Origin: an uncultured Halobacteria archaeon
GTDB lineage: Bacteria > Pseudomonadota > Gammaproteobacteria > UBA9214
Direction of reading: 5' to 3'
Length of the DNA stretch: 64,000 bases
Assembly: GCA_963768575.1 (NCBI GenBank)
Contig: CAVYIJ010000001.1
Location: 273,214 to 337,213, forward strand
The notes under the pieces were generated by a model that did no database searches, had not been told where the DNA came from, and worked only from the letters and a program-made list of their open reading frames with translations. This document shows, one piece after another, positions 1-64,000 of the stretch. The first letter of the stretch is position 1. Each line of letters starts with the position of its first letter. The translations under genes were made by a program, and so were the position numbers.

Positions 1-1176
1 ACCGCGTATTTCGGCCTCGTCTCGTACGCCACCCAGTGACATGCGGGTAAATTTGCGGCCGGTCGCACGCGCGATTGATCTGCCAAGCGATGTCTTGCCC
101 ACGCCAGGCGGTCCGACCAGGCACAGAATCGGGCCCTTCAGTTTCTTGACGCGCTGTTGCACGGCCAGGTACTCGAGGATACGCTCCTTGACCTTTTCCA
201 GGCCATAGTGGTCCTCTTCAAGGATGCTTTCAGCGGCGGCCAGATCATGCCGGATCTTGGTGCGCTTTTTCCAGGGCACATTCACCAGCCAGTCGACATA
301 GTTCCTGACGACTGTCGCCTCGGCCGACATCGGTGACATCATTTTCAGTTTGTTGAGCTCGGTCGTTGCCTTCTCTTTGGCCTCCTTGCTCATGCCCGCC
401 TTTTCAATTTTCTGTTCCAGCTCTTCCAGTTCGTTGGGCGTATCTTCCATGTCACCCAGCTCTTTCTGGATCGCCTTCATCTGTTCATTCAGGTAGTACT
501 CGCGCTGGCTCTTTTCCATCTGCTGCTTCACGCGGCCACGTATGCGCTTCTCGATCTGCATGATATCGATTTCGCCCTCGATCAGGACCATCAGGCGCTC
601 AAGCCGCTGGTGGCAGCTGTTGATTTCGAGGATTTTCTGTTTCTCGTCAAGCTTGAGCGACATGTGTGCAGCAATAGTGTCGGCCAGGCGCCCAGGCTCC
701 TCGATACCCGAGAGTGAAGTGAGAATCTCCGGCGGAACTTTCTTGTTCAGTTTTACGTACTGATCGAACATCGCCAGTAACGAGCGCGTCAGGATTTCCA
801 TCTCTTTTTCGTCTGCCGTGCTGTCCTGTTCAAGCAGTTCGATTCTGGCGGTAAAAAAGGAATCGGTGCTTTCGTAACCGGTAATCTTTACCCGTTCCGC
901 ACCCTCGACCAGCACCTTGACGGTGCCATCAGGCAATTTGAGTAACTGCAAAATTGTCGACAGCGTGCCGATCTCGTGAATATCGTCGATTGCCGGGTCG
1001 TCTATTTCGGCGTTTTTCTGCGCCACCAGCAGGATTTTCTTGTCATCCTGCATGGCTGTATCCAGCGCATTGATTGATTTCTCACGGCCAACGAACAGCG
1101 GAATTACCATATGCGGGTACACAACCACGTCCCTGAGAGGCAGTACTGGTATCGCTTGTTCCGTTTGCTCTGTCAT
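1..1176 (-). CDS. lon: ATP-dependent protease Lon, N-terminal ~390 aa (gene continues beyond window start)
   Basis: Reverse-strand translation from ATG at 1176 reads [31 protein letters not shown]..., the classic Lon N-terminus. Position downstream of clpX matches tig-clpP-clpX-lon synteny. Open frame runs off the window edge. Confidence 0.9.
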
Positions 1177-1314
1177 AGTTTTATCCATCCGTTCAGGTGT
1201 TGTAAGTAATGAGGGTCTGCATGTGGCAAAGCATCAACATACTTGCCCGGCAGTGACCACCCGGTACATACCCGCCGACGTAGCGCATGATCTGGTTGGC
1301 TGTCCCACATACCC

Positions 1315-1346
1315 AGAGATGGGGACAGATTATCGAACTTCAACCG
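1315..1346 (-). promoter_or_regulatory. sigma-32 (RpoH) type heat-shock promoter upstream of lon
   Basis: Minus strand reads TTGAAG (1343..1338), a 13-nt spacer, then CCCCATCT (1324..1317), matching consensus TTGAAA-N13/14-CCCCATNT. It lies ~140 nt upstream of the lon start and overlaps a dyad at 1301-1329. Confidence 0.45.
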
Positions 1347-1441
1347 AATTTTGACAGGTAACAACTATGCAGCAAGGAATATGCCAAGTAAGCATTCTCC
1401 GCGCCGCTATTTAATACCTTTGAATTTCATGTAGATATGAA

Positions 1442-2713
1442 TTATTCGGAGGCGGCAATGGGTTCAGGTGTGTCAAAAATCATGTACGGCTTGGAGCCGG
1501 TAACGATGACATTTTCATCGATGACCACTTTTCTGACGTTTTCCAGCGAGGGTAGATCATACATGGTATCGAGCAGGATCTGCTCGAGGATGGTGCGCAG
1601 ACCACGTGCGCCGGTTTTGCGCTCCATGGCCTTTTTGGCGACTGCACGCAAGGCATCTTCGCGAAACTCGATTTCACACCCTTCCATGTCAAACAATTTC
1701 TCATATTGCTTGGTCAGGGCATTTTTCGGCTCTGTCAATATCTTGACCAATGCATGCTCATCGAGTTCTTCGAGTGTAGCGACGACCGGCAGGCGGCCGA
1801 CAAATTCAGGAATCAGGCCATACTTGATCAAATCCTCGGGCTCAACCTCGTAGAGGATCTCGCCCAGGTCCTTCTCTTCATTCTTGCTTATGACAGGTGC
1901 CGAGAAACCGATACCGGTAGACTCTGAACGGCTGCGGATAATCTTGTCGAGACCGGCAAATGCGCCGCCGACGATAAACAGGATATTGGATGTATTGACC
2001 TGCAGGAATTCCTGCTGCGGATGCTTCCTGCCACCCTGGGGTGGTACCGAGGCGACCGTACCCTCGATCAGCTTGAGGAGGGCCTGCTGCACACCCTCGC
2101 CCGACACATCGCGGGTAATCGAAGGGTTATCGGATTTCCTGGAAATCTTGTCAATTTCGTCGATATAGACGATACCCGTCTGCGCCTTGTCGACATCATA
2201 ATCGCATTTCTGCAGGAGTTTCTGGATGATGTTTTCAACATCCTCGCCAACGTAACCGGCCTCTGTCAGCGTCGTCGCATCTGCAATCGTGAAAGGAACA
2301 TCGAGGAACCTGGCAAGTGTTTCGGCCAGCAGGGTCTTGCCCGACCCGGTCGGTCCGATCAGAAGGATGTTACTTTTGGATAGCTCGACATCATCCTTCG
2401 ATGCCTTGGCGTCAAGGCGCTTGTAATGGTTGTACACGGCAACCGAAAGCACCTTCTTGGCGCGGAGCTGACCAATAACATACTCATTGAGCACATCATT
2501 GATTTCCTGTGGCTTGGGAAGTTTCTCTTCACCCGCTGCCGTTTTCTCCTGCATTTCCTCTCGAATGATGTCATTACACAACTCAACACATTCATCACAG
2601 ACGAATACAGAAGGACCGGCAATCAGCTTGCGTACTTCGTGCTGACTTTTGCCACAGAAGGAACAGTAGAGCAGTTTGCCGTCTTCGCCCTTGCCGTTAC
2701 GATCGTTGCTCAT
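1442..2713 (-). CDS. clpX: ATP-dependent Clp protease ATP-binding subunit ClpX
   Basis: 423-aa ORF with N-terminal zinc-finger [27 protein letters not shown], Walker A GPTGSGKT and ClpX-typical length. Confidence 0.97.
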
Positions 2714-2896
2714 TTGACGCCCTCACGATTGGAACCAAAACCCCTTCCCTAACGGTTTTAACATTTATTGTAATTATGAATCAACTCCTGTGGACAACAG
2801 GACAGTAATTTTGCCGGCATTTACCTGTATTTTCCCGCCTGTCAGGGCCAAATGCCGGATTACCGCCAAACAACCCGCCTGCTGATAAGGTTGCGT

Positions 2897-3520
2897 TCAG
2901 GTAGCCTGCACGGGTCGCTGTTCGAGAATCTCGTCGATGAGTCCATATGCCTTGGCAGTATCCGCGCTCATAAAATTATCCCGGTCAGTATCTTTTTGAA
3001 TCGTTTCCAGAGACTGGCCCGTATGTTCAGCGAGTATTACATTCAACCTTTCCCGAATGTGCAGTATTTCCCGCGCATGGATGTCAATATCTGTCGCCTG
3101 GCCCTGAAAACCGCCCAGCGGCTGGTGAATCATCATTCGGGAATGCGGTAGACAGACGCGCTTGCCCTTTGCGCCGCCCGCCAGCAGCAATGCACCCATG
3201 CTGGCCGCCTGGCCGATACACATGGTACTCACATCGGATTTAATGAACTGCATGGTGTCATAAACCGCAAGTCCCGCAGTAACCGAACCACCCGGTGAGT
3301 TGATATACAGGTGTATGTCCTTATCCGGGTTCTCGGACTCGAGGAACAGTAACTGCGCAACGATGACATTGGCCATGTAATCCTCAACGGGGCCAACCAT
3401 GAATACCACCCGCTCCTTGAGGAGACGCGAATAGATGTCATAAGACCGTTCCCCGCGCGAAGTCTGTTCGACAACGATGGGAACGAGATTTAAAGCTCTG
3501 GTATCCAGTGCACTGTCCAT
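2897..3520 (-). CDS. clpP: ATP-dependent Clp protease proteolytic subunit ClpP
   Basis: 207-aa ORF; the catalytic Ser context GQAASMGA and the MIHQP motif are conserved; directly upstream of clpX. Confidence 0.97.
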
Positions 3521-3544
3521 AACTGATTTATCGGTCTCCGGAAC

Positions 3545-4838
3545 CTATCCTTGAGACTTCTTGGCCTCCTCCACGATCTCGCTAAATGTCATTTTCACGT
3601 TCTCGACCTGACCTCCGCCGTGCTCTACAACCCACTCAACGACCTGGTCCTCGAGCACTGCTGACTGAACGCCTGACAGCTGTGCCTGGTTTCCATAGTA
3701 CCACTGCACTACTTCTTCAGGTTTTTCATAAGAGGCGGCTATGGTCTCCACCCTGTCCCGAACAATATCCGGATCTACCTGGATCTGGTTCAAACGGGCA
3801 AGCTCGGAGACAATCAATCCCAGCTTGACTCTTTTTTCCGCCTCCGCTGTCAGCATCTCCGGGGAACGGCCCTGGAATTGCTCCAGTCCCAGCATTTCCT
3901 TCACCTCGTTCTCGATAAAGTTTTTTGGACTCTCGATCGGATTGTTTTGCAGCAGGCCGTCAAATACCTGGTTTTTCAGCTTCGAGCTGATCAGGCTTTT
4001 GAGTTCACGCTCCATGTTTTCGGTAACTGCGGTACGCAAGCCATTCACTCCGCCTTCAGGCACGCCAAAAGTGGTCGCAAATTCGTCATTCAGTTCAGGC
4101 ATTACCATCTCGGCGACAGAATTGACCCTGACCTTGAAACTGGCCAGCTTGCCGGCAACTTCAGCAGCTTGATAGTCCTCGGGGAATGTAACTTCCACGA
4201 CCTTGTCATCACCCGCCTGTGCGCCTTCCAGTTGTGCTTCGAAACCCGGGATCATACTGTTCGAACCAAGTACCAGCGGGATGTTATCCGCCTTGTTCCC
4301 GGTGAAGGCCGTGCCGTCGATCGTGCCCTCGAAACTGATGTTCAGCTGGTCATCCTGCCGGGCCGGACGGTCAACCTCGTCCCAGGTGGCGCGCTGGCTG
4401 CGCAGGTTATCGATCATGGCGTCAATATCTTCTTCCTGATTTCGACGTCGGACGGGACACGGTAAAGTTGTAATTGATATCGCTGCCAAGCTCGGGAAAT
4501 ACCTCAAATGTTGCGGTGTATTCCAGCGGCTCGCCGGGTTGCGGTACTTTCTGGTCGATATTCGGACTGCTTGCCGGACGAATACTTTCGAGTGTGAGCG
4601 CCTCCTGCAAGGTGGAATTTGCCACCTGGTTAACAACTTCGAGTCGCACCTGATGGCCAAACTTCTGTTCGATGACTTTCATCGGCACCTTGCCGGGACG
4701 AAAACCGTCAAGACGCACCGTCTGCGTCATGGACTTCAGCCTTGATCTCACCTCGTCGTCAATACGTTCCGCTGGCACCTGCACGGTCATTCGGCGCGCC
4801 AGCCCCCCGGTATTTTCCACTGAAACTTCCATTCTCAA
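3545..4838 (-). CDS. tig: Trigger factor, interrupted by an apparent 1-nt frameshift near 4450-4460
   Basis: The 138-aa ORF 4422..4838 (MRMEVSVENTGGLARRMTVQ...GFRPGKVPM) is the Tig N-terminus. The ORF 3545..4660 carries the Tig middle and C-terminal domains from EEDIDAMIDNLRSQRATWDEV onward. The two frames differ by 1 nt. Confidence 0.85.
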
Positions 4839-4926
4839 ACCTCTTGATATCTGCTGATTTTTATGCCTTGATCATGCTTTATCTTCGTGCAAGCCTGTCC
4901 GCTGCAAATCTGCATGCATGGCGGGC

Positions 4927-5011
<85 letters not shown>

Positions 5012-5168
5012 ATGGGTCTCCTGCTGTCTCTATCGAGGATGCCTGCTTGATGTTCTTGAATTATAACTACTTGGAAAGGGTTTGCGCACCCCAATAATCG
5101 GTAGAATTACTCCCATCCAGAACGGGCCATCAGCCCGGGCACATGAGGCCAGCGATGCTGGATTGATC

Positions 5169-5244
5169 TGGTGGGCCGTGAAGGAATCGAACCTTCAACC
5201 AATGGATTAAGAGTCCACTGCTCTGCCAATTGAGCTAACGGCCC
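5169..5244 (-). tRNA. tRNA-Lys (anticodon CTT)
   Basis: 76 nt; reverse complement is GGGCCGTTAGCTCAATTGGCAGAGCAGTGGACTCTTAATCCATTGGTTGAAGGTTCGATTCCTTCACGGCCCACCA; acceptor stem pairs; anticodon loop CTCTTAA. Confidence 0.75.
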
Positions 5245-5312
5245 GAAAGCGCGCTATTGGAGCATAGTCTGCAGGGTGGTTCAAGCAGCCCGCAGGCGGC
5301 CGGGCCGGGAAT

Positions 5313-5389
5313 TGGGGTGGACGATGGGACTCGAACCCACGACGACTGGAATCACAATCCAGGGCTCTACCAACTGAGCTACGCCCACC
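5313..5389 (-). tRNA. tRNA-His (anticodon GTG)
   Basis: Reverse complement is GGTGGGCGTAGCTCAGTTGGTAGAGCCCTGGATTGTGATTCCAG...CCATCGTCCACCA, including the His-specific extra 5' G; anticodon loop TTGTGAT. Confidence 0.9.
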
Positions 5390-5433
5390 ATAAAAAAGGC
5401 TTGCCTGCCGATCACCAATCAGCCCCTGCTGTT

Positions 5434-5510
5434 TGGCGCGCCCGGCAGGATTCGAACCTGCAACCGTCGGCTTAGAAGGCCGGTGCTCTATCCTGTTGAG
5501 CTACGGGCGC
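5434..5510 (-). tRNA. tRNA-Arg (anticodon TCT)
   Basis: Reverse complement is GCGCCCGTAGCTCAACAGGATAGAGCACCGGCCTTCTAAGCCGACGGTTGCAGGTTCGAATCCTGCCGGGCGCGCCA, closely resembling E. coli argU; anticodon loop CTTCTAA. Confidence 0.88.
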
Positions 5511-5528
5511 AGGTTACACCTCACCAAC

Positions 5529-5605
5529 TGGTCGGGGTAGAGAGATTCGAACTCCCGACATCCTGCTCCCAAAGCAGGCGCGCTACCAGGCTGCGCTATA
5601 CCCCG
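5529..5605 (-). tRNA. tRNA-Pro (anticodon TGG)
   Basis: Reverse complement is CGGGGTATAGCGCAGCCTGGTAGCGCGCCTGCTTTGGGAGCAGGATGTCGGGAGTTCGAATCTCTCTACCCCGACCA, proM-like; anticodon loop TTTGGGA. Confidence 0.9.
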
Positions 5606-5780
5606 TTAATACGACAACGACAATGGCCACGTCGCGAAACCCGATGATGATACGTCCTGCCCCGGGAGCGGTCAAATCGCGGCAATCGGAGCCCGGCAAC
5701 CGTGGCCGGCGAGCCTGTACAGATACCAGAGCCCGTGCGAGAATTCCGCCCCTCATTCGACACGGACGCATACCGGGCAC

Positions 5781-6635
5781 ATGACCGCAAAATTGATTGA
5801 CGGCAAAGCCATTGCCGAGGGCGTGAAACTGGCTGTGAAAGCCGGGATCGACGCCCGTCGCGCAAACAATCAGCGCATCCCCGGGCTGGCAGTCATCCTG
5901 ATCGGCAATGATCCAGCCTCGGAAATCTATGTCCGCAACAAGCGCAAGGCCTGCGAGCAGGCGGGTATCATTTCTCACTATTACGACCTGCCCGCAGCTA
6001 CCACCGAGCAGGCATTGCTCGACCATATCGACGAACTGAACGCGGACATGTCCATCGACGGAATACTGGTACAGTTTCCCTTGCCTGAGCACATCGATGC
6101 GGACAAGGTGACCGAGCGTATCCAGCCTGACAAGGATGTGGACGGGTTTCATCCCTACAACATCGGCCGCCTTGCACTGCGCCGTCCGTCACTACGATCC
6201 TGTACACCGCGCGGCATAATCACCTTGCTTGAGCATACCGGTGAACCATTTTACGGCCGACAGGCCGTGGTCGTCGGCGCATCGAATCACGTCGGTCGCC
6301 CGATGAACCTGGAACTGCTGCTCGCCGGCTGCACCGTGACCACCTGCCACCGCTTCACGCGGGACCTCGATGCACATGTCGCCACTGCCGACATCCTGGT
6401 CGTTGCTGTCGGCAAACCGGGCGTCGTGTCGGGTGAGTGGGTAAAACCCGGAGCAAGCGTCATCGATGTCGGCATCAACCGGCTGGAAGACGGCAGCCTT
6501 GCCGGCGACATCAGTGAATTTGATACCGCGCGGGACCGGGCCGCCTGGATTACACCCGTGCCCGGCGGGGTCGGCCCGATGACGGTTGCTACGCTACTTG
6601 AAAATACGCTGTACGCGGCAGAAGAGCTGCATTGA
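5781..6635 (+). CDS. folD: Bifunctional methylenetetrahydrofolate dehydrogenase/cyclohydrolase FolD
   Basis: 284-aa [17 protein letters not shown]...[28 protein letters not shown]...[10 protein letters not shown]...[17 protein letters not shown]; canonical FolD motifs and length. Confidence 0.95.
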
Positions 6636-6644
6636 CGGGCGGGT

Positions 6645-8084
6645 CTACTCGCGCCGCCAGCTCGTCCCCCCGGCACCGTCTTCCAGCACAATGCCCTGCG
6701 CCGCCAGCTCGTCGCGGATCCGGTCGGCTTCGGCCCAGTTCTTTTGCTCCCTCGCCTTTAGACGCTCTTCAATCATTTGTTCGATCTTTTCATCCAATAA
6801 CCCGATCGATAAATTTACCGAAGCACCAGTTAATTTAAATTCTCCAGGTTCAGCATAAAGTACGTGATGCCCATGGAGATATTCCTCTGGATCAGACTGC
6901 AACAATCCGAGAATGCCGCCAAGTTTTACCAGGCAGGCGGACAATGAAAGTGCCTTTCCGGAGTCTTCGATGCGGCTCCGGTTGATTTCCCGCGCCAGAT
7001 TAAACAGGACTGCAATCGCCTCGGGCGTATTGAAATCGTCGTTCATGGCATCGTGGAAGTCCTTTATGTAGGCTTCGCATGATGTATCCGCCTGTCTCGC
7101 GGGCGCGAGCCCACGCAGCGCGGTGTATAGCCGGTTCAGGGCCGCCTTGCTGTTGTCGAGGTTTTCCTGTGAATAGTTGAGTGGGCTGCGGTAATGGCTC
7201 GCAAGGATAAAGTAGCGGATTTCCTCGGCCCGGTAATTCTTCAGTATTTCCCTGACGGTGAAAAAATTACCCAGTGACTTGGACATTTTCTCATCATCGA
7301 CCCTGACGAAACCGTTGTGCATCCAGTAGTTCACAAAGGGCCGGCCGGTTGCGGCTTCCGACTGGGCAATTTCGTTTTCGTGATGCGGGAACTTGAGGTC
7401 CATCCCGCCTCCGTGAATGTCGAAGTGCTCGCCCAGCTGGCAAGTCGACATGGCCGAGCATTCGATATGCCAGCCGGGCCTGCCGGCACCCCAGGGAGAC
7501 TCCCAGCCAGGTTCACCCTGCCTGGCCGCCTTCCAGAGCACGAAATCCAGCGGGTCATCCTTCTGCTCATTGACCTCGATACGGGCGCCGGCCTGCAGGT
7601 CCTCGATTTTCTTTCCTGACAGTTTGCCGTAACCATCGAATTTGCTGACGTCATAGTAGACATCGCCATTGTCGCCCTGGTAGGCATAGCCCTTGTCTGT
7701 CAGTGCGCTGATCATGGCAATGATCTCGTCCATGGATTCGGTCGCGCGCGGCTCCAGGTCCGGCCGGGTGACGCCGAGTGCATCCGCGTCTTCATTCATG
7801 ATCTTGATAAAGCGTGACGTCAGCGCATGTATATCCTCGCCGTTTTCGCTGGCACGCTGGATGATCTTGTCGTCGATGTCGGTAATATTCCTGACATAGG
7901 TGACGTCGTATCCAAGCTCTCTCAGGTAACGGACCACCACATCGAATACCACCATCACCCGCGCATGCCCGAGATGACAGTAGTCATAGACCGTCATGCC
8001 GCAGACGTACATTCTCACCTTGCCCTCATCAATCGGGACGAAGGTATCCTTCTGATTAGTAAGGGTGTTATAGATCTTCAACAT
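6645..8084 (-). CDS. cysS: Cysteine--tRNA ligase
   Basis: 479-aa ORF with HIGH motif ([15 protein letters not shown]) and KMSKS (KMSKSLGN); class I aaRS, CysS-like throughout. Confidence 0.95.
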
Positions 8085-8256
8085 CTGGAAGACAGCACTC
8101 CTGCCAGGGTGCCCGACGGCACGGTACGTTTATCGAGCGTCATAGTAACGAAAACCTGCGGGTGCTACAAAACGCGTGGATCAAGCTGACATACTTGTAA
8201 AGACTGCCAGAGCTTATATCATTGCACCATCTTATTTCCCCACAGGAGTTGTCCCG

Positions 8257-8856
8257 ATGAGATATTTTACTGGCGTGTTGCTGGCCATTGGCATTGGCCT
8301 GCTGCCGGCAACCGCATTTACCCTGGAAGTCGAATCAAACACGAAAGGAACAGGTATGGTTACAATCAACATGGAAACAAGTGCTGGCATGATCAAACTG
8401 GAACTGGACGGAAACAAGGCGCCGGCGTCCGTCGAGAACTTCGTCGCCTATGCAAAAGCAGGTCACTATGACGGCACCGTGTTTCACCGCGTAATACCCG
8501 GGTTCATGATCCAGGGCGGCGGTTTTGATGCAGACATGCAACAGAAAACGACAAACTCGCCGGTCAAGAACGAGGCAGACAACGGCCTGAAGAACGATAA
8601 CGGCACCATCGCCATGGCGCGCACCAACGACCCGCATTCCGCTACCTCGCAGTTCTTTATCAATGTGAAAGACAATGACTTTCTGAACTACAAGTCCTCC
8701 ACACCGCAAGGCTGGGGCTATACGGTGTTCGGCAAGGTGGTCGACGGGATGGATGTGGTACGAAAAATCGAGCAGGTAAAAACAGACGTGCGCGACGGCC
8801 ACCGTGATGTACCGGTCGAAAACGTGCTTATTACCAGTGTTACCGTCGAGGAATAA
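8257..8856 (+). CDS. ppiA: Periplasmic peptidyl-prolyl cis-trans isomerase A (cyclophilin type)
   Basis: Signal peptide [20 protein letters not shown] followed by the cyclophilin core [15 protein letters not shown]...[21 protein letters not shown], closely matching E. coli PpiA. RBS AGGAG lies 8 nt upstream. Start chosen inside longer ORF 8176..8856. Confidence 0.9.
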
Positions 8857-8874
8857 GCAGGGCCGGCCAGCCGC

Positions 8875-9615
8875 ATGCAAAAAACCCTGTTTATCTCCGA
8901 CCTGCACCTGGATCCTGCACGGCCGGAAATAACAACGCTGTTCCTGGATTTCCTCGAGAACAGTGCGGCATACGCCGGGGCGCTCTACATTCTTGGTGAC
9001 CTGTTCGAGGCGTGGGTCGGTGATGACGACGAATCGCCGGACAACCTGATCGTGTGCGAAGGATTGCGACAGTGCGCCGCGAACGGTACTTCCATTTATA
9101 TCATGCGCGGTAATCGCGATTTTCTGCTCGGCGAGCGCTTCGCGCGTGACAGTGGTGCGGTATTACTCGATGATCCGACTGTTATCGATCTTTACGGTGT
9201 CCGGACGCTGTTAATGCACGGCGACCTGCTTTGCACTGATGACACCGGCTACATGTCATTTCGCAAGATGGTCCGCGACCCGGCCTGGCAGGCTGACATG
9301 CTGGCCAAATCACTGGCTGAGCGGCAGGCGATCGCCCACGAAATGCGTACTGCCAGCCGCGCGCAGACAGCCGGCAAGCCGGAAAGCATTATGGATGTGA
9401 ATCCCGGCACCGTAATTGACTTCATGACCAGGCATCAGACACCGCAGCTGATCCATGGCCATACGCACAGGCCGGCGTGCCATACGTTCGACCTGGCGGG
9501 TCAGCCGGCCCGACGATTCGTGCTCGGGGACTGGTACGAGCAGGGCAGCGCCCTTGAATGCAACACCAGCGGCTGCGAGCTGACGAGCTTGCCAGTCGGG
9601 CCTGGAACATCGTAG
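8875..9615 (+). CDS. lpxH: UDP-2,3-diacylglucosamine hydrolase LpxH
   Basis: 246-aa ORF starting MQKTLFISDLHLD with calcineurin-like metallophosphatase motifs (GDLFEAW, GNRD, HGHTH). The ppiA-lpxH adjacency matches E. coli (ppiB-lpxH). Confidence 0.92.
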   Translation: MQKTLFISDLHLDPARPEITTLFLDFLENSAAYAGALYILGDLFEAWVGDDDESPDNLIVCEGLRQCAANGTSIYIMRGNRDFLLGERFARDSGAVLLDDPTVIDLYGVRTLLMHGDLLCTDDTGYMSFRKMVRDPAWQADMLAKSLAERQAIAHEMRTASRAQTAGKPESIMDVNPGTVIDFMTRHQTPQLIHGHTHRPACHTFDLAGQPARRFVLGDWYEQGSALECNTSGCELTSLPVGPGTS

Positions 9616-9650
9616 CGTGCGCTTGCCCACCCTGTAATTCCTGCAACCTG

Positions 9651-10373
9651 CTAGTCAAGCCCGAATTCAGCGTAGCCGTCCGGCAGCCTGAACAATGCGG
9701 CTGCAACCCGCAGACTGGCTTTGAAATCCACCAGTGATCTGCGATACCCCGTCCAATCGTACTCCTGCAAGGGCAGACCGTGTTCCAGGTGACGTGCCGG
9801 TGCGTAGGCATATCTGGACAAGAAACAGGGTGTCTGCACGCTTTTCGGCACTGTCTCCATGCTGTGCAACTGGCGGGCAGCGAGTACCCGCTCATACTCG
9901 GCCAGCCCTGAAACCGCCGTGTCGAGGAGACCAGGGACCACAACCAGCTGCTGGCAAATCCCGCCGTTTGCCAGTAACCGGAAGTTGACCGGTCGCTTGC
10001 CCTGTATCGCGGGTGCGGCCGGATCGGTCGTTTGCTCCTGGGACAGTTCAAGGTCCGGAGGTAATTCTGCAGCAGCCGCGCGATAGTCGATCACCAGGAT
10101 ATTCCTTTCATCGTGATTGACGCTGGAGAGCCTTCGAGTGGCCCGCTCCAGCAATACGAAATCGCCACTGTCGTTACCATCATCGATGCGTACATGCCTG
10201 TCGTTTACCAGTACCCTGACCGGATAAACATCGGTCCCCGCCTCCTGCTCTTCGTACAGCAGCATGGCCACCTCAACACCGTCGCCGGCGGGTAAATCCG
10301 CACGTGCCAGTAGCGGCAACGCCAGGCAGATACCGGCCAGTACCATCAATCGGCAAACGCGGTAACCGGTCAT
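9651..10373 (-). CDS. Hypothetical secreted protein (signal peptide, no recognised domain)
   Basis: 240-aa ORF with N-terminal signal peptide MTGYRVCRLMVLAGICLALPLLARA. Codon usage is consistent with neighbours, and its start overlaps the stop of the upstream gene (ATGA at 10370-10373). Confidence 0.6.
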   Translation of the reverse strand: MTGYRVCRLMVLAGICLALPLLARADLPAGDGVEVAMLLYEEQEAGTDVYPVRVLVNDRHVRIDDGNDSGDFVLLERATRRLSSVNHDERNILVIDYRAAAAELPPDLELSQEQTTDPAAPAIQGKRPVNFRLLANGGICQQLVVVPGLLDTAVSGLAEYERVLAARQLHSMETVPKSVQTPCFLSRYAYAPARHLEHGLPLQEYDWTGYRRSLVDFKASLRVAAALFRLPDGYAEFGLD

Positions 10374-11283
10374 TGCAGCGGCCCTGCCGCCATTTCTTCC
10401 AGCATGCGAAGCTCATCCGGGTCGAACCCGGCCAGCGCACGGGCCGGTGCGTTCAACGGTTGCTTGAGCCTGTCCATCTTGTAATCGACCAGTAAAGACC
10501 TGAATGTCGCGGCCGGTTCCAGCCCCCGTTGCTTGCAGAGATACCGGAACCAGCGTGAACCGGTCTCCACGTGACCGATTTCATCGGCATAAATCCTTTC
10601 CAGGATGGCGGCAGTCCTGTCATCGCCGCCATGCTGCAGGCGCCGGATCATCGCCGGGTAACATCGAGACCACGGGCTTCCAGCACGCGCGGAACCAGCG
10701 CCATGCGGACCAGTACATCATCGGCCGTCTTGGCGGCCATCTCCCACAGACCATCATGCGCGGGGTATTCACCGTACTTGCTACCCAGTTCCTGCAAGCG
10801 TTCGTTCAGCAGGCAAAAATGCAGCGCCTCTTCCCCGGCAACCTTCACCCAGTCGGCATAATAAGCGTCAGGTAGACCCCGGAAACGCAGTACGGCATCC
10901 CAGGCAAGGTTGATGGCATTGAATTCGATATGCGCCAATGCATGTATGAAGGCAGTCCGCCCTGTCTCGCTGCCCAGCTTCCTGCGTGGTAATTCACAGT
11001 GGTGCACCAGTGGCGGCTTGTCCGGACGCCCGGGCGAAACGAGCGCCACCGCTGGTGTGTCCGCGTCCAGTCGGCACGACCCGTCCTGCATCAGGGCCGC
11101 TGCCGCCAGCGTCCGGGAAACCTTGTCGGTGGTATCGCATGCAGCCAGGCAGGCGTGCGCCAGTTCAAACAGGTCTGCCATCAGTGCACGGTCTCCGCGA
11201 ATTGAAGCACGATTACAATATCCATAACGTTGGTTCCGGTCGGGCCGGCATTCAGGTGCGGAGCGCCGCGAGGCCACGTTCAA
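10370..11283 (-). CDS. DUF455-family ferritin-like protein, interrupted by a 1-nt frameshift near 10650
   Basis: The 211-aa ORF 10648..11283 carries the DUF455 hallmark HALAHIEFNAINLAWDAVLRF. The 93-aa ORF 10370..10651 (MIRRLQHGGDDRTAAILERIYADEIGHV) is the C-terminal continuation in the +1 frame. The junction GTTACCCGGCGATG suggests a missing C in a C-run. The true start may be the internal Met at 11181. Confidence 0.7.
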
Positions 11284-12439
11284 GATCGTTCCGCAAGTCT
11301 GTAACCGACTCCAGGCCCACGGCCAGTCGAATCAGGCCATCCCCGATCCCCGCCCCGGTACGCTGCTCCGGGGTCAGGCGTCCATGAGTGGTCGTTGCCG
11401 GATGCGTGATCGTACTCTTGGTGTCGCCGAGATTGGCGGTAATTGAAAACACCTGCGTCGCATCTATCAACGTCCAGGCATCCTTCCGGCCGCCCTTCAG
11501 GTCAAACGAAACGATGCCGCCGTAACCGGTTTGCTGCCGGCCTGCCAGTTCGTGCTGCGGATGCGAAACAAGGCCGGGATAATAGACACGTGCGACAGCG
11601 GGCTGTTGCTCCAGCCACTGTGCCAGCACCTGCGCACTTTCACAATGTGCATGCATGCGCAACGCGAGCGTTTCAAGACCCTTGAGAAACACCCAGGCAT
11701 TGAACGGGCTCATGGTCGGGCCGGCTGTGCGCAGAAAGCCGTATACATCCTTGCCAACCCGTTCGGCATCACCCACCACGGCGCCACCGATACAGCGTCC
11801 CTGGCCATCCAGGTACTTGGTTGCGGAGTGAATTACAATATCCGCACCCAGCTTGAGCGGCTGTTGCAACGCAGGCGTACAAAAGCAATTATCGACCACG
11901 AGCAGGGCTTCATGCGCCCGCGCAAGTCCGGAGAGTGCCTGTATATCCACCAGTGCCGTCAGCGGGTTTGACGGTGTTTCGAGAAACAGCAGCCGCGTTT
12001 CCTGCCTGATGGCCGCCTCCCATCCCGCCAGGTCATCGAGTGCAACGAAGGTGGTCTCGACGCCAAACCGGGCGAGGTAATTGGTAAACAGTACCGAGGT
12101 CGTACCGAAGATACTGCGTGATGACACGATATGGTCGCCCGCTTTCAGCAATCCGGCACAGGTTGCAAGGATTGCTGCCATGCCCGACGAGGTCGCAACA
12201 CAGCTATCACCGCCCTCCAGCGATGCCAGCCGTTCCTCGAACGTACGCACCGTCGGATTGGTAAAGCGGGAATAGATATTGCCGGGCTCATCCCCGGAAA
12301 AACGCGCAGCCGCCTCGGCCGCACTCCCGAACACATAACTCGATGTCGGAAAGATAGCCTCCGAATGCTCACCCTCGGCAGTCCGCCGCTGGCCGCAACG
12401 CACCGCCCTGGTTTCGAATTCAAATTCATCATACGACAT
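11252..12439 (-). CDS. metZ: O-succinylhomoserine sulfhydrylase (MetZ) / Cys-Met-metabolism PLP enzyme
   Basis: Start MSYDEFEFETRAV with RBS AGGGGAA upstream; PLP-lysine region SATKYLDGQG; metZ-purF adjacency as in Pseudomonas. The track ORF extends further upstream (to 12616) without support. Confidence 0.85.
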   Translation of the reverse strand: MSYDEFEFETRAVRCGQRRTAEGEHSEAIFPTSSYVFGSAAEAAARFSGDEPGNIYSRFTNPTVRTFEERLASLEGGDSCVATSSGMAAILATCAGLLKAGDHIVSSRSIFGTTSVLFTNYLARFGVETTFVALDDLAGWEAAIRQETRLLFLETPSNPLTALVDIQALSGLARAHEALLVVDNCFCTPALQQPLKLGADIVIHSATKYLDGQGRCIGGAVVGDAERVGKDVYGFLRTAGPTMSPFNAWVFLKGLETLALRMHAHCESAQVLAQWLEQQPAVARVYYPGLVSHPQHELAGRQQTGYGGIVSFDLKGGRKDAWTLIDATQVFSITANLGDTKSTITHPATTTHGRLTPEQRTGAGIGDGLIRLAVGLESVTDLRNDLERGLAALRT

Positions 12440-12652
12440 GGTTGTTCCCCTTTCCGCTGCCCCGGGCCGGTTTGCGGGCACAAAAAAACCCGCTTCCAGA
12501 CAGGCGAAAGCAGGCGCTATCGCTTTAGCTGGATTTATCAGGCGCCCGCAAGCTGAATTCAAATCGGCGCAACTACTGCAATCAAGACTAGACGAGTGAT
12601 TATTGCCTGTCAACAAGTAGTCTTCATTGCAGCAGGGACTACCGGGATACTA

Positions 12653-14164
12653 TCAGGCAGTATTGTGCAAATCGATAGCTTCCCCTTCATCGTCACGTCT
12701 GTCATTCTTGGCGGCATCACTGCGCGTGGACTGGAGTGCATTCAGATAATCACTGCTTACATCACCGGTTATGTATTCGCCCGTAAACACAGATGCATCA
12801 AATTGCCTGATATCCTTGTTCCATTTTCCAACCGCCTTCACCAGATCATCCATCTCCTGGAAAATCAGCCAGTCAGCGCCGATTTCCTTGCCAACTTCTT
12901 CCTCGGTGCGTCCTGCGGCGATCAATTCCTTGCTGTTCGGCATATCGATGCCATAAACGTTCTGGTAGCGCACGGGCGGTGCGGCCGATGCGAAATATAC
13001 TTTCCTTGCCCCCGCTTCGCGCGCCATGTCTATTATCTGCATTGAGGTCGTGCCCCGTACGATAGAATCGTCAACCAGCAATACGTTCTTGTCCCTGAAC
13101 TCCAGCTCAATGGCATTCAGTTTCTGGCGAACAGACTTTTTGCGTTGCTGCTGACCGGGCATGATAAAAGTCCGGCCGATGTAACGGTTCTTGATGAAGC
13201 CCTCCCGGTATTTTACGCCGAGATTGTATGCCAGCTGTAACGCGGAGGTACGGCTTGTGTCCGGGATCGGTATCACTACATCGATATCGTGGTCCGGATG
13301 GGTCCTGTGAATTTTATCTGCAAGTTTCTCGCCCATCCTGAGACGTGCCTTGTAGACCGATATATTGTCGATGATCGAGTCCGGACGGGCCAGGTAAACG
13401 TATTCGAAAATGCAGGGTGACAAAGAGGTCCTTTCGGCACATTGTTTTTTGTGTATCTCGCCATCCAGCGTCACGAAGACCGCCTCACCAGGTGCCACAT
13501 CACCGATCAACTCGTAATTCAGAACATCCAGCGCAACACTTTCGGAGGCCATCATGTAATCCGTACCCTTCTCTGTCTCGCTCTTGCCATAAACAAGCGG
13601 ACGGATGCCGTACGGATCGCGGAAAGCGACTACGCCGTACCCGGTAATCATGGCAACTGCCGCGTAGGCACCGCGGCAACGCAGGTGTACACCGCTGATG
13701 GCACGGAACACATCATCGACTTCCATTCTCAGCTTGCCGTGTTGCTGCAGTTCATGGGCAAAAACATTCAGGAGTACTTCGGAATCGGAATCGGTGTTGA
13801 TCTGGCGCAGGTCTTCCTGGAACAGCTCCTGCTTCAGCTTGTTGGCGTTCGTCAGGTTACCGTTATGTGCCAGGCTGATACCGTAGGGAGAATTGACGTA
13901 GAAGGGCTGGGCCTCTGCCGAGCTCTCGCAGCCGGCAGTCGGGTAGCGCACATGCCCGATTCCCATGTTGCCTCGCAGGCGCAACATGTGACGTGTATGG
14001 AAAACATCCCGCACCAGGCCATTATTCTTGCGCAGGTGAAGCTGTTCTCCATCGCAGGTAATGATGCCCGCCGCATCCTGCCCGCGATGCTGCAACACAG
14101 TCAGTCCGTCATAGAGCGACTGGTTAACGGGACTGTGGGCAACGATGCCTATGATGCCGCACAT
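12653..14164 (-). CDS. purF: Amidophosphoribosyltransferase
   Basis: 503-aa ORF beginning MCGIIGIV (N-terminal nucleophile Cys) with PRTase motif [13 protein letters not shown]. Confidence 0.96.
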
Positions 14165-14194
14165 AATGACGTCTCTGGTTCGATAGCCGGATAT

Positions 14195-14713
14195 TCAGGC
14201 GTAGGTGATATTGTCCGCAATCTCGCCCGGGAGGAAATCACGCATCCACAGCGCAAACTCTTCGAAATAGCCGAGAAATTGCGAGTCCTGCCACCACGGA
14301 TCCTGCGGTAAAGGCGTGAGCCCGGCAAGCATGACCAGTATCGCAACGATAACACCGCCACGCGCCACCCCGAATACGATACCCAGCAGTTTGTCCGTGC
14401 CGGTGAGCCCGGTCCTGGAAACAAGTTTACCGGCCAGGTAATTGACTACCGCGCCGAGCAGCAACACGCAGACGAACAGGATTGCGAAGGCGGTAATTTT
14501 CTGGGCCGACACCAGGCTTATCCACTGCGCGAACCATTGTGCGAGGTCCTCGTAAAACGTCACCGCAACCCAGAGCGCGATCAGCCACGTTGCCAGTGCC
14601 ACGGCCTCCTTGACGAACCCGCGAAACAGGCTAAGTATCGCGGACAGCACTATCAGTGCCAGTATCACTATGTCTATCCAGGCAATCGCCATATCCACCT
14701 CGAATTCCGGCAA
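14195..14713 (-). CDS. cvpA: Colicin V production protein CvpA (membrane protein)
   Basis: 172-aa polytopic membrane ORF MPEFEVDMAIAWIDIVILALIVLSAILSLFRGF... directly downstream of purF as in E. coli and Pseudomonas. Confidence 0.85.
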   Translation of the reverse strand: MPEFEVDMAIAWIDIVILALIVLSAILSLFRGFVKEAVALATWLIALWVAVTFYEDLAQWFAQWISLVSAQKITAFAILFVCVLLLGAVVNYLAGKLVSRTGLTGTDKLLGIVFGVARGGVIVAILVMLAGLTPLPQDPWWQDSQFLGYFEEFALWMRDFLPGEIADNITYA

Positions 14714-14787
14714 GAGTCAGATGCGGCCGGTATTATCAAATAATTGTTTATTTTAGCAGATATCTTTCCCGTACCGCCACGCCCTTA

Positions 14788-15393
14788 TCAGCCGTCCGGG
14801 GCACTGATTTCGATTACGATTCCACCCAGTTTCTGGCCGGCGACCAGCTTGATCTGCAATTTCTCCGCTATTGAGCGCGTCTTTGACGGGCCGACCAGGA
14901 CCCGGTAACTCGCGCCCTTGTCTGCCTCGACCGTCTGCAAGTGCGCATCCAGCTCATCGGAGCGTAGCCGGTCACGAAGACTGCGGGCATTTTCCGGCTT
15001 GCTGAAACTGCCGACCTGTACGTACCAGCCAGATGCAATGGCCTGCTCCAGCCCGGGCGAGGCGACCGGCTTCGCCGCTGGCGGTATCGGCTTTGCCGGT
15101 TCGGCCTGCTCCTGTTCCGCTATCTCGGGCACCGGGAGCGGCACTTGCGTCCCGCCGGGCGCTGCTTCGACAGCAACGTTTTCGGCGGGTGGATCACGCG
15201 GCTTTTCATCCCGGGTAACCGGTTTCGGCAGGTCCGCGGGTGCGTGGTAGCCAAGGTCCGGCGGCTCGGGAATCGTATGGTCCCGCGGCGCCCACTCATC
15301 CTGGGGTCCCTCGAGGATGAACGGTATGAAAATGACTGCCAGTGACACAAGCACAATTGCTCCTGCCAGCCGTTGCTTGAGTTGTTGCTCCAT
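14788..15393 (-). CDS. dedD: SPOR-domain cell-division protein (DedD-like)
   Basis: 201-aa ORF with N-terminal TM helix, a Pro-rich linker, and a C-terminal SPOR-like segment (WYVQVGSFSKPENARSLRDRL...YRVLVGPSKTRSIAEKL). Sits between folC and cvpA. Confidence 0.75.
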   Translation of the reverse strand: MEQQLKQRLAGAIVLVSLAVIFIPFILEGPQDEWAPRDHTIPEPPDLGYHAPADLPKPVTRDEKPRDPPAENVAVEAAPGGTQVPLPVPEIAEQEQAEPAKPIPPAAKPVASPGLEQAIASGWYVQVGSFSKPENARSLRDRLRSDELDAHLQTVEADKGASYRVLVGPSKTRSIAEKLQIKLVAGQKLGGIVIEISAPDG

Positions 15394-15446
15394 TTACGCT
15401 CCGGTAGAGATACGATGTACATCCTGCTTCAAGCGAATGCCCGGCA

Positions 15447-16712
15447 CTATACCTGACATGCCAGTGCCGCCGCTACGGTCACGAACGAGCCTGTCACGAC
15501 AACCCTGTCACCGTTGTTCGCGTACCTGTTTACATGTAACAATGCTTCTGCAACGTCTTTAAAAGTCTGCACCTGCCGTGTGCGGCCAATCAATCGCCCG
15601 AGTTCCCGTGCAGACAGCCCGCGCTCGCCGGCAAGGTCGACGAGACACCACTGGTCGACACACGGCGCCAGAATATCCGCGAAAGCCGCCGCATCCTTGT
15701 CGGCCAACATGCCGAGCACCAGCCAGGTTTTTCCCGCTGCCGGATTATCATCGAGAAAGCCTGCAAGCTGTCGGCCGCTTTCGGGGTTATGCGCAACATC
15801 CAGGATGCGGGGAATGCTGCCCGGGACCACCTGGCAGCGTCCAGCCAGCGATACCGAACGCAGGCCATCGGCCAGTGACCCGGGCGACACCGGGCAAACG
15901 GCGCCCAGCACTTCAATGACCATCAGCACACCCGCCGCATTATCCAGCTGGTGTCTGCCGCCAATTGCCGGAATCGGCAATGCCGCATGCTTTCGACTGC
16001 CGGCCTGCCAGTCCCAGCCGTCGCCGCCGGCCCGATAGCGAAAGTGCTCACCCAGTGTTTTCCAGTCCGCGCCGATTGATTGCGCCACCTGCCGCAGGCT
16101 GTCGGGGGGACGCGGGTCCGAGCAGACCGCCGGACGGCCGCACCGGTAGATACCCGCCTTTTCCCTGCCGATAGCCTCCCGATCGGAACCGAGCCACTGC
16201 CGATGGTCATGACCGATTGCCGTCACCAGTGCCGCATCGGCATCGATGATATTGACTGCATCCAGTCGACCGCCCATGCCGACTTCAAGCAGCAGAATAT
16301 CGACGTCCATCCGGCTGAATATGTCGAGCGCCGCCAGGGTGCCGAATTCAAAATAGGTCAGCGAAATTCCGTCTCGCGCAGCGTCGATGCGCGCAAATGC
16401 GTCACACAGGGACGCATCATCGGCATGCCGGCCATCGATGCAAATCCGCTCGTTATACTCGAGCAGGTGCGGAGACGTGTAGACGCCGGTGCGGTAACCG
16501 GCTGCGCGGTAAACGGCATCCAGCATCGCCACACTGGAACCCTTGCCGTTGGTGCCGGCAACGGAAATGACGGGCACCTTTGGCGACAGCAGGTCCAGCC
16601 GCTTTGCGACCTCGCCCACGCGTTCCAGGCCGAGGTCGACCGGGTTCGGGTGCAGTGTTTCTTGCCAGTCGAGCCAGGCAGGTAAGTTATCAAAGCGCGC
16701 CATGGAACACAT
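15447..16712 (-). CDS. folC: Bifunctional folylpolyglutamate synthase / dihydrofolate synthase
   Basis: 421-aa ORF with the Mur-ligase P-loop VAGTNGKGS and FolC-typical length. Confidence 0.93.
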   Translation of the reverse strand: MCSMARFDNLPAWLDWQETLHPNPVDLGLERVGEVAKRLDLLSPKVPVISVAGTNGKGSSVAMLDAVYRAAGYRTGVYTSPHLLEYNERICIDGRHADDASLCDAFARIDAARDGISLTYFEFGTLAALDIFSRMDVDILLLEVGMGGRLDAVNIIDADAALVTAIGHDHRQWLGSDREAIGREKAGIYRCGRPAVCSDPRPPDSLRQVAQSIGADWKTLGEHFRYRAGGDGWDWQAGSRKHAALPIPAIGGRHQLDNAAGVLMVIEVLGAVCPVSPGSLADGLRSVSLAGRCQVVPGSIPRILDVAHNPESGRQLAGFLDDNPAAGKTWLVLGMLADKDAAAFADILAPCVDQWCLVDLAGERGLSARELGRLIGRTRQVQTFKDVAEALLHVNRYANNGDRVVVTGSFVTVAAALACQV

Positions 16713-16736
16713 GCACGTTGCACGCTGACGTCCGCA

Positions 16737-17603
16737 TCATGTTCCGGTGTCAACCTGCCCCGTCAGCATACCAAGGATATTGGATATCCGTTCGCTCATT
16801 TCACGCCGGTCGACGATCATGTCAATAGCGCCATGTTCGAGCAGAAATTCGCTGCGCTGAAATCCTTCCGGCAATGTTTCGCGCACCGTTTGCTCGATGA
16901 CACGCGGCCCGGCAAATCCGATCAACGCTTTTGGCTCGGCAATATTGATGTCGCCCAGCATGGCAAAGCTGGCAGAGACGCCACCCATTGTCGGGTCGGT
17001 CAGGACCGAAATAAACGGGATTCCGGCCGCGGACAATTTTGCCAGTACAGCACTGGTCTTGGCCATCTGCATCAGCGAGAACAATGCCTCCTGCATGCGT
17101 GCGCCACCGCTGGCGGAAAAACAGATCAATGGCTGTCGTTCCGCCAGGCACGCTTCCGCGGCGCGCACGAAACGCTCACCGACGACCGCACCCATGGAGC
17201 CACCCATGAACCTGAATTCAAACGCGACGGCAATCACCGGCATACCCTGCAGCGTACCGCGCATGGCAATCAGCGCATCTTTCTCCCCGGTTGCCTTTTG
17301 TGCAGCCGTCAGGCGGTCACGGTATTTCTTGCTGTCCTTGAACTTAAGGACATCAACCGATTCGAGATCCGCGGCGATTTCTTCGGTGGAGTCGTCATCC
17401 AGGAACATCTGCAGCCGCAGACGTGCGCCGATGCGCATATGGTGACTGCACTTGGGGCAGACATCGTAATTCCGCTCCAGCTCCGTGCGATACAGGACTG
17501 CACTGCAGCCGTCACACTTGACCCACAGACCCTCGGGCACGGTGCGCTTGTTGCCACCGACGGTTCGAATCTTCGAGGGAACGAGTTTACTGAACCAGCT
17601 CAT
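16737..17603 (-). CDS. accD: Acetyl-CoA carboxylase carboxyltransferase subunit beta
   Basis: 288-aa ORF with the N-terminal zinc ribbon [26 protein letters not shown] and a carboxyltransferase domain. Confidence 0.95.
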
Positions 17604-17654
17604 AATGTAATTTATACATGATATTAGTAAGTATTTGAAATATAGTTATTAGTA

Positions 17655-18464
17655 CTATCCTGATGCATCGATTGCCGCACGCATCCCGGCAATGGTCGCG
17701 GACAATGCCGGGGCAATTGTCTCCGGTCGGTCGACCCGCTCGGCAATGCCATTGACCAGGACACTGCCAACCACCACCGCATCGGCAATAGCGGCGATCT
17801 GTGCGGCCGATTGAGCATCGCGAATACCGAAGCCCACCGCGACCGGTAAGTCAGTGTATTTGCGGATTTCCGCGAGCTTTTCGCTAACCGATGCAATATC
17901 CAGCCGGTTGGCGCCGGTCACGCCCTTGAAGGATACATAATACAGAAAACCGCTGGCAGACTCGCTAACCAGCTGCATCCTGTCAGCACCACTGGTCGGC
18001 GCCAGCAGAAATATCGTATCCAGCCCCTGCTTCCGCAATGCGGCTGACAGTCCACCCGCTTCTTCCGGCGGCATATCCACGACCAGCACCCCGTCGATAC
18101 CGGCAGCGGCCGCGGTCTGTGCGAAGTCATCATATCCCCACACTTCGACCGGATTGAGATAACCCATCAGGATGACAGGCGTGGTGGTATCTTCACGACG
18201 AAATTCTTTTACCATGTCGACCACCCGGTGCAAGGTGGTATGGTGCGCCAGCGCACGCTCACAGGCCGCCTGGATAACGGGCCCGTCAGCCATGGGATCT
18301 GAAAACGGTACCCCGACCTCCAGCAGGTCGGCACCGGCCTCCACCAGGGCATGCAGCAAGGGCACTGTTATATCCGGCTGCGGATCACCCGCAGTAATAT
18401 AGGGAATCAGCGCCTTGCGCCCCTGCTTTTTCAGCGCCGAGAATCGTTCTTCGATACGGCTCAT
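17655..18464 (-). CDS. trpA: Tryptophan synthase alpha chain
   Basis: 269-aa [31 protein letters not shown]...[14 protein letters not shown]; canonical TrpA. Confidence 0.95.
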
Positions 18465-19687
18465 ACTTCAATTCCTTCCAGTTTGGCCACGGTATTCACA
18501 TCCTTGTCACCCCGCCCGGAGAGATTAACCACGATGGTCTGGTCACGGTCCATGCCGGCAGCGAGCTGCACCGCATAGGCCAGCGCATGGCTGGATTCCA
18601 GCGCGGGCAATATACCCTCGATGCGCGTCAGCTGGTGAAAGGCCTGTAACGCTTCCGTATCCGTCACCGCCGCGTAGGTCGCCCGACCGGTATCCTTGAG
18701 CCAGGCATGCTCCGGCCCGACCCCGGGATAATCCAGTCCCGCCGATACCGAGTGGGTCTCGATGATCTGGCCATCACTGTCTTCCATCAGGTAAGTACGA
18801 TTGCCATGCAACACACCGGGCTTGCCGGCGCATAGCGGTGCGGCATGCCGTCCGGTTTCGATACCGTCACCGGCAGCCTCGACGCCATGCAGCTGCACTT
18901 CGCTGTCGCCTATAAAGGGATGGAACAGGCCGATGGCATTGGATCCGCCGCCCACACAGGCGACCAGCGCATCCGGCAGCCGGCCGGTCATCTCCAGTAT
19001 TTGCTGTTTCGTTTCGCGGCCGATGATTGCCTGGAAATCACGCACCATGGCGGGATACGGGTGCGGCCCTGCAACCGTGCCGATAATGTAGAAGGTTGAG
19101 TCCACATTCGTCACCCAGTCACGCAGGGCCTCGTTGAGGGCATCCTTCAGTGTTTTCGAACCGGAACCCACCGCAACGACATCCGCTCCGAGCAGACGCA
19201 TTCGGTAAACATTGATCGCCTGGCGCCTGATATCCTCCTCGCCCATATAGACGACGCATTCCATACCCAGCCGGGCCGCAACGGTTGCGGACGCCACGCC
19301 GTGCTGGCCGGCACCGGTCTCTGCAATGATGCGCTGCTTGCCCATGCGCCTGGCGAGTAATCCCTGACCGATCGTGTTGTTGATCTTGTGCGCGCCCGTA
19401 TGGTTGAGGTCTTCGCGCTTCAGGAAAATACGCGCGCCGCCGGCCTGTTCGCTCAGGCGCTTCGCGAAATAAAGCGGCGATGGACGGCCGACATAATGCT
19501 TAAGGTCTGCATCCAGCTCGGCCAGGAACTCCGGGTCCTGCAGGTACTTCCTGTAGGCGGCGTTCAGCTCGTTCAGCGGCGGCATCAGCGTTTCAGCGAC
19601 GAACCGGCCACCGTAGATCCCGAAATGACCGGCTTCGTCCGGCAGCGCATCCACATCGATGTTGTCAGTCTTATACCTCTGTTCCAC
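18461..19687 (-). CDS. trpB: Tryptophan synthase beta chain
   Basis: 408-aa ORF with the PLP-lysine motif HTGAHKINN and GGGSNAIG; 4-nt overlap with trpA. Confidence 0.96.
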
Positions 19688-20300
19688 CTTTTTCCACTCC
19701 TGTTATGAATGCATCTATCTTGTCCGCCGACTTGATCCCCGGCGCGCTCTCCACGCCGCTGCTGACATCGACTGCATAAGGCCTGAGTAACCGGACAGCT
19801 TCCGTTACATTCCCGGGTGTCAGTCCGCCGGCGAGCACCAACGGACGCTCGACCCGTGACGGCACCCGTTTCCAGTCAAACGTCCGCCCGCCACCGCCAT
19901 GGGTCCGGGGTTGCCAGGCATCGAGCAGGAAACCGGCGGCATCCGGGTAGCGGTCCATCACGGCCTGCAGGTCGACGTCGGGCGTCATTGCGACCGACTT
20001 GATAAACGGCAGTCCCCACGCGCTGCACTCGGCATTGCCTTCGCTGCCGTGAAACTGCAACAGGCCCAGCGGTACGATCTCAAGCGTCGCCTCGATTGTA
20101 GCAGGGGCGGCATTGACAAACAGTCCGGTGACGGTGACGAACGGCGGCACAGCCTGTGCAATAAGGCGTGCGACCGGTGCCTCGAGATAGCGCGGACTGC
20201 CGGGATGGAACACCAGGCCGAGCGCATCAGCACCACAGGCGGACACGATAGCCGCATCTTCATTGCGGGTAATTCCACATATTTTAACGCGGGTACGCAT
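19671..20300 (-). CDS. trpF: N-(5'-phosphoribosyl)anthranilate isomerase
   Basis: 209-aa [19 protein letters not shown]...; typical PRAI; overlaps the trpB start. Confidence 0.9.
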
Positions 20301-20363
20301 GCGGGCGATAAACCTTTTACCGGGCAGATTGAATAATGTACCAGAATTGCGCCCCCGGGCGGG

Positions 20364-21143
20364 CTAACTGTAGACCGGCAGGGGTGGTTCAGCCGGCAGG
20401 CGGTATTCCGGGTCATAAAACACTGCTGCCAGGTACAGGCCGCCGGGCGGGGCATTGACGCCGCTCAGGGTCCGGTCGGCCGCCTGCAACACCGCGGCAG
20501 ACCATGTGACCGGCTGATCACCCCGGCCTATTGCCAGCAGGACACCGGCGATGCATCGAACCATGTGGTGCAGGAAGGCATTTGCCTCGACATCGATATA
20601 CACGCAATCCCCCGAGCGGGTGACATCCAGCCGGTAAATCTCCCGTCGCGGGCTTTTTGCCTGGCAGCCGGCGGCGCGAAACGATGTGAAGTCATGCTCG
20701 CCGATGAGCGCGTTGGCCGCTAACTGCATGCGTTCGTGATCAAGCGGCAGGTATTCGAGACAAACCAGCCGCCGGAGCACGGCGGTCGCGACCGGTCGAT
20801 TGAGGATAACGTAGCGGTAACGGCGCCGCCGGGCCGAAAAGCGCGCATGGAAGCTGTCATTGACACAGGCTGACCACTGCAGACGGATATCGGCTGGCAG
20901 ATTGGCATTGGCGCCACGCACCCAGCTATCGCCCTCGCGTACAGAATGCGTGTCAAAATGCACGACCTGGGCTGTTGCATGCACACCCGTATCCGTACGC
21001 CCGGCGCAGACAATACGGACCGCGTGATCGGCGACGATAGAAAGAGCCTGCTCTACGCTGGCCTGTACGGTGGGCCCCTCCGCCTGGCGCTGCCAGCCGT
21101 AATAACCGGACCCGTCGTATTCGATTCCGAGTGCGATTCTCAT
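20364..21143 (-). CDS. truA: tRNA pseudouridine(38-40) synthase TruA
   Basis: 259-aa ORF MRIALGIEYDGSGYYGWQRQ... with the catalytic Asp context (GRTDTGVHA). Confidence 0.93.
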   Translation of the reverse strand: MRIALGIEYDGSGYYGWQRQAEGPTVQASVEQALSIVADHAVRIVCAGRTDTGVHATAQVVHFDTHSVREGDSWVRGANANLPADIRLQWSACVNDSFHARFSARRRRYRYVILNRPVATAVLRRLVCLEYLPLDHERMQLAANALIGEHDFTSFRAAGCQAKSPRREIYRLDVTRSGDCVYIDVEANAFLHHMVRCIAGVLLAIGRGDQPVTWSAAVLQAADRTLSGVNAPPGGLYLAAVFYDPEYRLPAEPPLPVYS

Positions 21144-21268
21144 ACCGGCATACAGGTTAGGGAATTAACTGGTTGCACACCCGAAGGAGCGATTCAGGGG
21201 CCGGCACAGGCGCACACAAAAGAGAAACGAACCCATCGGCATAATTTCGCCGATTAACCGACGGACGA

Positions 21269-23413
21269 TCAGGCAAGCTGGGAAATAATGCTTTCCGCTT
21301 CCTCTTTTTGATCGGTATTACCCTGTTCGAGCACTTCATCGAGAATACTGCGTGCGCTGTCCTTGTCATCCATATCGATGTAAGCACGAGCAAGGTCCAG
21401 TTTGGTAGTCACCTCGTCATCAGTGTCCAACAGGCCTTCGCCCAAGTCTTCCTCATCACTGTCCAGCGTATCCAGGGTAAATTCGATGGTGTTCGTATCG
21501 ACCGGTTCGGCTGCGGCATCCGGCTGCGGCTTAACATCCTCCAGCCCGGAAAGATCCATATCGAATTCAGCGCCCTCTTCTGCGGCCGGGGCGCTACCGC
21601 CATACAGTGCGTTATGCGGCGACATCGCCAGACCCATGGTCGCAATTTTCTGCCAGCGCTCGTCAGTTTCGCCAAACATTTCATGGAAAGCGGCGGCTGA
21701 ATGGTCAAATGCAGCGGTATTGCCGCCCGTGTTATAAACCTCGAGTAATTTCAGGCGTGCATCGGCATTATCAGGCTTTGCCTGCAATGCCGCCAGCAAG
21801 ACATCTTCAGCCTGCTGAATACGCCCGTAAGCAAGGTAAACATCGGCCTCGGTCACGGGATCACCGTCAACATCGTCATCCATAACCGGGCTGGCATCGG
21901 CCGCCGGCATCTCTGTTTCACGGACTGACACATCCTGAACGGGGAAATCCGTTTCACGCCCACCGGTCTCGGCAAGCTGGCCTTGCATCGTCATACTGTC
22001 ATCAAGAAAACTGGATTCCGCCCTTGACCGTGTCGATGCCCACAGGAAACCACCCAGCAACATGGCGACGAGTACGCCCAGACCGGCCAGCAGCGGATTG
22101 TCCAGCAGGCGATTTACCAGCCCCGCCGCCTGGTCGGACAGCCCCAACTCGGCAGTGTCCTCTTCAGCAGGCATGACATCATCCGGTGTTTCCGCAGTTA
22201 CCCCGGCCGGCACTTTCGCATCGTCGGCAACCGGTGCCGCGGTCTGCTGTTCTTCGCTCGAGGTAATGGACTGCTGCAGCGACGCAAACTCGTTGTCCTT
22301 GAGTTCCAGCAACCGTTTCATGGTTGTGATCTGTTCTTCCAGCTCGCCGACCCGCGACTGCAATTCTTCAGACTGTGCACGACCGGCAGCGACTTCCTCG
22401 GTCGCCAGTGCCAACTGCTGCTGTAATTCCTGGTTCCCGGCTGCAGTGTCGCTGCTTGCAGGGTCGCCCGGTAATGCCGCGCCACTGACGGCATCGCTTT
22501 CAGGCGCCGTCAATTGCAGCCGCGACCCTGTATCCGCAGGCGAGACATCGGCCTCCTGTTCAGGCATGGCATCCGGCTGCTGCGTCACAGCGGCGACAGC
22601 TGGCTGCGACCTGTTTGTTTTCCACTGTTCGTACTGACGGCTCGTTTCCGCCCTCGCCTCACGCGCACTGACTGACAGGATCTCGTCCCTGCCCGGCACA
22701 TCGAGGGTAACGCCGGCCTTGAGCCGGTTGATATTGTTGTCTACAAATGCCCCCGGATTTGCGCGCTGCAGTGCCAGCATCATCTGCTGCATGGAAATAT
22801 CGGAACCCGGGCGCACTTGTTCGGCAATGTTCCACAGGGTCTCGCTGCGGCGAATAGGGCCATACTCGTCCGCTGCTGCGGGTCGCGGTGCAACGCTGAC
22901 CGTGGCTGGCGCCGTTACCGGGCGCTGAACCGGCCTGGGTGCCGGCGCACGGGCGACGGGTGCCGGGGTTGCCGGCCGGCTGACAGGTGTGGCCGGTATC
23001 GCCGGTGTCGCCGGTATGGTGACGGGGGGATCGACCAGGACGGTATATTGCCGCAACAGGCGGCCGCGCGGCCAGTCCAGTTCCAGCAGGAATTCCAGGT
23101 AGGGTTCCCGCACCAGTTCATCACTGCTGATGCGTATAATCGCGTTCCCGGCACGGTTTCTTTCAACAACCAGATTGAAATTCGACAGGATGGCGGCCCT
23201 GGACAAGCCGGCGCGCGAATGTTCCTCCAGCGTAGCCAGCGAAACCTCGATATCTTCCAGTTTTGTTCCGGCAGACGATGTCAGTTCTATGACTGCTTCC
23301 ATTGGCTGATTGAGGGCTGATCGCATATCGATCTCACCCAGCCCGAGTGCAAATGCCTGCTGGACTACCGAGAGAAGCAGCATTGCCGCTACGACAGCCG
23401 ATTTTCTAAACAT
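21269..23413 (-). CDS. fimV: FimV-like peptidoglycan-binding motility hub protein (LysM, Pro-rich linker, TM, acidic C-terminal TPR region)
   Basis: 714 aa with a signal peptide, a LysM-like segment, a Pro/Ala-rich tract (PATPAIPATPVSRPATPAPVARAPAPRP), a coiled-coil region, one TM helix and an acidic C-terminus ending ...ESIISQLA. Position between truA and asd matches Pseudomonas fimV. Confidence 0.8.
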   Translation of the reverse strand: MFRKSAVVAAMLLLSVVQQAFALGLGEIDMRSALNQPMEAVIELTSSAGTKLEDIEVSLATLEEHSRAGLSRAAILSNFNLVVERNRAGNAIIRISSDELVREPYLEFLLELDWPRGRLLRQYTVLVDPPVTIPATPAIPATPVSRPATPAPVARAPAPRPVQRPVTAPATVSVAPRPAAADEYGPIRRSETLWNIAEQVRPGSDISMQQMMLALQRANPGAFVDNNINRLKAGVTLDVPGRDEILSVSAREARAETSRQYEQWKTNRSQPAVAAVTQQPDAMPEQEADVSPADTGSRLQLTAPESDAVSGAALPGDPASSDTAAGNQELQQQLALATEEVAAGRAQSEELQSRVGELEEQITTMKRLLELKDNEFASLQQSITSSEEQQTAAPVADDAKVPAGVTAETPDDVMPAEEDTAELGLSDQAAGLVNRLLDNPLLAGLGVLVAMLLGGFLWASTRSRAESSFLDDSMTMQGQLAETGGRETDFPVQDVSVRETEMPAADASPVMDDDVDGDPVTEADVYLAYGRIQQAEDVLLAALQAKPDNADARLKLLEVYNTGGNTAAFDHSAAAFHEMFGETDERWQKIATMGLAMSPHNALYGGSAPAAEEGAEFDMDLSGLEDVKPQPDAAAEPVDTNTIEFTLDTLDSDEEDLGEGLLDTDDEVTTKLDLARAYIDMDDKDSARSILDEVLEQGNTDQKEEAESIISQLA

Positions 23414-23492
23414 TCCTTATATCCCCTTTCAATTCAGGTTAGCCCTTGATCCAGGTGCCAGGAAAGCCGCCAGCGTGGTTGCAGACTATAGC

Positions 23493-24515
23493 CTAGAAAT
23501 AGTTTTTCACCAATATTTCAGCAATCTGGATACTGTTCAGAGCGGCGCCCTTGCGCACGTTATCGGCGACTATCCACAGGTCTAAACCCCTCGGATGAGA
23601 GATATCGTCACGGATCCTGCCGACATAAACAGGGTCGTGCGACGCCCCCTCGGTAACTGCCGTCGGATAACCGCCGTCCTCATGCGCGTCAATGACCTCC
23701 ACCCCGGCGGCTTGTTCAAGCAGGGCGCGTGCGTCAGTCGCTGTAATCTTGTCGCGTGTCTCGATATGCACCGCTTCCGAGTGGCCATAGAAAACCGGCA
23801 CCCGCACGGCCGTCGGATTGACCTGGATGGATTCGTCACCCATGATCTTGCGTGTTTCCCACACCATTTTCATTTCTTCCTTGGTATACCCGTTCTCCAG
23901 GAAGACATCGATTTGCGGCAGTACATTGAAGGCAATCTGCTTCGAATAGACACTGGCAACCACCGGCCTGCCATTCAGTAATTCGGCGGTCTGGCTGGCC
24001 AGTTCGCTGATCGCCTCCTTGCCGGTGCCCGAGACGGCCTGGTAGGTGCAGACGTTGATACGCTCGATACCGGCTGCATCGTGGATCGGCTTCAGCGCCA
24101 CCAGCATCTGGATGGTTGAACAATTCGGGTTGGCGATAATGCCATGCCGCGTGTATTCGGCGATTGCCTGCGGGTTGACCTCGGGTACGACCAGCGGGAT
24201 TTCGTCGTCGTAACGAAATTGAGAGGTGTTGTCGATCACGACACAACCGGCTGCCGCGGCAAGCGGCGCATATTTTTCGGAAATCGATGCGCCGGCGGAG
24301 AACAGGCCGATCTTCACCTTGCTGAAATCAAATGTATCCAGGTCTTCGACAGTCAGGTGTGTTCCCCTGAAGGGGATTCTTTTACCGGCGGAACGGGCAC
24401 TGGCAAGCGGGTAGACCTTGCCGGCCGGGAAGTCCCGTTGCTCGAGAATTTCCAGCATGGTCTCGCCAACCGCTCCGGTTGCACCGACCACGGCAACATC
24501 GTATTTATCTGACAT
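23493..24515 (-). CDS. asd: Aspartate-semialdehyde dehydrogenase
   Basis: Start MSDKYDVAVVGATGAVGETMLEIL; active-site Cys context IIANPNCSTIQMLVAL; ~340 aa. Confidence 0.93.
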   Translation of the reverse strand: MSDKYDVAVVGATGAVGETMLEILEQRDFPAGKVYPLASARSAGKRIPFRGTHLTVEDLDTFDFSKVKIGLFSAGASISEKYAPLAAAAGCVVIDNTSQFRYDDEIPLVVPEVNPQAIAEYTRHGIIANPNCSTIQMLVALKPIHDAAGIERINVCTYQAVSGTGKEAISELASQTAELLNGRPVVASVYSKQIAFNVLPQIDVFLENGYTKEEMKMVWETRKIMGDESIQVNPTAVRVPVFYGHSEAVHIETRDKITATDARALLEQAAGVEVIDAHEDGGYPTAVTEGASHDPVYVGRIRDDISHPRGLDLWIVADNVRKGAALNSIQIAEILVKNYF

Positions 24516-24539
24516 CGTTTCCAGCACCTTTCCAGAATT

Positions 24540-25626
24540 TCAGTTCGTGGCGCGCAGCGCGGTCACGACGGCGTCACCCATGGTGACTGTATCGACAACC
24601 TGCATCCCTGCCGATGCAATATCCTGTGTTCGCAGCCCCTTGTCCAGCACGTGCCCGACGGCGGTCTCGATACGTTTCGCAAGAGCAGCCTCATCCAGAC
24701 TGTAGCGCAACATCATCGCCACCGACAGAATCGTGGCCAGCGGGTTGGCGGCACCCTGCCCGGCGATGTCGGGCGCAGACCCGTGAATGGGTTCATACAT
24801 GCCCTTGCCGTTACTGTCCAGCGATGCGGACGGCAACATGCCGATTGACCCGGTCAGCATGGCGGCAGCGTCGGAGAGAATATCACCAAACATGTTGGAC
24901 GTGACCATGACATCGAACTGCCTGGGTGCACGCACCAGCTGCATGGCCGCATTATCCACGTACATGTGGGACAGCTCCACATCCGTGTATTCCCCGGCCA
25001 CCCGGTTCATCACCTCGCGCCACAGTTCACTGCACTCCAGCACATTGGCCTTGTCCACGGAGCAAAGGCGACAGTCGCGCTTGCGGGCGATATCGAATGC
25101 CACTCGACCGATGCGCTCGATTTCCGCCTCACTGTAAACCAGTGTATTGAAACCTTCCCGCTGCCCGTCATCACGCGTGCGAATACCGCGTGGCTGGCCA
25201 AAGTAAATTCCGCCCGTGAGTTCACGCACGATCATCAGGTCAAGACCGCTGACAATTTCCGCCTTCAGGGTGGAGGCATCCACGAGTTGCGGATAAAGGA
25301 TGGCCGGCCGCAAGTTGGCGAAAAGTTCCAGCTCGGCGCGCAGGCGCAACAGGCCCTGCTCCGGACGCAAGTCGCGCTCCAGACTCGTCCCATTGCGGTC
25401 CGCCTACCGCGCCGAGGAGAATGGCATCGGCAGCGCGCACCACGGCCAGCGTGTCCTCGGGCAAAGGTTGCCCATGTGCATTACAGGCGGCACCCCCCAC
25501 ATCTGCATGCTCCAGTTCCGCGTCGAGACCGAATTCCGAACGCAGTTCCGCCAGCACTTTTTCAGCCTCGGCGACAATTTCCGGGCCAATGCCGTCGCCG
25601 GGAAGTATTGCTATTTTATATGTCAT
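24540..25626 (-). CDS. leuB: 3-isopropylmalate dehydrogenase, interrupted by a 1-nt frameshift near 25375-25385
   Basis: N-terminal ORF 25240..25626 ([18 protein letters not shown]...[11 protein letters not shown]) then becomes nonsense. C-terminal ORF 24540..25370 (..[28 protein letters not shown]...[15 protein letters not shown]...) lies in the +1 frame. Together they make a full-length LeuB. Confidence 0.88.
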
Positions 25627-25651
25627 ATCGGTTAGTTACGTGACTTTCCTG

Positions 25652-26296
25652 TTACTCGTTGTTAAATAGCCAGGGAGCTGCAATTCGGTACCGCCGCTCG
25701 AACTCCCGAATGGCTTCCGCGTGCTGCAATGTCAGGCCGATTTCGTCCAGTCCGTGCAACAGACAGTCCTTGCGGAATGCATCGATCCCGAATTCGATCA
25801 CACCCCCGTCCGGTGACACAATTTGCTGTGCCGGCAGGTCCACTGTCAACGTGTAACCCGGCGTCGCTTCGGTTGCCTTGAACAAATCATCGATCGTGGG
25901 TGCGGGCAAGGTAATTGGCAGCACTCCGTTCTTGAAACAATTGTTATAAAAAATATCCGCGAAGCCCGTCGCAATTACCACGCGAAATCCGTAATCCAGC
26001 AATGCCCATACCGCGTGTTCGCGCGAAGATCCGCAGCCGAAATTTTCACGGCCGAGCAGTATAACCGCATTCTCGTAACGGGGCTGGTTAAGGATGAAGT
26101 CGGGATTCAATGCCCGGGTACTGTTGTCCATCCCGGGTTCGCCATGATCGAGATAGCGCCATTCGTCAAACAGGTTTGGCCCGAAACCACTGCGCTTGAT
26201 CGACTTCAGAAACTGTTTCGGGATGATGGCATCCGTATCGACGTTCGGTCGATCAAGCGGCGCGACCAGCCCGGTGACCTTGTCAAAACTGTTCAT
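25652..26296 (-). CDS. leuD: 3-isopropylmalate dehydratase small subunit
   Basis: 214-aa [34 protein letters not shown]...; canonical LeuD. Confidence 0.95.
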
Positions 26297-26300
26297 CCCT

Positions 26301-27719
26301 TCAGCCCTGTTCCCGTGACACGTCGACGAAATGACCCGTTACGGCAGCGGCGGCCGCCATTGCCGGACTTACCAGGTGGGTACGCCCGCCCTGCCCCTGT
26401 CGTCCCTCGAAATTCCGGTTTGACGTCGACGCACAACGGTCACCCGGTGCCAGGCGGTCCGCATTCATGGCGAGACACATCGAACAGCCGGGTTCACGCC
26501 ATTCGAAACCGGCTGCAGTGAAAACGGTGTGCAGGCCTTCCGCCTCGGCCTGTTGCTTTACCAGCCCGGAACCGGGCACGACCAGTGCCTGCTTGATGCC
26601 GGGGGCGAGCTTGCGTCCGCGAATGGCCGATGCGGCCGCACGCAGGTCTTCTATGCGGGCATTGGTGCACGAACCGATGAAGACATGATCAGGCCGGATC
26701 GAGGTAATCGGCGTTCCCGGCTGCAGGTCCATGTAGGCCAGCGCCCTGCGCATGCCATCGCGCTTGACGCTGTCGGTTTCGTTATCCGGATCGGGCACCC
26801 TGCCGTCTATGGGTGCGACCATCTCCGGTGATGTACCCCAGCTAACCTGTGGCGCCAGCGCCGAGACATCCAGCGTGACCGTCTTGTCGAAGGCCGCATC
26901 GGCATCACTGTGCAGGGTGGACCAGCTCGTTACGGCCCGCTCCCACAGCTCGCCAACGGGCGCATACGGCCGCCCGGCGACATATTCGATCGTGGTGTCG
27001 TCCACTGCGATCATGCCGGCGCGCGCGCCTGCCTCGATCGCCATATTGCATACCGTCATACGCCCTTCCATGCTCAGGCGTTGCAGGGCATTACCACTGA
27101 ATTCTATTGAATAACCGGTACCGCCGGCGGTACCGATCCGCCCGATAATGGCGAGCACGATGTCCTTGGCAGAGACGCCGGACCGCAACCCGCCGTCGAC
27201 GCGTATTTGCAAATTTCCTGTCTTTTTCAGGACCAGGCATTGCGTCGCGAGTACATGCTCGACTTCCGAGGTGCCGATGCCGAAGGCCAGCGCGCCAAAG
27301 GCGCCGTGGGTGGATGTGTGCGAGTCACCGCATACCACCGTCATGCCCGGCAGGGTGGCGCCCTGCTCGGGGCCGATCACATGGACGATACCCTGCCTTG
27401 GATCCAGCATGGAAAACTCGGTGATGCCGTACTCGGCACAATTCCGGTCCAGCGTTTCGACCTGCAGGCGCGACACCGGGTCTGCAATGCCGGCTGAACG
27501 GCCGGTGGTCGGGACATTGTGGTCGGGCACAGCCAGTATGGAACGGGTGCGCCAGGGCTGCCGTCCGGCCATTCGCAGGCCTTCAAAGGCCTGTGGCGAG
27601 GTGACCTCGTGGACCAGGTGGCGATCGATATAGATCAGCGCCGTACCATCCGCGTCCTGGCGAACGAGGTGTAAATCCCAGAGCTTGTCGTACAGGGTCT
27701 TGCCTGACATCAGTAACAA
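26301..27719 (-). CDS. leuC: 3-isopropylmalate dehydratase large subunit
   Basis: 472-aa aconitase-family ORF with the cluster-ligand cysteines (GSCTNAR, CGPCLAMN-like: GCSMCLAMN). Confidence 0.95.
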
Positions 27720-27772
27720 CCGGTCGATTAGGCGTGGAAACGCTGAATTATATTAGGATATGCTGAATGAAG

Positions 27773-28924
27773 CTATCGAGGCTTGTCTGTTGCGGCGGCG
27801 GGATGGATGCCGACCCAGGTAACGACCAGCGCCAGCAGGCTGACCGCCGCTGCCATCAGGTACATGGCCTGCGGGCCGATGCCGGTCCACAGGTAGCCGC
27901 TGGCCAGGCTGCCGGCGGCGCCGCCCGCACCAAAACTCAAACTGCTGTAGAGCGCCTGCCCGCGACCCTGGTGGGCGCCGGTAAAGAGTTGGTGGATCAT
28001 GAAGATGGCAACGGCATGATAGAGTCCGAAGCTGGCGGCATGCAGCGTCTGGGCGATCACGACCAGGGCCGTCTGGTGAGCGAAACCTGCAATCAGCAAC
28101 CAGCGCAACACGGTCAGGCTCACGGCGGTCAGTAGCAGGCGGCGTACGCCGAAGCGCGGCAGCAGCAGCGGCATCATCAGGAAAACACCGATTTCGGCCA
28201 GCACGCCCAGGGCCCATAACTGGCCGATCAATGTGGTGGAGTAACCGGCATCTTCGAGGTAAAGCGTATAGAAGGCATAGTAGGGTCCATGACTGGCCTG
28301 CATCAGGAAACATACCGTCAACAGTGACAATACCAGTGGACGGCGCACCACCTTCAGCAACGGTTCCTGATCGAGCGGCAGGTGTCCGGCGGCCAGTTCG
28401 GGCACCGTGACACTGCTGATCCAGATCATGACAAACAGGGCAAAGACGATCAGGGGCAACAGGCCCGCCCCGTAGCTGTCAAGTAGCGGACCGAGCATTG
28501 CCACGGACAGGATAAAGCCGACTGATCCCCACAGCCGAATGCCACTGTAGCGGTGCGTCGCTTCGCCCAGGTGGTTCATGGTGGTGGCTTCGAACTGCGG
28601 CAGCGACGCATTCCAGAAAAAACTGAATATTGTCATTACAAGCGCCAGCCACCAGAAGCTGCTGTCGATAAATACACCGGCAAATGTGAATGCTGCCAGC
28701 AATGACGCCATCCGTACGATGGCCATGCGGTGACCGGTGTGGTCGGCAATCCAGCCCCAGAGGTTGGGCGCCACGATCTTGGTCGCCAGCAGGATGGCGA
28801 TCAGCTGACCTATTTCGGTGACATCGAATTCCAGGGACTTGAGATACAGGCCCCAGTACGGGACCAGCGCACCCAGCGAAGCAAAATAAAACAGGTAGAA
28901 ACCTGACAGGCGCCAGTAGATCAT
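27773..28924 (-). CDS. MFS transporter (HcaT/YcaD-like, 12 TM)
   Basis: 383-aa polytopic ORF. Hydropathy indicates ~12 TM helices, and MFS-like loop motifs are present. Substrate unknown. Confidence 0.7.
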   Translation of the reverse strand: MIYWRLSGFYLFYFASLGALVPYWGLYLKSLEFDVTEIGQLIAILLATKIVAPNLWGWIADHTGHRMAIVRMASLLAAFTFAGVFIDSSFWWLALVMTIFSFFWNASLPQFEATTMNHLGEATHRYSGIRLWGSVGFILSVAMLGPLLDSYGAGLLPLIVFALFVMIWISSVTVPELAAGHLPLDQEPLLKVVRRPLVLSLLTVCFLMQASHGPYYAFYTLYLEDAGYSTTLIGQLWALGVLAEIGVFLMMPLLLPRFGVRRLLLTAVSLTVLRWLLIAGFAHQTALVVIAQTLHAASFGLYHAVAIFMIHQLFTGAHQGRGQALYSSLSFGAGGAAGSLASGYLWTGIGPQAMYLMAAAVSLLALVVTWVGIHPAAATDKPR

Positions 28925-28960
28925 GGCATCGGCACGCGGGTGTTGCGTCAGGCGGGCGTA

Positions 28961-30064
28961 TCAGTCGACGGCACTGGGTGGCACCACCGGCGTCGCCGAT
29001 ACAACATCTATATTCTGTGCCCGCTGGCGCAAAATATGGTCCATCAGGACGATAGCCAGCATCGCTTCCGCGATCGGTGTGGCCCGAATGCCGACACAGG
29101 GATCATGCCGTCCGGTCGTCACCACCTCGACCGGCTTGCCCGCCAGGTCAATCGTCCGGCCCGGAATACGAATACTGGAGGTCGGCTTCAGCGCGATACT
29201 GGCAAGCAGGTCCTGGCCGCTGGATATGCCACCGAGAACGCCGCCGGCGTGATTGGCCAGAAAACCTTCGGGTGTTATTTCATCACGATGCTCGGTGCCT
29301 TTCTGGGCGACACACTCGAATCCCGCCCCGATCTCGACCCCCTTGACGGCATTGATGCTCATCAGGGCATGCGCGATCTCGGCATCCAGGCGATCGAAGA
29401 TCGGTTCCCCCAGGCCTGGCGGTATACCGCTGGCGACGACATTGATACGCGCGCCGATAGAATTGCCCTCCTTGCGCAATGCATCCATGTAGGATTCCAG
29501 CTCGGCAACTCGCTCCGGGTCCGGGCAAAAAAACGGGTTCTGCTCAACCGCAGACCAGTCCTTCAATTCCAGCCTGATCGGTCCCAGCTGCGCCAGGTAG
29601 CCGCGAATCTCTATCCCGTAGCGTTCCCCAAGGTATTTGCGGGCAATCGCACCGGCCGCCACCCGCATGGCGGTTTCACGCGCAGACGAGCGGCCACCGC
29701 CACGGTAATCGCGAAATCCGTATTTCTGCTGGTAGGTGTAGTCCGCGTGGCCGGGGCGAAACCGGTCCATGATTTTCGTGTAATCCTTCGATCGCTGGTC
29801 CGTGTTGTGGATGATCAAACCGATCGGTGCGCCGGTGGTCCTGCCCTCGAACACGCCGGACAGTATCTGCACTTCGTCGGCTTCGCGGCGCTGGGTAGTG
29901 TGTCTGGATTTGCCCGGTTTGCGGCGGTCCAGGTCGCCTTGCAGGTCCGCTGCGGACAATTCCAGGCCGGGCGGACAGCCGTCGACAATACAGCCAAGCG
30001 CCGGGCCATGGCTCTCGCCGAAGCCGGTTACCGTGAATAATTTACCGAAACTGTTACCTGACAT
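28961..30064 (-). CDS. aroC: Chorismate synthase
   Basis: Start [34 protein letters not shown]..., highly conserved AroC. The track ORF extends to 30253, but that upstream region has no AroC similarity. Confidence 0.95.
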
Positions 30065-30212
30065 CGGGACATTGTAACCACTCCGGCCCGAATGTTGCAC
30101 CAGTGCCTGTGAACAACGTCGCTTTTTGTGTCCCCGGCCGCTTTCTAAAGCCGCTGGGGTTATGACCGATAGGTTCTGTGTAACTGAAGAATCCCGACCC
30201 AGGAGATCAATC

Positions 30213-30413
30213 GTGTCACAATCGCTTGCAGCCAAACGGAACCAGATTGGCAATTACCTCGGGCACCCGATACCCGAAAAAATCACTACCCGCAACGGCA
30301 CCTATATTTTCGATCGTATCGCGGAACATATCGACGGTGAATACCCGCTTTATCAGCTGCAGAAGGGTGAATTGCTGATTCGCCCGGGCCTGATTTACAA
30401 GCCCGAGAAATAG
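30213..30413 (+). CDS. Small conserved hypothetical protein (~66 aa)
   Basis: GTG start preceded by AGGAG ([66 protein letters not shown]). No domain recognised. The longer 95-aa ATG-initiated version (30126) is possible. Confidence 0.4.
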
Positions 30414-30425
30414 CGGCCCCGGCCT

Positions 30426-30743
30426 TCAGCCGGCATCGATATCCAGGCCCTGACGGTGGGTCTGGTTGATATCATAGAACAACCTGATACAGGGTAACTC
30501 CTTGTCTGTATACTGTTTTACTATACGCATCAGCGGCAGGTCCCGGCGCCCGAACTGGTAACTGCCGTCCCGCATCGACGCGCGCATTGCCCGCAATTCC
30601 TTCTGCAGCACCTCCACAAACCCCAGGTTGGCATCGATTTCATCGATATCGAAACCCGTTGCCTCGACTATGTCTTCCAGTTCATGGATCGCCTGCTGCA
30701 CAAGTGCCGCATACTCTTTTGCTGTTTTCGCCCTGCCGCTCAT
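30426..30743 (-). CDS. Conserved hypothetical protein (105 aa)
   Basis: ORF MSGRAKTAKEYAALVQQAIHELEDIVEATGFDIDEIDANLGFVEVLQKELRAMRASMRDGSYQF... between aroC and prmB. Coding-like composition; function unknown. Confidence 0.5.
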   Translation of the reverse strand: MSGRAKTAKEYAALVQQAIHELEDIVEATGFDIDEIDANLGFVEVLQKELRAMRASMRDGSYQFGRRDLPLMRIVKQYTDKELPCIRLFYDINQTHRQGLDIDAG

Positions 30744-30764
30744 GCCGGGTATCGCCCCCTTCTC

Positions 30765-31698
30765 TCAGACACTGTTCGTACTGCGCCCGGTGGCAACCGC
30801 CTCGAACACAGGCCGGTACTCGATGAGCTGGTTGTAATCGAGCAGGAATACACCCTCGCCGCCATATTCAAAATCAAGCCACAAAAACGGTATTTCGGGA
30901 TACTGGTTGCTTAACATTTCCCCGCTATAGCCAACCTCGACCACGATTATACCGCCTGGCCGCAGATAATCAGGCGCGTCGCGGAGGATTTTCACGACGA
31001 TATCCAGTCCGTCATCGCCTGCTGCCAGCCCGATACCGGGCTCGTGCGCGAACTCCTCGCCGAGTTCGTTATATTCAGACAGCGGCACATAAGGCGGATT
31101 CGAGACGATGATGTCATAGCGTTCCGGGCCAAGACCGGTAAACAGGTCCGCCGCTTGCAGCCGTACCCGCTCTGCCCAGACCATGCAAACGCACATTCCT
31201 GCGCGCAACATCGAGGGCATCAGTCGAGATGTCGGTCGCCGTGACTCGTGCGTCCGGGAAGGCGTGGGCGCAGGCAATCCCGATACAGCCGCTCCCGGTA
31301 CAAAGGTCCAGTATGCTGCTGACCCGATCGGGATCGATCCAGGGCGTAAAGCGGGACTCGATCAGCTCCGCAATCGGCGAGCGCGGCACCAGTACGCGTT
31401 CGTCCACGTAAAACGGCATACCTGCAAACCATGCCTGATTGACGAGGTAGGCTGCCGGCTTGCGCGTCAGCACGCGTTGCTGCAACAGGTCCCTGGCACG
31501 CGTGCGATCGGTCTCCGCCGGGACGGTATCCAGCACACTGTCAGGTTGCTCGTAACCGATACCGAGCGCATGCAGGACCAGTGCAGCGGATTCATCCCGG
31601 GCGTTGTCGGTACCATGACGGTAGATGAGTCCATGCTCCTCGAACTGCCGGGCACCCCATTCAATCAGTTCCCGCACCGTCATGGCAGCTTCATGCAT
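30765..31698 (-). CDS. prmB: Ribosomal protein L3 glutamine methyltransferase PrmB, interrupted by a 1-nt frameshift near 31190-31200
   Basis: N-terminal ORF 31114..31698 (..ATDISTDALDVARRNVRLHGLG then nonsense). C-terminal ORF 30765..31277 lies in the +1 frame and holds ERVRLQAADLF...IVSNPPYV (NPPY methyltransferase motif). The aroC-prmB neighbourhood matches E. coli. The junction suggests one G missing from a G-run. Confidence 0.85.
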
Positions 31699-31757
31699 GA
31701 CCGTGTTTCCGCGTTTCAGGATGAATTGGTTGCTTCACTGTGGAATAATCGCCGCCC

Positions 31758-32405
31758 ATGCAATCGAAAAAGTCATTTATCCTGACCAGGCTCTTGCCCG
31801 GGGTAGTTATTGCCGCACTCGCTACAACTGCCGGCATCTGGTCCGCCAGGCAGGTAATCAAGCATCGCAACGAGTCCGATCCGCTTGCCGCCACCCGTTT
31901 TCCGGCAGCACGCCCGCTGCAGTCATTCAACCTGGCAGACCATCGAGGCGGCACGTTCGACAATCAATCACTGCTTGACCACTGGTCATTCCTGTTCTTC
32001 GGCTACACCCATTGCCCGGACGTCTGCCCGACAACCATGTCCGTGCTCAATAGTGTCGCCCGGCGACTGCAGGATAGCCATGACAATATCCGGTTTGTCA
32101 TGGTAACCGTCGATCCGGAACGTGACACCCCGGAAAAACTCGGGAAATTCGTCACCTACTTCAATGGCAATTTCCTGGGCGTTACCGGTAACGAACAATC
32201 CCTCGAGCAACTGACAAAACAACTGGGCATTATGTACATGCGCATCAACAAGGAAGACAGCCCCGACAGCTACCTGGTCGATCATACTGCCGGCGTCTTT
32301 TTGTTCGACCCGGACGGCCGTTATCATGCGGTTTTTACGCCGCCATTGACCGTCGATAAGATAACCGCCGACTTTAACAGGATGGCGGGGGAATTTCGGC
32401 AATGA
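31758..32405 (+). CDS. SCO1/SenC family copper chaperone (thioredoxin fold)
   Basis: 215 aa with an N-terminal TM anchor and the CPDVCP copper-binding motif. Confidence 0.88.
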   Translation: MQSKKSFILTRLLPGVVIAALATTAGIWSARQVIKHRNESDPLAATRFPAARPLQSFNLADHRGGTFDNQSLLDHWSFLFFGYTHCPDVCPTTMSVLNSVARRLQDSHDNIRFVMVTVDPERDTPEKLGKFVTYFNGNFLGVTGNEQSLEQLTKQLGIMYMRINKEDSPDSYLVDHTAGVFLFDPDGRYHAVFTPPLTVDKITADFNRMAGEFRQ

Positions 32406-32857
32406 TCCATCGGTGGCGCAGCCGGCTGGCGATACTGCTATTCCCGATGCTGCTCGCGGCGCCGGTTTCGGCAGAGGCAGAACTGCGAATCAGTGACGCG
32501 TGGATTCGCGAGGCACCGCCCGGCACATCGGTGCTTGCCGGGTATATGAACATTGCCAATACCGGCACTGTGGAGGTGTCGGTCACCGGCGTTTCCGGAC
32601 CGGATTTCAGCTCGGTTGAGATCCACAGGACTGTCGTAGAGAACGGTATCGCGCGCATGCTGTCTGCCGAACGACTGGCAATACCGGCCGGCGGCACGCT
32701 CGCCCTGGAGCCGGGCAGCTATCACCTGATGCTGTTTAATCCAGGCCGCGCGCTGGTCGCGGGCGACGTGGTCGACCTTCTCCTGCATACCAGTGACGAG
32801 CGGTGCATTGATGTCAGCGTCACGGTCATGCGCAAGACCGGCGACAAACAGCCGTGA
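32402..32857 (+). CDS. Periplasmic copper chaperone PCu(A)C (DUF461)
   Basis: 151 aa with a signal peptide and the PCuAC motif YHLMLF with flanking Met/His. Translationally coupled to the SCO1 gene (ATGA overlap). Confidence 0.8.
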   Translation: MIHRWRSRLAILLFPMLLAAPVSAEAELRISDAWIREAPPGTSVLAGYMNIANTGTVEVSVTGVSGPDFSSVEIHRTVVENGIARMLSAERLAIPAGGTLALEPGSYHLMLFNPGRALVAGDVVDLLLHTSDERCIDVSVTVMRKTGDKQP

Positions 32858-32884
32858 GTGCGGGCTGACCGATCATATATTTGC

Positions 32885-33781
32885 ATGTCCCGGACCGATA
32901 CAAGCCTGCTGGACTACCTGAAGTCCTGGCCACTCGCCCTGCTGCCACACCAGCTGCTATCCAGAATCGTGCGCAGGGCAACACGCTGGCAGGCCGGCTG
33001 GTGGAAAAATTTCCTGATTAACGCCTTTGTACGGTGGTTCGACGTCGACATGACGGAGGCGCAATTTCCGGCTGCCGTTGACTATCCCGACTTCAACAGC
33101 TTCTTTACCCGCGCCCTCAAGGACGATGCCCGTCCGCAACCGGACGATCCCCGGGCGGTTACCAGTCCGGTGGACGGTCACGTCAGCGCCTGCGGGCGCC
33201 TCGACGAGGACCGGATTTTGCAAGCCAAGGGGCATAATTACTCGCTGACGGCCCTGTTGGGCGGAGATAGCCAACGGGCAGCCCCGTTCCTCGATGGTCA
33301 CTTCGCCACCCTGTATCTCTCCCCGCGCGATTATCACCGCATTCACATGCCCTGCTCCGGACAGCTGATGGAAACCGTCTATATACCCGGGCGGCTCTAC
33401 AGCGTGGCCCCGCACACGACCCGTGCCATTGACGGGCTGTTCACCAGGAATGAACGCCTGGTTTCGGTGTTCGAAACCGCAGCGGGACCCATGGCCATGG
33501 TCATGGTTGGCGCCATCTTCGTCTCCTGTATGGAAACGGTCTGGGCAGGGGTCGTTAATCCGCGCATGGGCAAGTCGCTGCAGGCACGTGATTATTCGCT
33601 GCCGGGACAACAGCCCGCCACCCTGCAGCGCGGCAGCGAAATGGGCCGTTTCAACATGGGCTCGACCGTCATCCTGCTGTTTGGCACCGGCCAGGTACAG
33701 TGGTCCGGCACCCTGGGGCCCGAGCAGGCGATCAGCTTCGGCCGGCAAATCGGTCTTCTGCATCCCGGGAACAACGCCTGA
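32885..33781 (+). CDS. psd: Phosphatidylserine decarboxylase proenzyme
   Basis: Psd motifs YLSPRDYHRIHMP and the GSTVI self-cleavage site (LGST) present. Start chosen at MSRTDTSLLDYLK; a GTG start at 32858 is possible. Confidence 0.9.
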   Translation: MSRTDTSLLDYLKSWPLALLPHQLLSRIVRRATRWQAGWWKNFLINAFVRWFDVDMTEAQFPAAVDYPDFNSFFTRALKDDARPQPDDPRAVTSPVDGHVSACGRLDEDRILQAKGHNYSLTALLGGDSQRAAPFLDGHFATLYLSPRDYHRIHMPCSGQLMETVYIPGRLYSVAPHTTRAIDGLFTRNERLVSVFETAAGPMAMVMVGAIFVSCMETVWAGVVNPRMGKSLQARDYSLPGQQPATLQRGSEMGRFNMGSTVILLFGTGQVQWSGTLGPEQAISFGRQIGLLHPGNNA

Positions 33782-33845
33782 CACGTTAACCAAATCAGCC
33801 GCTCCGCGTTAGTTATATTCGAGACAACGAAATAGGAGCAGCAAA

Positions 33846-34343
33846 ATGAATATCCGTAACCTTGTAACACCGGCCTTGATGGCCCTTTGCCTGGGCACAG
33901 CCGGTACGGTCCAGGCAGATCGCGGCTATACCTCGGCGTTCCTGTACAGCAGCGATAACCATCGCCCGTATCACGACCATGACTATGGTTATTACTACAA
34001 GCACCGTGACCGCCGTCATCACGGTCACAAGCACTACGGGAAACATTTGCAGCGTCACCACAAACGGTACCGTCACGACACGCATGCGAGACATGACAGG
34101 CATCAAGATGACCGCCACGGCTCAAAGCGGCGCGATGGAGACAGGCATCACGATGGCCGCCACGGCTCAAAGCGGCGCGATGGAGACAGGCATCACGATG
34201 GCCGCCACGACTCAAAGCGGCACGATGGAGACAGGCATCACAATGACCGCCACGGATCGTATCAAAAGGATGGAGGCAGACATGACGGAAAGCGTCACAT
34301 TAGCCGGTCCCGGATCGGTATCGGTTATACTGGACGCCTGTAA
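33846..34343 (+). CDS. Secreted histidine-rich repeat protein (putative periplasmic metal-binding protein)
   Basis: Strong RBS AGGAG, then a signal peptide MNIRNLVTPALMALCLGTAGTVQA, followed by His/Asp/Arg-rich low complexity. It includes three tandem 15-aa repeats DGRHGSKRRDGDRHH encoded by 45-bp DNA repeats at ~34110-34250. Confidence 0.7.
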   Translation: MNIRNLVTPALMALCLGTAGTVQADRGYTSAFLYSSDNHRPYHDHDYGYYYKHRDRRHHGHKHYGKHLQRHHKRYRHDTHARHDRHQDDRHGSKRRDGDRHHDGRHGSKRRDGDRHHDGRHDSKRHDGDRHHNDRHGSYQKDGGRHDGKRHISRSRIGIGYTGRL

Positions 34344-34410
34344 TCGATTTAATTTGCAGCAGGGGCGGTGCTCGCGTGCCCGCTCCTGCCGCCCGTCAAC
34401 GGACGCAGCC

Positions 34411-35013
34411 TTGCAACCGGACCACAGTAACAACCAGGCGCTGGAAAAATTCTTTGTCGAGCACGAGGAAAAAGCGTTTTATGTGGCCTATGCTGCACTC
34501 TGGGACCGCGAGGCGGCCATGGATGCGGTACAGGACGGCATGGTGCGAATGGTCGAGTACTACCGCGACAAGCCCGCCAAGGAATGGCCTGCCCTGTTCC
34601 GCACCGTACTGAACAGCAAAATCAATGACATCAGGCGGCGGCGCATGATCGAGCAGGGAAAGTACAAGCTGGTTTCGTTGACCGGTTTGTTCAGGCAAAA
34701 AGGGGATGAAGACCGTGACACAATCGAATACGAACTGCCTGATGCGGAACGTACGGACGGGATCACTGCCCCCGAGGTGCAATATGTGGCAGAGGAAATC
34801 AGGGGAAAGGTGGCTGCCGCCATGCTTGCGCTCCCTGAACGGCAACGACAGGTCTTCGTACTGAGGGAATGGCGCGGGCTGAGCATCAAGGAAACCGCCC
34901 AGACGCTGGGATGTTCTGAAAACAGCATCAAGCAACATCATTTCAGGGCCATGAGGGGACTGCGAAAACAACTTGCAGAGGTATGGGATTATGCACAACC
35001 AACAACATCCTGA
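34411..35013 (+). CDS. ECF-family RNA polymerase sigma factor (sigma-70 region 2 and 4)
   Basis: Region-2-like FYVAYAALWDREAAMDAVQDGMVRMVEYY and region-4-like LPERQRQVFVLREWRGLSIKETAQTLGCSENSIKQHHFRAMRGLRK. A TTG start at 34411 gives ~200 aa; an alternative ATG at 34281 would overlap the His-rich gene. Confidence 0.75.
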   Translation: MQPDHSNNQALEKFFVEHEEKAFYVAYAALWDREAAMDAVQDGMVRMVEYYRDKPAKEWPALFRTVLNSKINDIRRRRMIEQGKYKLVSLTGLFRQKGDEDRDTIEYELPDAERTDGITAPEVQYVAEEIRGKVAAAMLALPERQRQVFVLREWRGLSIKETAQTLGCSENSIKQHHFRAMRGLRKQLAEVWDYAQPTTS

Positions 35014-35446
35014 TACGGAACTGCTGGACCAGCTGCGCGCCGGCCTGCTGGACGAGCAGCCCGAACAGAAATCCGCAATCGAGCAACACCTTGCCGTCTG
35101 CGATGCCTGTCGTACACGCACGGAAATCTGGAAACAGCTGGAACCGGAAAGCCTCGGTCCACGGGTTGATGCCGGCAAGGTCAGAACCTCCCTGCAGGCG
35201 GCACGTCGACACGCCCTGGCGAGCGAATCCCGGGGCCGCCAGCGAGTACTGGTGCCGGTAGCGACAGCGGCACTACTGGTGCTGGCCGTTACTGTCGGAA
35301 TCTGGACAACGCAGTCAGACATTGATACAACAAATACCATGGCAGATGCCGGACAGGCAGTGCCCGACATTTACGAGGATCTTGATTTCTACCTGTGGCT
35401 GGCCAACCAGAACGAGGCAGACGAGACTAACCCCAACAGCACGTGA
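34991..35446 (+). CDS. ZAS-type (zinc-binding) anti-sigma factor with one TM helix
   Basis: HX3CX2C motif (HLAVCDACR) near the N-terminus; TM segment VLVPVATAALLVLAVTVGIW; overlaps the sigma-factor stop by 23 nt (typical sigma/anti-sigma coupling). Confidence 0.7.
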   Translation: MHNQQHPDTELLDQLRAGLLDEQPEQKSAIEQHLAVCDACRTRTEIWKQLEPESLGPRVDAGKVRTSLQAARRHALASESRGRQRVLVPVATAALLVLAVTVGIWTTQSDIDTTNTMADAGQAVPDIYEDLDFYLWLANQNEADETNPNST

Positions 35447-35447
35447 T

Positions 35448-35765
35448 ATGAAATATCGGCATACAATTCCCGGCATCTTCCTGTGTTGCCTGCTCGGCAC
35501 CCTGTCGATGCCTGCACTGGCGGAAAATACTATCCCGTGGCAAAGCCTTAGCGACAACGAGCAGCAAGTTCTGCAAAAACACCGGCGCGAGTGGCCCACG
35601 CTTGACTACGGTCAACAATCCCGCCTCAGGCAAGGTGCGCGCAAATACCTGAGCCTGCCGCCCGAGAAGCGCCAGGCTGTCGAACGCAAACGCGACCAGT
35701 ACAGAAAAATGTCGCCCGAGGAACGCAAGCGGCTGCGCAAGCAATACATCCGCCAGAAGAAATAA
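35448..35765 (+). CDS. Secreted DUF3106-like basic coiled-coil protein
   Basis: Signal peptide MKYRHTIPGIFLCCLLGTLSMPALA then W/Q/R-rich repeats (WQSLSDNEQQVL..REWPTL..QQSRLRQ..). Starts 1 nt after the anti-sigma stop. Confidence 0.6.
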   Translation: MKYRHTIPGIFLCCLLGTLSMPALAENTIPWQSLSDNEQQVLQKHRREWPTLDYGQQSRLRQGARKYLSLPPEKRQAVERKRDQYRKMSPEERKRLRKQYIRQKK

Positions 35766-35870
35766 CCACCCGGCAGTTGCGCCCGGTGCACGACACGGAT
35801 ACCGGCTGCCGACCAACTCTGTTATGCTTTGCAGCCTTTATCTGACCGCCAGCTACCCGGATCCAACGCT

Positions 35871-36668
35871 ATGCATCCCATGTTGAATATTGCCGTACGT
35901 GCTGCCCGTACGGCCGGCAACGTCATCACCCGGAGCATGGCACGGCTTGACAGCATTTCGATAGAAGCGAAGGACCGCAATGATTTCGTTACGGAAGTCG
36001 ACCGGGAGGCGGAGAATGCGATCATCGGCATTTTACGCAAGGCATATCCTCGCCATGGCATTCTTGCTGAAGAGAGCGGACAGAGTGATGGCGACGATTA
36101 CCAGTGGATTATAGATCCACTGGACGGTACGACGAATTTCCTGCATGGCTTCCCGCAGTTCGCTGTATCGATCGCACTGCGCCACAAGGGTCGCCTGGAA
36201 CAGGCTGTTGTCTATGATCCGCTTTCCCAGGAACTTTTCACCGCTACCCGCGGAGATGGCGCCTACCTGAACGATCGACGCATTCGCGTCAGCAACCGCA
36301 AAGGCCTCGAAGGCGCGTTGCTGGGCACCGGTTTTCCATTCAAGGCCCAGCATCATCTGGAAACCTACCTGGATATGTTCCGCGCCCTGTTCCCGCAATC
36401 CGCCGGTATCAGGCGCGCGGGTTCCGCCGCCCTGGATCTTGCCTTCGTGGCGGCCGGACGGCTGGATGGATTCTGGGAGATCGGCCTGAGCACCTGGGAC
36501 ATGGCCGCGGGGGTCCTGCTTATCCAGGAAGCCGGTGGACTATCCAGCGACTTCAGCGGCGGCCACAAGCTTTCTTGAAAGTGGCAACCTGGTTGCCGGA
36601 AACCCGAAGGTCTTTGCTGAAATACTCAAAGCCATTCATCCCCACGTTACACCGCAACTCGCTGACTA
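35871..36668 (+). CDS. suhB: Inositol-1-monophosphatase SuhB, interrupted by a 1-nt frameshift near 36571-36575
   Basis: [17 protein letters not shown]... is nearly identical to the E. coli SuhB N-terminus. The frame ends ...DFSGGHKLS*, whereas the +1 frame continues [24 protein letters not shown] (SuhB C-terminus, GNIVAGNP in E. coli). A T-run sits at the junction. Confidence 0.88.
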
Positions 36669-36768
36669 GCCCCCGTTTTTACATCGGCGCCGCGGCTGCG
36701 TTCGGCGTCCTCTTCCTGTTCAAGGTATATAACCTCGTGTCGATACCATATCTGAAGCCCGCATCATT

Positions 36769-37017
36769 ATGGGGAGTGTCCGACACATGCAAAACAGAGC
36801 CAGTCAGCGTATTAACGGGGCCGCGCTGGAAATGATCATGCAGGACGTGCTTCACGGCATGCATGAATTTACCAGCGAAGTGTGCAGTGGCAGTGAAACC
36901 GCAACCATGGAAATAATTGCCGTGGAGAAAGCGGATCACAGCCAACCCGACACGGCATGCATCATCTCCTTTCCTGCCCCGGGCGGGAAAGGCTCCGGAC
37001 CCGACAGCCGGGGTTGA
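36769..37017 (+). CDS. Small hypothetical protein (82 aa) between suhB and secF
   Basis: ORF with coding-like GC3 (MGSVRHMQNRASQRINGAALEMIMQDVLHGMHEF...). A small hypothetical occupies this position in Pseudomonas. No domain recognised; a competing antisense ORF exists. Confidence 0.25.
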   Translation: MGSVRHMQNRASQRINGAALEMIMQDVLHGMHEFTSEVCSGSETATMEIIAVEKADHSQPDTACIISFPAPGGKGSGPDSRG

Positions 37018-37019
37018 AT

Positions 37020-37952
37020 TCAGACCTTCCCGGCCGCGTCATCCTGAAGCGGTGCCGGCATCAGGTCAGCCTTGCTGACGCCCAGCGCCAGTGCCGCTGT
37101 GCTGGCCACGAAAATCGAAGAGTAAGTACCTACCAATACCCCCACGATCAGTGCCAGCGAGAAGGCATGGATTACCTCGCCGCCAAACACGAACAGCGAG
37201 ACCAGCACCAGCAAGGTGGTGATTGACGTCATCAAGGTACGGGCAAGCGTCTGGTTGATAGAGAGATTCATGATGGCATACGCGGTACTCTTGCGCACTT
37301 TGCGGAAATTCTCGCGAATCCTGTCAAACACCACGATCGTATCGTTCAGCGAGTAACCGATCACGGCCAGCAAGGCAGCCAGCACGGTCAGATCGAAATT
37401 CAGCTGCAGGATCGAGAAGAAACCCATGGTAATGATGACATCGTGAACCAGTGCAAGTACCGCACCCGGCGCGAAGCGCCACTGGAAACGGACTACAATA
37501 TAGATGAGGATGCCAATCAGTGCGTAAATCATCGCGAGGCCGCCCTGCTCCGTCAGTTCTTCCCCCACCTGTGGTCCGACAAATTCAACGCGACGCATAT
37601 CAATACCGGCATCCTGTTGCGTCAAAGCCGCGAGCACCTCCTCGCTGAGTTGTGCGCTTTCCTTGCCTGCACGGGGCGCGATCCTTATCAACACATCGCT
37701 GGAAGTACCGAAGTGCTGTGCCTGTGCCTCTGCATAACCCGATGCGGCGAGCGCATCTCGCACACTGGCGAGCTCGACCGCTTGCGGATAACCGACCTCG
37801 ATCAGGGTGCCACCGGTGAAGTCAATTCCGAAATTGAGTCCGCGCATGACGATGGATGTGATCGAGACAATGATCAGGATCGTCGACAGGACGAGGGCAA
37901 AACGCCGCTTCCCCATAAAATCTATTGCCAGCTTGCCTTTGAATATTTGCAT
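37020..37952 (-). CDS. secF: Protein translocase subunit SecF
   Basis: 310-aa ORF MQIFKGKLAIDFMGKRRFALVLS... with 6 TM helices; SecF signature. Confidence 0.95.
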   Translation of the reverse strand: MQIFKGKLAIDFMGKRRFALVLSTILIIVSITSIVMRGLNFGIDFTGGTLIEVGYPQAVELASVRDALAASGYAEAQAQHFGTSSDVLIRIAPRAGKESAQLSEEVLAALTQQDAGIDMRRVEFVGPQVGEELTEQGGLAMIYALIGILIYIVVRFQWRFAPGAVLALVHDVIITMGFFSILQLNFDLTVLAALLAVIGYSLNDTIVVFDRIRENFRKVRKSTAYAIMNLSINQTLARTLMTSITTLLVLVSLFVFGGEVIHAFSLALIVGVLVGTYSSIFVASTAALALGVSKADLMPAPLQDDAAGKV

Positions 37953-37971
37953 GGTTCGGTTCCTTCGTCCG

Positions 37972-39828
37972 TCAGATCATCAGTCGCTTGACGCGCTTGC
38001 GTCCACCGTAAATCAGATTCACGATGGCGCGTGTCCCGAAGATCGCGGTAAACATGGATGTCAAAATACCGATCGACAGGGTCACTGCAAAACCCTTGAT
38101 AGGGCCGGTACCAAAACTGAGCAACACAACTGCCGCAATCAGCGTCGTTATATTGGCATCTGCAATGGTGGAAAATGCTTTCTCGTAACCGGAATGAATA
38201 CTGGCCTGCGGACTGTTGCCGTTACGGATTTCTTCACGGATACGCTCGAAAATCAGGACATTGGCGTCCACCGCCATACCGACAGTCAGCACGATACCGG
38301 CAATACCCGGCATGGTAAGGGTCGCCTGCAACATTGACAGGATGGCTATGATCAACACCAGATTAAGCGCCAGCGCCAGGTTGGCCACCAGGCCGAAAGC
38401 CCGATAATACAGGGCCATGAACACCAGCACGGCACAAAAGCCGATCATCACCGAATTGAATCCCTGGCGGATATTGTCCTTGCCGAGGCTCGGCCCTACA
38501 GTCCGCTCCTCGACAATTTCGATAGGCGCGGCCAGCGCGCCCGAGCGCAGGATCAGTGCCAGTTCCTGCGCTTCGCCCGGGCTGTCCAGCCCGGTGGTCT
38601 GAAAACGGCTGCTGAATACATCACGGATGGTCGCAACGCTGACGACTTCTTCGACCTTTACCTGCTGATTGACCGGTTTGCCGTCAACCATCCGGGTCTG
38701 GGTGCGGTTCTCGATAAACACCACGGCCATCGGCTTGCCTACATTCGCCTTGGTGAATTTGAGCATCGACCGCGCGCCTTTAGGGTCCAGGCTGACTGAC
38801 ACCATCGGTGAACCCGACTGGGAGTCGAAGCCCGAGCGCGCATTGATGATCTGGTTGCCGGTCGCAATGACGGATTTCTTGAGCAAGACATGTCCGCCAT
38901 TGCGCTGACGATATAACCGGGAGCCGGCCGGCACACTACCTGCAATAGCCCGCTCCAGGTCATGCTCGATGTCCACGGCGCGATACTCCAGCGTCGCCGT
39001 TGCGCCCAGTATTCGCTTGGCCTGGCCGGGGTCCTGTACGCCCGGCAGCTGGACAACGATGCGGTTCAGACCCTGCTGCTGAATAACCGGCTCGGCCACA
39101 CCCAGTTCGTTGACGCGATTTCGCAGAGTGAGAATGTTTTGCTGCAACGCAAATTGTTGTAACTCACGCGTTTCCTGCTCGCTGGGACGAACCAGCAGCC
39201 CGGGCTTGCCGGAAGTTTCTGCATCCTCCGTGACAAGCGTCGGGTAATTCCTGCGCAGTATCGAAACTGCCTTGTCGAGGTCCTCCGTAGCGCGGAAAAC
39301 GATCCGTACACTTTTCTGTTCAGCACGAATCATCGCGTAGCGAATTTTCTCGTCGCGCAACAAAGTGCGGATTTCATTGCTATAGCGTTCAATCGCCTGT
39401 TTCCCGGCCGCTTGCATATCCACTTCCATCAGGAAATGCACGCCCCCGCGCAGGTCCAGCCCGAGGTACATCGGCAAGGCGTTGAACGATCTCAGCCAGT
39501 CGGGTGTTGCCGGCGCCAGGTTGAACGCCACGACATAATTCACGCCCAGCGCAACCTTGATGTAATCAGCCGCCTTCAACTGGGTTTCGGTATCGGCAAA
39601 ACGGACCAGTATCCTGCTATCGTCACTTTCGATGCTCTTGACCCCGATACTCGCCTCGCCCAGCGCGCGTGTGATTGTCTCGGTAGTCGAGCTGTCAACC
39701 ACGGCCTGCCGGATGCCGGAAATCTGCAGCGCAGGATCTTCGCCATACAGGTTCGGCAACGCGTAAATGGCGCCGATGGCGACCACGAAAACCAACAGGA
39801 TGTATCTCCAGACTGCGTATCGGTTCAT
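37972..39828 (-). CDS. secD: Protein translocase subunit SecD
   Basis: 618-aa ORF with a large periplasmic domain and a C-terminal 6-TM bundle; secD-secF operon. Confidence 0.95.
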   Translation of the reverse strand: MNRYAVWRYILLVFVVAIGAIYALPNLYGEDPALQISGIRQAVVDSSTTETITRALGEASIGVKSIESDDSRILVRFADTETQLKAADYIKVALGVNYVVAFNLAPATPDWLRSFNALPMYLGLDLRGGVHFLMEVDMQAAGKQAIERYSNEIRTLLRDEKIRYAMIRAEQKSVRIVFRATEDLDKAVSILRRNYPTLVTEDAETSGKPGLLVRPSEQETRELQQFALQQNILTLRNRVNELGVAEPVIQQQGLNRIVVQLPGVQDPGQAKRILGATATLEYRAVDIEHDLERAIAGSVPAGSRLYRQRNGGHVLLKKSVIATGNQIINARSGFDSQSGSPMVSVSLDPKGARSMLKFTKANVGKPMAVVFIENRTQTRMVDGKPVNQQVKVEEVVSVATIRDVFSSRFQTTGLDSPGEAQELALILRSGALAAPIEIVEERTVGPSLGKDNIRQGFNSVMIGFCAVLVFMALYYRAFGLVANLALALNLVLIIAILSMLQATLTMPGIAGIVLTVGMAVDANVLIFERIREEIRNGNSPQASIHSGYEKAFSTIADANITTLIAAVVLLSFGTGPIKGFAVTLSIGILTSMFTAIFGTRAIVNLIYGGRKRVKRLMI

Positions 39829-39851
39829 TACTGGTTTATCCTTGACGGGGG

Positions 39852-40178
39852 CTACAGCCCCTTGATCGTACCTTTCGGCATAAGACTGGCGATAGCCTGT
39901 CGTTGTATCTTGACGCTCACGTTCTCGGCAATGTCGAGCTCGATGAAGTTGTCTCCCACTTTGCTTATCTTGCCCAGCATGCCGCCGTTGGTTACCACCT
40001 CGTCGCCCTTGGCCAGTGCCGCCACCATTTCGCGGTGTTCCTTCGCCTTTTTGCTCTGCGGCCGAATCAGCAGGAAATAGAACACGACAAAAATAACGAT
40101 AAGGGGCAAAAAACTCATCAGCGGATCACCCGCTGACTGCGGTGCTGCGGCCATAGCATCCGATATAAAGAAATCCAT
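39852..40178 (-). CDS. yajC: Preprotein translocase subunit YajC
   Basis: Start MDFFISDAMAAAPQ...PLIVIFVVFYFLLIRPQSKKAKEH matches YajC. The track ORF extends 21 codons upstream without support. Confidence 0.85.
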   Translation of the reverse strand: MDFFISDAMAAAPQSAGDPLMSFLPLIVIFVVFYFLLIRPQSKKAKEHREMVAALAKGDEVVTNGGMLGKISKVGDNFIELDIAENVSVKIQRQAIASLMPKGTIKGL

Positions 40179-40250
40179 AATTATTACCTCGATTACGCCT
40201 GCAATATACCTGCCGAGCCCCGCAGACCGGCGACAGCTCAAAGCGCGGTA

Positions 40251-42406
<2,156 letters not shown>

Positions 42407-42483
42407 AGCGACGGGATGTTAGCACAGCCGCGGCGTGTTCCGGCTTGCCCGCAGGGCCAACGGTCATTATCATGCTCGACTCG

Positions 42484-42570
42484 ACTGCCGAGGTGGTGAA
42501 ACTGGTAGACGCACTGGATTCAAAATCCAGCGGGGGCAACTCCATGCGGGTTCGATTCCCGCCCTCGGCA
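42484..42570 (+). tRNA. tRNA-Leu (anticodon CAA)
   Basis: 87 nt GCCGAGGTGGTGAAACTGGTAGACGCACTGGATTCAAAATCCAG...GGTTCGATTCCCGCCCTCGGCACCA with long variable arm; anticodon loop TTCAAAA. Confidence 0.88.
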
Positions 42571-42648
42571 CCATTCAGACGCAATTGCGGCACCGTGTAA
42601 AACAATTAACGGGCAGCCGCGCAGCATCGTTTATTGTTTCTCCAGGGA

Positions 42649-43137
42649 TTAACGGACAGCCGGTATAAACCAGGCAAACACCAGCACAGCCAGCGCCAGG
42701 GTCAACACCAGCATACCCAGTCTGTGTGGCCTTTTTTTCACGGGGCTGTTCGATTCATCCGCCCCGAAGGCAAAATGGGCAAGCGGCAAAATACTGTCTT
42801 CTACACGTCGTTCACTGCCTGAACGTCTGTCTGCATCCCGATTGCTGTCCTCGTCCGCAACTGTGTCACGACGGCCCTGCTTGCGTTCATCCGCCTGCAT
42901 TCGCGAGACGATCAGTTTCTGGTAGTCCCCCCAGCTCGACAGGCGCCAGATTTCCTCGGGCAGCAGGCTGGTCAGCGACTCCGCAGCCTGCCATGAAGAC
43001 TGGTCTTCACTGAGCTCGTCATTCAGCTTGATGCGCCCCAGTAGTATATAGCGACTGATAACAGCTGCCGGGAACGGTCCCCGAATAATGCCCTCCCGGC
43101 GTGTGTACCACAGTCTCTCGGTCTTTTCCTGTTCCAT
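42649..43137 (-). CDS. Hypothetical protein with N-terminal GYF-like (DUF4339-type) domain and C-terminal TM helix
   Basis: 162-aa ORF WYTRREGIIRGPFPAAVISRYILLGRIKLNDELSEDQSSWQ... plus a hydrophobic C-terminus LGMLVLTLALAVLVFAWFIPAV. Confidence 0.5.
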   Translation of the reverse strand: MEQEKTERLWYTRREGIIRGPFPAAVISRYILLGRIKLNDELSEDQSSWQAAESLTSLLPEEIWRLSSWGDYQKLIVSRMQADERKQGRRDTVADEDSNRDADRRSGSERRVEDSILPLAHFAFGADESNSPVKKRPHRLGMLVLTLALAVLVFAWFIPAVR

Positions 43138-43148
43138 CGGGCCGGATA

Positions 43149-43877
43149 TCAGTCAATCAGCCATTCGCCCATGCGTGCACGTAGCCGGATCAGTGCCTGC
43201 CCGTGTATCTGGCAAACCCGGGACTCGCTCACACCGAGTATTTCCCCGATTTCACGCAAATTGAGTTCCTCGTCATAGTAGAGAGCCATAACCAGGCGTT
43301 CGCGTTCCGGCAGACCCTTGATTTCATCAGCCAGGCCCTGCTTGAAATCACTCTTCTGCAAGGTCTCGAGCGGTTGGTTGGGTTGGCGATTGGCGGGTGG
43401 ATAGCCTTCGACAGAAAGCGTGCCGGGGTCCTCGAAACTGAAAATGCGGCAGCCGGTCGAGTCCTGCAGTATCTTGTGGTATTCCTCGAGCCCCAGTCCC
43501 ATCTCCTTTGCCACCTCGACATCACGTGCGTCACGACCGACCTCGTTTTCAATCTTGCGCACTGCCTCGGCTACTTCACGCGCCTTGCGATGAACAGACC
43601 TGGGAGTCCAGTCGGTTCTGCGAATTTCATCCAGCATTGCACCTCTAATTCTTATGCCTGCATAAGTTTCGAAACTGGCCCCCTGCTCCGGGTCAAACTT
43701 TCTGGATGCCTCGATCAGGCCAATCATGCCGGCCTGAATGAGATCGTCCGCCTGTACGCTGGCTGGCAATCGACTCATCAAGTGATAGGCAATTCGCTTT
43801 ACCAGGGGTTCATGCTGTACCACAAGCTCGTTGCTGGTAGCGAATTCAGCGCCCGATTTCACCGCATTGGATTTCAT
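43149..43877 (-). CDS. fliA: Flagellar RNA polymerase sigma-28 factor FliA
   Basis: 242-aa ORF with sigma-70 region 2 (LIQAGMIGLIEASRKFDPEQGASFETYA), region 3 and region 4 (LNLREIGEILGVSESRVCQIHGQAL). Confidence 0.93.
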   Translation of the reverse strand: MKSNAVKSGAEFATSNELVVQHEPLVKRIAYHLMSRLPASVQADDLIQAGMIGLIEASRKFDPEQGASFETYAGIRIRGAMLDEIRRTDWTPRSVHRKAREVAEAVRKIENEVGRDARDVEVAKEMGLGLEEYHKILQDSTGCRIFSFEDPGTLSVEGYPPANRQPNQPLETLQKSDFKQGLADEIKGLPERERLVMALYYDEELNLREIGEILGVSESRVCQIHGQALIRLRARMGEWLID

Positions 43878-44800
43878 AATGTTACCTCCGTTCCGCTGTT
43901 CTCATTCTGGATCATGCGCTCTACAAAAAATTCGACGTGCCCGCCTGCCTGTGCCGGATATGGCCATGACATCACCTGCCTGGCCAGATTGGTCAGCGCC
44001 ATGGCAGAACGGCTACAGGGAAAGGTACTGACGACCGATGCCCGCCCGGAGATGGCCTGTACCAGGTGCAAGTCGCGTGGAATAAAACCGGTGTAAGAAA
44101 GGGCCTGTCCATGGTTGTCGGCAAACTCATTCAGGAGTTTCCTGAATGTCGCTGCGCCCTCGCGCGCATTGCCCACCATGTTTGCCAGTATCCGGAACCT
44201 GTTGATTCCGTATTCAGTGGAAAGTATTTCTATCTGCGCGATACTTTCCGTTATCGACGCGGGTTCATTGCAGACAACGACAATAATTTCTGTGGCCGCA
44301 CGGCAGAAGCTTGCGATACATTCAGAAATCCCTGTTGCGGTATCGATGACCAGCGTATCCAGCGGCTTTTCCAGCCCGCTGAATGCCCGAACCAGCCCGA
44401 TACTTTCATGGCTACCCAGTTCCGCCAGTTGCCGTGCCCCGGACGCGGCTCGCACGACCATCAGGCCATCGGTTGTCGTCATAATGGTATCTACCAGCTG
44501 GCAATTCCCGTGGACCACATCGAACAGGGTCTGGCCGGGCTCAAGGCCCAGCAGAACATCGACATTTGCCATACCGAGGTCTGCATCCAGCAACATGGTC
44601 CTGCGGCCGGTACGAGCCAGCGCATGCGCAAGGTTCACGGAAATATTCGTCTTGCCCGCGCCGTCATTGCCGCCGGTAACAGCAACGACCTGTACCGGGC
44701 CGTGCTGGATATGCTGCGCCGCATCATCAGCCTGGCCCAGTTTCACTTCAGCCAGTTTCATGTTGCTCACTAAGGCATGCCCGCTGCGTCTGTTGTCCAT
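43874..44800 (-). CDS. fleN: Flagellar number regulator FleN/FlhG (MinD-type ATPase) with non-canonical Walker A
   Basis: Strong similarity to Pseudomonas FleN (VQVVAVTGG..GKTNISVNLA..LLDADLGMANVDVLLGL). 4-nt overlap with fliA. The start is uncertain (Met at 44800 or 44761). The deviant Walker A reads GGNDGAGKT in place of the usual GGKGGVGKT. Confidence 0.88.
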   Translation of the reverse strand: MDNRRSGHALVSNMKLAEVKLGQADDAAQHIQHGPVQVVAVTGGNDGAGKTNISVNLAHALARTGRRTMLLDADLGMANVDVLLGLEPGQTLFDVVHGNCQLVDTIMTTTDGLMVVRAASGARQLAELGSHESIGLVRAFSGLEKPLDTLVIDTATGISECIASFCRAATEIIVVVCNEPASITESIAQIEILSTEYGINRFRILANMVGNAREGAATFRKLLNEFADNHGQALSYTGFIPRDLHLVQAISGRASVVSTFPCSRSAMALTNLARQVMSWPYPAQAGGHVEFFVERMIQNENSGTEVTL

Positions 44801-45009
44801 CAATAGCTGTCCCGGATTGTCGGCAGGTGATTGCCTGCTAGACAAATTGCAACATGCATACCAAACCGCACAAATAACCGTGTAAGTGTCCCGAAGGATC
44901 ACAACTTATTGTTTTAACAGGGAGTTAACAGTGCATCGCGGGAGCGGCACACAAAAGGACTTACGTCACATTTTTGACAATTCGAACGAGCTGACGGGTA
45001 TTTGACAAG

Positions 45010-47274
45010 TTATGTGATGAATTTGTCGCCCGGAGTGTCTAGCAGGCAGGCGAAACGATCATCCGGGAGAGGTTCGCTGATATGGAATCCCTGTGCGCTG
45101 TCACAGCCGAGTTGATTGAGGATATTCAGCGCCATACTGTTTTCAACGCCCTCGGCAACAACCTTGTAACCCAGGTTATGGCCGAGATCGATTATCGATC
45201 GCACAATGGCGACATCCTGCTTGTCGAAGGCAACATCCGTAACGAATGACCGGTCAACTTTCAGGGTATGGATAGGAAGACGCTTCAGGTATGAAAGCGA
45301 CGAATACCCGGTACCGAAATCATCAATAGCGATAGTAACGCCGACATCACTGAGGCTGGCAAGTAATTCAGTGGCACGGCTGATATCCTGCATTAATGTA
45401 GCCTCGGTAATCTCAATCACCAGCTGATCACCATCAACCGAAGCTTCCTGCAATGCCAGCAGGATCTTGTCCAGCAAGCGCGGGTTCTGAAAGGAGCGCG
45501 CCGAAACATTAACAGAAACCGGAATCCTGTAGCCGCTGAACGACCATTGTCGACACTGTTTCAGCGCTGTTACCAGTACCCAGTCAGTTATACTTGTAAT
45601 CATCCCGAGCTGCTCCGCAACCGGGATGATGCGTTGCGGCATTACCAAACCTTCCAGCGGGTGCATCCAGCGTAACAGTGCCTCGGCACCGGTAATCATG
45701 GACGTTTCCAGATTGACCTGCGGCTGATAGTACAACTCGAATTCGTCATTTTCCAGCGCACTGCGGATCTGGCCCGAATAGCGCAATTGCTGCGCCTGAC
45801 TTACATCATTTGCAGGATCAAAATACTGATATGGCAGACCGTTGCGCTTGGCGCGATGCATGGCACTTTCCGCGTTGGCAAGCAATGATTCTTCATTGCT
45901 GCCATCTTCCGGGAACCGGGAGATGCCAAGCGTCAGGTTGACGCAAAGCTGCTTGTTCCGACACGCGAAGGGTATGTCGAACTTGTCGATTATTTCGGTA
46001 ATTATCCTTTCCGCAGCCTCTCGGGCATTATTTACCGGCTGCAACAGAATGCCAAACCTGTCCCCGCCGAGACGCGCAAGGGAATCCGATTCCCTGACAA
46101 TGGAGCGCAAGCGTGCAGCCACATCGCACAACAGCCTGTCGCCGATATCACGGCCCAGTGTGTCGTTGTACATTTTGAACTGGTTGATATTCAGTGAAAT
46201 CACCACAACCTGGGAGCCGGGGACACGTCTCGATGCGGCTAGCGCCATGTTTAGATGATCAGACCACAAAGCCCGGTTCGGCAGTCCGGTCAGCCTGTCG
46301 GCAGTCGACAAATGTTGCAACTGCTCCCGCTCGCATATCTGGTTCTGGATATCTTCCATCATGCAATGAATCATGGATGGTTTGCCGGGCTGCCCGGTTT
46401 CCGGGTATAACGACACCCGGTACCAGTGCATGTCGTCGTGTTCCAGCGACATCCTGACATCTGCCGTAGCAATGTGGCCACTAACCGCATCCTGCCAGGC
46501 AGACATTAACAGCTGCCGGTCTTCCTCGTGCGTGTCACCCATACAGGGCAGCGGTGATTCCATGCCGTTTTCATACCTCATTTGTAATCCATAATTGGCA
46601 TAGAGAATTCTGTTGGTATTGATGTCCACACTCCACATTATCTGCGGAATCCCTGCGAGCATATCCTCCGCACAACCCAGACGACTGGCGATATGGTCGA
46701 GCGTCAGGCGGTCATCTTCATGTACCTGCCGCCAGTATCCTTCCAGCATGATCCCCATCTCACGCAGCAGTAAACGGGTTAACAAGGTATCCAGGGCGGC
46801 CCTGTGAAGAGGATTGATTTCCAGAGCAGGTAGCGTGGTGTGTATATAGTTAATCAACAGGTTATACGCCCCAATCAACCATACGGGCCGGAAATTTCTC
46901 TGTAAATGCTGCCGACCGGCATTCAGAAGCGTCTCTTCGCGATGACAGGGATTTTCTGTAACGAGACTTTCCAGCAGGTTGCCAAGCTCGGCGCGCGCAA
47001 GCTGTCCGACATCACCGCCGTCCCGCTCGTAGGCATACAGCACATCAGCGATATCAGGATTGTCGAACAGGTAGTTGTAATAGATTTCGGCAAAGCCGGC
47101 GGTTCCCGCAGCCAGCTCGTCACGGTATTGATGCAACAGTTCCAGCTCATCGTCGGACAAACGCAGAACGTAAATATACTCGCGCGGGTGAAAGCGCAGG
47201 CCCGCGTGCGCACTGTTGCACTGCCTGGCCTCCATGCCGGTCGTTTGCCCCCTGGCTGTACTCTGTTCAGTCAT
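45010..47274 (-). CDS. Globin-coupled sensor / PAS / degenerate GGDEF (GGDRF) / EAL c-di-GMP phosphodiesterase
   Basis: 754 aa. The N-terminus has the globin-coupled-sensor proximal-His motif GRQHLQRNFRPVWLIGAYNLL. A PAS-like middle follows. The GGDEF-family domain has a GGDRF signature. The EAL domain is intact: EALLRW, DDFGTGYSSLSYL, EGVE. Confidence 0.85.
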   Translation of the reverse strand: MTEQSTARGQTTGMEARQCNSAHAGLRFHPREYIYVLRLSDDELELLHQYRDELAAGTAGFAEIYYNYLFDNPDIADVLYAYERDGGDVGQLARAELGNLLESLVTENPCHREETLLNAGRQHLQRNFRPVWLIGAYNLLINYIHTTLPALEINPLHRAALDTLLTRLLLREMGIMLEGYWRQVHEDDRLTLDHIASRLGCAEDMLAGIPQIMWSVDINTNRILYANYGLQMRYENGMESPLPCMGDTHEEDRQLLMSAWQDAVSGHIATADVRMSLEHDDMHWYRVSLYPETGQPGKPSMIHCMMEDIQNQICEREQLQHLSTADRLTGLPNRALWSDHLNMALAASRRVPGSQVVVISLNINQFKMYNDTLGRDIGDRLLCDVAARLRSIVRESDSLARLGGDRFGILLQPVNNAREAAERIITEIIDKFDIPFACRNKQLCVNLTLGISRFPEDGSNEESLLANAESAMHRAKRNGLPYQYFDPANDVSQAQQLRYSGQIRSALENDEFELYYQPQVNLETSMITGAEALLRWMHPLEGLVMPQRIIPVAEQLGMITSITDWVLVTALKQCRQWSFSGYRIPVSVNVSARSFQNPRLLDKILLALQEASVDGDQLVIEITEATLMQDISRATELLASLSDVGVTIAIDDFGTGYSSLSYLKRLPIHTLKVDRSFVTDVAFDKQDVAIVRSIIDLGHNLGYKVVAEGVENSMALNILNQLGCDSAQGFHISEPLPDDRFACLLDTPGDKFIT

Positions 47275-47565
47275 TATGTTGTTGCGCTTTTGTTTATTGA
47301 CCGGTGCAGGTAACGACTGTGCGCTTCTGCCCGATCTTTATGCTGCAAACAATAAAACAACCTGAAATTCCCGTCAGGGACATTCAGGTCAGACGAACAT
47401 TCACTGGTAACCGATAATTTGCCAGTATTTTCTTGTTTAATGTATTGTTCTAATGTGCGAAAACTATCACAGTCTGCCCGGCAAATAAAGCCGGCAAACA
47501 GCAAACGAGTAATAGTTTACGAATTAACGAAATTTGGAAGGGAATTGCCTGATAGTGTTTTAACG

Positions 47566-48987
47566 TCAGGGCTGACGCTGCATACCATATTTGCGCAGCT
47601 TCTCTACCAGGGTAGTACGCCGCATGCCAAGACGTTTGGCGGCATGGGCCACGACACCGCCTGAATCAGCAAGAGCCTGCTTGATATAGCTCACCTCAAG
47701 GCAACTCAAATGCTGCTTCAGATTCATGCCCGCACGTGGCAAGCGGGGGTCCAGATCATGTGATGTTACCGGTGAACCGACAAGTGCATCGACTGCCTGC
47801 TCCGTAACATCATCAGTATTCTGGCGAAATTTTTCCGGCAAATCACCGGCATCAACAACGCCGTACGGATGCAGAATCGCCATGCGCTCGATCAGGTTCG
47901 CCAGTTCCCTGACATTTCCCGGCCAGTTGTACTGACAGAGGGCATAAATGGCCCCCGGCGACAGGCGGACCGATCCACGTTTCTCATGCTCGATGCGGCG
48001 TACCAGCTCGTTGACCAGCAGCGGTATGTCTTCAACCCGCGCGGATAGCGACGGCATTTCTATGGGAAACACATTCAACCGATAGAAAAGGTCTTCGCGG
48101 AACTCGCCCTCCTCGATCGCCGCTTCGAGATTTTTGTGCGTGGCCGCAAGAATTCGTACATCAGATTTAATACTCTGGTTGGACCCGACCCGCTCAAAGG
48201 TGCGCTCCTGCAAAATACGCAATATTTTCACCTGCATCTGCAGGCTCATATCGCCTATTTCATCAAGAAATAACGTACCGCCTTCCGCCATCTCAAAGCG
48301 ACCCTGGCGATCATTGATCGCGCCCGTAAACGCCCCCTTCTGATGGCCAAACAATTCTGACTCCAGCAGATCAGCGGGAATCGCTCCGCAATTGACCGGA
48401 ACAAATGGCTTGTCGCGGCGGGATGAATAGTAATGCAGGTTTCTTGCAATGACTTCCTTACCGGTACCCGACTCGCCAAGTATCAGGACATTTGCATCGC
48501 TGTCAGCTACTTGCTGTATGAGTTTACGCACATCCTGAATAGCACGACTGCTGCCAACAAGGCTGCGGAACAGTTCTACCGGGCGCTGATCGGATGGTGT
48601 ACTCCGGTGGGATTGCGTATAGATTTCGGCCTGGTGCAATGCGTTGGTGAGATGCGTGTAATTCGGCGGTAATTCCAGACGCCCAAGGATGCATGATCCC
48701 GGGTCAATCGTAACTGTCGGCTCCTTGCCTTTTTTACTCAGCAGGTAAATCGGCAGGTGTTCGTCGAAGTTATGTATTTCGTTCAGGAGCGTAGCAAGTG
48801 AATGATCGGACTTGCATGAACCAAGCATGACAGCCTGTAGTTGCTCACCGTCTTCGATTACCTGCTGCCAACGTGTCGTATCGTCCACCAGCACCGGGTT
48901 GGAGCCGATAAACTTCAGAACGGATTGCAGCTCTTTTCCTGCAGCTGGATCAGCTTCTAGTACAAGTACCCTGGACTCTGTTTGCAT
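47566..48987 (-). CDS. fleQ: Sigma-54-dependent flagellar master regulator FleQ
   Basis: High identity to Pseudomonas FleQ across the AAA+ domain ([32 protein letters not shown]) and the C-terminal HTH. Start set at [13 protein letters not shown]. Confidence 0.92.
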
Positions 48988-49439
48988 TCGGCTTCCTGGA
49001 CGATTTATTACCCTGGCCCCTGCGGAGCCGTAAGGCATTGAAACGTTCTTGTTAATCCCCTAGATTTGAGACGGATATTAACCAGTCCGTCAAGGTAATG
49101 TCAAAACCATCTGTGACCTGCGTTGCAAAAACTTCCGGCGTCCTCCCGCAGAATTTTACCTGTTGTAATCAAAACGATTTTCTGTTGATAAAAACCTGCA
49201 GAGCCGGGCCCCTATCAGCACGCCCGGCGAAGACAGGCGGTCGACTACAGCCGATCACCGGTCAGCCACACGCCAGGTATCCCCCGCGACACCCGCAAGT
49301 GAGAGGCGCGTGGCGGACAGACTGTCATAATTTTGCCACTTTGTGCGCGAGACCTCAAAACCGGGTTAAATCCGGTGATTGAACAGACGATATCTTAAAT
49401 GAGCCCGGCACAGACCGGAGGTAACAATGCTCAGGAATA

Positions 49440-49625
49440 TTGACCGACATTGCACAGGCAGAAAAGACAATAATGCTGATACCCAACGAACTAAAACCCG
49501 AATGTGATACCTGTCGTATCGCTGCCATACGCAGCCAGCTGGATGAGGATCAGTATATCGTCGATCCACAGCAGATAGCCAACAAGTTCATAGACCTCGA
49601 AGTTGCAATCTATGGGCACAATTAG
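49440..49625 (+). CDS. Possible FlgM-like anti-sigma-28 fragment (61 aa, TTG start)
   Basis: The C-terminal half, IAAIRSQLDEDQYIVDPQQIANKFIDLE, resembles the sigma-28-binding C-terminus of FlgM (..AIRNGELKMDTGKIADALI..). It lies near fleQ/fleN/fliA. It is short, with a non-ATG start and no clear RBS. Confidence 0.3.
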   Translation: MTDIAQAEKTIMLIPNELKPECDTCRIAAIRSQLDEDQYIVDPQQIANKFIDLEVAIYGHN

Positions 49626-49767
49626 CTCGAAGTGACCAATCCGGGTCATATCCTCTCAACGAATATTTCCGCCTGTCTGCCCGACTCGTCAATGGTACAG
49701 ACACTGCCCCTGATGCTAGAATAAGGCCGTTTATTCAACAGGCAGTAAACTGCCCGGAACCAGACAC

Positions 49768-49843
<76 letters not shown>

Positions 49844-49857
49844 TTTAACACTGTATA

Positions 49858-49934
49858 GCCCCGGTAGCTCAGCTGGATAGAGCAAGCGCCTCCTAAGCGC
49901 TAGGTCGGACGTTCGAATCGTCTCCGGGGCACCA
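49858..49934 (+). tRNA. tRNA-Arg (anticodon CCT)
   Basis: 77 nt GCCCCGGTAGCTCAGCTGGATAGAGCAAGCGCCTCCTAAGCGCTAGGTCGGACGTTCGAATCGTCTCCGGGGCACCA; anticodon loop CTCCTAA. Confidence 0.88.
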
Positions 49935-50424
49935 ACTAATTCCCCCGACCGTACAGACGGTTCGAACGTCCGACGTTTCTATCAGCCCCGTTCGACAAGC
50001 GGCGTAAGCCGCGCAGAACGTCGTCGCGAAGCGACGGCGGCCCCGAAGGGGTGAGGCCCAAAGGGCCGAATAATCGTCTCCGGGGCACCAACTAATTCCC
50101 CCGACCGTACAGACGGTTCGAACGTCCGATGCGAGGCGCATGGCGATGCGCCGAGTAGAATCAGTCCCGTTCGACAAGCGGCTTGTCGTTCCCGCGCGTC
50201 CCTGTGCTCCACGACATAAGTACATCCCTGTACAAAAGCCGCGCACGACTGCAGGGATGCAGGAGGTAGAGCAACGCAGGGAACAGTTGCCGAGAACGTC
50301 GTCGCGAAGCGACGGCGGCCCCGAAAGGGCTCAGGGCATCATGCCCTGAGTAGTATCGAGCCCGAATAATCGTCTCCGGGGCACCAACTAATTCCCCCGA
50401 CCGTACAGACGGTCCGAACGTTTC
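49916..50424 (+). repeat. Three direct copies of a ~60-bp unit (last ~20 nt of tRNA-Arg plus ~40 nt downstream) with partly conserved hairpin-rich spacers (att-site-like scars)
   Basis: Copies at 49916-49975, 50067-50129 and 50363-50421 share CGAAT(A)ATCGTCTCCGGGGCACCAACTAATTCCCCCGACCGTACAGACGGTTCGAACGT. Spacers share GAACGTCGTCGCGAAGCGACGGCGGCCCCGAA(A)GGG and TCAG(C/T)CCCGTTCGACAAGCGGC. Confidence 0.8.
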
Positions 50425-50426
50425 AT

Positions 50427-52640
50427 TCAAGTATTGCGCCGCGCGCCGATGACATTCTGCAACTGCCCGATCCGGGTCAGCACCCGGCTTAACTGGCCGA
50501 TATCGGTAATCTCCAGCGTCAGGTTCATACGCGCTATCCCGTCACTGGCATCCGTCCTGGTATTGGCGCCGACCAGGTTGACCTTTTCGTTCGCCAGCAG
50601 TGCGGTAATGTCACGCAACAAACCGGACCGATCGTATGCTTCTACGATGATATCGACCTGGTAGCCCGCTTCATCGGGCAGCCCCCAGTCGACTGCTATC
50701 AGGCGATCGCGATCGTCACCCTGGAGTCGCAGAATATTGCCGCAGTCCTGCCTGTGGATCGACACGCCACGCCCGCGCGTGATGTAACCGATAATGGGAT
50801 CACTGGGCACCGGCCGGCAACAACGTGCGGTCGTCGTCATCAGGTTACCGACGCCCTGGATATCAAATTCACCCGCTCCGGTGTCCCTTGTCTTGCGTCT
50901 GGTCCGCGACTGTTGCGGTTTCAGGGTGTCCTCACGAGGGATCAGCTCACTCAGGGAACGCGTCAGCTGGCCGGTCGTGATTTCGCTGCTGCCCAATGCT
51001 GCGAGAAACTCGTCAACCTGCCTGCCCCTGAAACGTTCCGCAATCTTTTCAACCGGAATATCCGAAATACCCACACGCTGCAGTTCCTTGTCCAGAATTG
51101 CACGTCCCGCAGCCAGGTTGTGCTCATAATCCTGACGCTTGAACCAGGCACGCACCCGTGAGCGTGCCCTCGAGGTATGCAGGTAGCCTAGGTGACTATT
51201 AAGCCAGTCTCTGCTCGGCCTGCCCTGTTTCGAGGTCAGAATTTCCACCTGTTCGCCATTGTTCAATTGCCAGGTCAAGGGCACTATCCTCCCGTTGACT
51301 TTCGCGCCACGGCAACGATGGCCAACCTCGGTATGCACCGCATAGGCAAAATCCAGTGGTGTCGCCCCCTGCGGCAGGTCTATGATCCGTCCCTGTGGCG
51401 TCAACACATAGACGCGATCCTGGAATGCTTCAGATTTGAACCGGTCAACGAAGTCGGCGGCTGTGCGCTCCTCTTCCTTCCATTCCAGCAACTGGCGCAA
51501 CCAGGTAATTTTCTCCTCGTACCCCCTGTCGGGGCCACCGCCTTCCTTGTAGCGCCAGTGTGCCGCAACCCCCAGCTCTGCATGACGATGCATTTCATAT
51601 GTTCTGATCTGCACTTCAAGATTCAGGCCGTCCGGACCGACCACAGCGGTATGGAGCGAGCGATAGAGGTTTTCCTTGGGGTTGGCGATATAGTCGTCGA
51701 ACTCTTTCGGGATATGGCGCCACAGGCCGTGCACGAGCCCGAGCGCTGCGTAGCAGTCTTTTTCCTCGTCGACCAGTATCCGCACGGCGCGCGTATCGAA
51801 AACCTGGTCGAAACTGAGATGTTTGCGCTGCATCTTCCGCCAGATACTGTAAATATGCTTGGTGCGGCCGGTAACAGTCGCATTAATACCGGCAGCTGCA
51901 AGTTCCTGCTCGATTATTTCGATAACGCGCAATATATAGGCTTCAAGTGATTCACGGTCCCCCTCCAGCTGTTTCGCGATCGACTGGTAGGCCTCCGGCT
52001 CCAGGTAGCGCATCGACAGGTCTTCCAGCTCCCACTTGATCTGCCAGATGCCAAGGCGATTGGCGAGCGGCGCGTAAATATCCAGCGTCTCCTGCGCAAT
52101 TCGTTTGCGGCGATCCGCGTCCAGGTGGGCCAGGGTTCGCATGTTATGCAGCCTGTCCGCCAGCTTGATCAATACCACGCGCACATCTTCCGCCATTGCA
52201 AGCAGCAGCTTGCGCAGGCTCTCGGCCTGGTCCGCCTGGTTGCCGTCCACGGTGTCTTGCTGGCGAAACTCTCCAATGCGCTCCATCTTGGTCACGCCAT
52301 CAACCATTCGCGCAATGGTCGGTCCGAAATCGTTACCCAGGTCGGTCAGTGTTATGGACGTATCCTCGACTACGTCATGCAGCATGGCAGCGACGAGTGT
52401 CTCGTAGTCAAGTTTAAGTTCATGAAGAATTTCAGCGACTGCCAGCGCATGCAGATAGTAGGGTTCGCCGGACTTGCGAAGTTGCGCATGATGCGCAGTG
52501 CAGGCAACCTCGATCGCACGGCTTAATGCTTCGCCATGCTCGGCGCTGTGCCCGGCCAGCAGTGCATCGACCCGCAATTGTGCGGTCGCATCGATGCATC
52601 CTGCTCCTGAGCCACCCTGATTGCCGGTCACTTCCACCAA
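50427..52640 (-). CDS. relA: RelA/SpoT-family (p)ppGpp synthetase/hydrolase
   Basis: 737 aa. HD motif intact (MLHDVVEDT). The synthetase region is very close to RelA (KHIYSIWRKMQRK...AELGVAAHWRYKEGG). TGS and ACT regions present. No rpoZ upstream. Confidence 0.9.
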   Translation of the reverse strand: MVEVTGNQGGSGAGCIDATAQLRVDALLAGHSAEHGEALSRAIEVACTAHHAQLRKSGEPYYLHALAVAEILHELKLDYETLVAAMLHDVVEDTSITLTDLGNDFGPTIARMVDGVTKMERIGEFRQQDTVDGNQADQAESLRKLLLAMAEDVRVVLIKLADRLHNMRTLAHLDADRRKRIAQETLDIYAPLANRLGIWQIKWELEDLSMRYLEPEAYQSIAKQLEGDRESLEAYILRVIEIIEQELAAAGINATVTGRTKHIYSIWRKMQRKHLSFDQVFDTRAVRILVDEEKDCYAALGLVHGLWRHIPKEFDDYIANPKENLYRSLHTAVVGPDGLNLEVQIRTYEMHRHAELGVAAHWRYKEGGGPDRGYEEKITWLRQLLEWKEEERTAADFVDRFKSEAFQDRVYVLTPQGRIIDLPQGATPLDFAYAVHTEVGHRCRGAKVNGRIVPLTWQLNNGEQVEILTSKQGRPSRDWLNSHLGYLHTSRARSRVRAWFKRQDYEHNLAAGRAILDKELQRVGISDIPVEKIAERFRGRQVDEFLAALGSSEITTGQLTRSLSELIPREDTLKPQQSRTRRKTRDTGAGEFDIQGVGNLMTTTARCCRPVPSDPIIGYITRGRGVSIHRQDCGNILRLQGDDRDRLIAVDWGLPDEAGYQVDIIVEAYDRSGLLRDITALLANEKVNLVGANTRTDASDGIARMNLTLEITDIGQLSRVLTRIGQLQNVIGARRNT

Positions 52641-52988
52641 GCCACCACCTGTTAGCGCCCGCCTGCGGCGATAGTCTGCGCCCTGCCCGGCGACTTCGCT
52701 ATGCAGGACGTTTTAAGGATCTGTTTTAATTGAGAATAATCGAATAAGGCTGCAACGGCAACAGGGCCACTGGAAGAGTCGGTTCACAGTTGCCGCAACG
52801 GCTACCTGGCCATGTCCGGCGATGAGACGACTGCTGGCGTGATTTTGCAGGCAGACGACTTGCCGTCGATCGGTGCAGCGTGTCATCACGCAGGTTGCCA
52901 GGCCGTATCAGGACATGGCTGTCGGGGCATTATCGAAGCGCCCTCCGGTCAGCCGCGCGGCCTGCCTGCCCGCCGGGCCTCCTGGTGG

Positions 52989-54527
52989 TTAACCGGAGCT
53001 TGATTGCGACCGCGCATCATCCCGCTTGTCGCGCTCTGGCTTGACGACGGCGAGCGGCACTGCGGGTTGCTCTTGCGGGGTCAATTCTCCTGATGGGTCC
53101 GTAAAATTATTGTTCAGGATTTGCACATACTGATTGGCCTCGGCAATGACCTTGTGCAGGCGCTTGCGTGTACGTGCATTCCAGCCGAGTGGCAGGCGCC
53201 TGAATATGCTGATCCATGGCCGGGAATTGCGCATGAAGGCATTGCGCAGGCGACCGCGTTCAAGTCCCGGCGCAATCTGGTTGTCGATCTGCCGCAGCAT
53301 GCGGCCCGTCATCAGGCGCCGAATCCTGAAATGGACAAATGCCAGCAGGCAAAGAGCCGCAACGAATGCAATGGCAGTCCAGGCAATATTGTTGGTCGAA
53401 CCCTGCCACCAGGCTGGACTGCTCCAGTGCCAACCTTCCCGCATACCCAGCCAGCCCGCAGCGAACACGGCAATAATCGTAAAAACTCCCAACATGGCCG
53501 CGTCCGCCCAGAGTACACTGCGACGCCATTGCGCACGGTACCCGGTCAGCCTCGGGACCAGTTTTTCTTCGATGTGATAGGCCAGTTTTTCAAGCGTCCC
53601 GGTAATCCGGTAGGCGCGTTCCACGTCGACACCCTGTATACGATCGTGAATCGCGGAAAGATCATGATCACGCTTGGCTTCATAGCGGGAACGTAACGCT
53701 TCGTTCTCGATCGCGACGGCGACTTCCGGATTGTAGATACAATAAAACTTGCCGGCTGATAAACCTTCCTGCGCAAGCGCCCGCTGCCACGCGCCTACCA
53801 CTTCCTCCGGATTGTCATCCCTGGCAGTGGTATCCATCTGGTTCAGGACAAATACAAACTTTGTAGCGTCCGAACGGTGTATCGTGTCGCCAACGAGGTG
53901 TTTCAGGGTGTCACGCATGGCCCCCGGCTCCGGATGACGCGCATCGAAGAAAACCAGCACCAGGTCTGACAGGTCGATTATATGATCGGTCAGTCGCAAG
54001 GTGGCGTTGCGCTGCGAATCCGCGTCGAAACCAGGTGAATCGATGATGATACGACCGCGGAGTTTCTCGCTCGTGCTGGTTTTTAGTTGCAGGTATGAGT
54101 CGACACGACGGCCTTCTCCATTGGCTACTTTCTCAAGCTCATTGCTGATCTGGTAGAAAGGAAAGCGGGGATCGGCGTCGAGTGCCGTCCCGGGCAGTGC
54201 ATGCGCATGATGCTCGCTGCCGAAACAGATGACGGTGAATTTGTCGTCGACAGCCTGATTTCCGGTTTCTTGCAGTTTCTCGCCGAGGAAATGATTGATG
54301 AAGGTGGACTTGCCCGCAGAATAGGTCCCCAGCACCGATATCATCGGCCACCAGGATATCTGGGTCGCAAACGACTGTTCAGCATCCAGCAGTCCGAGTG
54401 AACGCCCGATTTCGTCCAGGTGGCGATAGCTTTGCACTACCGAAACCAGCACCGGACTTTCTTTCCTCAGGTGCGTCTCGAGGCTCTTGAGACGTTGCCG
54501 GATCGTTTTTCCTGCCCTGGACATCAT
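52989..54527 (-). CDS. Dynamin-family GTPase with two C-terminal TM helices (bacterial dynamin-like protein)
   Basis: 512 aa with G1 GTYSAGKSTFIN, G3 DSPGF and G4 NQMD, in dynamin-like order and spacing. Two hydrophobic helices near residues 360-420. Confidence 0.7.
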   Translation of the reverse strand: MMSRAGKTIRQRLKSLETHLRKESPVLVSVVQSYRHLDEIGRSLGLLDAEQSFATQISWWPMISVLGTYSAGKSTFINHFLGEKLQETGNQAVDDKFTVICFGSEHHAHALPGTALDADPRFPFYQISNELEKVANGEGRRVDSYLQLKTSTSEKLRGRIIIDSPGFDADSQRNATLRLTDHIIDLSDLVLVFFDARHPEPGAMRDTLKHLVGDTIHRSDATKFVFVLNQMDTTARDDNPEEVVGAWQRALAQEGLSAGKFYCIYNPEVAVAIENEALRSRYEAKRDHDLSAIHDRIQGVDVERAYRITGTLEKLAYHIEEKLVPRLTGYRAQWRRSVLWADAAMLGVFTIIAVFAAGWLGMREGWHWSSPAWWQGSTNNIAWTAIAFVAALCLLAFVHFRIRRLMTGRMLRQIDNQIAPGLERGRLRNAFMRNSRPWISIFRRLPLGWNARTRKRLHKVIAEANQYVQILNNNFTDPSGELTPQEQPAVPLAVVKPERDKRDDARSQSSSG

Positions 54528-54743
54528 GGTATTTCCCTGCCGGTTATCAAGACGCCCGAATTGTGTGCAAACGCGATCCGTGCAAGCGGAAAGTCAGCAT
54601 GTCACTCATCATCCAGTACGGGCCGGTCACATCCTGCACGATGTTGTTCGTGTCACTCTTGTCATTCCGTATCAGACGCATCGGTAGAGTCATGCGCCGG
54701 GCCCGGACTATAAACGTGGCCTTTTTCATTACTGGCTCAATAC

Positions 54744-55352
54744 CTAGAACGCACCTTCCGCGCCGCGTTTCATTATATCCAGTATCACGTCCTTCACCTC
54801 GTTTGCCTCGTCAAACAAATCCTGCGGCAATTTTTTACCACCATGAATCATCATGTCCATGTTGAGAGTGTAGATCCATAATTTTCCGCTCTTGTCCTCG
54901 ATCAACGATAACCTGCATGGCAGGTAGGCCGAGTAGGCATCCGAGTAGGCAACCATTTTTGCAGCTGTCAGTGGATTGCAGAACATGTAGATTTTAAGAA
55001 ATCTTTGAGGTTCACCGGTCATCGCCTCGACCTGTTCTGATAACGGTAGTTCACCGACATTCTTGATATTGTGTTCGTTGGCAACAAAACGCATTGTCTC
55101 TTCAACTTCTTCGGCGCTCAAACCATCAGCGACCGGGGTTTTCCAGACAGTCGCTTCTGCCCCGTTGCCGGTCGATATGAGCCCCTTGACCATATCGGCA
55201 TAAACCGTGGGTGCATCTTCGTCAAAGGACGACAGGTTGCCGAGGTCCTTGAAATTCTGCATTCCGAAGTCATAAGCGAAAACGATCCATATCAGCCCGG
55301 CTACAACCGCGAGCCCGACAAGCGCGAACAAATTCCAGAACAATTTGAACAT
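54744..55352 (-). CDS. Membrane-anchored DUF302-domain protein
   Basis: 202 aa with an N-terminal TM anchor (FKLFWNLFALVGLAVVAGLIWIVFA) and a C-terminal region with a DUF302-like motif (KIYMFCNPLTAAKMV...YLPCRLSLIEDKSGKLWIYTLN). Confidence 0.55.
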   Translation of the reverse strand: MFKLFWNLFALVGLAVVAGLIWIVFAYDFGMQNFKDLGNLSSFDEDAPTVYADMVKGLISTGNGAEATVWKTPVADGLSAEEVEETMRFVANEHNIKNVGELPLSEQVEAMTGEPQRFLKIYMFCNPLTAAKMVAYSDAYSAYLPCRLSLIEDKSGKLWIYTLNMDMMIHGGKKLPQDLFDEANEVKDVILDIMKRGAEGAF

Positions 55353-55378
55353 TTTTGACTCCTTTTCGGACTATGCGG

Positions 55379-56493
55379 TTACGGGTTTTCCGGGGACGTT
55401 TCCGTGATGTACTGTTCGAGCTCCTCGGAACGGGGACTTTGCAGCCCCCTGAGGACATCAACCAGCTGCCGCGCCTGATCGACGAGGCCCTCATCGGCAA
55501 GCCGCTTGCCTGCTTCAAAATACGACGCGGAAGCGAGCGTCCACTTGCCTTGCGAGAAATACATGTTGCCGAGCTCCCCGTAACCATCCGGATTATCCGG
55601 ATCAGAAGCTATCAGGGCCTGATAATTTTTCTCGGCATTTATATAGTCCCGCAACCAGTATGCCTCGCGTGCTGCGGCGAGCAACTGGTAAGGAGTTCCA
55701 GCCGGCTTGTCGGTGGCTGCTTTTGCCGGCCGCTTGATCACAGACGCATCCACATCGGGCGCGGGCTGCGTGGCGGCTGGCGCGGTACTTTCCGGGCGGG
55801 GCACTTCTGCCGTCATCGTGGTCCCCTCAAGTGCCGGTACAGCACTACTGCCAGCTGCTGCTGTCGCTTGCGCAACACTGGCAGCGGTGCTGCTTGCCGG
55901 TTTCGACCGGCTTCCGGCAACTGCGGGGAGATCCGGCGACCCGGCCATTTCGTTTTCACGGGTTTTAGTCACGGCAGCCGGATCCTCATCCGCGGAAACC
56001 TTGTCGACCGTCGTAATTGGTGGTGTAACTTTCACCGCATCGCCAATTTGTCGGGCAACCGGTTCAGGTATGCTGTCTGCAGCATCGGTATCTTCTGCAA
56101 CAGCCGCTTTATCATTCGTCGCCGGGGCCGTCGGTTCTGTAGCTGCCGTACTTGCCGCTGGCTGCACACTGGTTTTATCGTCCGCATCCGGTGCGGCGCC
56201 AGGCTGTGGCTCACCTGCGTCGACCGGCCGATTTCTGCAACCGGCGCCTCCCCTGCATCCATTTCCTGCGCCTGCATGGAGGACTGGACAGGCTGTTCGC
56301 CACTTGCCGCATCACTTGCCGTATCACTATCACTGTCTGTACTGCTTTCAAACACCAGGAATTCGGGCAGTTCCAGGTCAGGAAACAGATCGCCCCGATA
56401 GATCAAGCCAAGAGCCAGTATCGCAACCACGACCAGTGCAAAGCCATGACTTAGAATTCGTGCAAAAAGATTCATAACAAATACTCCTGCCAA
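55379..56493 (-). CDS. TM-anchored protein with acidic Ser/Asp-rich and Ala/Pro/Thr-rich disordered regions and C-terminal TPR repeats; apparent 1-nt frameshift near 56225-56235
   Basis: The N-terminal piece 56032..56493 (TM helix then ESSTDSDSDTASDAAS...) and the C-terminal piece 55379..56167 (low-complexity then TPR: AYWLRDYINAEKNYQALIASDPDNPDGYGELGNMYFSQGKW) are in frames offset by 1. The C-terminal frame stays open upstream to 56312 and reads plausible low-complexity sequence. Confidence 0.6.
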
Positions 56494-56495
56494 TA

Positions 56496-57158
56496 TTAGT
56501 TCTGATTACCGGCAACATGCGGGTAAAGCGTGGCCGCAAATTCCCCGAATTCTTCAGCCGCCTTGCCACTCGGCCACATCTCGAAAACTGCCAGGCCTTC
56601 GCTGAGCGAGCGCCTGAAACCGGTCCTCATACGTAACCGCTGCGACATCACAACATCGATGCCTTTCAGCATTTTCAAGGCCTCTTCAGTTTCTTTCGTT
56701 TCGCGAATTGATTTGTTGGTATCCGCGCGGTTTACAAATGCGATCGTGCGTTGCTTGCCATTGAGTTTAACAGCTTCCGTATCGGGACCTATGATATGCA
56801 GGAATCGCTGGGTTGCCCAGACATCTGCCTGGCTCGGTGGTACCGGCACCAGGACCCGGTCGGCGGATGTCAGGGCCTCTTTCATAGCGGCCATATTTGC
56901 CGCCCCGACATCGACCAGTACCTCGCAGTCAGTATGAGACAGCAGCTGGTCCCTGAGAACCGCACGAACGGAATGTATCTTCAGCTGCGGATTGTTACCG
57001 ATTTCCTTTCGCAACATGGCCAGGTCACTGAACGTGCACTGCGGATCAAGATCATACCCGACTACCCTGCAACCGTGTTTTTCAAGCCAGATCGCAAGAT
57101 TGAACGCGATTGTGCTCTTGCCGGAGCCGCCCTTCAGGTTTGCAATTACCGTAATCAT
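56496..57158 (-). CDS. Orphan ParA/MinD-family ATPase (deviant Walker A KGGSGKST)
   Basis: 220-aa ORF MITVIANLKGGSGKSTIAFNLAIWLEKHGCRVVGYDLDPQ... No parB-like partner or parS visible. Stop abuts the start of the TPR protein gene. Confidence 0.85.
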   Translation of the reverse strand: MITVIANLKGGSGKSTIAFNLAIWLEKHGCRVVGYDLDPQCTFSDLAMLRKEIGNNPQLKIHSVRAVLRDQLLSHTDCEVLVDVGAANMAAMKEALTSADRVLVPVPPSQADVWATQRFLHIIGPDTEAVKLNGKQRTIAFVNRADTNKSIRETKETEEALKMLKGIDVVMSQRLRMRTGFRRSLSEGLAVFEMWPSGKAAEEFGEFAATLYPHVAGNQN

Positions 57159-57246
57159 ATTACATCGCTCTGACTATCAAGGCTCTGATTCAATGATCGC
57201 ATGTACCAGAATTATTGTGGAACACCTGCCCGGGTGACTGGCCGGA

Positions 57247-57292
57247 AAAGTAAAAATGAGCCAGAACACATCTCTGTGCCTGGCTCATTGGT
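57247..57292 (-). terminator. Rho-independent terminator downstream of the Gly/Tyr-rich protein gene
   Basis: 10-bp stem AATGAGCCAG/CTGGCTCATT (57256-57290), followed on the minus strand by TTTTACTTTT. Confidence 0.55.
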
Positions 57293-57304
57293 AGGCAAAC
57301 CGGG

Positions 57305-57730
57305 TTACTGTGCGGCTGCCGGTGCTGCCGGTGCAACCGGTGCTGCCGGTGCATACCCGTAAGGTGCGCCGCCATAACCGGGATAGCCGCCATAGCCGCC
57401 ATAGCCGCCAGGATAGCCGCCATAGCCGCCAGGATAGCCGCCATAGCCGTACGGGCCGCCGTAGCCGCCGCCATAGTAGTCGCCATAACCACGACCATAG
57501 CCACGACCATAACCCCGGCCACGACCGCTGCCGCTACCGCTCATGTTGAAGCCGAAATCGCCGTCCATGAAGCCGTCGCCCCAGCCGTCGCCAATGCCAC
57601 TTCCATAGCCATCGTTGTAGCCACGGTTGCCCCAGGGGCCCCAGTTACCCCAAGCCTGGGCCGCAGAAAACGGCACTGCCATGAGTGTGGCCACAGCAGC
57701 GGCACAAAGTGATTTTTTGATAATACTCAT
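57305..57730 (-). CDS. Secreted glycine/tyrosine-rich low-complexity protein (sulfur-globule-protein-like)
   Basis: Signal peptide MSIIKKSLCAAAVATLMAVPFSAAQA. The rest of the 141-aa ORF is almost entirely GY/GW/GR repeats (AWGNWGPWGNRGYNDGYGSG...GRGYGRGYGRGYG...GGYPGGYGGYPGGYGGYGGYPGYGGAPYGY), encoded by 21-bp DNA repeats. Confidence 0.75.
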   Translation of the reverse strand: MSIIKKSLCAAAVATLMAVPFSAAQAWGNWGPWGNRGYNDGYGSGIGDGWGDGFMDGDFGFNMSGSGSGRGRGYGRGYGRGYGDYYGGGYGGPYGYGGYPGGYGGYPGGYGGYGGYPGYGGAPYGYAPAAPVAPAAPAAAQ

Positions 57731-57865
57731 TTCGATATCTCCTTATTGTTTAAGCAGAACTACAAATAGTTCCGCACATACTCCCCGAAACCTATTCCAA
57801 CCAACAATAACAGGGAGTGATTATTGTCGACCTAACAACCTGGCTAACAGGTCATTAAATTCATT

Positions 57866-58468
57866 TCACCAGCCAGGACCCGGAAAAATGCCAGGGACAC
57901 CCCAGCCAGGAGTGCCGTAACCGGGAGCATACCCCTGGTTAGCGTACCATTCCGGCTGTAACTGCCAGACTGGCTGCGACGGTTGCCGGCGTGACGGCCG
58001 ATTGCCGTTATCCATGGCTCCCCAGGGCCTGCGCGTCACTGGTTTCCCGGCCTTGCCCGGCTCTGCAGCGGCGTATTCCGGCGCCTGCTGAACTTGCCAG
58101 GGCGAGTACATCTGGCTCGGGGAGCTGGCTGGTTTACTTTCAATTTCTCGCTTGAAGGTTCCCGGTGTTTGAGTAGCGGCACTCCATGGACGACCCTGCT
58201 CTTCGGTCCGCTGCTGATTGAAGTTGTATAAATAATCTGGAGGAATTCCCGGCCTGCCGAAACCTGAAGTTTGCCCTGACTGTTTTGGCGTTGGATACCA
58301 CTCCTTGACCGTGACGGGTTTGGACACTGCGGGTATCCCGGTATTGACAGACGAATCCGCACCGGTCTCGTCTTTTGCACAAGCGCCGGCAGTCACCAAC
58401 ACAGTGACCAACAATAGTTTGAGGAACAATGAAATATCAACATGTACTGCATACGGCCTCATGATCAA
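57866..58468 (-). CDS. Secreted (possibly lipo-) Pro/Gly/Trp/Tyr-rich low-complexity protein
   Basis: 200-aa ORF. Hydrophobic N-terminus ending ..LVTAGACAKDE, a possible lipobox. Pro/Gln/Trp-rich body with a C-terminal YAPGYGTPGWGVPGIFPGPGW. Confidence 0.6.
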   Translation of the reverse strand: MIMRPYAVHVDISLFLKLLLVTVLVTAGACAKDETGADSSVNTGIPAVSKPVTVKEWYPTPKQSGQTSGFGRPGIPPDYLYNFNQQRTEEQGRPWSAATQTPGTFKREIESKPASSPSQMYSPWQVQQAPEYAAAEPGKAGKPVTRRPWGAMDNGNRPSRRQPSQPVWQLQPEWYANQGYAPGYGTPGWGVPGIFPGPGW

Positions 58469-58497
58469 CTTGATGCCTGCATTTCCTCCCTGACGAA

Positions 58498-60051
58498 TCA
58501 GGGCGCCGGATACGCGCCACGGCCATAAGGTGATTGCTCCTCGTAGGCGGGTGACGGTACTTCTTCTTCCGGTCTGTTTGCGGGGCCGCGATAATATCCA
58601 AACGGCGGCATGTTCATGTAGCCCGGCGTCCCGGGTTGCCTTGACTGCCAGGCAGGCCCCGGGTAATTAAACCCGGCGGCCGGTGGCATCATTCGATCGT
58701 ACTGACCGGGCACCGGTGGCTGCATCGCAGGCGGTGGTGCGGGCCGGCGATCGTCCGTACCGGCGGCCGGGGGCATCATGCGATCGTACTGACCGGGCGC
58801 CGGTGGTTGCATGGCAGTCGGTGGCGCGGGCCGGCGATCGTCCGTACCGGCGGCCGGGGGCATCATGCGATCGTACTGACCGGGCGCCGGTGGCTGCATG
58901 GCAGGCGGTGGTTCAGGCCGGCGATCGTCTGCTATGCCGGCTGCGGGGGGCATCATGCGATCGTACTGACCGGGCGCCGGTGGCTGCATCGCAGGCGGTG
59001 GTTCAGGCCGGCGATCGTCTGCTATGCCGGCTGCGGGGGGCATCATGCGATCGTACTGGCCGGGCACCGGTGGCTGCATGGCAGGCGGTGGTTCAGGCCG
59101 GCGATCGTCTGCTATGCCGGCTGCGGGGGGCATCATGCGATCGTACTGACCGGGCGCCGGTGGTTGCATGGCAGGCGGTGGTTCAGGCCGGCGATCGTCT
59201 GTTATGCCAGCTGCGGGGGGCATCATGCGATCGTACTGACCGGGCACCGGTGGCTGCATGGCAGTCGGTGGCGCGGGCCGGCGATCGTCTGTACCGGCGG
59301 CCGGGGGCATCATTTTGTCAAAGTGCCCCGGACCAGCGGGCGGCTGCCCGGTAGCCGTGATTGCAGGTGGCGAGACAGTGCCGGTTACTGTCTGTTCGCC
59401 GGCTGACATTTGGTCGATCATAGGTTTGGCGCTGTCCGGTTGCGATGCTTCTACCGTGGTAACGGCTGATAATGGCTGTTCCTTTACGGCCGCGTCAGCC
59501 GGCAGCCCGCTTTCCACACCCGCCACCGGCGAGGCAGGTATTTCGTCTGCGGCGAGGTCTTTCGCCTGCTGCTGCCCATCTTCAGTGCCGGACAGCCGTG
59601 CTTCATCCGCCATGGAATCCACAGCAATGTCAGACTTCGCGCCCGCCACCGGCGGTGCAGACAAATTGTCTGCGGCGAGGTCTTCTCCCTCTTGCGGCAC
59701 ATCTTCAGCGCCGGACAGCCGCGTTTCATCCGCCCTGGTATCCACAGCAATGTCAGCCTCTGCGTCCGCTACCGACGGTGTGTCATGCACTTGTTCAGTG
59801 GCGTCGGGATCCTGCTGTGTTTCCGCATCAACAACGTTGGTAATCGGTGGTGTAACCCCCTGTCCCGGCACACGCGGATCGATATGCACAGGCTGGTAGG
59901 GGCCGGACGGTGGCGGCGCAGACACTACGGACCATTCTTTTGAATAGGAATAACCCGGCCCTGATTCAGCAACAAGACTGCATGGCAGCGCCGCAGTCAT
60001 CACTACCAGCAAGAAATTACCAATTGACATTATTGGAGACTGAATGGTCAT
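58498..60051 (-). CDS. Secreted acidic protein with ~8 tandem 30-aa Pro/Met-rich repeats (PGQYDRMMPPAAGIADDRRPEPPPAMQPPA)
   Basis: 517-aa ORF: a signal peptide (MSIGNFLLVVMTAALPCSLVAES), an acidic Asp/Ala/Glu-rich region, then near-identical 30-aa repeats encoded by 90-bp DNA repeats at ~58680-59340, and a Tyr/Gly/Pro-rich C-terminus. Confidence 0.75.
   Translation of the reverse strand: MTIQSPIMSIGNFLLVVMTAALPCSLVAESGPGYSYSKEWSVVSAPPPSGPYQPVHIDPRVPGQGVTPPITNVVDAETQQDPDATEQVHDTPSVADAEADIAVDTRADETRLSGAEDVPQEGEDLAADNLSAPPVAGAKSDIAVDSMADEARLSGTEDGQQQAKDLAADEIPASPVAGVESGLPADAAVKEQPLSAVTTVEASQPDSAKPMIDQMSAGEQTVTGTVSPPAITATGQPPAGPGHFDKMMPPAAGTDDRRPAPPTAMQPPVPGQYDRMMPPAAGITDDRRPEPPPAMQPPAPGQYDRMMPPAAGIADDRRPEPPPAMQPPVPGQYDRMMPPAAGIADDRRPEPPPAMQPPAPGQYDRMMPPAAGIADDRRPEPPPAMQPPAPGQYDRMMPPAAGTDDRRPAPPTAMQPPAPGQYDRMMPPAAGTDDRRPAPPPAMQPPVPGQYDRMMPPAAGFNYPGPAWQSRQPGTPGYMNMPPFGYYRGPANRPEEEVPSPAYEEQSPYGRGAYPAP
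58680..59340. repeat. Tandem 90-bp coding repeats (about 7 copies)
   Basis: CATCATGCGATCGTACTG recurs at 58771, 58861, 58951, 59041, 59131 and 59221 (period 90), with degenerate flanking copies at ~58686 and ~59306. Confidence 0.85.
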
Positions 60052-60098
60052 AGTTTATTCTTCCCGAATATGTTGTGCCTGGAGACAGGCCACTGCAG

Positions 60099-63000
60099 CT
60101 AGGTCAGATCCTGTTTCAGGCGAATTCCGCGTCGCTTTCTGCCGACTATATCAGTCGCATCATCAACGCTTTCATCACTGTCTTGCGTTTCCGTTTCTAT
60201 AACATCCATTTCCTCGACCGGGGTCGGCGCCATGTCCGGCGTCGGGGACGATGCACTGGTGGAGTCCATTGCCACCTGCTGTGGCGTTGATGACTCCTTG
60301 TCGTTGCCAGTCTTCGCTACTTCCCTCGGCGGGGGCGTGCCGCCTTTAGTGGCTGTCGCCGGTGTTTCCCTTGGCGGGGGCGTGCCGCCTTTAGTGGCTG
60401 TCGCCGGTGTTTCCCTTGGCGGAGGCGTGCCGCCGTGCTGGCGGGTCCTCGCGGTGGCTGTCGCCGGTGTTTCCCTTGGCGGGGGCGTGCCTCCTGCGGT
60501 GGCTGTTGCAGGCACTTCCCTCGGCGGGGGCGTACCCCCGGACGGTGGCTTCTCTCTTGGCGGCGGCGGAGTGCCCCCGGACGGTGGCTTCTCCCTTGGC
60601 GGCGGCGGAGTACCGCCACCACGTGGCGGGGGTGGCGTACCACCACCCGGCGCTGGCGCTCTCGGTGGCGGCGGAGTACCACCACCACCGCCGAACTTGC
60701 CGGCGATCCCCTTGAAGCCCATGCCAATCAGGGTAAATACCGCCTTGATCACGATGAAGATCCAGCTGAAGAAAGTAAATATCCCGCCCCAGAGTCGCAT
60801 CAGCAGCGGCGTGCCCGGTGCGCCGGGGGCAGCGTCAGGCTCAGGCTCAATATGTTCAATCCTCTGGTAGGCGGAGCTGATTGAAACGGTACCGTCATCA
60901 GAAGTTTCCACGTAAAACTGTTTCTTCGCACTGATACAGCCCAGTGGAATAATCAGCAGTGCCATGACAGTCGCCACACCGGTGCCGAACATCAGGCTTA
61001 TTGCCATGCCGTTGAAAATGGGATCCTGGATAATGGCAAAGGCGCCCGCCATCAGGGTAAGCGAGGTAATGAAAATCGGGCGCATACGCAGTTCCGCACC
61101 CCTGACAGCGGCCTCGGTGACCTCGTGGCCTTGCGCGACCTCGAGTTTCACGAACTCGACAATCAGGATCGACTGTCGAACGATAATGCCGCCCAGCGCG
61201 ATCATGCCGATCATGGAGGTTGCGGTGAACTCTGCACCCATGATCCAGTGACCCGGAATGATCCCCATCATGGTGACTGGAATCGGTGACATGATCAGAC
61301 CGGCCAATGCAAAATTCTTGAACTCCCAGACGATCAGGCCGTAGATCAGCACCAGCGCGGCCATGAAGGCGCCGCCCATATCACGGAACGTTTCGTAGGT
61401 AACGGTCCACTCGCCGGTCCACTCGTAGCCAGAACTGGTCGAGTCGGCACGGGTGCCGATGAATGTCCATTCGCCGGGTTTGCCCAGGATCGTCTTGGGC
61501 ATGGTTTCCAATTTCACGCCATCCGGGGCCGTGTATTCCTCCACCAGGTCCTCGATATGGAGCATGCCGTATATCGGCGCACCCAGGCGGCCTTCCATTT
61601 CACCGACCACATATTCGATATCGCGCAGGTCCTTGGTATAGAGGACTGGCTCCACATACCCTTTCTTGAATTGGCCGAGTTCAGACAGCGGAATGGTCCT
61701 GCCATCCGCGGTCGGAATCGGCAGGTCACCCAGCCGCGAAATCTGTGAACGCACCGCCAGCGGGATCTGCATGACGATGTAGGTCGGCTCAAGCACCGTT
61801 CCCCGCTTGATATCACCCAGTTTAAAACTACCCATGGCCATGGCCAGGCTGCCGTTGACCGTATCCACCGAGATTCCGCGACGCACCGCTTTTTCGGTAT
61901 CAACCTCGAACCGCCAGAACTCATAAGGGTCTGCCATGTATGTGTCGACATCGACCACATTCTCGACCTGTTCGAACATGGCCATCAAATCACCAGCCAC
62001 CTGGCGACGCGTTTCCGCATCGGGACCATACACTTCTGCGACAAGCGTCTGCAGCACCGGTGGTCCGGGCGGCATCTCGACCACGGCAATGCGGGCACCC
62101 ATGCTGTCAGCGATTGGCTTGAGAAGATGCCGGGCAACAACAGCAATTTCATGGCTGCCGCGGTCACGGTCGTTCTTGTCAGTCAGCATGACAAGCAGGT
62201 CACCTTCCCACGGCCGCTGTCGCAGGTAGTAATGCCTGACCATTCCATTGAAGTTGAACGGCTGGGCGGTACCGGCATAGGTGGTCACCGCAGTCACTTC
62301 GGGAATCTGGCGTACGGCCTCAGCCAGCGCCAGGGTGACATTCGCGGTATCCGGCATCGCCGTGCCTTCCGGCATGTTGACGATAACCGTGAATTCCGGC
62401 TTGTTGTCGAACGGCAGCATCTTGACCGGCACGTGCTGGGTATAGAATGTCACGCACAGCAGCGCCGTCATACCGATGATACCGAACAGGAACAGCAGGC
62501 CCAGCTTGCGGTTCTCGACCAGCGGCATGATGATCGGTCGATACATGCGACTGATGCGCGCGTGAATTTTCTTTTCTTTCTCTTCCGCTTTCTTCAATGC
62601 CGCGAAACGCGGCGCGACCTTTACTGCAAACCAGGGCGTAAACACGAACGCTGCAATCAGCGAGAAGAACATCGCCGAGGAACCCAGCACCGGGATCGGC
62701 CGCATGTACGGTCCCATGAGACCGCTGACCCAGCCCATCGGCAGGAGTGCGGCGATAATCGTAAAGGTCGCCAGGATGGTCGGGTTACCCACCTCGCGGA
62801 CCGCATCGATGGCCACCGCGACACTGGTCTTGCCCTTCATTAACCAGTGCCTGAAGATATTCTCCACCACCACGGTCGCGTCATCGACCAGGATACCGAT
62901 GGAGAAAATGAGCGCGAACAGGCTGACGCGGTCGATGGTGTAATCCACCATCATGGCCCACCAGATGGTCAGCAGGATCACGACCGGGATAACCGTGATA

Positions 63001-64000
63001 ACCACGAAGGCGGCACGCAAGCCGAGACCGACCAGGCAGAGAAGCGACACGATCACCGCCGCCTCCATCATGGCGCCGAGCAGCTCATTCACCTTGTCGT
63101 TGGCGGTCTTGCCGTAATCACGGGTCACCGTCACGTTGACATTGGCCGGTATCAGGCCGGCTCTCCCTTTCAGGTCTTCGACCTTGGCCAGTATCGCCTT
63201 GGCCACTTCGACACCGTTGGTGCCTTCCTTTTTGGCGATGGCAACGGTAACAGCGGATTCCCCCTCGGCCTTTCCGGTGTCACCGGTGTAGGCGGGCCCG
63301 GTGAAAAACGTGACCAGTTGATGCGGCTCGGCGGATTCCTGCGATACCTTTGCCACGTCACGGACATAGACCGGCGCATCGTTGCGGATGCCGATGACCA
63401 GGCGCCCGATTTCCTTGGCGGTTGTCAGGAAAGACCCGGTCCTGACCGAGAAAGACGTGCCGCTGGATTCGACATCACCCGCTGATTTTTCGGCATTCGC
63501 GGTCTGGATGGTCTGTGCGACCTGCTGCATGCTGATGCCATACCCGGACAGGCGTTCGGGCATGACCTCGACCTTGACCTGGTCTTCCCGGCCACCGACG
63601 ATGAAGCCCTTGCCGACATTTTTCACCCCGCCCAGACGTTGCAGCAGGTCGAGCGCAAGCATGCGCAGCGAGCCGTCATCGACATCCGGGGACCAGAGCG
63701 TGAGCGTCACCACGGGGACATCATCGACGCCAACCGGTTTTACCAGCGGCTGCGAGACATTCGGCGGAATCTTGTCCATGTTGGACTGGAGCTTGTCATG
63801 CACCTTGACAAGGGATTCACCCATGTCTTCGCCAACCACGAAGCGTACAGTCACCATTGCCTTGCCGCGTTCTGTCGCTGTATATGTATGGCGGACACCG
63901 GGAATTTCGAGCAGCAGGCGCTCCAGCGGCTCGGTCACCAGGCTGGAAACCTGTTCAGCCGAAGCACCCTCGTAGCTGGACGAATACGTCGATCATCGGC
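60099..64000 (-). CDS. RND-superfamily efflux transporter (AcrB-like 12-TM core, 5' end beyond window) with an extra C-terminal TM helix and ~200-aa Pro-rich repeat tail
   Basis: RND motifs (ILVDDATVVVENIFRH; IVRQSILIVEFVKLEVAQG) and two large periplasmic loops. After TM12 comes a further hydrophobic segment LLMRLWGGIFTFFSWIFIVIKAVFTLIGMGF, then ~10 GGTPPPPR(E)/TPATATKGGTPPPRE repeats and an acidic tail. The N-terminus is off-window; the first in-window residues align to roughly AcrB residue ~60. Confidence 0.85.
60290..60720. repeat. Tandem ~42-bp coding repeats in the RND C-terminal tail
   Basis: Reiterated GGCTGTCGCCGGTGTTTCCCTTGGCGGGGGCGTGCCGCCTTTAGT and variants on the plus strand, encoding the GGTPPPPRE.. 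repeats. Confidence 0.8.

Follow-up and report, generated by a model that had tools for sequence, protein, structure and literature searches.

Organization of the minus-strand gene block

The stretch of DNA analyzed here (64,000 nucleotides, "the window") carries at positions 52989 to 57158 on the minus strand four co-oriented genes, identified among the window ORFs, which encode a dynamin-like protein (DLP), a DUF302 protein, a membrane protein with a disordered linker and TPR repeats (TPR protein), and an orphan ParA. Transcriptionally upstream of them are genes for three secreted low-complexity proteins and for a long-tailed RND protein. In the direction of transcription, the features are as follows (L numbers in the text are our locus labels).

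60099 to 64000 (−): RND (HAE-type) permease, N terminus beyond the window end (Pfam ACR_tran, 432 bits)
60699 to 60806 (−): extra hydrophobic segment that follows TM12 in the RND protein, residues about 1045 to 1080 of the listed ORF (hydropathy)
60102 to 60698 (−): disordered RND tail (translation, tandem repeats)
60114 to 60134 (−): RRGIRLK, C-terminal peptide of the RND protein, 4 residues short of the stop (ortholog comparison)
58498 to 60051 (−): secreted repeat protein of 517 aa, containing ~7 copies of a 30-aa PPAMQPPAPGQYDRMMPPAAG...DDRRPE unit (hydrophobic N-terminal signal)
57866 to 58468 (−): secreted 200-aa P/W/Q/G-rich protein, possibly a lipoprotein (translation, hydropathy)
57305 to 57730 (−): sulfur globule protein (SGP family), 141 aa, Gly/Tyr-rich, with signal peptide (PF17228, 42.1 bits; cutoff, 26.7)
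56496 to 57158 (−): orphan ParF-like ParA/MinD ATPase, 220 aa (Pfam, NCBIfam, PDB sequence comparison)
55379 to 56475 (−): TPR protein with TM anchor, acidic Ser/Asp region, Ala/Pro linker, and C-terminal TPR; interrupted in the window
54744 to 55352 (−): TM-anchored DUF302 protein, domain predicted to be periplasmic (Pfam, hydropathy)
54547 to 54729 (−): 60-aa relic of the conserved gene c4 (BLASTP)
52989 to 54527 (−): DLP, 512 aa (Pfam, hydropathy, fold and sequence comparison)

The first-pass annotation had described four co-oriented, tightly packed genes adjoined by three secreted repeat proteins and an RND exporter, and we found all of these on the minus strand, with spacings of 20 nt (ParA-TPR), 26 nt, and 216 nt (DUF302-DLP) and with one of the secreted proteins matching the Pfam SGP family. 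The packing is indeed tight at the two short gaps, but the 216-nt spacer is not empty: it contains the c4 relic, the remnant of a fifth conserved gene, which in BLASTP matches a small ORF of L068 (1e-08) and the C-terminal end of c4 of L002 (0.006). The block had also been called nonsyntenic, which holds only against the textbook enterobacterial order, since L002, L068, and L069 share the gene order of the window, including relA, flgM, and a FleQ-like gene.

The assignment of the GTPase to the dynamin family, with two TM helices, was borne out by a Pfam Dynamin_N match of 57.4 bits (cutoff, 27) that covers profile positions 1 to 167 of 168 and by two hydrophobic segments (residues 337 to 363 and 378 to 403). 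The protein consists of N-terminal helices, a G domain (residues 63 to 264), long helices, and a TM hairpin (residues 337 to 403); the two segments are read as a hairpin because their outer flanks are basic, and both ends of the protein are predicted to be cytoplasmic. Its G4 motif is NQMD instead of N/TKxD. The top sequence relatives in the PDB are EHD4 and EHD2, the top fold match of the model (pLDDT of 66.7, moderate confidence) is LeoA, followed by Drp1, and PADLOC gave a weak LeoA match. An Era/EngA-type identity, which the annotation had wanted checked by profile search, was rejected, the match being limited to the P-loop and far below the model cutoffs.

The ParA has a deviant Walker A motif (LKGGSGKST) and matches CbiA/AAA_31/MipZ in Pfam. 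Its best NCBIfam model, ParA_partition, aligns end to end with 123 bits, below the cutoff of 180, and the nearest solved structure by sequence is ParF (4dzz; E value, 6.8e-07). That this ATPase is an orphan, as first annotated, was upheld: there is no parS at up to 3 mismatches anywhere in the window, centromere-like repeats were looked for and not found, and no gene for a ParB- or ParG-type partner is present at the locus.

The domain layout proposed for the TPR protein also stood, but in the window its gene is not a single ORF. The TM/acidic part (ATG at 56475, ORF 56032-56493) and the Ala/Pro and TPR part (ORF 55379-56167) are in different frames, whereas the near-identical contigs L074 and L075 carry the gene as one 365-aa ORF; relative to these, the window has a 1-nt deletion (~56225/56226) and 4 substitutions at about 56205 to 56226. 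The ortholog of L068 has 325 aa and that of L002 has 402 aa. The DUF302 protein, with its N-terminal TM anchor, was recovered as annotated (46.8 bits; cutoff, 23), and orthologs are present in L002, L006, L027, L032, L036, L044, and L068. DUF302 genes are also contained in soxCD-less sox clusters (PMC5037610), a further tie to sulfur metabolism.

A wider cluster in sulfur-oxidizing Gammaproteobacteria

Comparison of about 30 loci from sulfur-oxidizing Gammaproteobacteria revealed a constant set of MFP, RND pump, ParA, and the TM/Met-rich protein c4, usually with the DLP gene adjacent in one of two layouts, either co-directional or divergent from the MFP gene. The order is MFP, RND with the RRGIRLK tail, one to four secreted low-complexity proteins, sometimes DUF4412, and then ParA, followed sometimes by TM-TPR, sometimes by TM-DUF302, and finally by c4 and DLP; the secreted proteins between RND and ParA include Pfam SGPs. 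With one genome sampled per species, RND and ParA lie within 10 kb of a DLP ortholog in 18 loci (Thiodiazotropha, an Escarpia symbiont, Sedimenticola, Thiocapsa, Thiohalocapsa, Thioalkalivibrio, and MAGs). A 19th locus, L002, keeps ParA, TPR, DUF302, c4, and DLP and has no RND gene in the 10-kb flank. The same operon was seen from RND-anchored contexts in L070, L071, L072, and L073. In three independent samples of loci with enough downstream sequence, ParA is downstream of RND in 22/22, 4/4, and 5/5 cases, and in L011, L012, and L027 it follows directly, after 31 to 103 nt.

The linkage of these genes to the secreted repeat proteins and the RND exporter pointed out in the first-pass annotation is conserved across loci, but the four genes are not the self-contained module that it had envisaged: the Chromatiaceae and Sedimenticola-type loci have MFP, RND, ParA, and c4, with DLP alongside, and lack both TPR and DUF302 genes. 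Of the four, ParA always accompanies the RND pump, and DLP usually does. Judged by sequence comparison, they make up the downstream portion of a larger cluster, as yet undescribed, of sulfur-oxidizing, sulfur-storing Gammaproteobacteria, and the TPR and DUF302 genes are lineage-specific extras. No described system with this combination had been known to the annotation, and our literature search likewise found no published description of such a cluster. The DLP family is far wider than the cluster. Orthologs from Nitrosomonas, Azospirillum, Campylobacterota, and Desulfobacterales occur without the RND/ParA part, the DLP gene of Caldichromatium lies apart from the cluster, and that of Thiocystis minor has neither RND nor ParA inside 10 kb.

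Candidate clients of the orphan ParA

The first candidate is the TPR protein, which had been proposed as a ParA adaptor or cargo and which, as an McdB-like partner, would make the four genes a positioning and remodeling module of their own. Its gene does follow ParA directly in many loci (L002, L010, L016, L018, L024, L032, L041, and L044), beginning 20 nt past it in the window, L074, L075, and L068, and its long disordered linker is a trait of many ParA adaptors. However, the ParA-containing Chromatiaceae and Sedimenticola-type clusters do without it, and in the window it is interrupted while ParA is intact. Furthermore, because the protein starts with a signal anchor that has an acidic C-flank, the positive-inside rule predicts its disordered and TPR regions to be periplasmic, beyond the reach of ParA; the ortholog in L044 has three K/R residues ahead of the TM helix, and the cytoplasmic part would comprise only about 10 residues. 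The TPR protein thus appears to be a poor adaptor candidate, and we consider this reading highly improbable.

A second candidate is c4, which could join ParA and/or DLP to a periplasmic structure. In other lineages, a TM helix of c4 is predicted to separate a cytoplasmic N-terminal region from a Met-rich, periplasmic portion that closes with FMPW. The gene lies directly after ParA where TPR and DUF302 are absent (L011, L012, L019, L023, L034, L035, L037, L045, and L070 to L073) and directly ahead of DLP elsewhere, and c4 of L005 has a Lys-rich N-terminal extension of 200 aa. In the clade of the window, however, c4 has shrunk to a relic of 60 to 92 aa that lacks the TM helix, whereas ParA is still 77 to 93% conserved, and the N-terminal region is poorly conserved outside a membrane-proximal motif (..FE.SAKRWE..). 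A role as the ParA partner is therefore very unlikely.

The RND pump is, from its sequence features, the better candidate. Its true start lies beyond position 64000, because the ACR_tran match opens at profile position 62; beyond a core of ~1,000 aa, the protein is extended C-terminally by ~270 aa. Orthologs that are 51 to 60% identical occur in at least 20 loci of sulfur oxidizers. The extra hydrophobic segment, present in 138 orthologs, is 20 to 27 aa long, carries a conserved Y..RG.FLL motif, and is bordered by basic residues at either end (3.1 and 4.8 K/R per 15 aa). In most relatives the tail that follows is K/A/P-rich and histone H1-like, with a weak match to Pfam HC2 (histone-like) in the Marichromatium ortholog, and it is usually net basic (28 K/R versus 15 D/E). 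The tail encoded in the window has GGTPPPPRE-type repeats and then an acidic stretch; it is Pro-rich, TonB-like, and not basic. At its end, RRGIRLK occurs once per locus, at the RND C terminus only and 0 to 12 residues from the stop, in all 22 RND-bearing loci. It is found in 114 of 120 Chromatiaceae RND orthologs as well, the others being 2 near-variants and 4 truncated proteins, and in 5 further metagenome loci.

The even number of TM helices in the RND core, the basic flanks of the extra segment, and the net basic tail indicate that the tail is probably cytoplasmic; if, however, the extra segment forms a genuine 13th TM helix, a periplasmic location of the tail would be possible. Long disordered regions and short basic peptides are features that activate ParA ATPases. 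We infer contact between the tail and ParA from the co-occurrence of the two genes, with ParA downstream of the pump, and by analogy with such basic peptides. RRGIRLK may instead have another function: it may bind DLP; or, should the tail be a TonB/TolA-like periplasmic one, the TPR domain or a cell wall or outer membrane component; or it may be a nucleotide-binding motif of the RxxxR type (c-di-GMP). TPR domains commonly bind terminal peptides, the polyproline-type repeats in the window resemble the TonB spacer, RRGIR fits the RxxxR pattern, and GGDEF/EAL genes are near several loci. On the other hand, the motif is invariant, yet the TPR gene is patchy and DLP is sometimes unlinked; the basic flanks and net basic tail favor the cytoplasm, and a single RxxxR is of little predictive value. 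We regard a function apart from ParA as distinctly unlikely.

A possible role at sulfur globules and comparison with known systems

The link to sulfur comes from the secreted proteins and from the distribution of the cluster. An SGP gene above the Pfam cutoff is located inside the cluster in two distant lineages, the window and Thioalkalivibrio L036 (36.1 bits), and SGP-type genes are at the equivalent position in L032 and L044 and in L068. Most of the secreted proteins have no SGP match: the 517-aa protein, whose gene contains a 90-nt tandem repeat in 7.2 copies, and the 200-aa protein, which has similar counterparts at the same position in relatives, matched nothing in Pfam. FccAB is within 6 kb of the cluster in Chromatiaceae loci, and among the sampled species the RND/ParA part is confined to sulfur oxidizers; this association is confounded by phylogeny, because the carriers are all related Gammaproteobacteria. 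In Allochromatium vinosum, sgpD, whose product is found at sulfur globules, is reported to adjoin a hydrophobe/amphiphile exporter gene (Kümpel, Grein and Dahl 2023, PMC10386293).

In our model, which we put forward tentatively and hold at somewhat less than even confidence, the cluster would encode an envelope-spanning sulfur-globule module with the RND tail, and not the TPR protein, as the ParA client. The RND/MFP complex would occupy those sites of the cytoplasmic membrane at which sulfur globules are deposited or tethered in the periplasm, and the secreted proteins encoded by the cluster would coat these globules. RRGIRLK, at the end of a long, mostly basic, and probably cytoplasmic tail, would dock to the co-operonic ParA and stimulate it, thereby coupling the pump and attached periplasmic material to the nucleoid, so that the sites are spaced and shared between daughter cells. 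The DLP, with its TM hairpin, may reshape the cytoplasmic membrane around the globule site, and the TPR and DUF302 proteins may be lineage-specific, periplasm-facing accessories anchored in the inner membrane.

The cluster may also be a general envelope- or lipid-handling module that has no particular connection to sulfur globules and owes its association with sulfur to the shared ancestry of its carriers. The RND pump would then export a hydrophobe or lipid, DLP would repair or remodel the membrane, and ParA would do no more than localize the pump. The RND proteins match the MMPL lipid transporter model, DLP orthologs exist without the cluster in non-sulfur bacteria, and most of the intervening secreted proteins lack an SGP match. 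However, the SGP genes in two distant lineages, the proximity of FccAB, the restriction of the RND/ParA part to sulfur oxidizers among the sampled species, and the reported position of sgpD all argue against this reading, and we consider a general module unlikely.

Each part of the cluster has known counterparts. The ACR_tran core, with the MFP gene directly upstream in relatives, resembles HAE-type RND/MFP systems (AcrAB-like, MMPL/HpnN-like), but the extension with its hydrophobic segment, disordered tail, and RRGIRLK is unique, no outer membrane factor gene was found in the cluster loci, and the scores against named NCBIfam subfamilies were far below all cutoffs. By its full-length Dynamin_N match, its EHD4/EHD2 sequence matches, and its LeoA/Drp1 fold matches, the DLP is related to LeoA, BDLP, DynA, IniA, and EHD ATPases, and its hairpin anchoring recalls BDLP and mitofusin-type proteins; by its sequence and model, it differs from bacterial dynamins and EHD proteins in being much shorter (512 aa), in its true two-helix hairpin, and in the NQMD motif. 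The 141-aa protein of the window matches the family of SgpA-D of A. vinosum, where the reported position of sgpD beside the exporter gene (PMC10386293) corresponds to that of our secreted proteins, the exporter being a putative ortholog of the RND pump. In the literature searched, no report links Sgp proteins to ParA, a dynamin-like protein, or the RND tail motif.

The nearest solved relatives of the ParA are ParF of plasmid TP228 (ParF-ParG) and the small type Ib/Ic partition ATPases. In contrast to these, it has no accompanying ParG/ParB gene, parS, or centromere repeats, remains below the partition model cutoff, and is encoded by a chromosomal gene conserved across families. It is closer in setting to McdA-McdB (carboxysomes), PpfA-TlpT (chemoreceptor arrays), PomXYZ, and BcsQ, in which a small deviant-Walker-A ParA without ParB/parS also stands beside its presumed client, and BcsQ, with cellulose synthase, already offers an example in which a ParA/MinD protein localizes an inner membrane export machine. 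We found no homologs of McdB, TlpT, PomX/Y, or BcsE/R in the cluster. As in these systems, the candidate client combines an extended disordered stretch with a short, basic, peptide-like element; unlike in them, it is an RND pump, the peptide is C-terminal and not N-terminal on a soluble adaptor, and the presumed cargo would be periplasmic.

Genes of the cluster and their conservation

The cluster genes, and relA beside them, all lie on the minus strand of the window, in a region of even GC content:

50427-52640, minus strand, relA
52989-54527, minus strand, dynamin-like protein (DLP; Pfam Dynamin_N)
54547-54729, minus strand, 60-aa ORF, relic of a fifth conserved gene (c4) that is full-length in most other lineages
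54744-55352, minus strand, TM-anchored DUF302 protein (PF03625, 46.8 bits, cutoff 23)
55379-56475, minus strand, gene with TM, acidic, Ala/Pro and TPR parts, interrupted in the window
56496-57158, minus strand, ParA-type ATPase (deviant Walker A, Pfam matches)
57305-57730, minus strand, 141-aa Gly/Tyr-rich sulfur globule protein (SGP) family member (Pfam SGP, PF17228, 42.1 bits, cutoff 26.7)
57866-58468, minus strand, secreted 200-aa protein rich in P, W, Q and G
58498-60051, minus strand, secreted 517-aa protein with about seven 30-aa repeats
60099 to beyond 64000, minus strand, RND permease (Pfam ACR_tran, 432 bits)

The N-terminus of the RND permease lies outside the window, since the ACR_tran match begins at profile position 62. 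The 517-aa protein is encoded in part by a 90-nt tandem repeat (58673-59313, 7.2 copies, 92% identity), which gives rise to its PPAMQPPAPGQYDRMMPPAAG...DDRRPE repeats, and a further tandem repeat of 123 nt (2.1 copies) is found at 59519-59780. An Rfam scan of 48900-60300 gave two tRNAs and no other match. Promoters and terminators were counted as often as in shuffled sequence, and therefore, that scan does not inform the operon structure.

The remaining window encodes housekeeping functions (clpX, tig, cysS, purF, folC, trpB, asd, leuC, aroC, secDF, tgt, queA). Genes for tRNA-Ala(CGC) and tRNA-Arg(CCT) in the stretch 49768-50421 are followed by three 60-nt repeat copies, 92-100% identical, at 49910-49969 (overlapping the 3' end of tRNA-Arg), 50066-50125 and 50362-50421; these repeats between the tRNAs and relA look like remnants of integration events or a small repeat element. 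A second ATPase of the ParA/MinD family (43874-44902, 342 aa, MinD-like matches below cutoff) has a GGDEF-EAL gene and a FleQ-like sigma-54 activator gene nearby, joined by flgM in relatives, and probably serves as a flagellar regulator of the FlhG type with no relation to the cluster. The window also encodes a polar landmark protein of the FimV/HubP family (21269-23413, 714 aa), whose core and C-terminal domains both score above their cutoffs.

A scan of one genome per species with the DLP alignment yielded 47 ortholog loci, which were then searched by tblastn with the proteins of the window and by ORF clustering. In 18 of these, RND and ParA genes are found at most 10 kb from the DLP gene, and all 18 come from sulfur oxidisers (Thiodiazotropha, an Escarpia symbiont, Sedimenticola, Thiocapsa, Thiohalocapsa, Thioalkalivibrio and other MAGs). 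The same operon was recovered from ParA-anchored contexts (related loci L068 and L069) as well as from RND-anchored ones (L070-L073). Its general order is a 131-aa gene (in some loci), the gene of the RND pump's partner (MFP), RND, one to four secreted low-complexity proteins, DUF4412 (in some loci), ParA, TM-TPR and TM-DUF302 (each in some loci), c4 and DLP. The DLP gene either closes this series or diverges from MFP, and its staying adjacent in both arrangements points to a functional link. Pfam has no match for the 131-aa gene ahead of MFP, and an SCP2-like label for it, guessed from the sequence, was dropped for that reason. The c4 protein runs from an N-terminal region in the cytoplasm through a TM helix to a Met-rich stretch with an FMPW end; its sole Pfam match is a weak one to DUF948. 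In a Chromatiales MAG (L005, 967-2055), the c4 ortholog carries a Lys/Ala/Thr-rich, histone-H1-like N-terminal extension of ~200 aa, akin to the RND tails seen in other lineages.

These comparisons change the outline drawn by the first-pass annotation, which had described a non-syntenic module of four genes (DLP, DUF302, TPR and ParA). The block is syntenic within its clade, because the close relatives L002, L068 and L069 retain the gene order of the window, with relA, flgM and the FleQ-like gene in place; L002 keeps ParA, TPR, DUF302, c4 and DLP, with RND missing from its flank. Nor are the four genes the conserved unit: the clusters in Chromatiaceae and those of the Sedimenticola type are without the TPR and DUF302 genes.

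The RND tail peptide and the orphan ParA

By its ACR_tran match the permease belongs with the HAE-type RND pumps, a family marked by a 12-TM core, two large periplasmic loops and an MFP partner. The MFP gene is directly upstream of RND in L068 and L070-L073, a position that in the window falls beyond 64000. Within 10 kb, the genes called in such loci include none for an outer-membrane factor; a gene of this kind could sit at another place in the genome. Every RND ortholog has a C-terminal extension of three parts: a hydrophobic segment (20-27 aa) bearing a conserved Y..RG.FLL motif, then 100-270 aa of disordered tail, usually K/A/P-rich and histone-H1-like (GGTPPPPRE repeats in the window), and the peptide RRGIRLK, 0-12 residues before the stop codon (60114-60134 in the window). 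In six-frame translations of all loci, RRGIRLK occurs once per locus and at the RND C-terminus only (22/22). It is present in 114 of 120 Chromatiaceae orthologs; two others have near-variants and four are apparently truncated, partial or frameshifted. A metagenome scan for RRGIRLK codons returned 80 loci, 75 of them chance matches and five RND tails, and all five RND tails have ParA 1-3.5 kb downstream. ParA follows RND in every locus with enough sequence, directly so in L011, L012 and L027.

The ATPase encoded downstream carries the deviant Walker A (LKGGSGKST), Walker A' and Walker B motifs by which a protein would be placed among the ParA/MinD ATPases; D.D.Q and D.G are kept in an alignment of 20 orthologs, and Pfam CbiA, AAA_31 and MipZ match. 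Its closest kin are small partition ATPases of the ParF type, and the MinD-type C-terminal amphipathic helix is not seen in the same alignment. The absence of ParB and parS, remarked on from the sequence alone, held up when both were looked for: none of about 30 loci has a gene of the ParB or ParG type, and the window has no parS with up to 3 mismatches allowed. Centromere-like repeat arrays were not found either. A plasmid-type partition locus was thus rejected, for want of all these elements and in view of the uniform GC content and the conservation of the block on chromosomes.

In our model, the tail peptide of the RND would be a cytoplasmic client signal that is read by the orphan ParA. 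Basic residues flank the extra hydrophobic segment at either end, and the tail as a whole is net basic; together with the even number of TM helices in the RND core, this favors a cytoplasmic tail, a placement we regard as likely, with the Pro-rich tail of the window as its weakest case. Other targets for RRGIRLK, be it the DLP, a nucleotide or some partner in the periplasm, we consider improbable. Likewise improbable, in our view, is c4 as the ParA partner: the gene is nearly universal across the cluster and its product has a cytoplasmic region, but in the clade of the window it is reduced to a relic of 60-92 aa.

The dynamin-like protein and the membrane-anchored accessories

The assignment of the GTPase to the dynamin family by the first-pass annotation is borne out by a match to Dynamin_N over nearly the whole profile (positions 1-167 of 168, 57.4 bits, cutoff 27), with the motifs GTYSAGKS (G1), DSPG (G3) and a variant G4, NQMD. 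An Era/EngA-type GTPase was rejected, since the Era and Der models hit the P-loop alone (26 bits compared to cutoffs of >116). Hydrophobic segments at 337-363 and 378-403, each with basic residues on its outer side, are separated by a loop of 15 residues; such a TM hairpin would leave both ends of the protein in the cytoplasm. An AF2 model from 121 sequences reached a moderate pLDDT of 66.7, with helices at 4-44, 276-359 and 378-476 (a model from 20 sequences was poorer, with a pLDDT of 57.7). Because the confidence of the better model is only moderate, the fold search performed with it, in which LeoA was best (E 2.8e-4) and Drp1 next, is weakly informative. The nearest solved sequences are EHD4 and EHD2, across the beginning of the G domain. 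With its large G domain, a predicted helical stalk or bundle and a predicted membrane-binding hairpin, the DLP resembles members of the dynamin superfamily, which self-assemble and remodel membranes in a nucleotide-dependent way. A defense system was also considered and rejected; PADLOC gave a weak LeoA match for the DLP alone and none for ParA, TPR, DUF302 or c4.

The TPR and DUF302 proteins have N-in signal anchors with acidic C-flanks and are predicted to face the periplasm. The TPR gene is split in the window, with the TM/acidic part and the Ala/Pro and TPR part in different frames. In L074 and L075, whose DUF302 protein is identical to that of the window, it is a single ORF of 365 aa; compared with these otherwise identical sequences, the window lacks 1 nt and has four substitutions in a stretch of about 22 nt, at about 56205-56226. 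The break may reflect an error in the assembly or a lesion specific to the strain. The TPR protein with its disordered linker had been put forward as a candidate adaptor or cargo of the ParA. This role is weakened by the predicted periplasmic topology, the patchy distribution and the interruption in the window.

Possible connection to sulfur globules and proposed function

Several observations suggest a link between the cluster and sulfur. The SGP-family protein of the window has a signal peptide, and SGP-family genes are part of the cluster both here (42 bits) and in L036, a Thioalkalivibrio locus (36 bits), with near-threshold matches in L032 and L068. Secreted proteins with a YRFRP motif occupy the same position in Chromatiaceae and Thiodiazotropha. 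Furthermore, FccAB is encoded <6 kb from the RND-ParA cluster in three Chromatiaceae loci. As to the accessories, DUF302 genes are known from sox clusters that lack soxCD (PMC5037610). In a passage on Allochromatium vinosum by Kümpel, Grein and Dahl (PMC10386293), sgpD is described as adjoining the gene of a hydrophobe/amphiphile exporter, with the product at sulfur globules. The named RND matches do not include A. vinosum; this exporter may be an ortholog of the RND, a link that comes from one sentence of that article.

The gene directly 3' of RND encodes a secreted protein with a recurring [YF]RFR[PG] / RFRPLT.[KR]E motif in L006, L007, L019, L034 and L035 and likewise in L037, L045, L048, L070 and L071; this family has no Pfam model and holds the slot of the SGP-type proteins found elsewhere. 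In the Chromatiaceae loci L070 (2199-8427), L071 (1650-8173) and L073 (1-7256), downstream of the DLP gene come nadA, the gene of a NapC/NirT-type cytochrome, an unknown gene and fccAB (flavocytochrome c sulfide dehydrogenase), all of them <6 kb from the RND-ParA cluster.

The association of the cluster with sulfur is suggestive and confounded by phylogeny. DLP orthologs without RND and ParA nearby occur in Nitrosomonas, Azospirillum, Campylobacterota and Desulfobacterales, and also in Thiocystis minor. Those in non-sulfur bacteria would be compatible with a module for the envelope or lipids in general, not tied to sulfur in particular. With the RND/ParA part seen, among the species sampled, in sulfur oxidisers only and with SGP-family genes inside the cluster, we hold such a module to be unlikely. 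We tentatively favor, as a possibility still short of probable, an RND/MFP-ParA-DLP system for periplasmic sulfur globules. The RND/MFP complex would mark the sites at which coated globules are laid down or tethered, the DLP would remodel the inner membrane at these sites, and the TPR and DUF302 proteins would be accessories on the periplasmic side. A more specific and more doubtful version is that a nucleoid-associated ParA positions and partitions the periplasmic globule by holding the cytoplasmic RRGIRLK tail of an RND/MFP complex that crosses the inner membrane and touches the globule coat, while the TM-hairpin DLP shapes the membrane pocket.

To our knowledge, only the coat proteins SgpA-D of sulfur globules have been described, and we know of no account of how globules are nucleated, sized, spaced and inherited. 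The tail-peptide pump, the orphan ParA, the membrane-anchored DLP and the periplasm-facing anchors are candidates for this machinery. Among the carriers, at least Thiocapsa roseopersicina, for which genetic tools exist, is a cultured isolate.

In sum, every component family is already known; new are the way they are combined and the invariant peptide of the RND tail, which is strictly paired with an orphan ParA. Full-text searches joining sulfur globules with dynamin, ParA-like proteins or efflux turned up no account of the cluster. In McdAB-like positioning systems, a co-encoded partner has a short basic peptide that contacts and activates ParA; RRGIRLK, which always co-occurs with ParA, is a candidate for such a peptide. 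If the more specific version above is correct, sulfur globules would for the first time have a cell-biological machinery assigned to them, and a transmembrane pump would for the first time be the client of a ParA system. More broadly, the model would give a role to a large, uncharacterised family of bacterial DLPs with >5000 homologs and would extend ParA-type positioning to a transmembrane client and an extracytoplasmic cargo.

Follow-up and report, generated by a model that had tools for sequence, protein, structure and literature searches.

Which structure do three adjacent genes for secreted, repetitive proteins build, and do the genes around them take part in building it? The question is raised by a locus in a 64-kb stretch of DNA, analyzed as a whole and called the window here, in which a sequence-only reading had noted three consecutive ORFs for such proteins, the first likened to sulfur globule proteins. 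The ORFs lie exactly where that reading placed them (Table 1), with ORF 1, ORF 2, and ORF 3 encoding 141, 200, and 517 aa on the minus strand. The signal peptides assigned to all three were also recovered, as one N-terminal hydrophobic segment per protein, though they were called by eye and from hydropathy rather than by a dedicated predictor. The extreme composition held for ORF 1 and ORF 3, with entropies of 3.34 and 3.74 bits against 4.0-4.1 bits for housekeeping proteins of the window, but not for ORF 2, which is ordinary at 4.04 bits.

Table 1. Positions of the features discussed, in window coordinates
Feature	Position	Strand	Evidence
Dynamin-like GTPase, 512 aa	52989..54527	-	Pfam Dynamin_N E=2.4e-15, 57.4 bits vs cut-off 27
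Membrane-anchored DUF302 protein	54744..55352	-	Pfam DUF302 E=2.8e-12
Membrane-anchored TPR protein	55379..56493	-	Pfam TPR_11, TPR_16
ParA/ParF-type deviant Walker-A ATPase, 220 aa, KGGSGKST	56496..57158	-	Pfam CbiA, AAA_31, MipZ
Intrinsic terminator 3' of sgp	57243..57289	-	Hairpin at about 57255-57289, then AUUUUUACUUUU
ORF 1, sgp, putative 141-aa SgpA/B-family sulfur globule protein	57305..57730	-	PF17228 match
ORF 2, putative 200-aa lipoprotein, orphan family	57866..58468	-	Alignment A2, invariant lipobox
ORF 3, putative 517-aa secreted scaffold protein	58498..60051	-	Alignment A3; 29/29 complete gammaproteobacterial loci
90-bp x 7.2 tandem repeat in ORF 3, 30-aa Pro/Met-rich units	58673..59313	-	Tandem Repeats Finder: 92% matches, score 987
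RND permease (AcrB type)	60099..63938	-	Pfam ACR_tran E=5.6e-129
RND tail C-terminal RKRRGIRLKQDLT motif	60102..60140	-	Conserved across orthologues

A sulfur globule family protein and two companions

ORF 1 matches the sulphur globule protein family PF17228 with 42.1 bits, well above the gathering score of 26.7 (E=1.7e-10), over profile positions 2-92 of 93. The suspected Sgp resemblance thus goes beyond composition, and judged by this profile search ORF 1 is a true member of the family. PF17228 is likewise found in most of its 78 database relatives. The protein runs from a W/G-rich N-terminus through a GDGFMDGDFGFNMSGSGSGRGRGYGRGYGRGYG core and a GY/P-rich region to an APAAPAAAQ tail. In alignment A1, which sets ORF 1 beside cluster-linked and dsr-linked SGPs, the core (GDGxGDFxFxMSGxGSGRGYGRGYG) is common to ORF 1 and a homologue, P0050, encoded directly 3' of genes that match dsrKLJOPNRS in Pfam content and order. 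A putative cleavable Sec signal peptide is indicated by the basic n-region (KK), the hydrophobic stretch of residues 8-26, and a predicted cleavage site at AQA|W; the Ala-x-Ala-Trp junction is invariant throughout A1. Overall the protein contains 31.9% G, 13.5% Y, and 12.8% A; cleavage at AQA|W would leave 115 aa of 11.4 kDa with 39% G and 16.5% Y, which fits the family in repetitiveness, Gly/Tyr content, and mature size (about 10-13 kDa). AlphaFold2 found no structure except the signal-peptide helix (mean pLDDT 48.5), and ORF 1 is predicted to be disordered, as expected of a coat or condensate protein. Because sgp has its own ribosome-binding site (AAGGAG, 8 nt upstream of the ATG) and a strong terminator, it is transcriptionally separable. 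The terminator hairpin folds at -24.3 kcal/mol (z = -4.96, matched by 0/200 shuffles); a simple terminator scan did not pick it up, and it was found by sequence reading and folding.

In these respects ORF 1 is like SgpA and SgpB of Allochromatium vinosum: it matches PF17228 end to end, has a Sec-type signal peptide and Gly/Tyr-rich repeats, and would weigh about 11 kDa when mature. For SgpA/B/C, 11-13 kDa has been published, and the Allochromatium sgp genes are also monocistronic (PMC10386293). The likeness was drawn through the family model, without direct pairwise comparison to the A. vinosum sequences. Unlike the stand-alone sgpA and sgpB genes, ORF 1 is embedded in a conserved multi-gene module, and its host, a gammaproteobacterium not yet cultured, has no verified sulfur metabolism.

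The possible lipobox reported for ORF 2 proved real, as Ala29-Cys30 is invariant, in the context (L/V/I)x(S/T/G/V)AC, among the 17 family members of alignment A2. With a hydrophobic segment at residues 12-30, ORF 2 has the lipobox Cys ending the signal peptide that marks a putative bacterial lipoprotein. The lipobox (..AC(A/T)KDE) and the motifs EWYPTPK and RRPWG are invariant and separated by variable Pro/Gly/Gln-rich linkers, and the C-terminal Trp is nearly so (consensus PGYVW; PGPGW in ORF 2 here). The protein (P 13%, G 10.5%, Q 7.5%) is probably disordered. It has no match in Pfam or NCBIfam, and its family is small, with only 10 relatives in a word-indexed search and no more than 23 representatives (E<=1e-3) in a set of 1.84 billion proteins.

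ORF 3 also lacks a match in Pfam. It has the N-terminal motif YSYSKEW..VSAPPPSGPYQPVHIDPRVPG and contains the invariant motif VSAPPPxGPY..DPRVPG and a hypervariable middle; in alignment A3 of its relatives W40, VSAPPP, GP, DPR, and PG are invariant, and the middle differs by 0-350 aa. In the C-terminal G/Y/P tail, GY is nearly invariant and the P..P..Y of the EEEVPSPAY segment fully so. The description of an acidic domain followed by about eight Pro/Met-rich repeats was accurate: the acidic block (residues 66-235, net charge -27) includes a 41-aa x 2 repeat, and D(R/K)MMPPAAG occurs 8 times in a protein that is 20% P and 14% A. A second repeat, with a 123-bp unit in 2.1 copies, lies at 59519-59780 (Tandem Repeats Finder). 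Copy number varies between strains, the relative on metagenome contig L001 having about two repeat units fewer (451 aa vs 517 aa).

ORFs 2 and 3 may be compared with SgpC (Alvin_1325) and SgpD (Alvin_2515) by analogy only, no sequence relationship having been shown; Pfam and NCBIfam hold no model for SgpC or SgpD. Like these, they are additional Sec-exported proteins, and they are repetitive, Pro-rich, and encoded beside an SGP gene. SgpD is repetitive, with regularly spaced prolines and internal repeats, and by BLAST occurs almost only in Chromatiaceae (PMC10386293). It is much shorter than ORF 3, its second predicted helix ending at residue 142. ORF 2 differs from both in being a putative lipoprotein and ORF 3 in the length range of its relatives (188-517 aa) and their hypervariable middle.

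A conserved module around the trio

Using ParA as synteny anchor, we retrieved 66 loci. The module that emerges consists of genes for an MFP, an RND pump, the three secreted proteins, in some loci a DUF4412 protein, and then ParA, TPR, DUF302, and dynamin-like GTPase proteins; here the genes lie on one strand with intergenic gaps of 2-216 nt, a compact, operon-like arrangement. RND, trio, ParA, TPR, DUF302, and dynamin-like genes occur together in about 45 gammaproteobacterial MAGs. Where the RND-to-ParA interval is complete in this class (n=29), relatives of ORF 3 and of ORF 2 are each present in 29/29 loci, SGP in 26/29, and DUF4412 in 19/29, with nothing else conserved between pump and ParA. 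Most of the module is also found in Thiolinea disciformis and in Alphaproteobacteria, including Magnetovibrio blakemorei, where positional equivalents are present; across other lineages (n=18 loci) SGP was found in 12/18 and positional equivalents of ORF 2 and ORF 3 in 11/18 each. HMMs built from the gammaproteobacterial ORF 2 and ORF 3 relatives did not detect the alphaproteobacterial proteins at the same positions, so that only position, short motifs, and composition speak for equivalence there. The Cys is missing from most alphaproteobacterial equivalents of ORF 2 and present in the M. blakemorei one.

The module is not uniform, since parts are missing from the T. disciformis locus (no SGP, ORF 2, DUF4412, or DUF302 relatives) and from a Competibacteraceae group (L046-L049; no DUF302 or dynamin-like gene). 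One locus, L038, has the DUF4412, ParA, TPR, DUF302, and dynamin-like part without the pump, and the group L062-L065 encodes secreted proteins that are rich in G/P/W but escape the SGP HMM. The features conserved specifically in the cluster are the RRGIRLK tail motif, the TPR N-terminus, and the dynamin-like TM hairpin. Conserved synteny strongly supports the earlier suggestion of dedicated machinery around the trio, the function itself being inferred. The companion claim, that Sgp genes are dispersed and their co-localization undescribed, is largely right: among other SGP-family genes inspected, five stand alone and one is dsr-linked, and our literature search found no paper describing such a sulfur globule protein gene cluster. 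One partial precedent exists, as A. vinosum sgpD adjoins a gene for a hydrophobe/amphiphile (RND-type) exporter (PMC10386293), much as ORF 3 adjoins an RND-type exporter gene. With most SGP-family genes elsewhere standing alone, globules can evidently be made without the module.

The RND gene extends past the window end, with an apparent frameshift near 63975 relative to locus L003. It encodes an AcrB-type 12-TM permease, served by a periplasmic adaptor (a HlyD-type MFP gene lies upstream in related loci), and in NCBIfam the multidrug-type RND model outscores the CzcA type. The module conserves no gene for an outer-membrane factor or channel, nor any other for secretion at the outer membrane. 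Past TM12 follow an extra hydrophobic segment (60705-60794), which leaves the membrane side of the tail uncertain, and a Pro-rich tail from 60689 downwards, encoded partly by 45-bp and 39-bp repeats at 60321-60627; these tail features are seen in about 45 loci. A (K/R)RRGIRLK sequence lies at or near the C-terminus of nearly all gamma- and alphaproteobacterial orthologues despite a core identity of only about 55-60%, and is a candidate docking peptide, a role that is inferred.

The ATPase exceeds the Pfam scores required (CbiA 53.9 bits vs 25.4; AAA_31 47 vs 27), has TP228 ParF/ParA and Soj as nearest solved sequences, and partially matches NCBIfam BcsQ. At 123 bits it falls under the ParA_partition cut-off of 180, which makes it a ParA-family member and not a canonical partition ParA. 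The TPR protein is predicted from hydropathy and charge to have an N-in single TM, an acidic Ala/Pro-rich linker, and a periplasmic C-terminal TPR domain; its N-terminus, MNLFARILSHGFA..YRGELFP, is conserved across loci. A 1-nt deletion near 56226 splits the gene here, and its L001 counterpart is one 365-aa gene. The DUF302 protein, found in 45 loci, has an N-in TM and a domain predicted to be periplasmic. By its Pfam match the dynamin-like protein has a putative dynamin-type G domain, with EHD2/EHD4 G domains as nearest solved sequences (E about 4e-6) and 5088 relatives at E<=1e-10. Residues 338-356 and 381-399 form a TM hairpin with a Trp-rich periplasmic loop, and the C-terminal tail is basic. 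Its AlphaFold2 model (mean pLDDT 59.8; G domain 30-40) is confident only at helices 276-359 and 378-417.

A proposed role in sulfur globule assembly

We propose, at a confidence that is evenly balanced between acceptance and doubt, that the trio coats sulfur globules in the periplasm or forms their protein matrix, and that it belongs to a self-contained module, about eleven genes in size, for building, shaping, and positioning the globules. Once in the periplasm, the G/Y/W/P/R-rich exported proteins would self-assemble on zero-valent sulfur, which is hydrophobic. The lipoprotein and the TPR protein may tether the coat to membranes: C-terminal peptides are common ligands of TPR domains, and Trp is the last residue of ORF 2 relatives and of some SGP paralogues. 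The RND-MFP pump would supply the forming globule with a hydrophobic substrate, be it sulfur, polysulfane, or a capping lipid, and the dynamin-like GTPase would remodel the inner membrane around the growing inclusion. ParA would space and partition assembly sites via a basic peptide, either the RRGIRLK of the RND tail or, in the TPR protein whose gene directly follows parA, the short N-terminal segment on the cytoplasmic side. For the pump, ParA, TPR, DUF302, and dynamin-like proteins, these roles are deduced from family and topology and have no experimental support.

Partners of ParA/MinD ATPases generally dock via short basic peptides (bioRxiv 10.1101/2025.05.22.655647). As in McdAB of carboxysomes and ParF-ParG of TP228, a gene for a small ParF-like deviant Walker-A ATPase lies beside presumed cargo genes, and the module offers conserved short basic peptides as docking sites, as ParA positioning systems do. 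In contrast to those systems, the presumed cargo is periplasmic, so that ParA coupling would have to pass through inner-membrane proteins, and the stronger candidate docking peptide is C-terminal rather than N-terminal; no ParB- or McdB-like soluble partner gene was found among the module genes. The GTPase resembles BDLP, DynA, LeoA, and EHD/atlastin-type GTPases in its Dynamin_N G domain, long helical region, and membrane-inserting hairpin, and differs from known dynamin-like proteins in its length of only 512 aa, its true two-helix TM hairpin with a Trp-rich loop in the periplasm, and its basic tail. Like a magnetosome island, the module gathers structural, transport, and cytoskeleton-like genes for a single inclusion in a compact set and is laterally distributed; unlike one, it shows no mam homology, and its inclusion would be periplasmic. 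Several module carriers are magnetotactic.

Magnetovibrio blakemorei MV-1 uses sulfide or thiosulfate, and its locus (L057) carries an SGP gene (Pfam E=9e-11). It is called a chemolithoautotroph in the title of Bazylinski 2004, as cited in PMC4169400. PMC10386293 names Thiolinea disciformis among sgp carriers and magnetotactic sulfur oxidizers among intracellular globule formers. Apart from the cluster, the window holds housekeeping genes only. Neither the window nor the flanks retrieved for related loci carry a sox, dsr, or sqr gene; what remains of the 428-kb contig and of the genome was outside our scope. Sulfur oxidation by the host organism is thus unproven, as sulfur genes are absent from window and flanks and the rest of the genome is unread.

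Alternative explanations

That the trio are not genes, only frames left open by chance in repetitive DNA of high GC content, has next to no probability, for all that alternative-frame ORFs overlap the repeats and the assembly carries indels. Trio relatives in unchanged order in 29/29 related gammaproteobacterial loci mean that they are not chance ORFs; motifs, order, and lengths are conserved at the protein level in dozens of genomes, ORF 1 scores above the Pfam threshold, and the independent contig L001 (98.8% identical) bears the same genes. The conservation data rule this reading out. A harder question is whether the coat surrounds sulfur at all. The module could build a periplasmic or envelope proteinaceous body or condensate for other cargo (stored lipid, say, or a different hydrophobic or mineral deposit), with SGP reused as a generic coat. 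Globule formation is not known from some hosts (Competibacteraceae, Hyphomicrobiales, and Rhodobacteraceae MAGs), and the absence of sulfur genes from every flank, a pump of multidrug/hydrophobe type belonging to no sulfur-specific family, and the G/P/W-rich proteins of L062-L065 all fit such a body. We nevertheless find it unlikely, as documented PF17228 members are sulfur globule proteins, one ORF 1 relative lies directly behind a dsr operon, and the two cultured carriers are the chemolithoautotrophic sulfur oxidizer MV-1 and the listed sgp carrier T. disciformis.

We give similarly little credence to a split in which globules involve ORF 1 alone, or at most the trio, and the pump, ParA, TPR, DUF302, and dynamin-like genes make up an unrelated envelope system that is linked to it by chance, for example a ParA/BcsQ-like ATPase organizing a secretion or efflux machine. 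ParA-family ATPases are also secretion-system subunits, as the partial BcsQ match recalls, and separability can be argued both from the transcription signals of sgp and from loci that lose SGP and keep the remainder (3/29 gammaproteobacterial loci and T. disciformis) or, as in L038, have the DUF4412-to-dynamin-like part without the pump. Yet the order pump-ORF 3-ORF 2-SGP-ParA is kept in two proteobacterial classes at low pump identity, which is hard to explain without shared function, and the pump-to-ParA interval conserves nothing else. A surface destination, with the trio exported to serve in adhesion or to form a sheath or biofilm matrix of curli-like or glycine-rich cell-wall-like material, and with RND-MFP in the export route, seems to us very improbable. 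Low-complexity Gly/Tyr/Pro-rich secreted proteins do adjoin an efflux pump here, and comparisons of Sgp proteins with keratins and with the cell-wall proteins of plants have been made (PMC10386293); against this, the module conserves no outer-membrane route, and SGP family membership indicates the periplasm. We also know of no RND pump that exports Sec-delivered proteins of this size.

In the reading that we prefer, a globule coat encoded within a globule-building module, the cluster is a concrete candidate for the machinery by which sulfur storage globules would be built and placed.

Three consecutive secreted proteins

The sequence-only reading had placed three consecutive secreted proteins of extreme composition at this locus, and its positions were matched exactly by three consecutive ORFs on the minus strand. 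Each carries one N-terminal hydrophobic segment resembling an export signal, in line with the signal peptides that had been claimed, and on this hydropathy evidence all three are judged to be exported. The description of their composition held for ORF 1 (Gly 32%, Tyr 13.5%; mature form of 115 aa and 11.4 kDa, Gly 39%) and for ORF 3 (Pro 20%, Ala 14%), which contains an acidic block with a net charge of -27 and eight D(R/K)MMPPAAG units, but it was overstated for ORF 2, a Pro/Gly/Gln-rich protein whose sequence entropy of 4.04 bits is at the level of housekeeping proteins.

Features of the secreted-protein locus and its neighbors (positions within the window)
Feature	Position	Strand	Length or copies	Remarks
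ORF 1	57305-57730	minus	141 aa	
ORF 2	57866-58468	minus	200 aa	
ORF 3	58498-60051	minus	517 aa	
90-bp tandem repeat	58673-59313		7.2 copies	92% matches; within ORF 3
123-bp repeat	59519-59780		2.1 copies	DNA level
RND permease, AcrB-type				before ORFs 1-3; additional hydrophobic segment beyond TM12; Pro-rich tail (about 200 aa) with end RKRRGIRLKQDLT
ParA ATPase, small, ParF-like		same as ORFs 1-3		after ORFs 1-3
TPR protein		same as ORFs 1-3		after ParA
DUF302 protein		same as ORFs 1-3		after TPR gene
Dynamin-like GTPase		same as ORFs 1-3	512 aa	after DUF302 gene

ORF 1 belongs to the sulfur globule protein family

The resemblance of ORF 1 to sulfur globule proteins was borne out by profile search: the protein matched the whole of the Pfam sulphur globule protein (SGP) model PF17228 at 42.1 bits, above the curated cut-off of 26.7. 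The same model was found in most of the 78 ORF 1 relatives in a large protein collection, one of which bears the NCBI name "sulfur globule family protein." In the family alignment, a signal peptide end of the form A-x-A|W is followed by a Trp/Gly-rich stretch, a core (GDGxGDFxFxMSGxGSGRGYGRGYG), a GY/P-rich stretch, APYGY, and an APAAPA tail. The core aligns with that of P0050, an SGP of the same architecture whose gene lies 3' of eight genes with the sizes, order, and Pfam content of dsrK, L, J, O, P, N, R, and S. These profile and alignment matches add ORF 1 to the known Sgp family as a new member. The AlphaFold2 model of ORF 1 is unstructured apart from the signal helix (mean pLDDT 48.5), and the gene has the ribosome-binding site AAGGAG and a terminator with a strong hairpin (-24.3 kcal/mol, z = -4.96).

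SGP-family genes were also observed in other settings. On two microbial-mat metagenome contigs (L072, 1-10492, and L073), such a gene lies directly 3' of a dsrKLJOPNRS-type gene string, an arrangement that ties the family directly, at the genomic level, to sulfur-globule oxidation. Another lies on a plasmid-like contig (L076, 10001-10351) that also encodes Rep3, ParA, resolvases, and a number of toxin-antitoxin pairs, which suggests that mobility is possible for sgp genes. In some relatives, two SGP paralogues lie in tandem (8123-8533 and 8667-9074 in locus L011; 8191-8547 and 8677-9069 in locus L015), and the first of them ends in GPGW or GSGW; the same terminal Trp is seen in the ORF 2 family, which hints at a putative shared C-terminal recognition signal.

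ORFs 2 and 3 represent orphan families

As far as homology searches can tell, ORFs 2 and 3 are lineage-restricted orphan families. ORF 2 had no match in Pfam or NCBIfam; a word-indexed search returned only 10 relatives and a profile search 23 representatives among 1.84 billion proteins. The lipobox that had been raised as a possibility was upheld by the family alignment, in which its Ala-Cys is invariant, as are EWYP.P and RRPWG, and the C-terminal Trp is nearly so; we read ORF 2 as a putative lipoprotein tether carrying short linear motifs. Among ORF 3 relatives, the N-terminal motif W..VSAPPP.GP....DPR.PG is invariant and GY/PPPP.Y elements are conserved at the C-terminus, with a middle part that ranges from almost nothing up to about 350 residues. 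Repeat number is polymorphic even between near-identical strains: a 98.8%-identical contig from another metagenome (L001) encodes a protein of 451 aa with about two fewer repeat units, indicating that the repeats evolve quickly. HMMs of the gammaproteobacterial ORF 2 and ORF 3 families detected no alphaproteobacterial member and the reverse direction likewise failed, so equivalence across the two classes is positional and motif-based only. A YhhA RiPP identity for ORF 3 was dismissed as a compositional match (22.6 bits vs 36), as was a prion octapeptide match of a protein from the Magnetovibrio blakemorei MV-1 locus.

Conservation of the module

With the ParA protein as synteny anchor, 66 loci were recovered from one-genome-per-species bacterial and archaeal genomes. 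Examination by tblastn and ORF inspection revealed a shared order of a 131-aa protein, an HlyD-type adaptor, the RND pump, ORF 3- and ORF 2-type proteins, one or two SGP genes, a DUF4412 protein (absent from the window), ParA, TPR, DUF302, and dynamin-like proteins. Using locally built HMMs, we found relatives of both ORF 3 and ORF 2 in all 29 gammaproteobacterial loci with a complete pump-to-ParA interval, SGP genes in 26/29, and DUF4412 genes in 19/29. Other lineages (Competibacteraceae, Magnetovibrio, Magnetospira, Thalassospiraceae, Rhodospirillaceae, Hyphomicrobiales, Rhodobacteraceae, and Thiolinea disciformis) contributed 18 loci, of which 12 have SGP genes, 11 have ORF 2 types, and 11 have ORF 3 types; the M. 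blakemorei MV-1 SGP is recognized by the Pfam model (E=9e-11). The T. disciformis locus is without SGP, ORF 2, DUF4412, and DUF302 relatives, and the Competibacteraceae group is without DUF302 and dynamin-like genes. The pump terminus (K/R)RRGIRLK is kept in nearly all lineages, at a core identity of only 55-60%, and the TPR protein is best conserved in its N-terminus and TM segment. Judged by gene order and HMM matches, the module is conserved, as are the families of ORFs 1-3.

In a deep-branching "uncultured proteobacterium" group (L062-L065, 7400-9200), the pump, ParA, and TPR genes are kept beside different G/P/W-rich secreted proteins with GSPWGG repeats, which neither the SGP HMM nor Pfam matched; the pump tail there keeps RGIRLK without the extra hydrophobic segment. 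For the 131-aa protein encoded 5' of the adaptor gene in the related loci, our guess was an SCP2-like identity, and Pfam, NCBIfam-style, and PDB sequence searches matched nothing.

Neighboring genes and the rest of the window

ORFs 1-3 and the genes neighboring them share one strand and are separated by 2-216 nt. From hydropathy and charge, the TPR and DUF302 domains are predicted to be periplasmic, each with an N-terminal anchor, and the dynamin-like GTPase to be cytoplasmic and held in the membrane by a hairpin of two helices whose periplasmic loop is Trp-rich. The structure model of the latter was poor and its input alignment shallow (68-84% identity), and all 120 relatives among the matches listed in the homology search were close ones. 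The Pro-rich tail of the RND permease is encoded by 45-bp and 39-bp tandem repeats (60321-60627; GGTPPPPRE(K/T)P units).

The remaining window is housekeeping in character (clpXP, tig, folD, cysS, trp, leu, asd, FimV, secDF, tgt, queA, flagellar regulators, and relA). A flagellar regulatory block (43149-49038) lies a few kilobases from the module and encodes a FliA sigma factor, a FleN/MinD-like ATPase, a GGDEF-EAL protein, and a FleQ-type sigma-54 activator; the window therefore holds two ATPases of the ParA/MinD family, which differ in role.

Several irregularities were also noted. Relative to L001, a 1-nt deletion near 56226 splits the TPR gene into ORFs of 153 and 262 aa, and the RND gene shifts reading frame close to the 5' end (about 63975) in comparison with the related locus L003. 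Apparent frameshifts were also noted at 3545-4660, 24540-25370, 10648-11283, and 28961-30253; several housekeeping ORFs (trigger factor, isopropylmalate dehydrogenase, DUF455, and chorismate synthase) give Pfam matches that are partial at one end. These observations suggest an indel-prone, perhaps long-read, assembly rather than pseudogenes. Within 49858-50421, three copies of about 60 nt (49910, 50066, and 50362; 92-100% identical) repeat the 3' portion of tRNA-Arg(cct) together with the sequence that follows it, and two further short direct repeats are interspersed among them; the pattern resembles stacked remnants of attachment sites or a small array of repeats 3' of the tRNA. Two related contigs, CAWKAE010000001.1 and JABDRC010000264.1, are labelled "Halobacteria archaeon" yet carry the bacterial module and relA, with proteins 80-90% identical to those of the window, and one member of the ClpX 90%-cluster also bears this label; the two bins are probably misassigned.

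Discussion

Sulfur globules are a classic bacterial inclusion. To our knowledge, their only known components so far are the coat proteins SgpA-D, and we know of nothing established about globule nucleation, sizing, membrane wrapping, spacing, or inheritance.

The sequence-only reading had inferred an extracytoplasmic proteinaceous structure with dedicated biogenesis machinery, an interpretation supported by the family membership of ORF 1 and by the conserved module. We propose that ORFs 1-3 would coat periplasmic sulfur globules or make up their matrix, with the pump supplying hydrophobic material to the globule, the lipoprotein and TPR protein tethering the coat to membranes, the dynamin-like GTPase shaping the inner membrane, and ParA spacing assembly sites through a basic peptide. 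Partners of ParA/MinD ATPases generally dock via short basic peptides, as discussed in work on McdAB (bioRxiv 10.1101/2025.05.22.655647). All of these roles are inferred and the sulfur metabolism of the host is unverified, and we give the proposal about an even chance of being correct.

Other explanations have to be set beside that support. The same machinery may serve a different cargo: no sulfur-oxidation genes were found in the 64-kb window, and dsr relatives, sought with the L072 dsr proteins, were found neither there nor in the related loci, though their absence says little because the flanks are short. Alternatively, despite the recurrent gene order, sgp may be linked only fortuitously to an unrelated envelope system; we consider each of these two accounts unlikely. 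That the exported proteins build a surface matrix seems quite improbable, and the idea that the ORFs are not genes at all is effectively refuted.

Coat proteins SgpA, SgpB, SgpC, and SgpD are encoded in separate transcription units, with sgpD adjoining a gene for a hydrophobe/amphiphile exporter, and SgpD has repeats and regularly spaced prolines (PMC10386293). The claim that such co-localization is undescribed and that Sgp genes are dispersed largely stands: targeted literature searches turned up no paper in which sgp genes are associated with clusters of the ParA, dynamin-like, DUF302, or RND kind, papers naming both globules and dynamins made no such link, and SGP-family genes outside the module are mostly solitary. 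The module as a whole appears to be undescribed. Alvin_1738/1739 of A. vinosum ("cobyrinic acid a,c-diamide synthase"), which share their regulation with dsr and sgpD, were rejected as orthologues because their NifB/X-like and MinD-like cluster differs in make-up.

Extending the coat-and-machinery proposal, we tentatively suggest a laterally mobile sulfur-globule organelle module, in which a cytoplasmic ParA would space and partition a periplasmic inclusion via inner-membrane adaptors, possibly the disordered RND tail with its RRGIRLK end or the N-terminus of the TPR protein, while the dynamin-like GTPase, through its membrane anchor, would shape the inner membrane that surrounds the inclusion. 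This remains possible but doubtful. If true, it would represent the first genetic machinery described for sulfur globule biogenesis and inheritance, as well as the first ParA system with its cargo on the other side of a membrane, and would extend ParA-type positioning and bacterial dynamins to periplasmic cargo.

In conclusion, the locus offers a defined candidate gene set for globule biogenesis that is conserved in two proteobacterial classes and environmentally abundant, with more than 5000 close metagenomic relatives of the dynamin-like protein alone. As the module is present in the cultured M. blakemorei MV-1, the question is directly testable, and its secreted proteins provide a natural example of fast-evolving disordered scaffolds joined by short conserved motifs.

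Follow-up and report, generated by a model that had tools for sequence, protein, structure and literature searches.

Why would an RND permease run on for hundreds of residues past its last canonical membrane helix, and on which side of the membrane would such an extension lie? The question is raised by a gene in the window, the 64,000-nucleotide stretch of DNA analysed here (Table 1). RND pumps have been studied almost wholly as 12-helix machines with short termini, and this gene belongs to an environmentally widespread, previously undescribed RND lineage with a conserved C-terminal module. The original prediction took the extension to be a 13th transmembrane (TM) pass leading to a periplasmic tail, which might tether or export the neighbouring repeat proteins.

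Table 1. Positions of the permease gene, the parts of its product and the neighbouring genes in the window
Feature	Position	Strand	Remarks
RND permease gene, readable in frame	60099..63992	(-)	1297 codons + stop
Apparent 1-nt insertion	63975..63995	(-)	GTCCAGCTAC vs GTCC-GTTAC in relatives L012, L015
TM4 Asp-Asp pair D370/D371, proton relay	62880..62885	(-)	invariant columns
TM12, last canonical RND helix	60930..61013	(-)	model helix 994-1021, ends PLGCIS at residue 1021
Post-TM12 linker, AKKQFYVETSDDGTVSISSAYQRIEH...	60807..60929	(-)	residues 1022-1062, conserved
Hydrophobic amphipathic helix, LLMRLWGGIFTFFSWIFIVIKAVFTLIGMGFKGIAGKF (originally predicted as TM13)	60693..60806	(-)	residues 1063-1100
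Pro-rich tandem repeats, nine GGTPPP(P)R units	60321..60692	(-)	residues 1101-1224, 13-/15-residue periods
Acidic Ser/Thr/Asp/Glu-rich stretch	60144..60320	(-)	residues 1225-1283
Conserved basic C-terminal tag, GRKRRGIRLKQDLT	60102..60143	(-)	last 14 residues; family motif (K/R)RGI(R/K/Q)L(K/N)
Secreted 517-aa repeat protein	58498..60051	(-)	signal peptide; 90-bp x7.2 and 123-bp x2.1 repeats
Putative lipoprotein, Gly/Pro/Tyr/Trp-rich C-terminus	57866..58468	(-)	weak orthologues in related loci
Sulfur-globule-protein-like secreted Gly/Tyr-rich protein, 141 aa	57305..57730	(-)	PF17228 SGP
ParA/MinD-family ATPase, 220 aa, deviant Walker A KGGSGKST	56496..57158	(-)	proposed tag partner
Membrane-anchored TPR protein	55379..56493	(-)	two frames; apparent frameshift near 56170-56260
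DUF302 protein, N-terminal membrane anchor	54744..55352	(-)	conserved-cluster member
Dynamin-family GTPase, two C-terminal hydrophobic helices	52989..54527	(-)	last gene of conserved cluster

The gene encodes a proton-driven permease of the AcrB fold. The protein matches PF00873 (ACR_tran) across its two halves with 448 bits (cutoff 28, E = 6.9e-134); this is its sole Pfam family, the MMPL family PF03176 being unmatched; two homologues carry precomputed PF03176 matches beside PF00873. Modelled with AlphaFold2 (AF2), the protein adopts the RND fold and aligns in Foldseek to OqxB, AcrB and CusA with TM scores of 0.70-0.73 and E ~1e-44. The proton-relay pair in TM4 and its partners, R939 in TM10 (61176-61178) and RMRPI in TM11 (969-973), are invariant among 88 aligned homologues. 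The AcrB-like core with conserved TM4 and TM10 motifs was thus correctly predicted, with the TM10 basic residue being Arg where AcrB has Lys. The predicted 12-TM core holds in its fold and in TM2-TM12, which are seen in frame. TM1, present in all homologues, is here, like the first ~65 codons, either beyond the window edge or in a different frame. The protein scores far below the cutoffs of all the curated NCBIfam RND subfamilies, RND_permease_1 and TIGR00915 included (RND_permease_2 came closest, at 395 bits against a cutoff of 1250; the CusA/CzcA profile TIGR00914 reached 237 against 701). Judged by these profiles, the protein is a divergent lineage outside the named HAE1/HME subfamilies. 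In related loci, a gene for an HlyD-type membrane-fusion protein (MFP) lies directly upstream, and the cluster is without an outer-membrane factor gene.

The 5' end of the gene needs separate comment. The stop codon lies at 60099-60101 and the frame is open back to 63992, with the earliest start codon, a GTG at 63938, giving 1279 aa; the public annotation uses the same start, and the database protein P0001 (1279 aa) is 100% identical. Comparison with the closest relatives places one inserted nucleotide at about 63975-63977, which brings a TGA into frame at 63993-63995. Upstream of the insertion, PMIDVFVQ is found in the neighbouring frame, as in the homologues (consensus ...PMIDVFVQYPGASAEQV). 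An alternative genetic code was ruled out for this TGA, as the other long open reading frames are unbroken and relatives lack the one nucleotide inserted here. If the insertion is real, the gene would be a pseudogene in this genome, and neither pump nor tail would function. It is evident against two close relatives and makes an in-frame stop, the public annotation begins downstream of it, and a second cluster gene, that of the TPR protein, is likewise frameshifted. The other 1297 codons, however, are intact with all invariant RND residues kept, three other assemblies are frameshifted inside the repeats with the tag preserved out of frame, and many related contigs bear names ("MFD...bin", "contig_N") that we take to mark long-read assemblies. 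Together these point to assembly indels, and a pseudogene is improbable.

Beyond TM12, which ends at residue 1021, the chain continues for 276 residues, fewer than the ~330 first estimated. AF2 predicts a small beta-hairpin and a short helix in the linker, which has no counterpart in tail-less relatives, and then a single continuous helix over residues 1063-1097 (pLDDT 62-76) whose hydrophobic stretch is 35-38 aa long. The repeats, originally counted as ~10 of 42 bp, are nine units with periods of 39 and 45 bp by Tandem Repeats Finder (45 bp, 2.5 copies, 97% match; 45 bp, 2.3 copies; 39 bp, 2.4-2.7 copies), and the region is disordered in the model (pLDDT ~30). The AlphaFold modelling proposed earlier thus gives the RND fold, one 35-residue helix and then a disordered tail. 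An acidic Ser/Asp/Glu end had been described as well; the acidic stretch is there, but the last 14 basic residues had been overlooked. These form the tag, which is the most conserved part of the tail and is preceded by ~180 residues with pLDDT ~30. Overall, the window tail has a net charge of 0, and the tails of its clade are roughly neutral. Apart from a chance proline-rich match, neither Pfam nor NCBIfam places a domain in the tail, the NCBIfam GltJ match (E = 0.004) being compositional. The RxxxR pattern of the tag might suggest PilZ/c-di-GMP, but this was set aside because the tag is not followed by a barrel domain and only one locus has a PilZ gene beside it.

The extension is real and translated. 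No frameshift or stop falls between TM12 and the tag in the window, and the tail is kept in frame by over 100 metagenomic homologues and by about 70 genome loci of sulfur-oxidising Gammaproteobacteria. The in-frame conservation of the tag in more than 100 homologues rules out a non-coding region or a frameshift artefact. All 120 best homologues (62-85% identity) are long, with (K/R)RRGIRLKQDL or RRGIRLKVD at the end of nearly every one. The tail is found in roughly 70 of 80 genome loci, while six relatives (L069-L072, L078, L080) stop 12-29 residues past TM12. Composition varies: most homologous tails have a net charge of +8 to +38, with Lys up to 23%, and some match PF07382 (histone-like HC2). 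A search with linker and helix against a representative set of 1.84 billion returned 17 short C-terminal RND fragments and no non-RND carrier, a number uninformative about family size. The nearest relatives in the PDB (TriC, MexK, OqxB, AcrB) end at TM12, and the literature search found no paper on RND pumps with a proline-rich C-terminal extension, in line with the original view that characterised RND pumps lack this feature.

Gene context, drawn from the homologues and a genome scan, shows the permease in a conserved cluster with genes for the MFP, sulfur-globule-like secreted proteins, DUF4412, ParA, TPR, DUF302 and dynamin-like proteins. The adjacency to secreted repeat proteins noted originally is part of a conserved synteny with secreted low-complexity proteins. 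The 517-aa repeat protein begins 47 bp downstream of the RND stop codon, its orthologues sharing conserved N- and C-terminal ends, and the 141-aa protein matches PF17228 (1.7e-10, 42.1 bits, cutoff 26.7), with equivalents in 36 of the 44 cluster loci. A YhhA match (NCBIfam) in a neighbour protein was dismissed as compositional chance. Scanning for promoters and terminators yielded no signal beyond shuffle expectation, nor any terminator between the RND gene and the one after it. Most other cluster products are periplasmic (the MFP, the SGP-like proteins, DUF4412 and, probably, DUF302 and TPR). Similar-tailed permeases stand beside secreted proteins in the cluster loci but not in 22 orphan loci, which keep helix and tail without these secreted neighbours. 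As the neighbours carry their own Sec or lipoprotein signal peptides, they have no need of the pump for export, and the proposal that the tail tethers or exports them is not supported.

Which side of the membrane the tail occupies turns on the hydrophobic helix. In the window, this segment is TM-competent (maximum KD19 2.29 on the Kyte-Doolittle scale, a 28-residue hydrophobic span and a crude Hessa-scale sum of -0.8 kcal/mol), and its single long AF2 helix resembles the other TM helices. As a true 13th pass, it would make the proline-rich tail a TonB/TolA-like periplasmic spacer whose basic end docks to a periplasmic or outer-membrane partner or to a structure built by the SGP-like proteins. 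The GGTPPPPRE repeats are indeed like the polyproline spacers of TonB, and the periplasmic character of most other cluster products fits as well. However, the helix, whose pattern is conserved, is amphipathic over all 36 residues (muH = 0.36, z = 3.8 against shuffles), as it is significantly in most homologues, and basic residues line one face along its full length. The equivalent segment is too polar for a TM helix in L075, L076, L082 and L083 (maximum KD19 0.99-1.38), and all of these except L075, which is cut by a contig end, keep the tag and gene cluster. It occurs twice in L038 and reaches 45 aa in P0115 and P0120; were every copy a membrane pass, the topology would be inverted. The C-terminal flank is as positive as the N-terminal one or more so, most tails are highly basic, no globular C-terminal domain of the TonB type follows, the orphan loci retain the tail with no periplasmic partner genes nearby, and the presence of the tag goes with that of the gene for a cytoplasmic ATPase, as described below. 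The comparative evidence thus favours the cytoplasm. Since the window helix is hydrophobic enough to insert, the 13th-pass reading of the original prediction is disfavoured only, and a periplasmic tether is unlikely. A basic or proline-rich make-up is in itself no proof of a cytoplasmic location, given the periplasmic spacers of TonB and TolA.

A possible partner for the tag is encoded five genes downstream of the RND gene. This small ATPase matches ParA_partition at 1e-35, under the curated cutoff, and ParF (4dzz) at 6.8e-7. Each of the 34 cluster loci bearing the ParA-like gene also encodes the tag, as RRGI(R/K)L(K/N) (L010, L020 and L025 only when a repeat-region frameshift is allowed), and none of the four lacking the gene does; it is on these four ParA-less loci that the co-occurrence rests. 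Two of them, L043 and L061, retain an untagged tail, and the tail is absent altogether from L068 and L070; a ParA search of the four gave no match even at E <= 10. In a neighbor-joining tree of 78 sequences, L043, L061 and L070 fall in three separate lineages (L068 was not placed). The tag appears nowhere else in 1.47 million residues of six-frame open reading frames from all loci and the window. As a control, the basic N-terminal region of the dynamin-like protein is conserved with or without ParA and shows no co-variation, and its basic helix was rejected on this ground as a better candidate for the ParA partner. The tag co-occurs with the gene of a cytoplasmic ATPase and not with the secreted proteins. 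We take it to resemble the (K/R)RGLGRGL peptide of ParB.

These features can be joined in a mechanism in which the C-terminus acquired a four-part module that would define the family in sulfur-oxidising Gammaproteobacteria. A small conserved cytoplasmic linker past TM12 would lead into an amphipathic helix of ~35 residues, most likely lying in or along the cytoplasmic leaflet and anchoring the tail without crossing the membrane. A disordered spacer of 150-390 residues would follow, free in composition (GGTPPPPRE repeats in the window clade, Lys/Ala/Pro-rich elsewhere), and then, at the C-terminus or close to it, the short basic tag (K/R)RGI(R/K)L(K/N). The tail would stay in the cytoplasm as a flexible line, its terminal tag engaging the ParA/MinD-type ATPase much as the positively charged disordered terminal peptides of ParB, McdB and MinE contact theirs. 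This could allow the ATPase to spread out or place the RND-MFP complex, along with any periplasmic structure that the co-encoded SGP-like proteins build. We infer the cytoplasmic location, the direct binding and the positioning outcome; that the tail is a cytoplasmic disordered tether presenting a ParA-binding tag is held tentatively, with confidence a little short of even.

A cytoplasmic tail could also work without ParA, as a disordered scaffold or regulator comparable to that of MmpL3 or as a binder of polyanions, the nucleoid or anionic lipids; the tag would then bind DNA, the membrane or another cluster protein, and its link to ParA would be indirect. The monophyletic orphan clade, which lacks both ParA and tag but retains the helix and a basic, histone-H1-like tail, implies at least one ParA-independent role for the tail. 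The PF07382 matches of some homologous tails agree with this, and MmpL3 provides a precedent (PMC10171966). Such a role leaves unexplained why the tag is lost in the ParA-less L043 and L061 while tail and remaining cluster are kept, and why the window clade keeps the tag on a tail that is not basic overall. As a full account of the tail and its tag, it seems rather unlikely.

A bolder version of the ParA-tether proposal would make the RND-MFP pair a trans-membrane adaptor through which the cytoplasmic ATPase positions an SGP-coated periplasmic deposit, for instance a sulfur globule. In this picture the disordered tail would run as a C-terminal "luggage tag" line from the inner membrane to nucleoid-bound ParA. 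This is very doubtful; if true, it would give ParA/MinD systems their first periplasmic organelle as a target and their first transporter as a cargo adaptor. The literature search returned nothing relevant on clusters of sulfur-globule, RND, ParA and dynamin genes. Should the simpler coupling of tag and ATPase be real, a membrane transporter would join the ParA/MinD cargo list, "orphan" ATPases would gain a partner motif, partner tags could be C-terminal, and there would be a testable route to envelope-associated inclusion organisation in sulfur-storing bacteria. For annotation and experiments, a simple rule follows from the cluster loci, by which the tag signals ParA.

The closest known relatives of the permease are the HAE1-type pumps (TriC 6VEJ, MexK, OqxB, AcrB and AcrD; phmmer 1e-58 to 1e-43), which share the fold, the TM4 Asp-Asp pair, a TM10 basic residue, the TM11 Arg and, in related loci, the upstream HlyD-type MFP. 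Identity is only ~20%, however, their TM10 residue is Lys, and none of the solved pumps has the 276-aa module. SgpA/B/C (PF17228) of purple sulfur bacteria are comparable to the 141-aa neighbour, a bona fide match, and not to any part of the RND protein; we know of no clustering of the Allochromatium sgp genes with an RND pump or ParA gene. TonB and TolA have a membrane anchor followed by a long periplasmic region, Pro-rich in TonB and Lys/Ala-rich in TolA. They are bitopic, anchored at the N-terminus and finished by a folded C-terminal domain, whereas the window tail ends in a 14-residue basic peptide and is disordered in AF2.

Within the RND superfamily, MmpL3 has a disordered cytoplasmic C-terminal domain that directs localisation and protein-protein interaction, and long disordered non-catalytic regions of this kind are described as rare among RND proteins (PMC10171966). 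The likeness of MmpL3 and MmpL11 to the window permease is one of functional analogy only, with a long C-terminal region in both and no sequence relationship. MmpL3 is without the extra hydrophobic helix, the tandem repeats, the conserved terminal tag and the linked ParA gene, and its localisation is polar or septal and dependent on other factors. Partners of ParA/MinD ATPases contact them by way of a terminal peptide that is disordered and positively charged (PMC10241942, PMC11407121). In the known cases this peptide sits at the N-terminus (PMC11407121), and the C-terminal position of the window tag counts against the ParA-tag reading. The carrier is also unlike theirs in being a polytopic membrane transporter, for which binding to the ATPase and stimulation of its activity would be expected. 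Even so, the window permease shares with ParB, ParG, McdB, MinE and ParP/TlpT a positively charged peptide that ends a disordered region, a gene near that of a small ParF-like ATPase with a deviant Walker A motif, and a cargo that itself bears the tag.

The RND permease whose gene lies at the end of the window matches PF00873 with an E value of 6.9e-134, and among solved structures its nearest relatives are TriC (6VEJ, 1.3e-58), MexK, OqxB, and AcrB. OqxB, AcrB, and CusA superpose on an AlphaFold2 (AF2) model of residues 1-1200 with TM-scores of 0.70-0.73; the model was built from an 88-sequence alignment and has a mean pLDDT of 67 and a pTM of 0.58. Residues invariant in the family include the Asp-Asp pair of transmembrane helix (TM) 4 (D370/D371), the RMRPI motif of TM11, and R939 of TM10, a position held by a lysine in AcrB. 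The protein scores far below the cutoffs curated for each of the named RND subfamilies; it is a new, divergent RND lineage. TM12 ends with ...PLGCIS at residue 1021, and 276 more residues follow. The in-frame reading, Tandem Repeats Finder, and AF2 thus bear out the original prediction of an RND core with a long C-terminal extension, with corrected numbers: the DNA repeats of the tail have periods not of 42 bp but of 39 bp (units of 13 residues) and 45 bp (units of 15 residues), with a match of up to 97%. In the model, residues 1063-1097 form a single continuous helix (pLDDT 62-76), and the tail past the helix is predicted to be disordered (pLDDT about 30). The final 14 residues, GRKRRGIRLKQDLT, went unremarked in that prediction.

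The extension is a trait of the family. The tail is present in all of the best 120 database homologues, which are 62-85% identical and mostly 1280-1430 aa long, and in nearly all of them the last residues are (K/R)RRGIRLKQDL or, in the more distant ones, RRGIRLKVD. A genome scan with one genome per species gave 80 loci (numbered L001 onward) in sulfur-oxidising Gammaproteobacteria, including Ectothiorhodospiraceae, Thiotrichaceae, Chromatiaceae (among them Thiocapsa roseopersicina DSM 217), Lamprobacter, Sedimenticola, Woeseiaceae, Competibacteraceae, and Thiohalobacter/Thiogranum. The tail measures 135-394 residues in about 70 of these loci, and six relatives end 12-29 residues past TM12. The linker and helix keep a common pattern across the family (PLWMR-L/I-W/Y-GG...W.F.I.[RK]A.FT...G.K), while the composition of the spacer varies from the GGTPPPPRE repeats of the window clade to Lys/Ala/Pro-rich, histone-H1-like sequence elsewhere. 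A terminal motif kept in frame beyond such a fast-evolving repeat is strong evidence that the entire tail is translated.

The RND gene occurs in two arrangements, called here “cluster” (which includes the window) and “orphan.” In the cluster, a 131-aa protein, which precedes the pair in most such loci and has no Pfam match, is followed by a HlyD-type membrane-fusion protein (MFP), the RND permease, and two to five secreted low-complexity proteins. Then come DUF4412 (in most cases), a ParA/MinD-type (ParA-like) ATPase, a membrane-anchored TPR protein, DUF302, and a dynamin-like GTPase as the closing gene, which is present with or without ParA. Because the flanks vary by lineage, the cluster itself is the unit. 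In 36 of 44 clusters a secreted protein rich in Gly and Tyr, of the sulfur globule protein (SGP) type, precedes DUF4412/ParA; its equivalents lie between RND and DUF4412/ParA and share a signal peptide, an AWGG/WWGP start, and an APAAPAAPA(K/Q) end. The cluster as a whole may concern a sulfur-globule-like structure in the periplasm. The 517-aa secreted repeat protein matched no known family, and its orthologues (177-499 aa) have only their ends in common (FxYSDEWSxVSAPPPxGPYQPVNIDPRVPG ... PGYxNMPxYGY...VPPPPVYDS). The orphan type is a monophyletic clade, mostly Chromatiaceae, and Lamprobacter modestohalophilus DSM 25653 is among the genomes of this type. Neither an MFP gene nor other genes of the cluster lie near the RND gene there, and the protein retains the post-TM12 linker, the amphipathic helix, and a tail that is strongly basic. 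The other genes of the window are housekeeping ones (ClpX, CysS, PurF, a LeuC-type aconitase-family protein, FimV, SecD, Tgt, QueA, a GGDEF-EAL protein, a FleQ-like regulator, and RelA/SpoT), along with two tRNA clusters.

Features of the RND permease, its gene cluster, and related loci (nucleotide positions are those of the window unless a locus is named; residues are those of the permease)
Feature	Position	Strand	Description
RND permease open frame	63992 to stop 60099-60101	minus	1297 codons, in-frame reading
Linker	residues 1022-1062		conserved; AF2: beta-hairpin and short helix
Hydrophobic segment	residues 1063-1100		LLMRLWGGIFTFFSWIFIVIKAVFTLIGMGFKGIAGKF
GGTPPP(P)R units	residues 1101-1224		n = 9
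Acidic Ser/Thr/Asp/Glu stretch	residues 1225-1283
C-terminal end	final 14 residues		GRKRRGIRLKQDLT
Secreted repeat protein, 517 aa	58498-60051	minus	90-bp repeat x7.2 (PPAMQPPAPGQYDRMMPPAAGIADDRRPEP), 123-bp repeat x2.1
SGP-type protein	57305-57730	minus	PF17228, 1.7e-10
SGP-type equivalents	L001 16222-17137; L002 15551-15961; L003 15303-15740
ParA-like ATPase	56496-57158	minus
TPR protein	55379-56493	minus	two reading frames, switch near 56170-56260
Dynamin-family GTPase	52989-54527	minus	two C-terminal hydrophobic helices, conserved basic N-terminal helix
131-aa cytoplasmic protein	L001 8126-8521; L002 8106-8501		upstream of MFP, outside window; conserved, MADLFSDEWMKSFMEQWNAEPELS...
Orphan clade	L004, L029-L042, L050-L063		includes Thiocapsa roseopersicina DSM 217 (L042), Lamprobacter (L053)
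tRNA cluster	4927-5605		Leu-Lys-His-Arg-Pro
tRNA cluster	49768-49934		Ala-Arg

The basic motif at the end of the tail, (K/R)RGI(R/K/Q)L(K/N), or the tag, goes together with the ParA-like gene. Among cluster loci that extend far enough downstream, the tag lies near the RND C-terminus in 34 of 34 that have the ParA-like gene (in L010, L020, and L025 it is visible only with a frameshift allowed, and L030 has the variant YRGIRLK) and in none of the four that lack it. Two of these four have a tail without the tag (L043, L061), two are tail-less (L068, L070), and none gave a ParA match even at E <= 10. A neighbour-joining tree of the RND core puts L043, L061, and L070 in three separate lineages, beside relatives with both tag and ParA; L068 was unplaced. 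In the orphan clade the tag is lost or degenerate (RGIQVK), and in 1.47 million six-frame residues from all loci and the window, no other ORF carries it. The dynamin-like protein has a basic N-terminus, another conceivable ParA partner, which is conserved with or without ParA.

Several of the reading frames in this family are interrupted. At the window edge, a homologue-like frame (PMIDVFVQ) slips one base into the main RND frame, with one extra nucleotide at 63975-63995 in the 5' part of the gene (GTCCAGCTAC against GTCC-GTTAC in the closest relatives, L012 and L015). The insertion creates an in-frame TGA, which is why the identical public protein (database homologue P0001, 1279 aa) is annotated from the first start codon of the frame, GTG 63938, and lacks TM1. 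The TPR gene has its N-terminal TM anchor in one frame and its TPR domain in the other, making two apparent frameshifts within 8 kb. Also, the RND tail is frameshifted inside the repeats in three public assemblies (L010 near 11029, L020 near 11284, and L025 near 6290), each with the tag in another frame just beyond the apparent stop; indel errors in the repetitive DNA are the likely cause. Many related contigs bear names of the MFD...bin or contig_N kind, taken to indicate long-read assemblies. The insertion in the window could be real and this copy a pseudogene, but an assembly indel is more likely.

The termini of RND proteins such as AcrB are cytoplasmic, so the side on which the tail lies depends on a membrane crossing by the extra helix. 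The original prediction took it to be a thirteenth TM helix that would lead into a periplasmic tail, which may tether or export the neighbouring repeat proteins or anchor the pump to a periplasmic structure. For a crossing, the segment is very hydrophobic in the window clade, its Kyte-Doolittle mean over 19 residues peaking at 2.29. Against it, the helical hydrophobic moment is significant over all 36 residues of the segment (0.36 in the window, with z = 3.8 relative to shuffled sequences, and z = 2-4 for most homologues), and its Arg and Lys residues align on one helix face. Also, the post-TM12 segments of L076, L082, L083, and L075 are too polar to span (maximum mean 0.99-1.38; for example, PLWAKVWGKLINAFNVLRAATMLARETIENMIERF), and the first three retain the full cluster and a tail with the RRGI(K/Q)LK tag, L075 being truncated by a contig end. 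The segment is doubled in L038 and about 45 residues long in the database homologues P0115 and P0120, which argues against a crossing, as the topology would invert if every copy were a membrane pass. In most homologous tails the net charge lies between +8 and +38 and Lys makes up as much as 23%, and the helix is flanked on its C-terminal side by sequence no less positive than that on its N-terminal side. If a terminal motif is conserved, its partner and the compartment where they meet should be the same throughout the family, which makes a cytoplasmic tail the parsimonious choice. The helix is thus probably an interfacial or monotopic anchor, and a TonB/TolA-like periplasmic spacer, which the hydrophobicity of the window segment would suit, is, given the amphipathic helix, the nonspanning or duplicated segments, and the basic tails and flanks, a less likely but live rival. 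The extension is real, unusual, and syntenic with secreted repeat proteins, but its periplasmic location is disfavoured; tethering is unlikely because 22 orphan loci have the tail without such neighbours, and export is unlikely because the neighbours bear Sec or lipoprotein signal peptides of their own.

The tail could then be a cytoplasmic, membrane-anchored, disordered line ending in a putative ParA-binding tag. Through this line the ParA-like ATPase would distribute or position the RND-MFP complex, along with assemblies of the co-encoded periplasmic proteins, and a spacer of conserved length and free composition would fit a tether bridging the membrane to an ATPase bound to the nucleoid or to a membrane. 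A long shot, though of high interest if true, is that this pump lets a cytoplasmic ParA system position a periplasmic deposit with a coat of SGP-like proteins. Some ParA-independent role of helix and tail is indicated by the orphan clade, which keeps both. Neither the C-terminal module nor the association of tag and ParA was found in the literature searched. Known partners of ParA/MinD-type ATPases act via a positively charged, disordered terminal peptide, which is N-terminal in the known cases (PMC10241942; PMC11407121). The tag of the window RND is C-terminal, and this “wrong” end and the count of just four ParA-less clusters are among the weak points of the proposed pairing, as is the ParA-independent role indicated by the orphan clade. 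Among RND proteins, the nearest functional analogue is MmpL3, whose disordered cytoplasmic C-terminal domain, described as rare in RND proteins, contributes to its localisation (PMC10171966).
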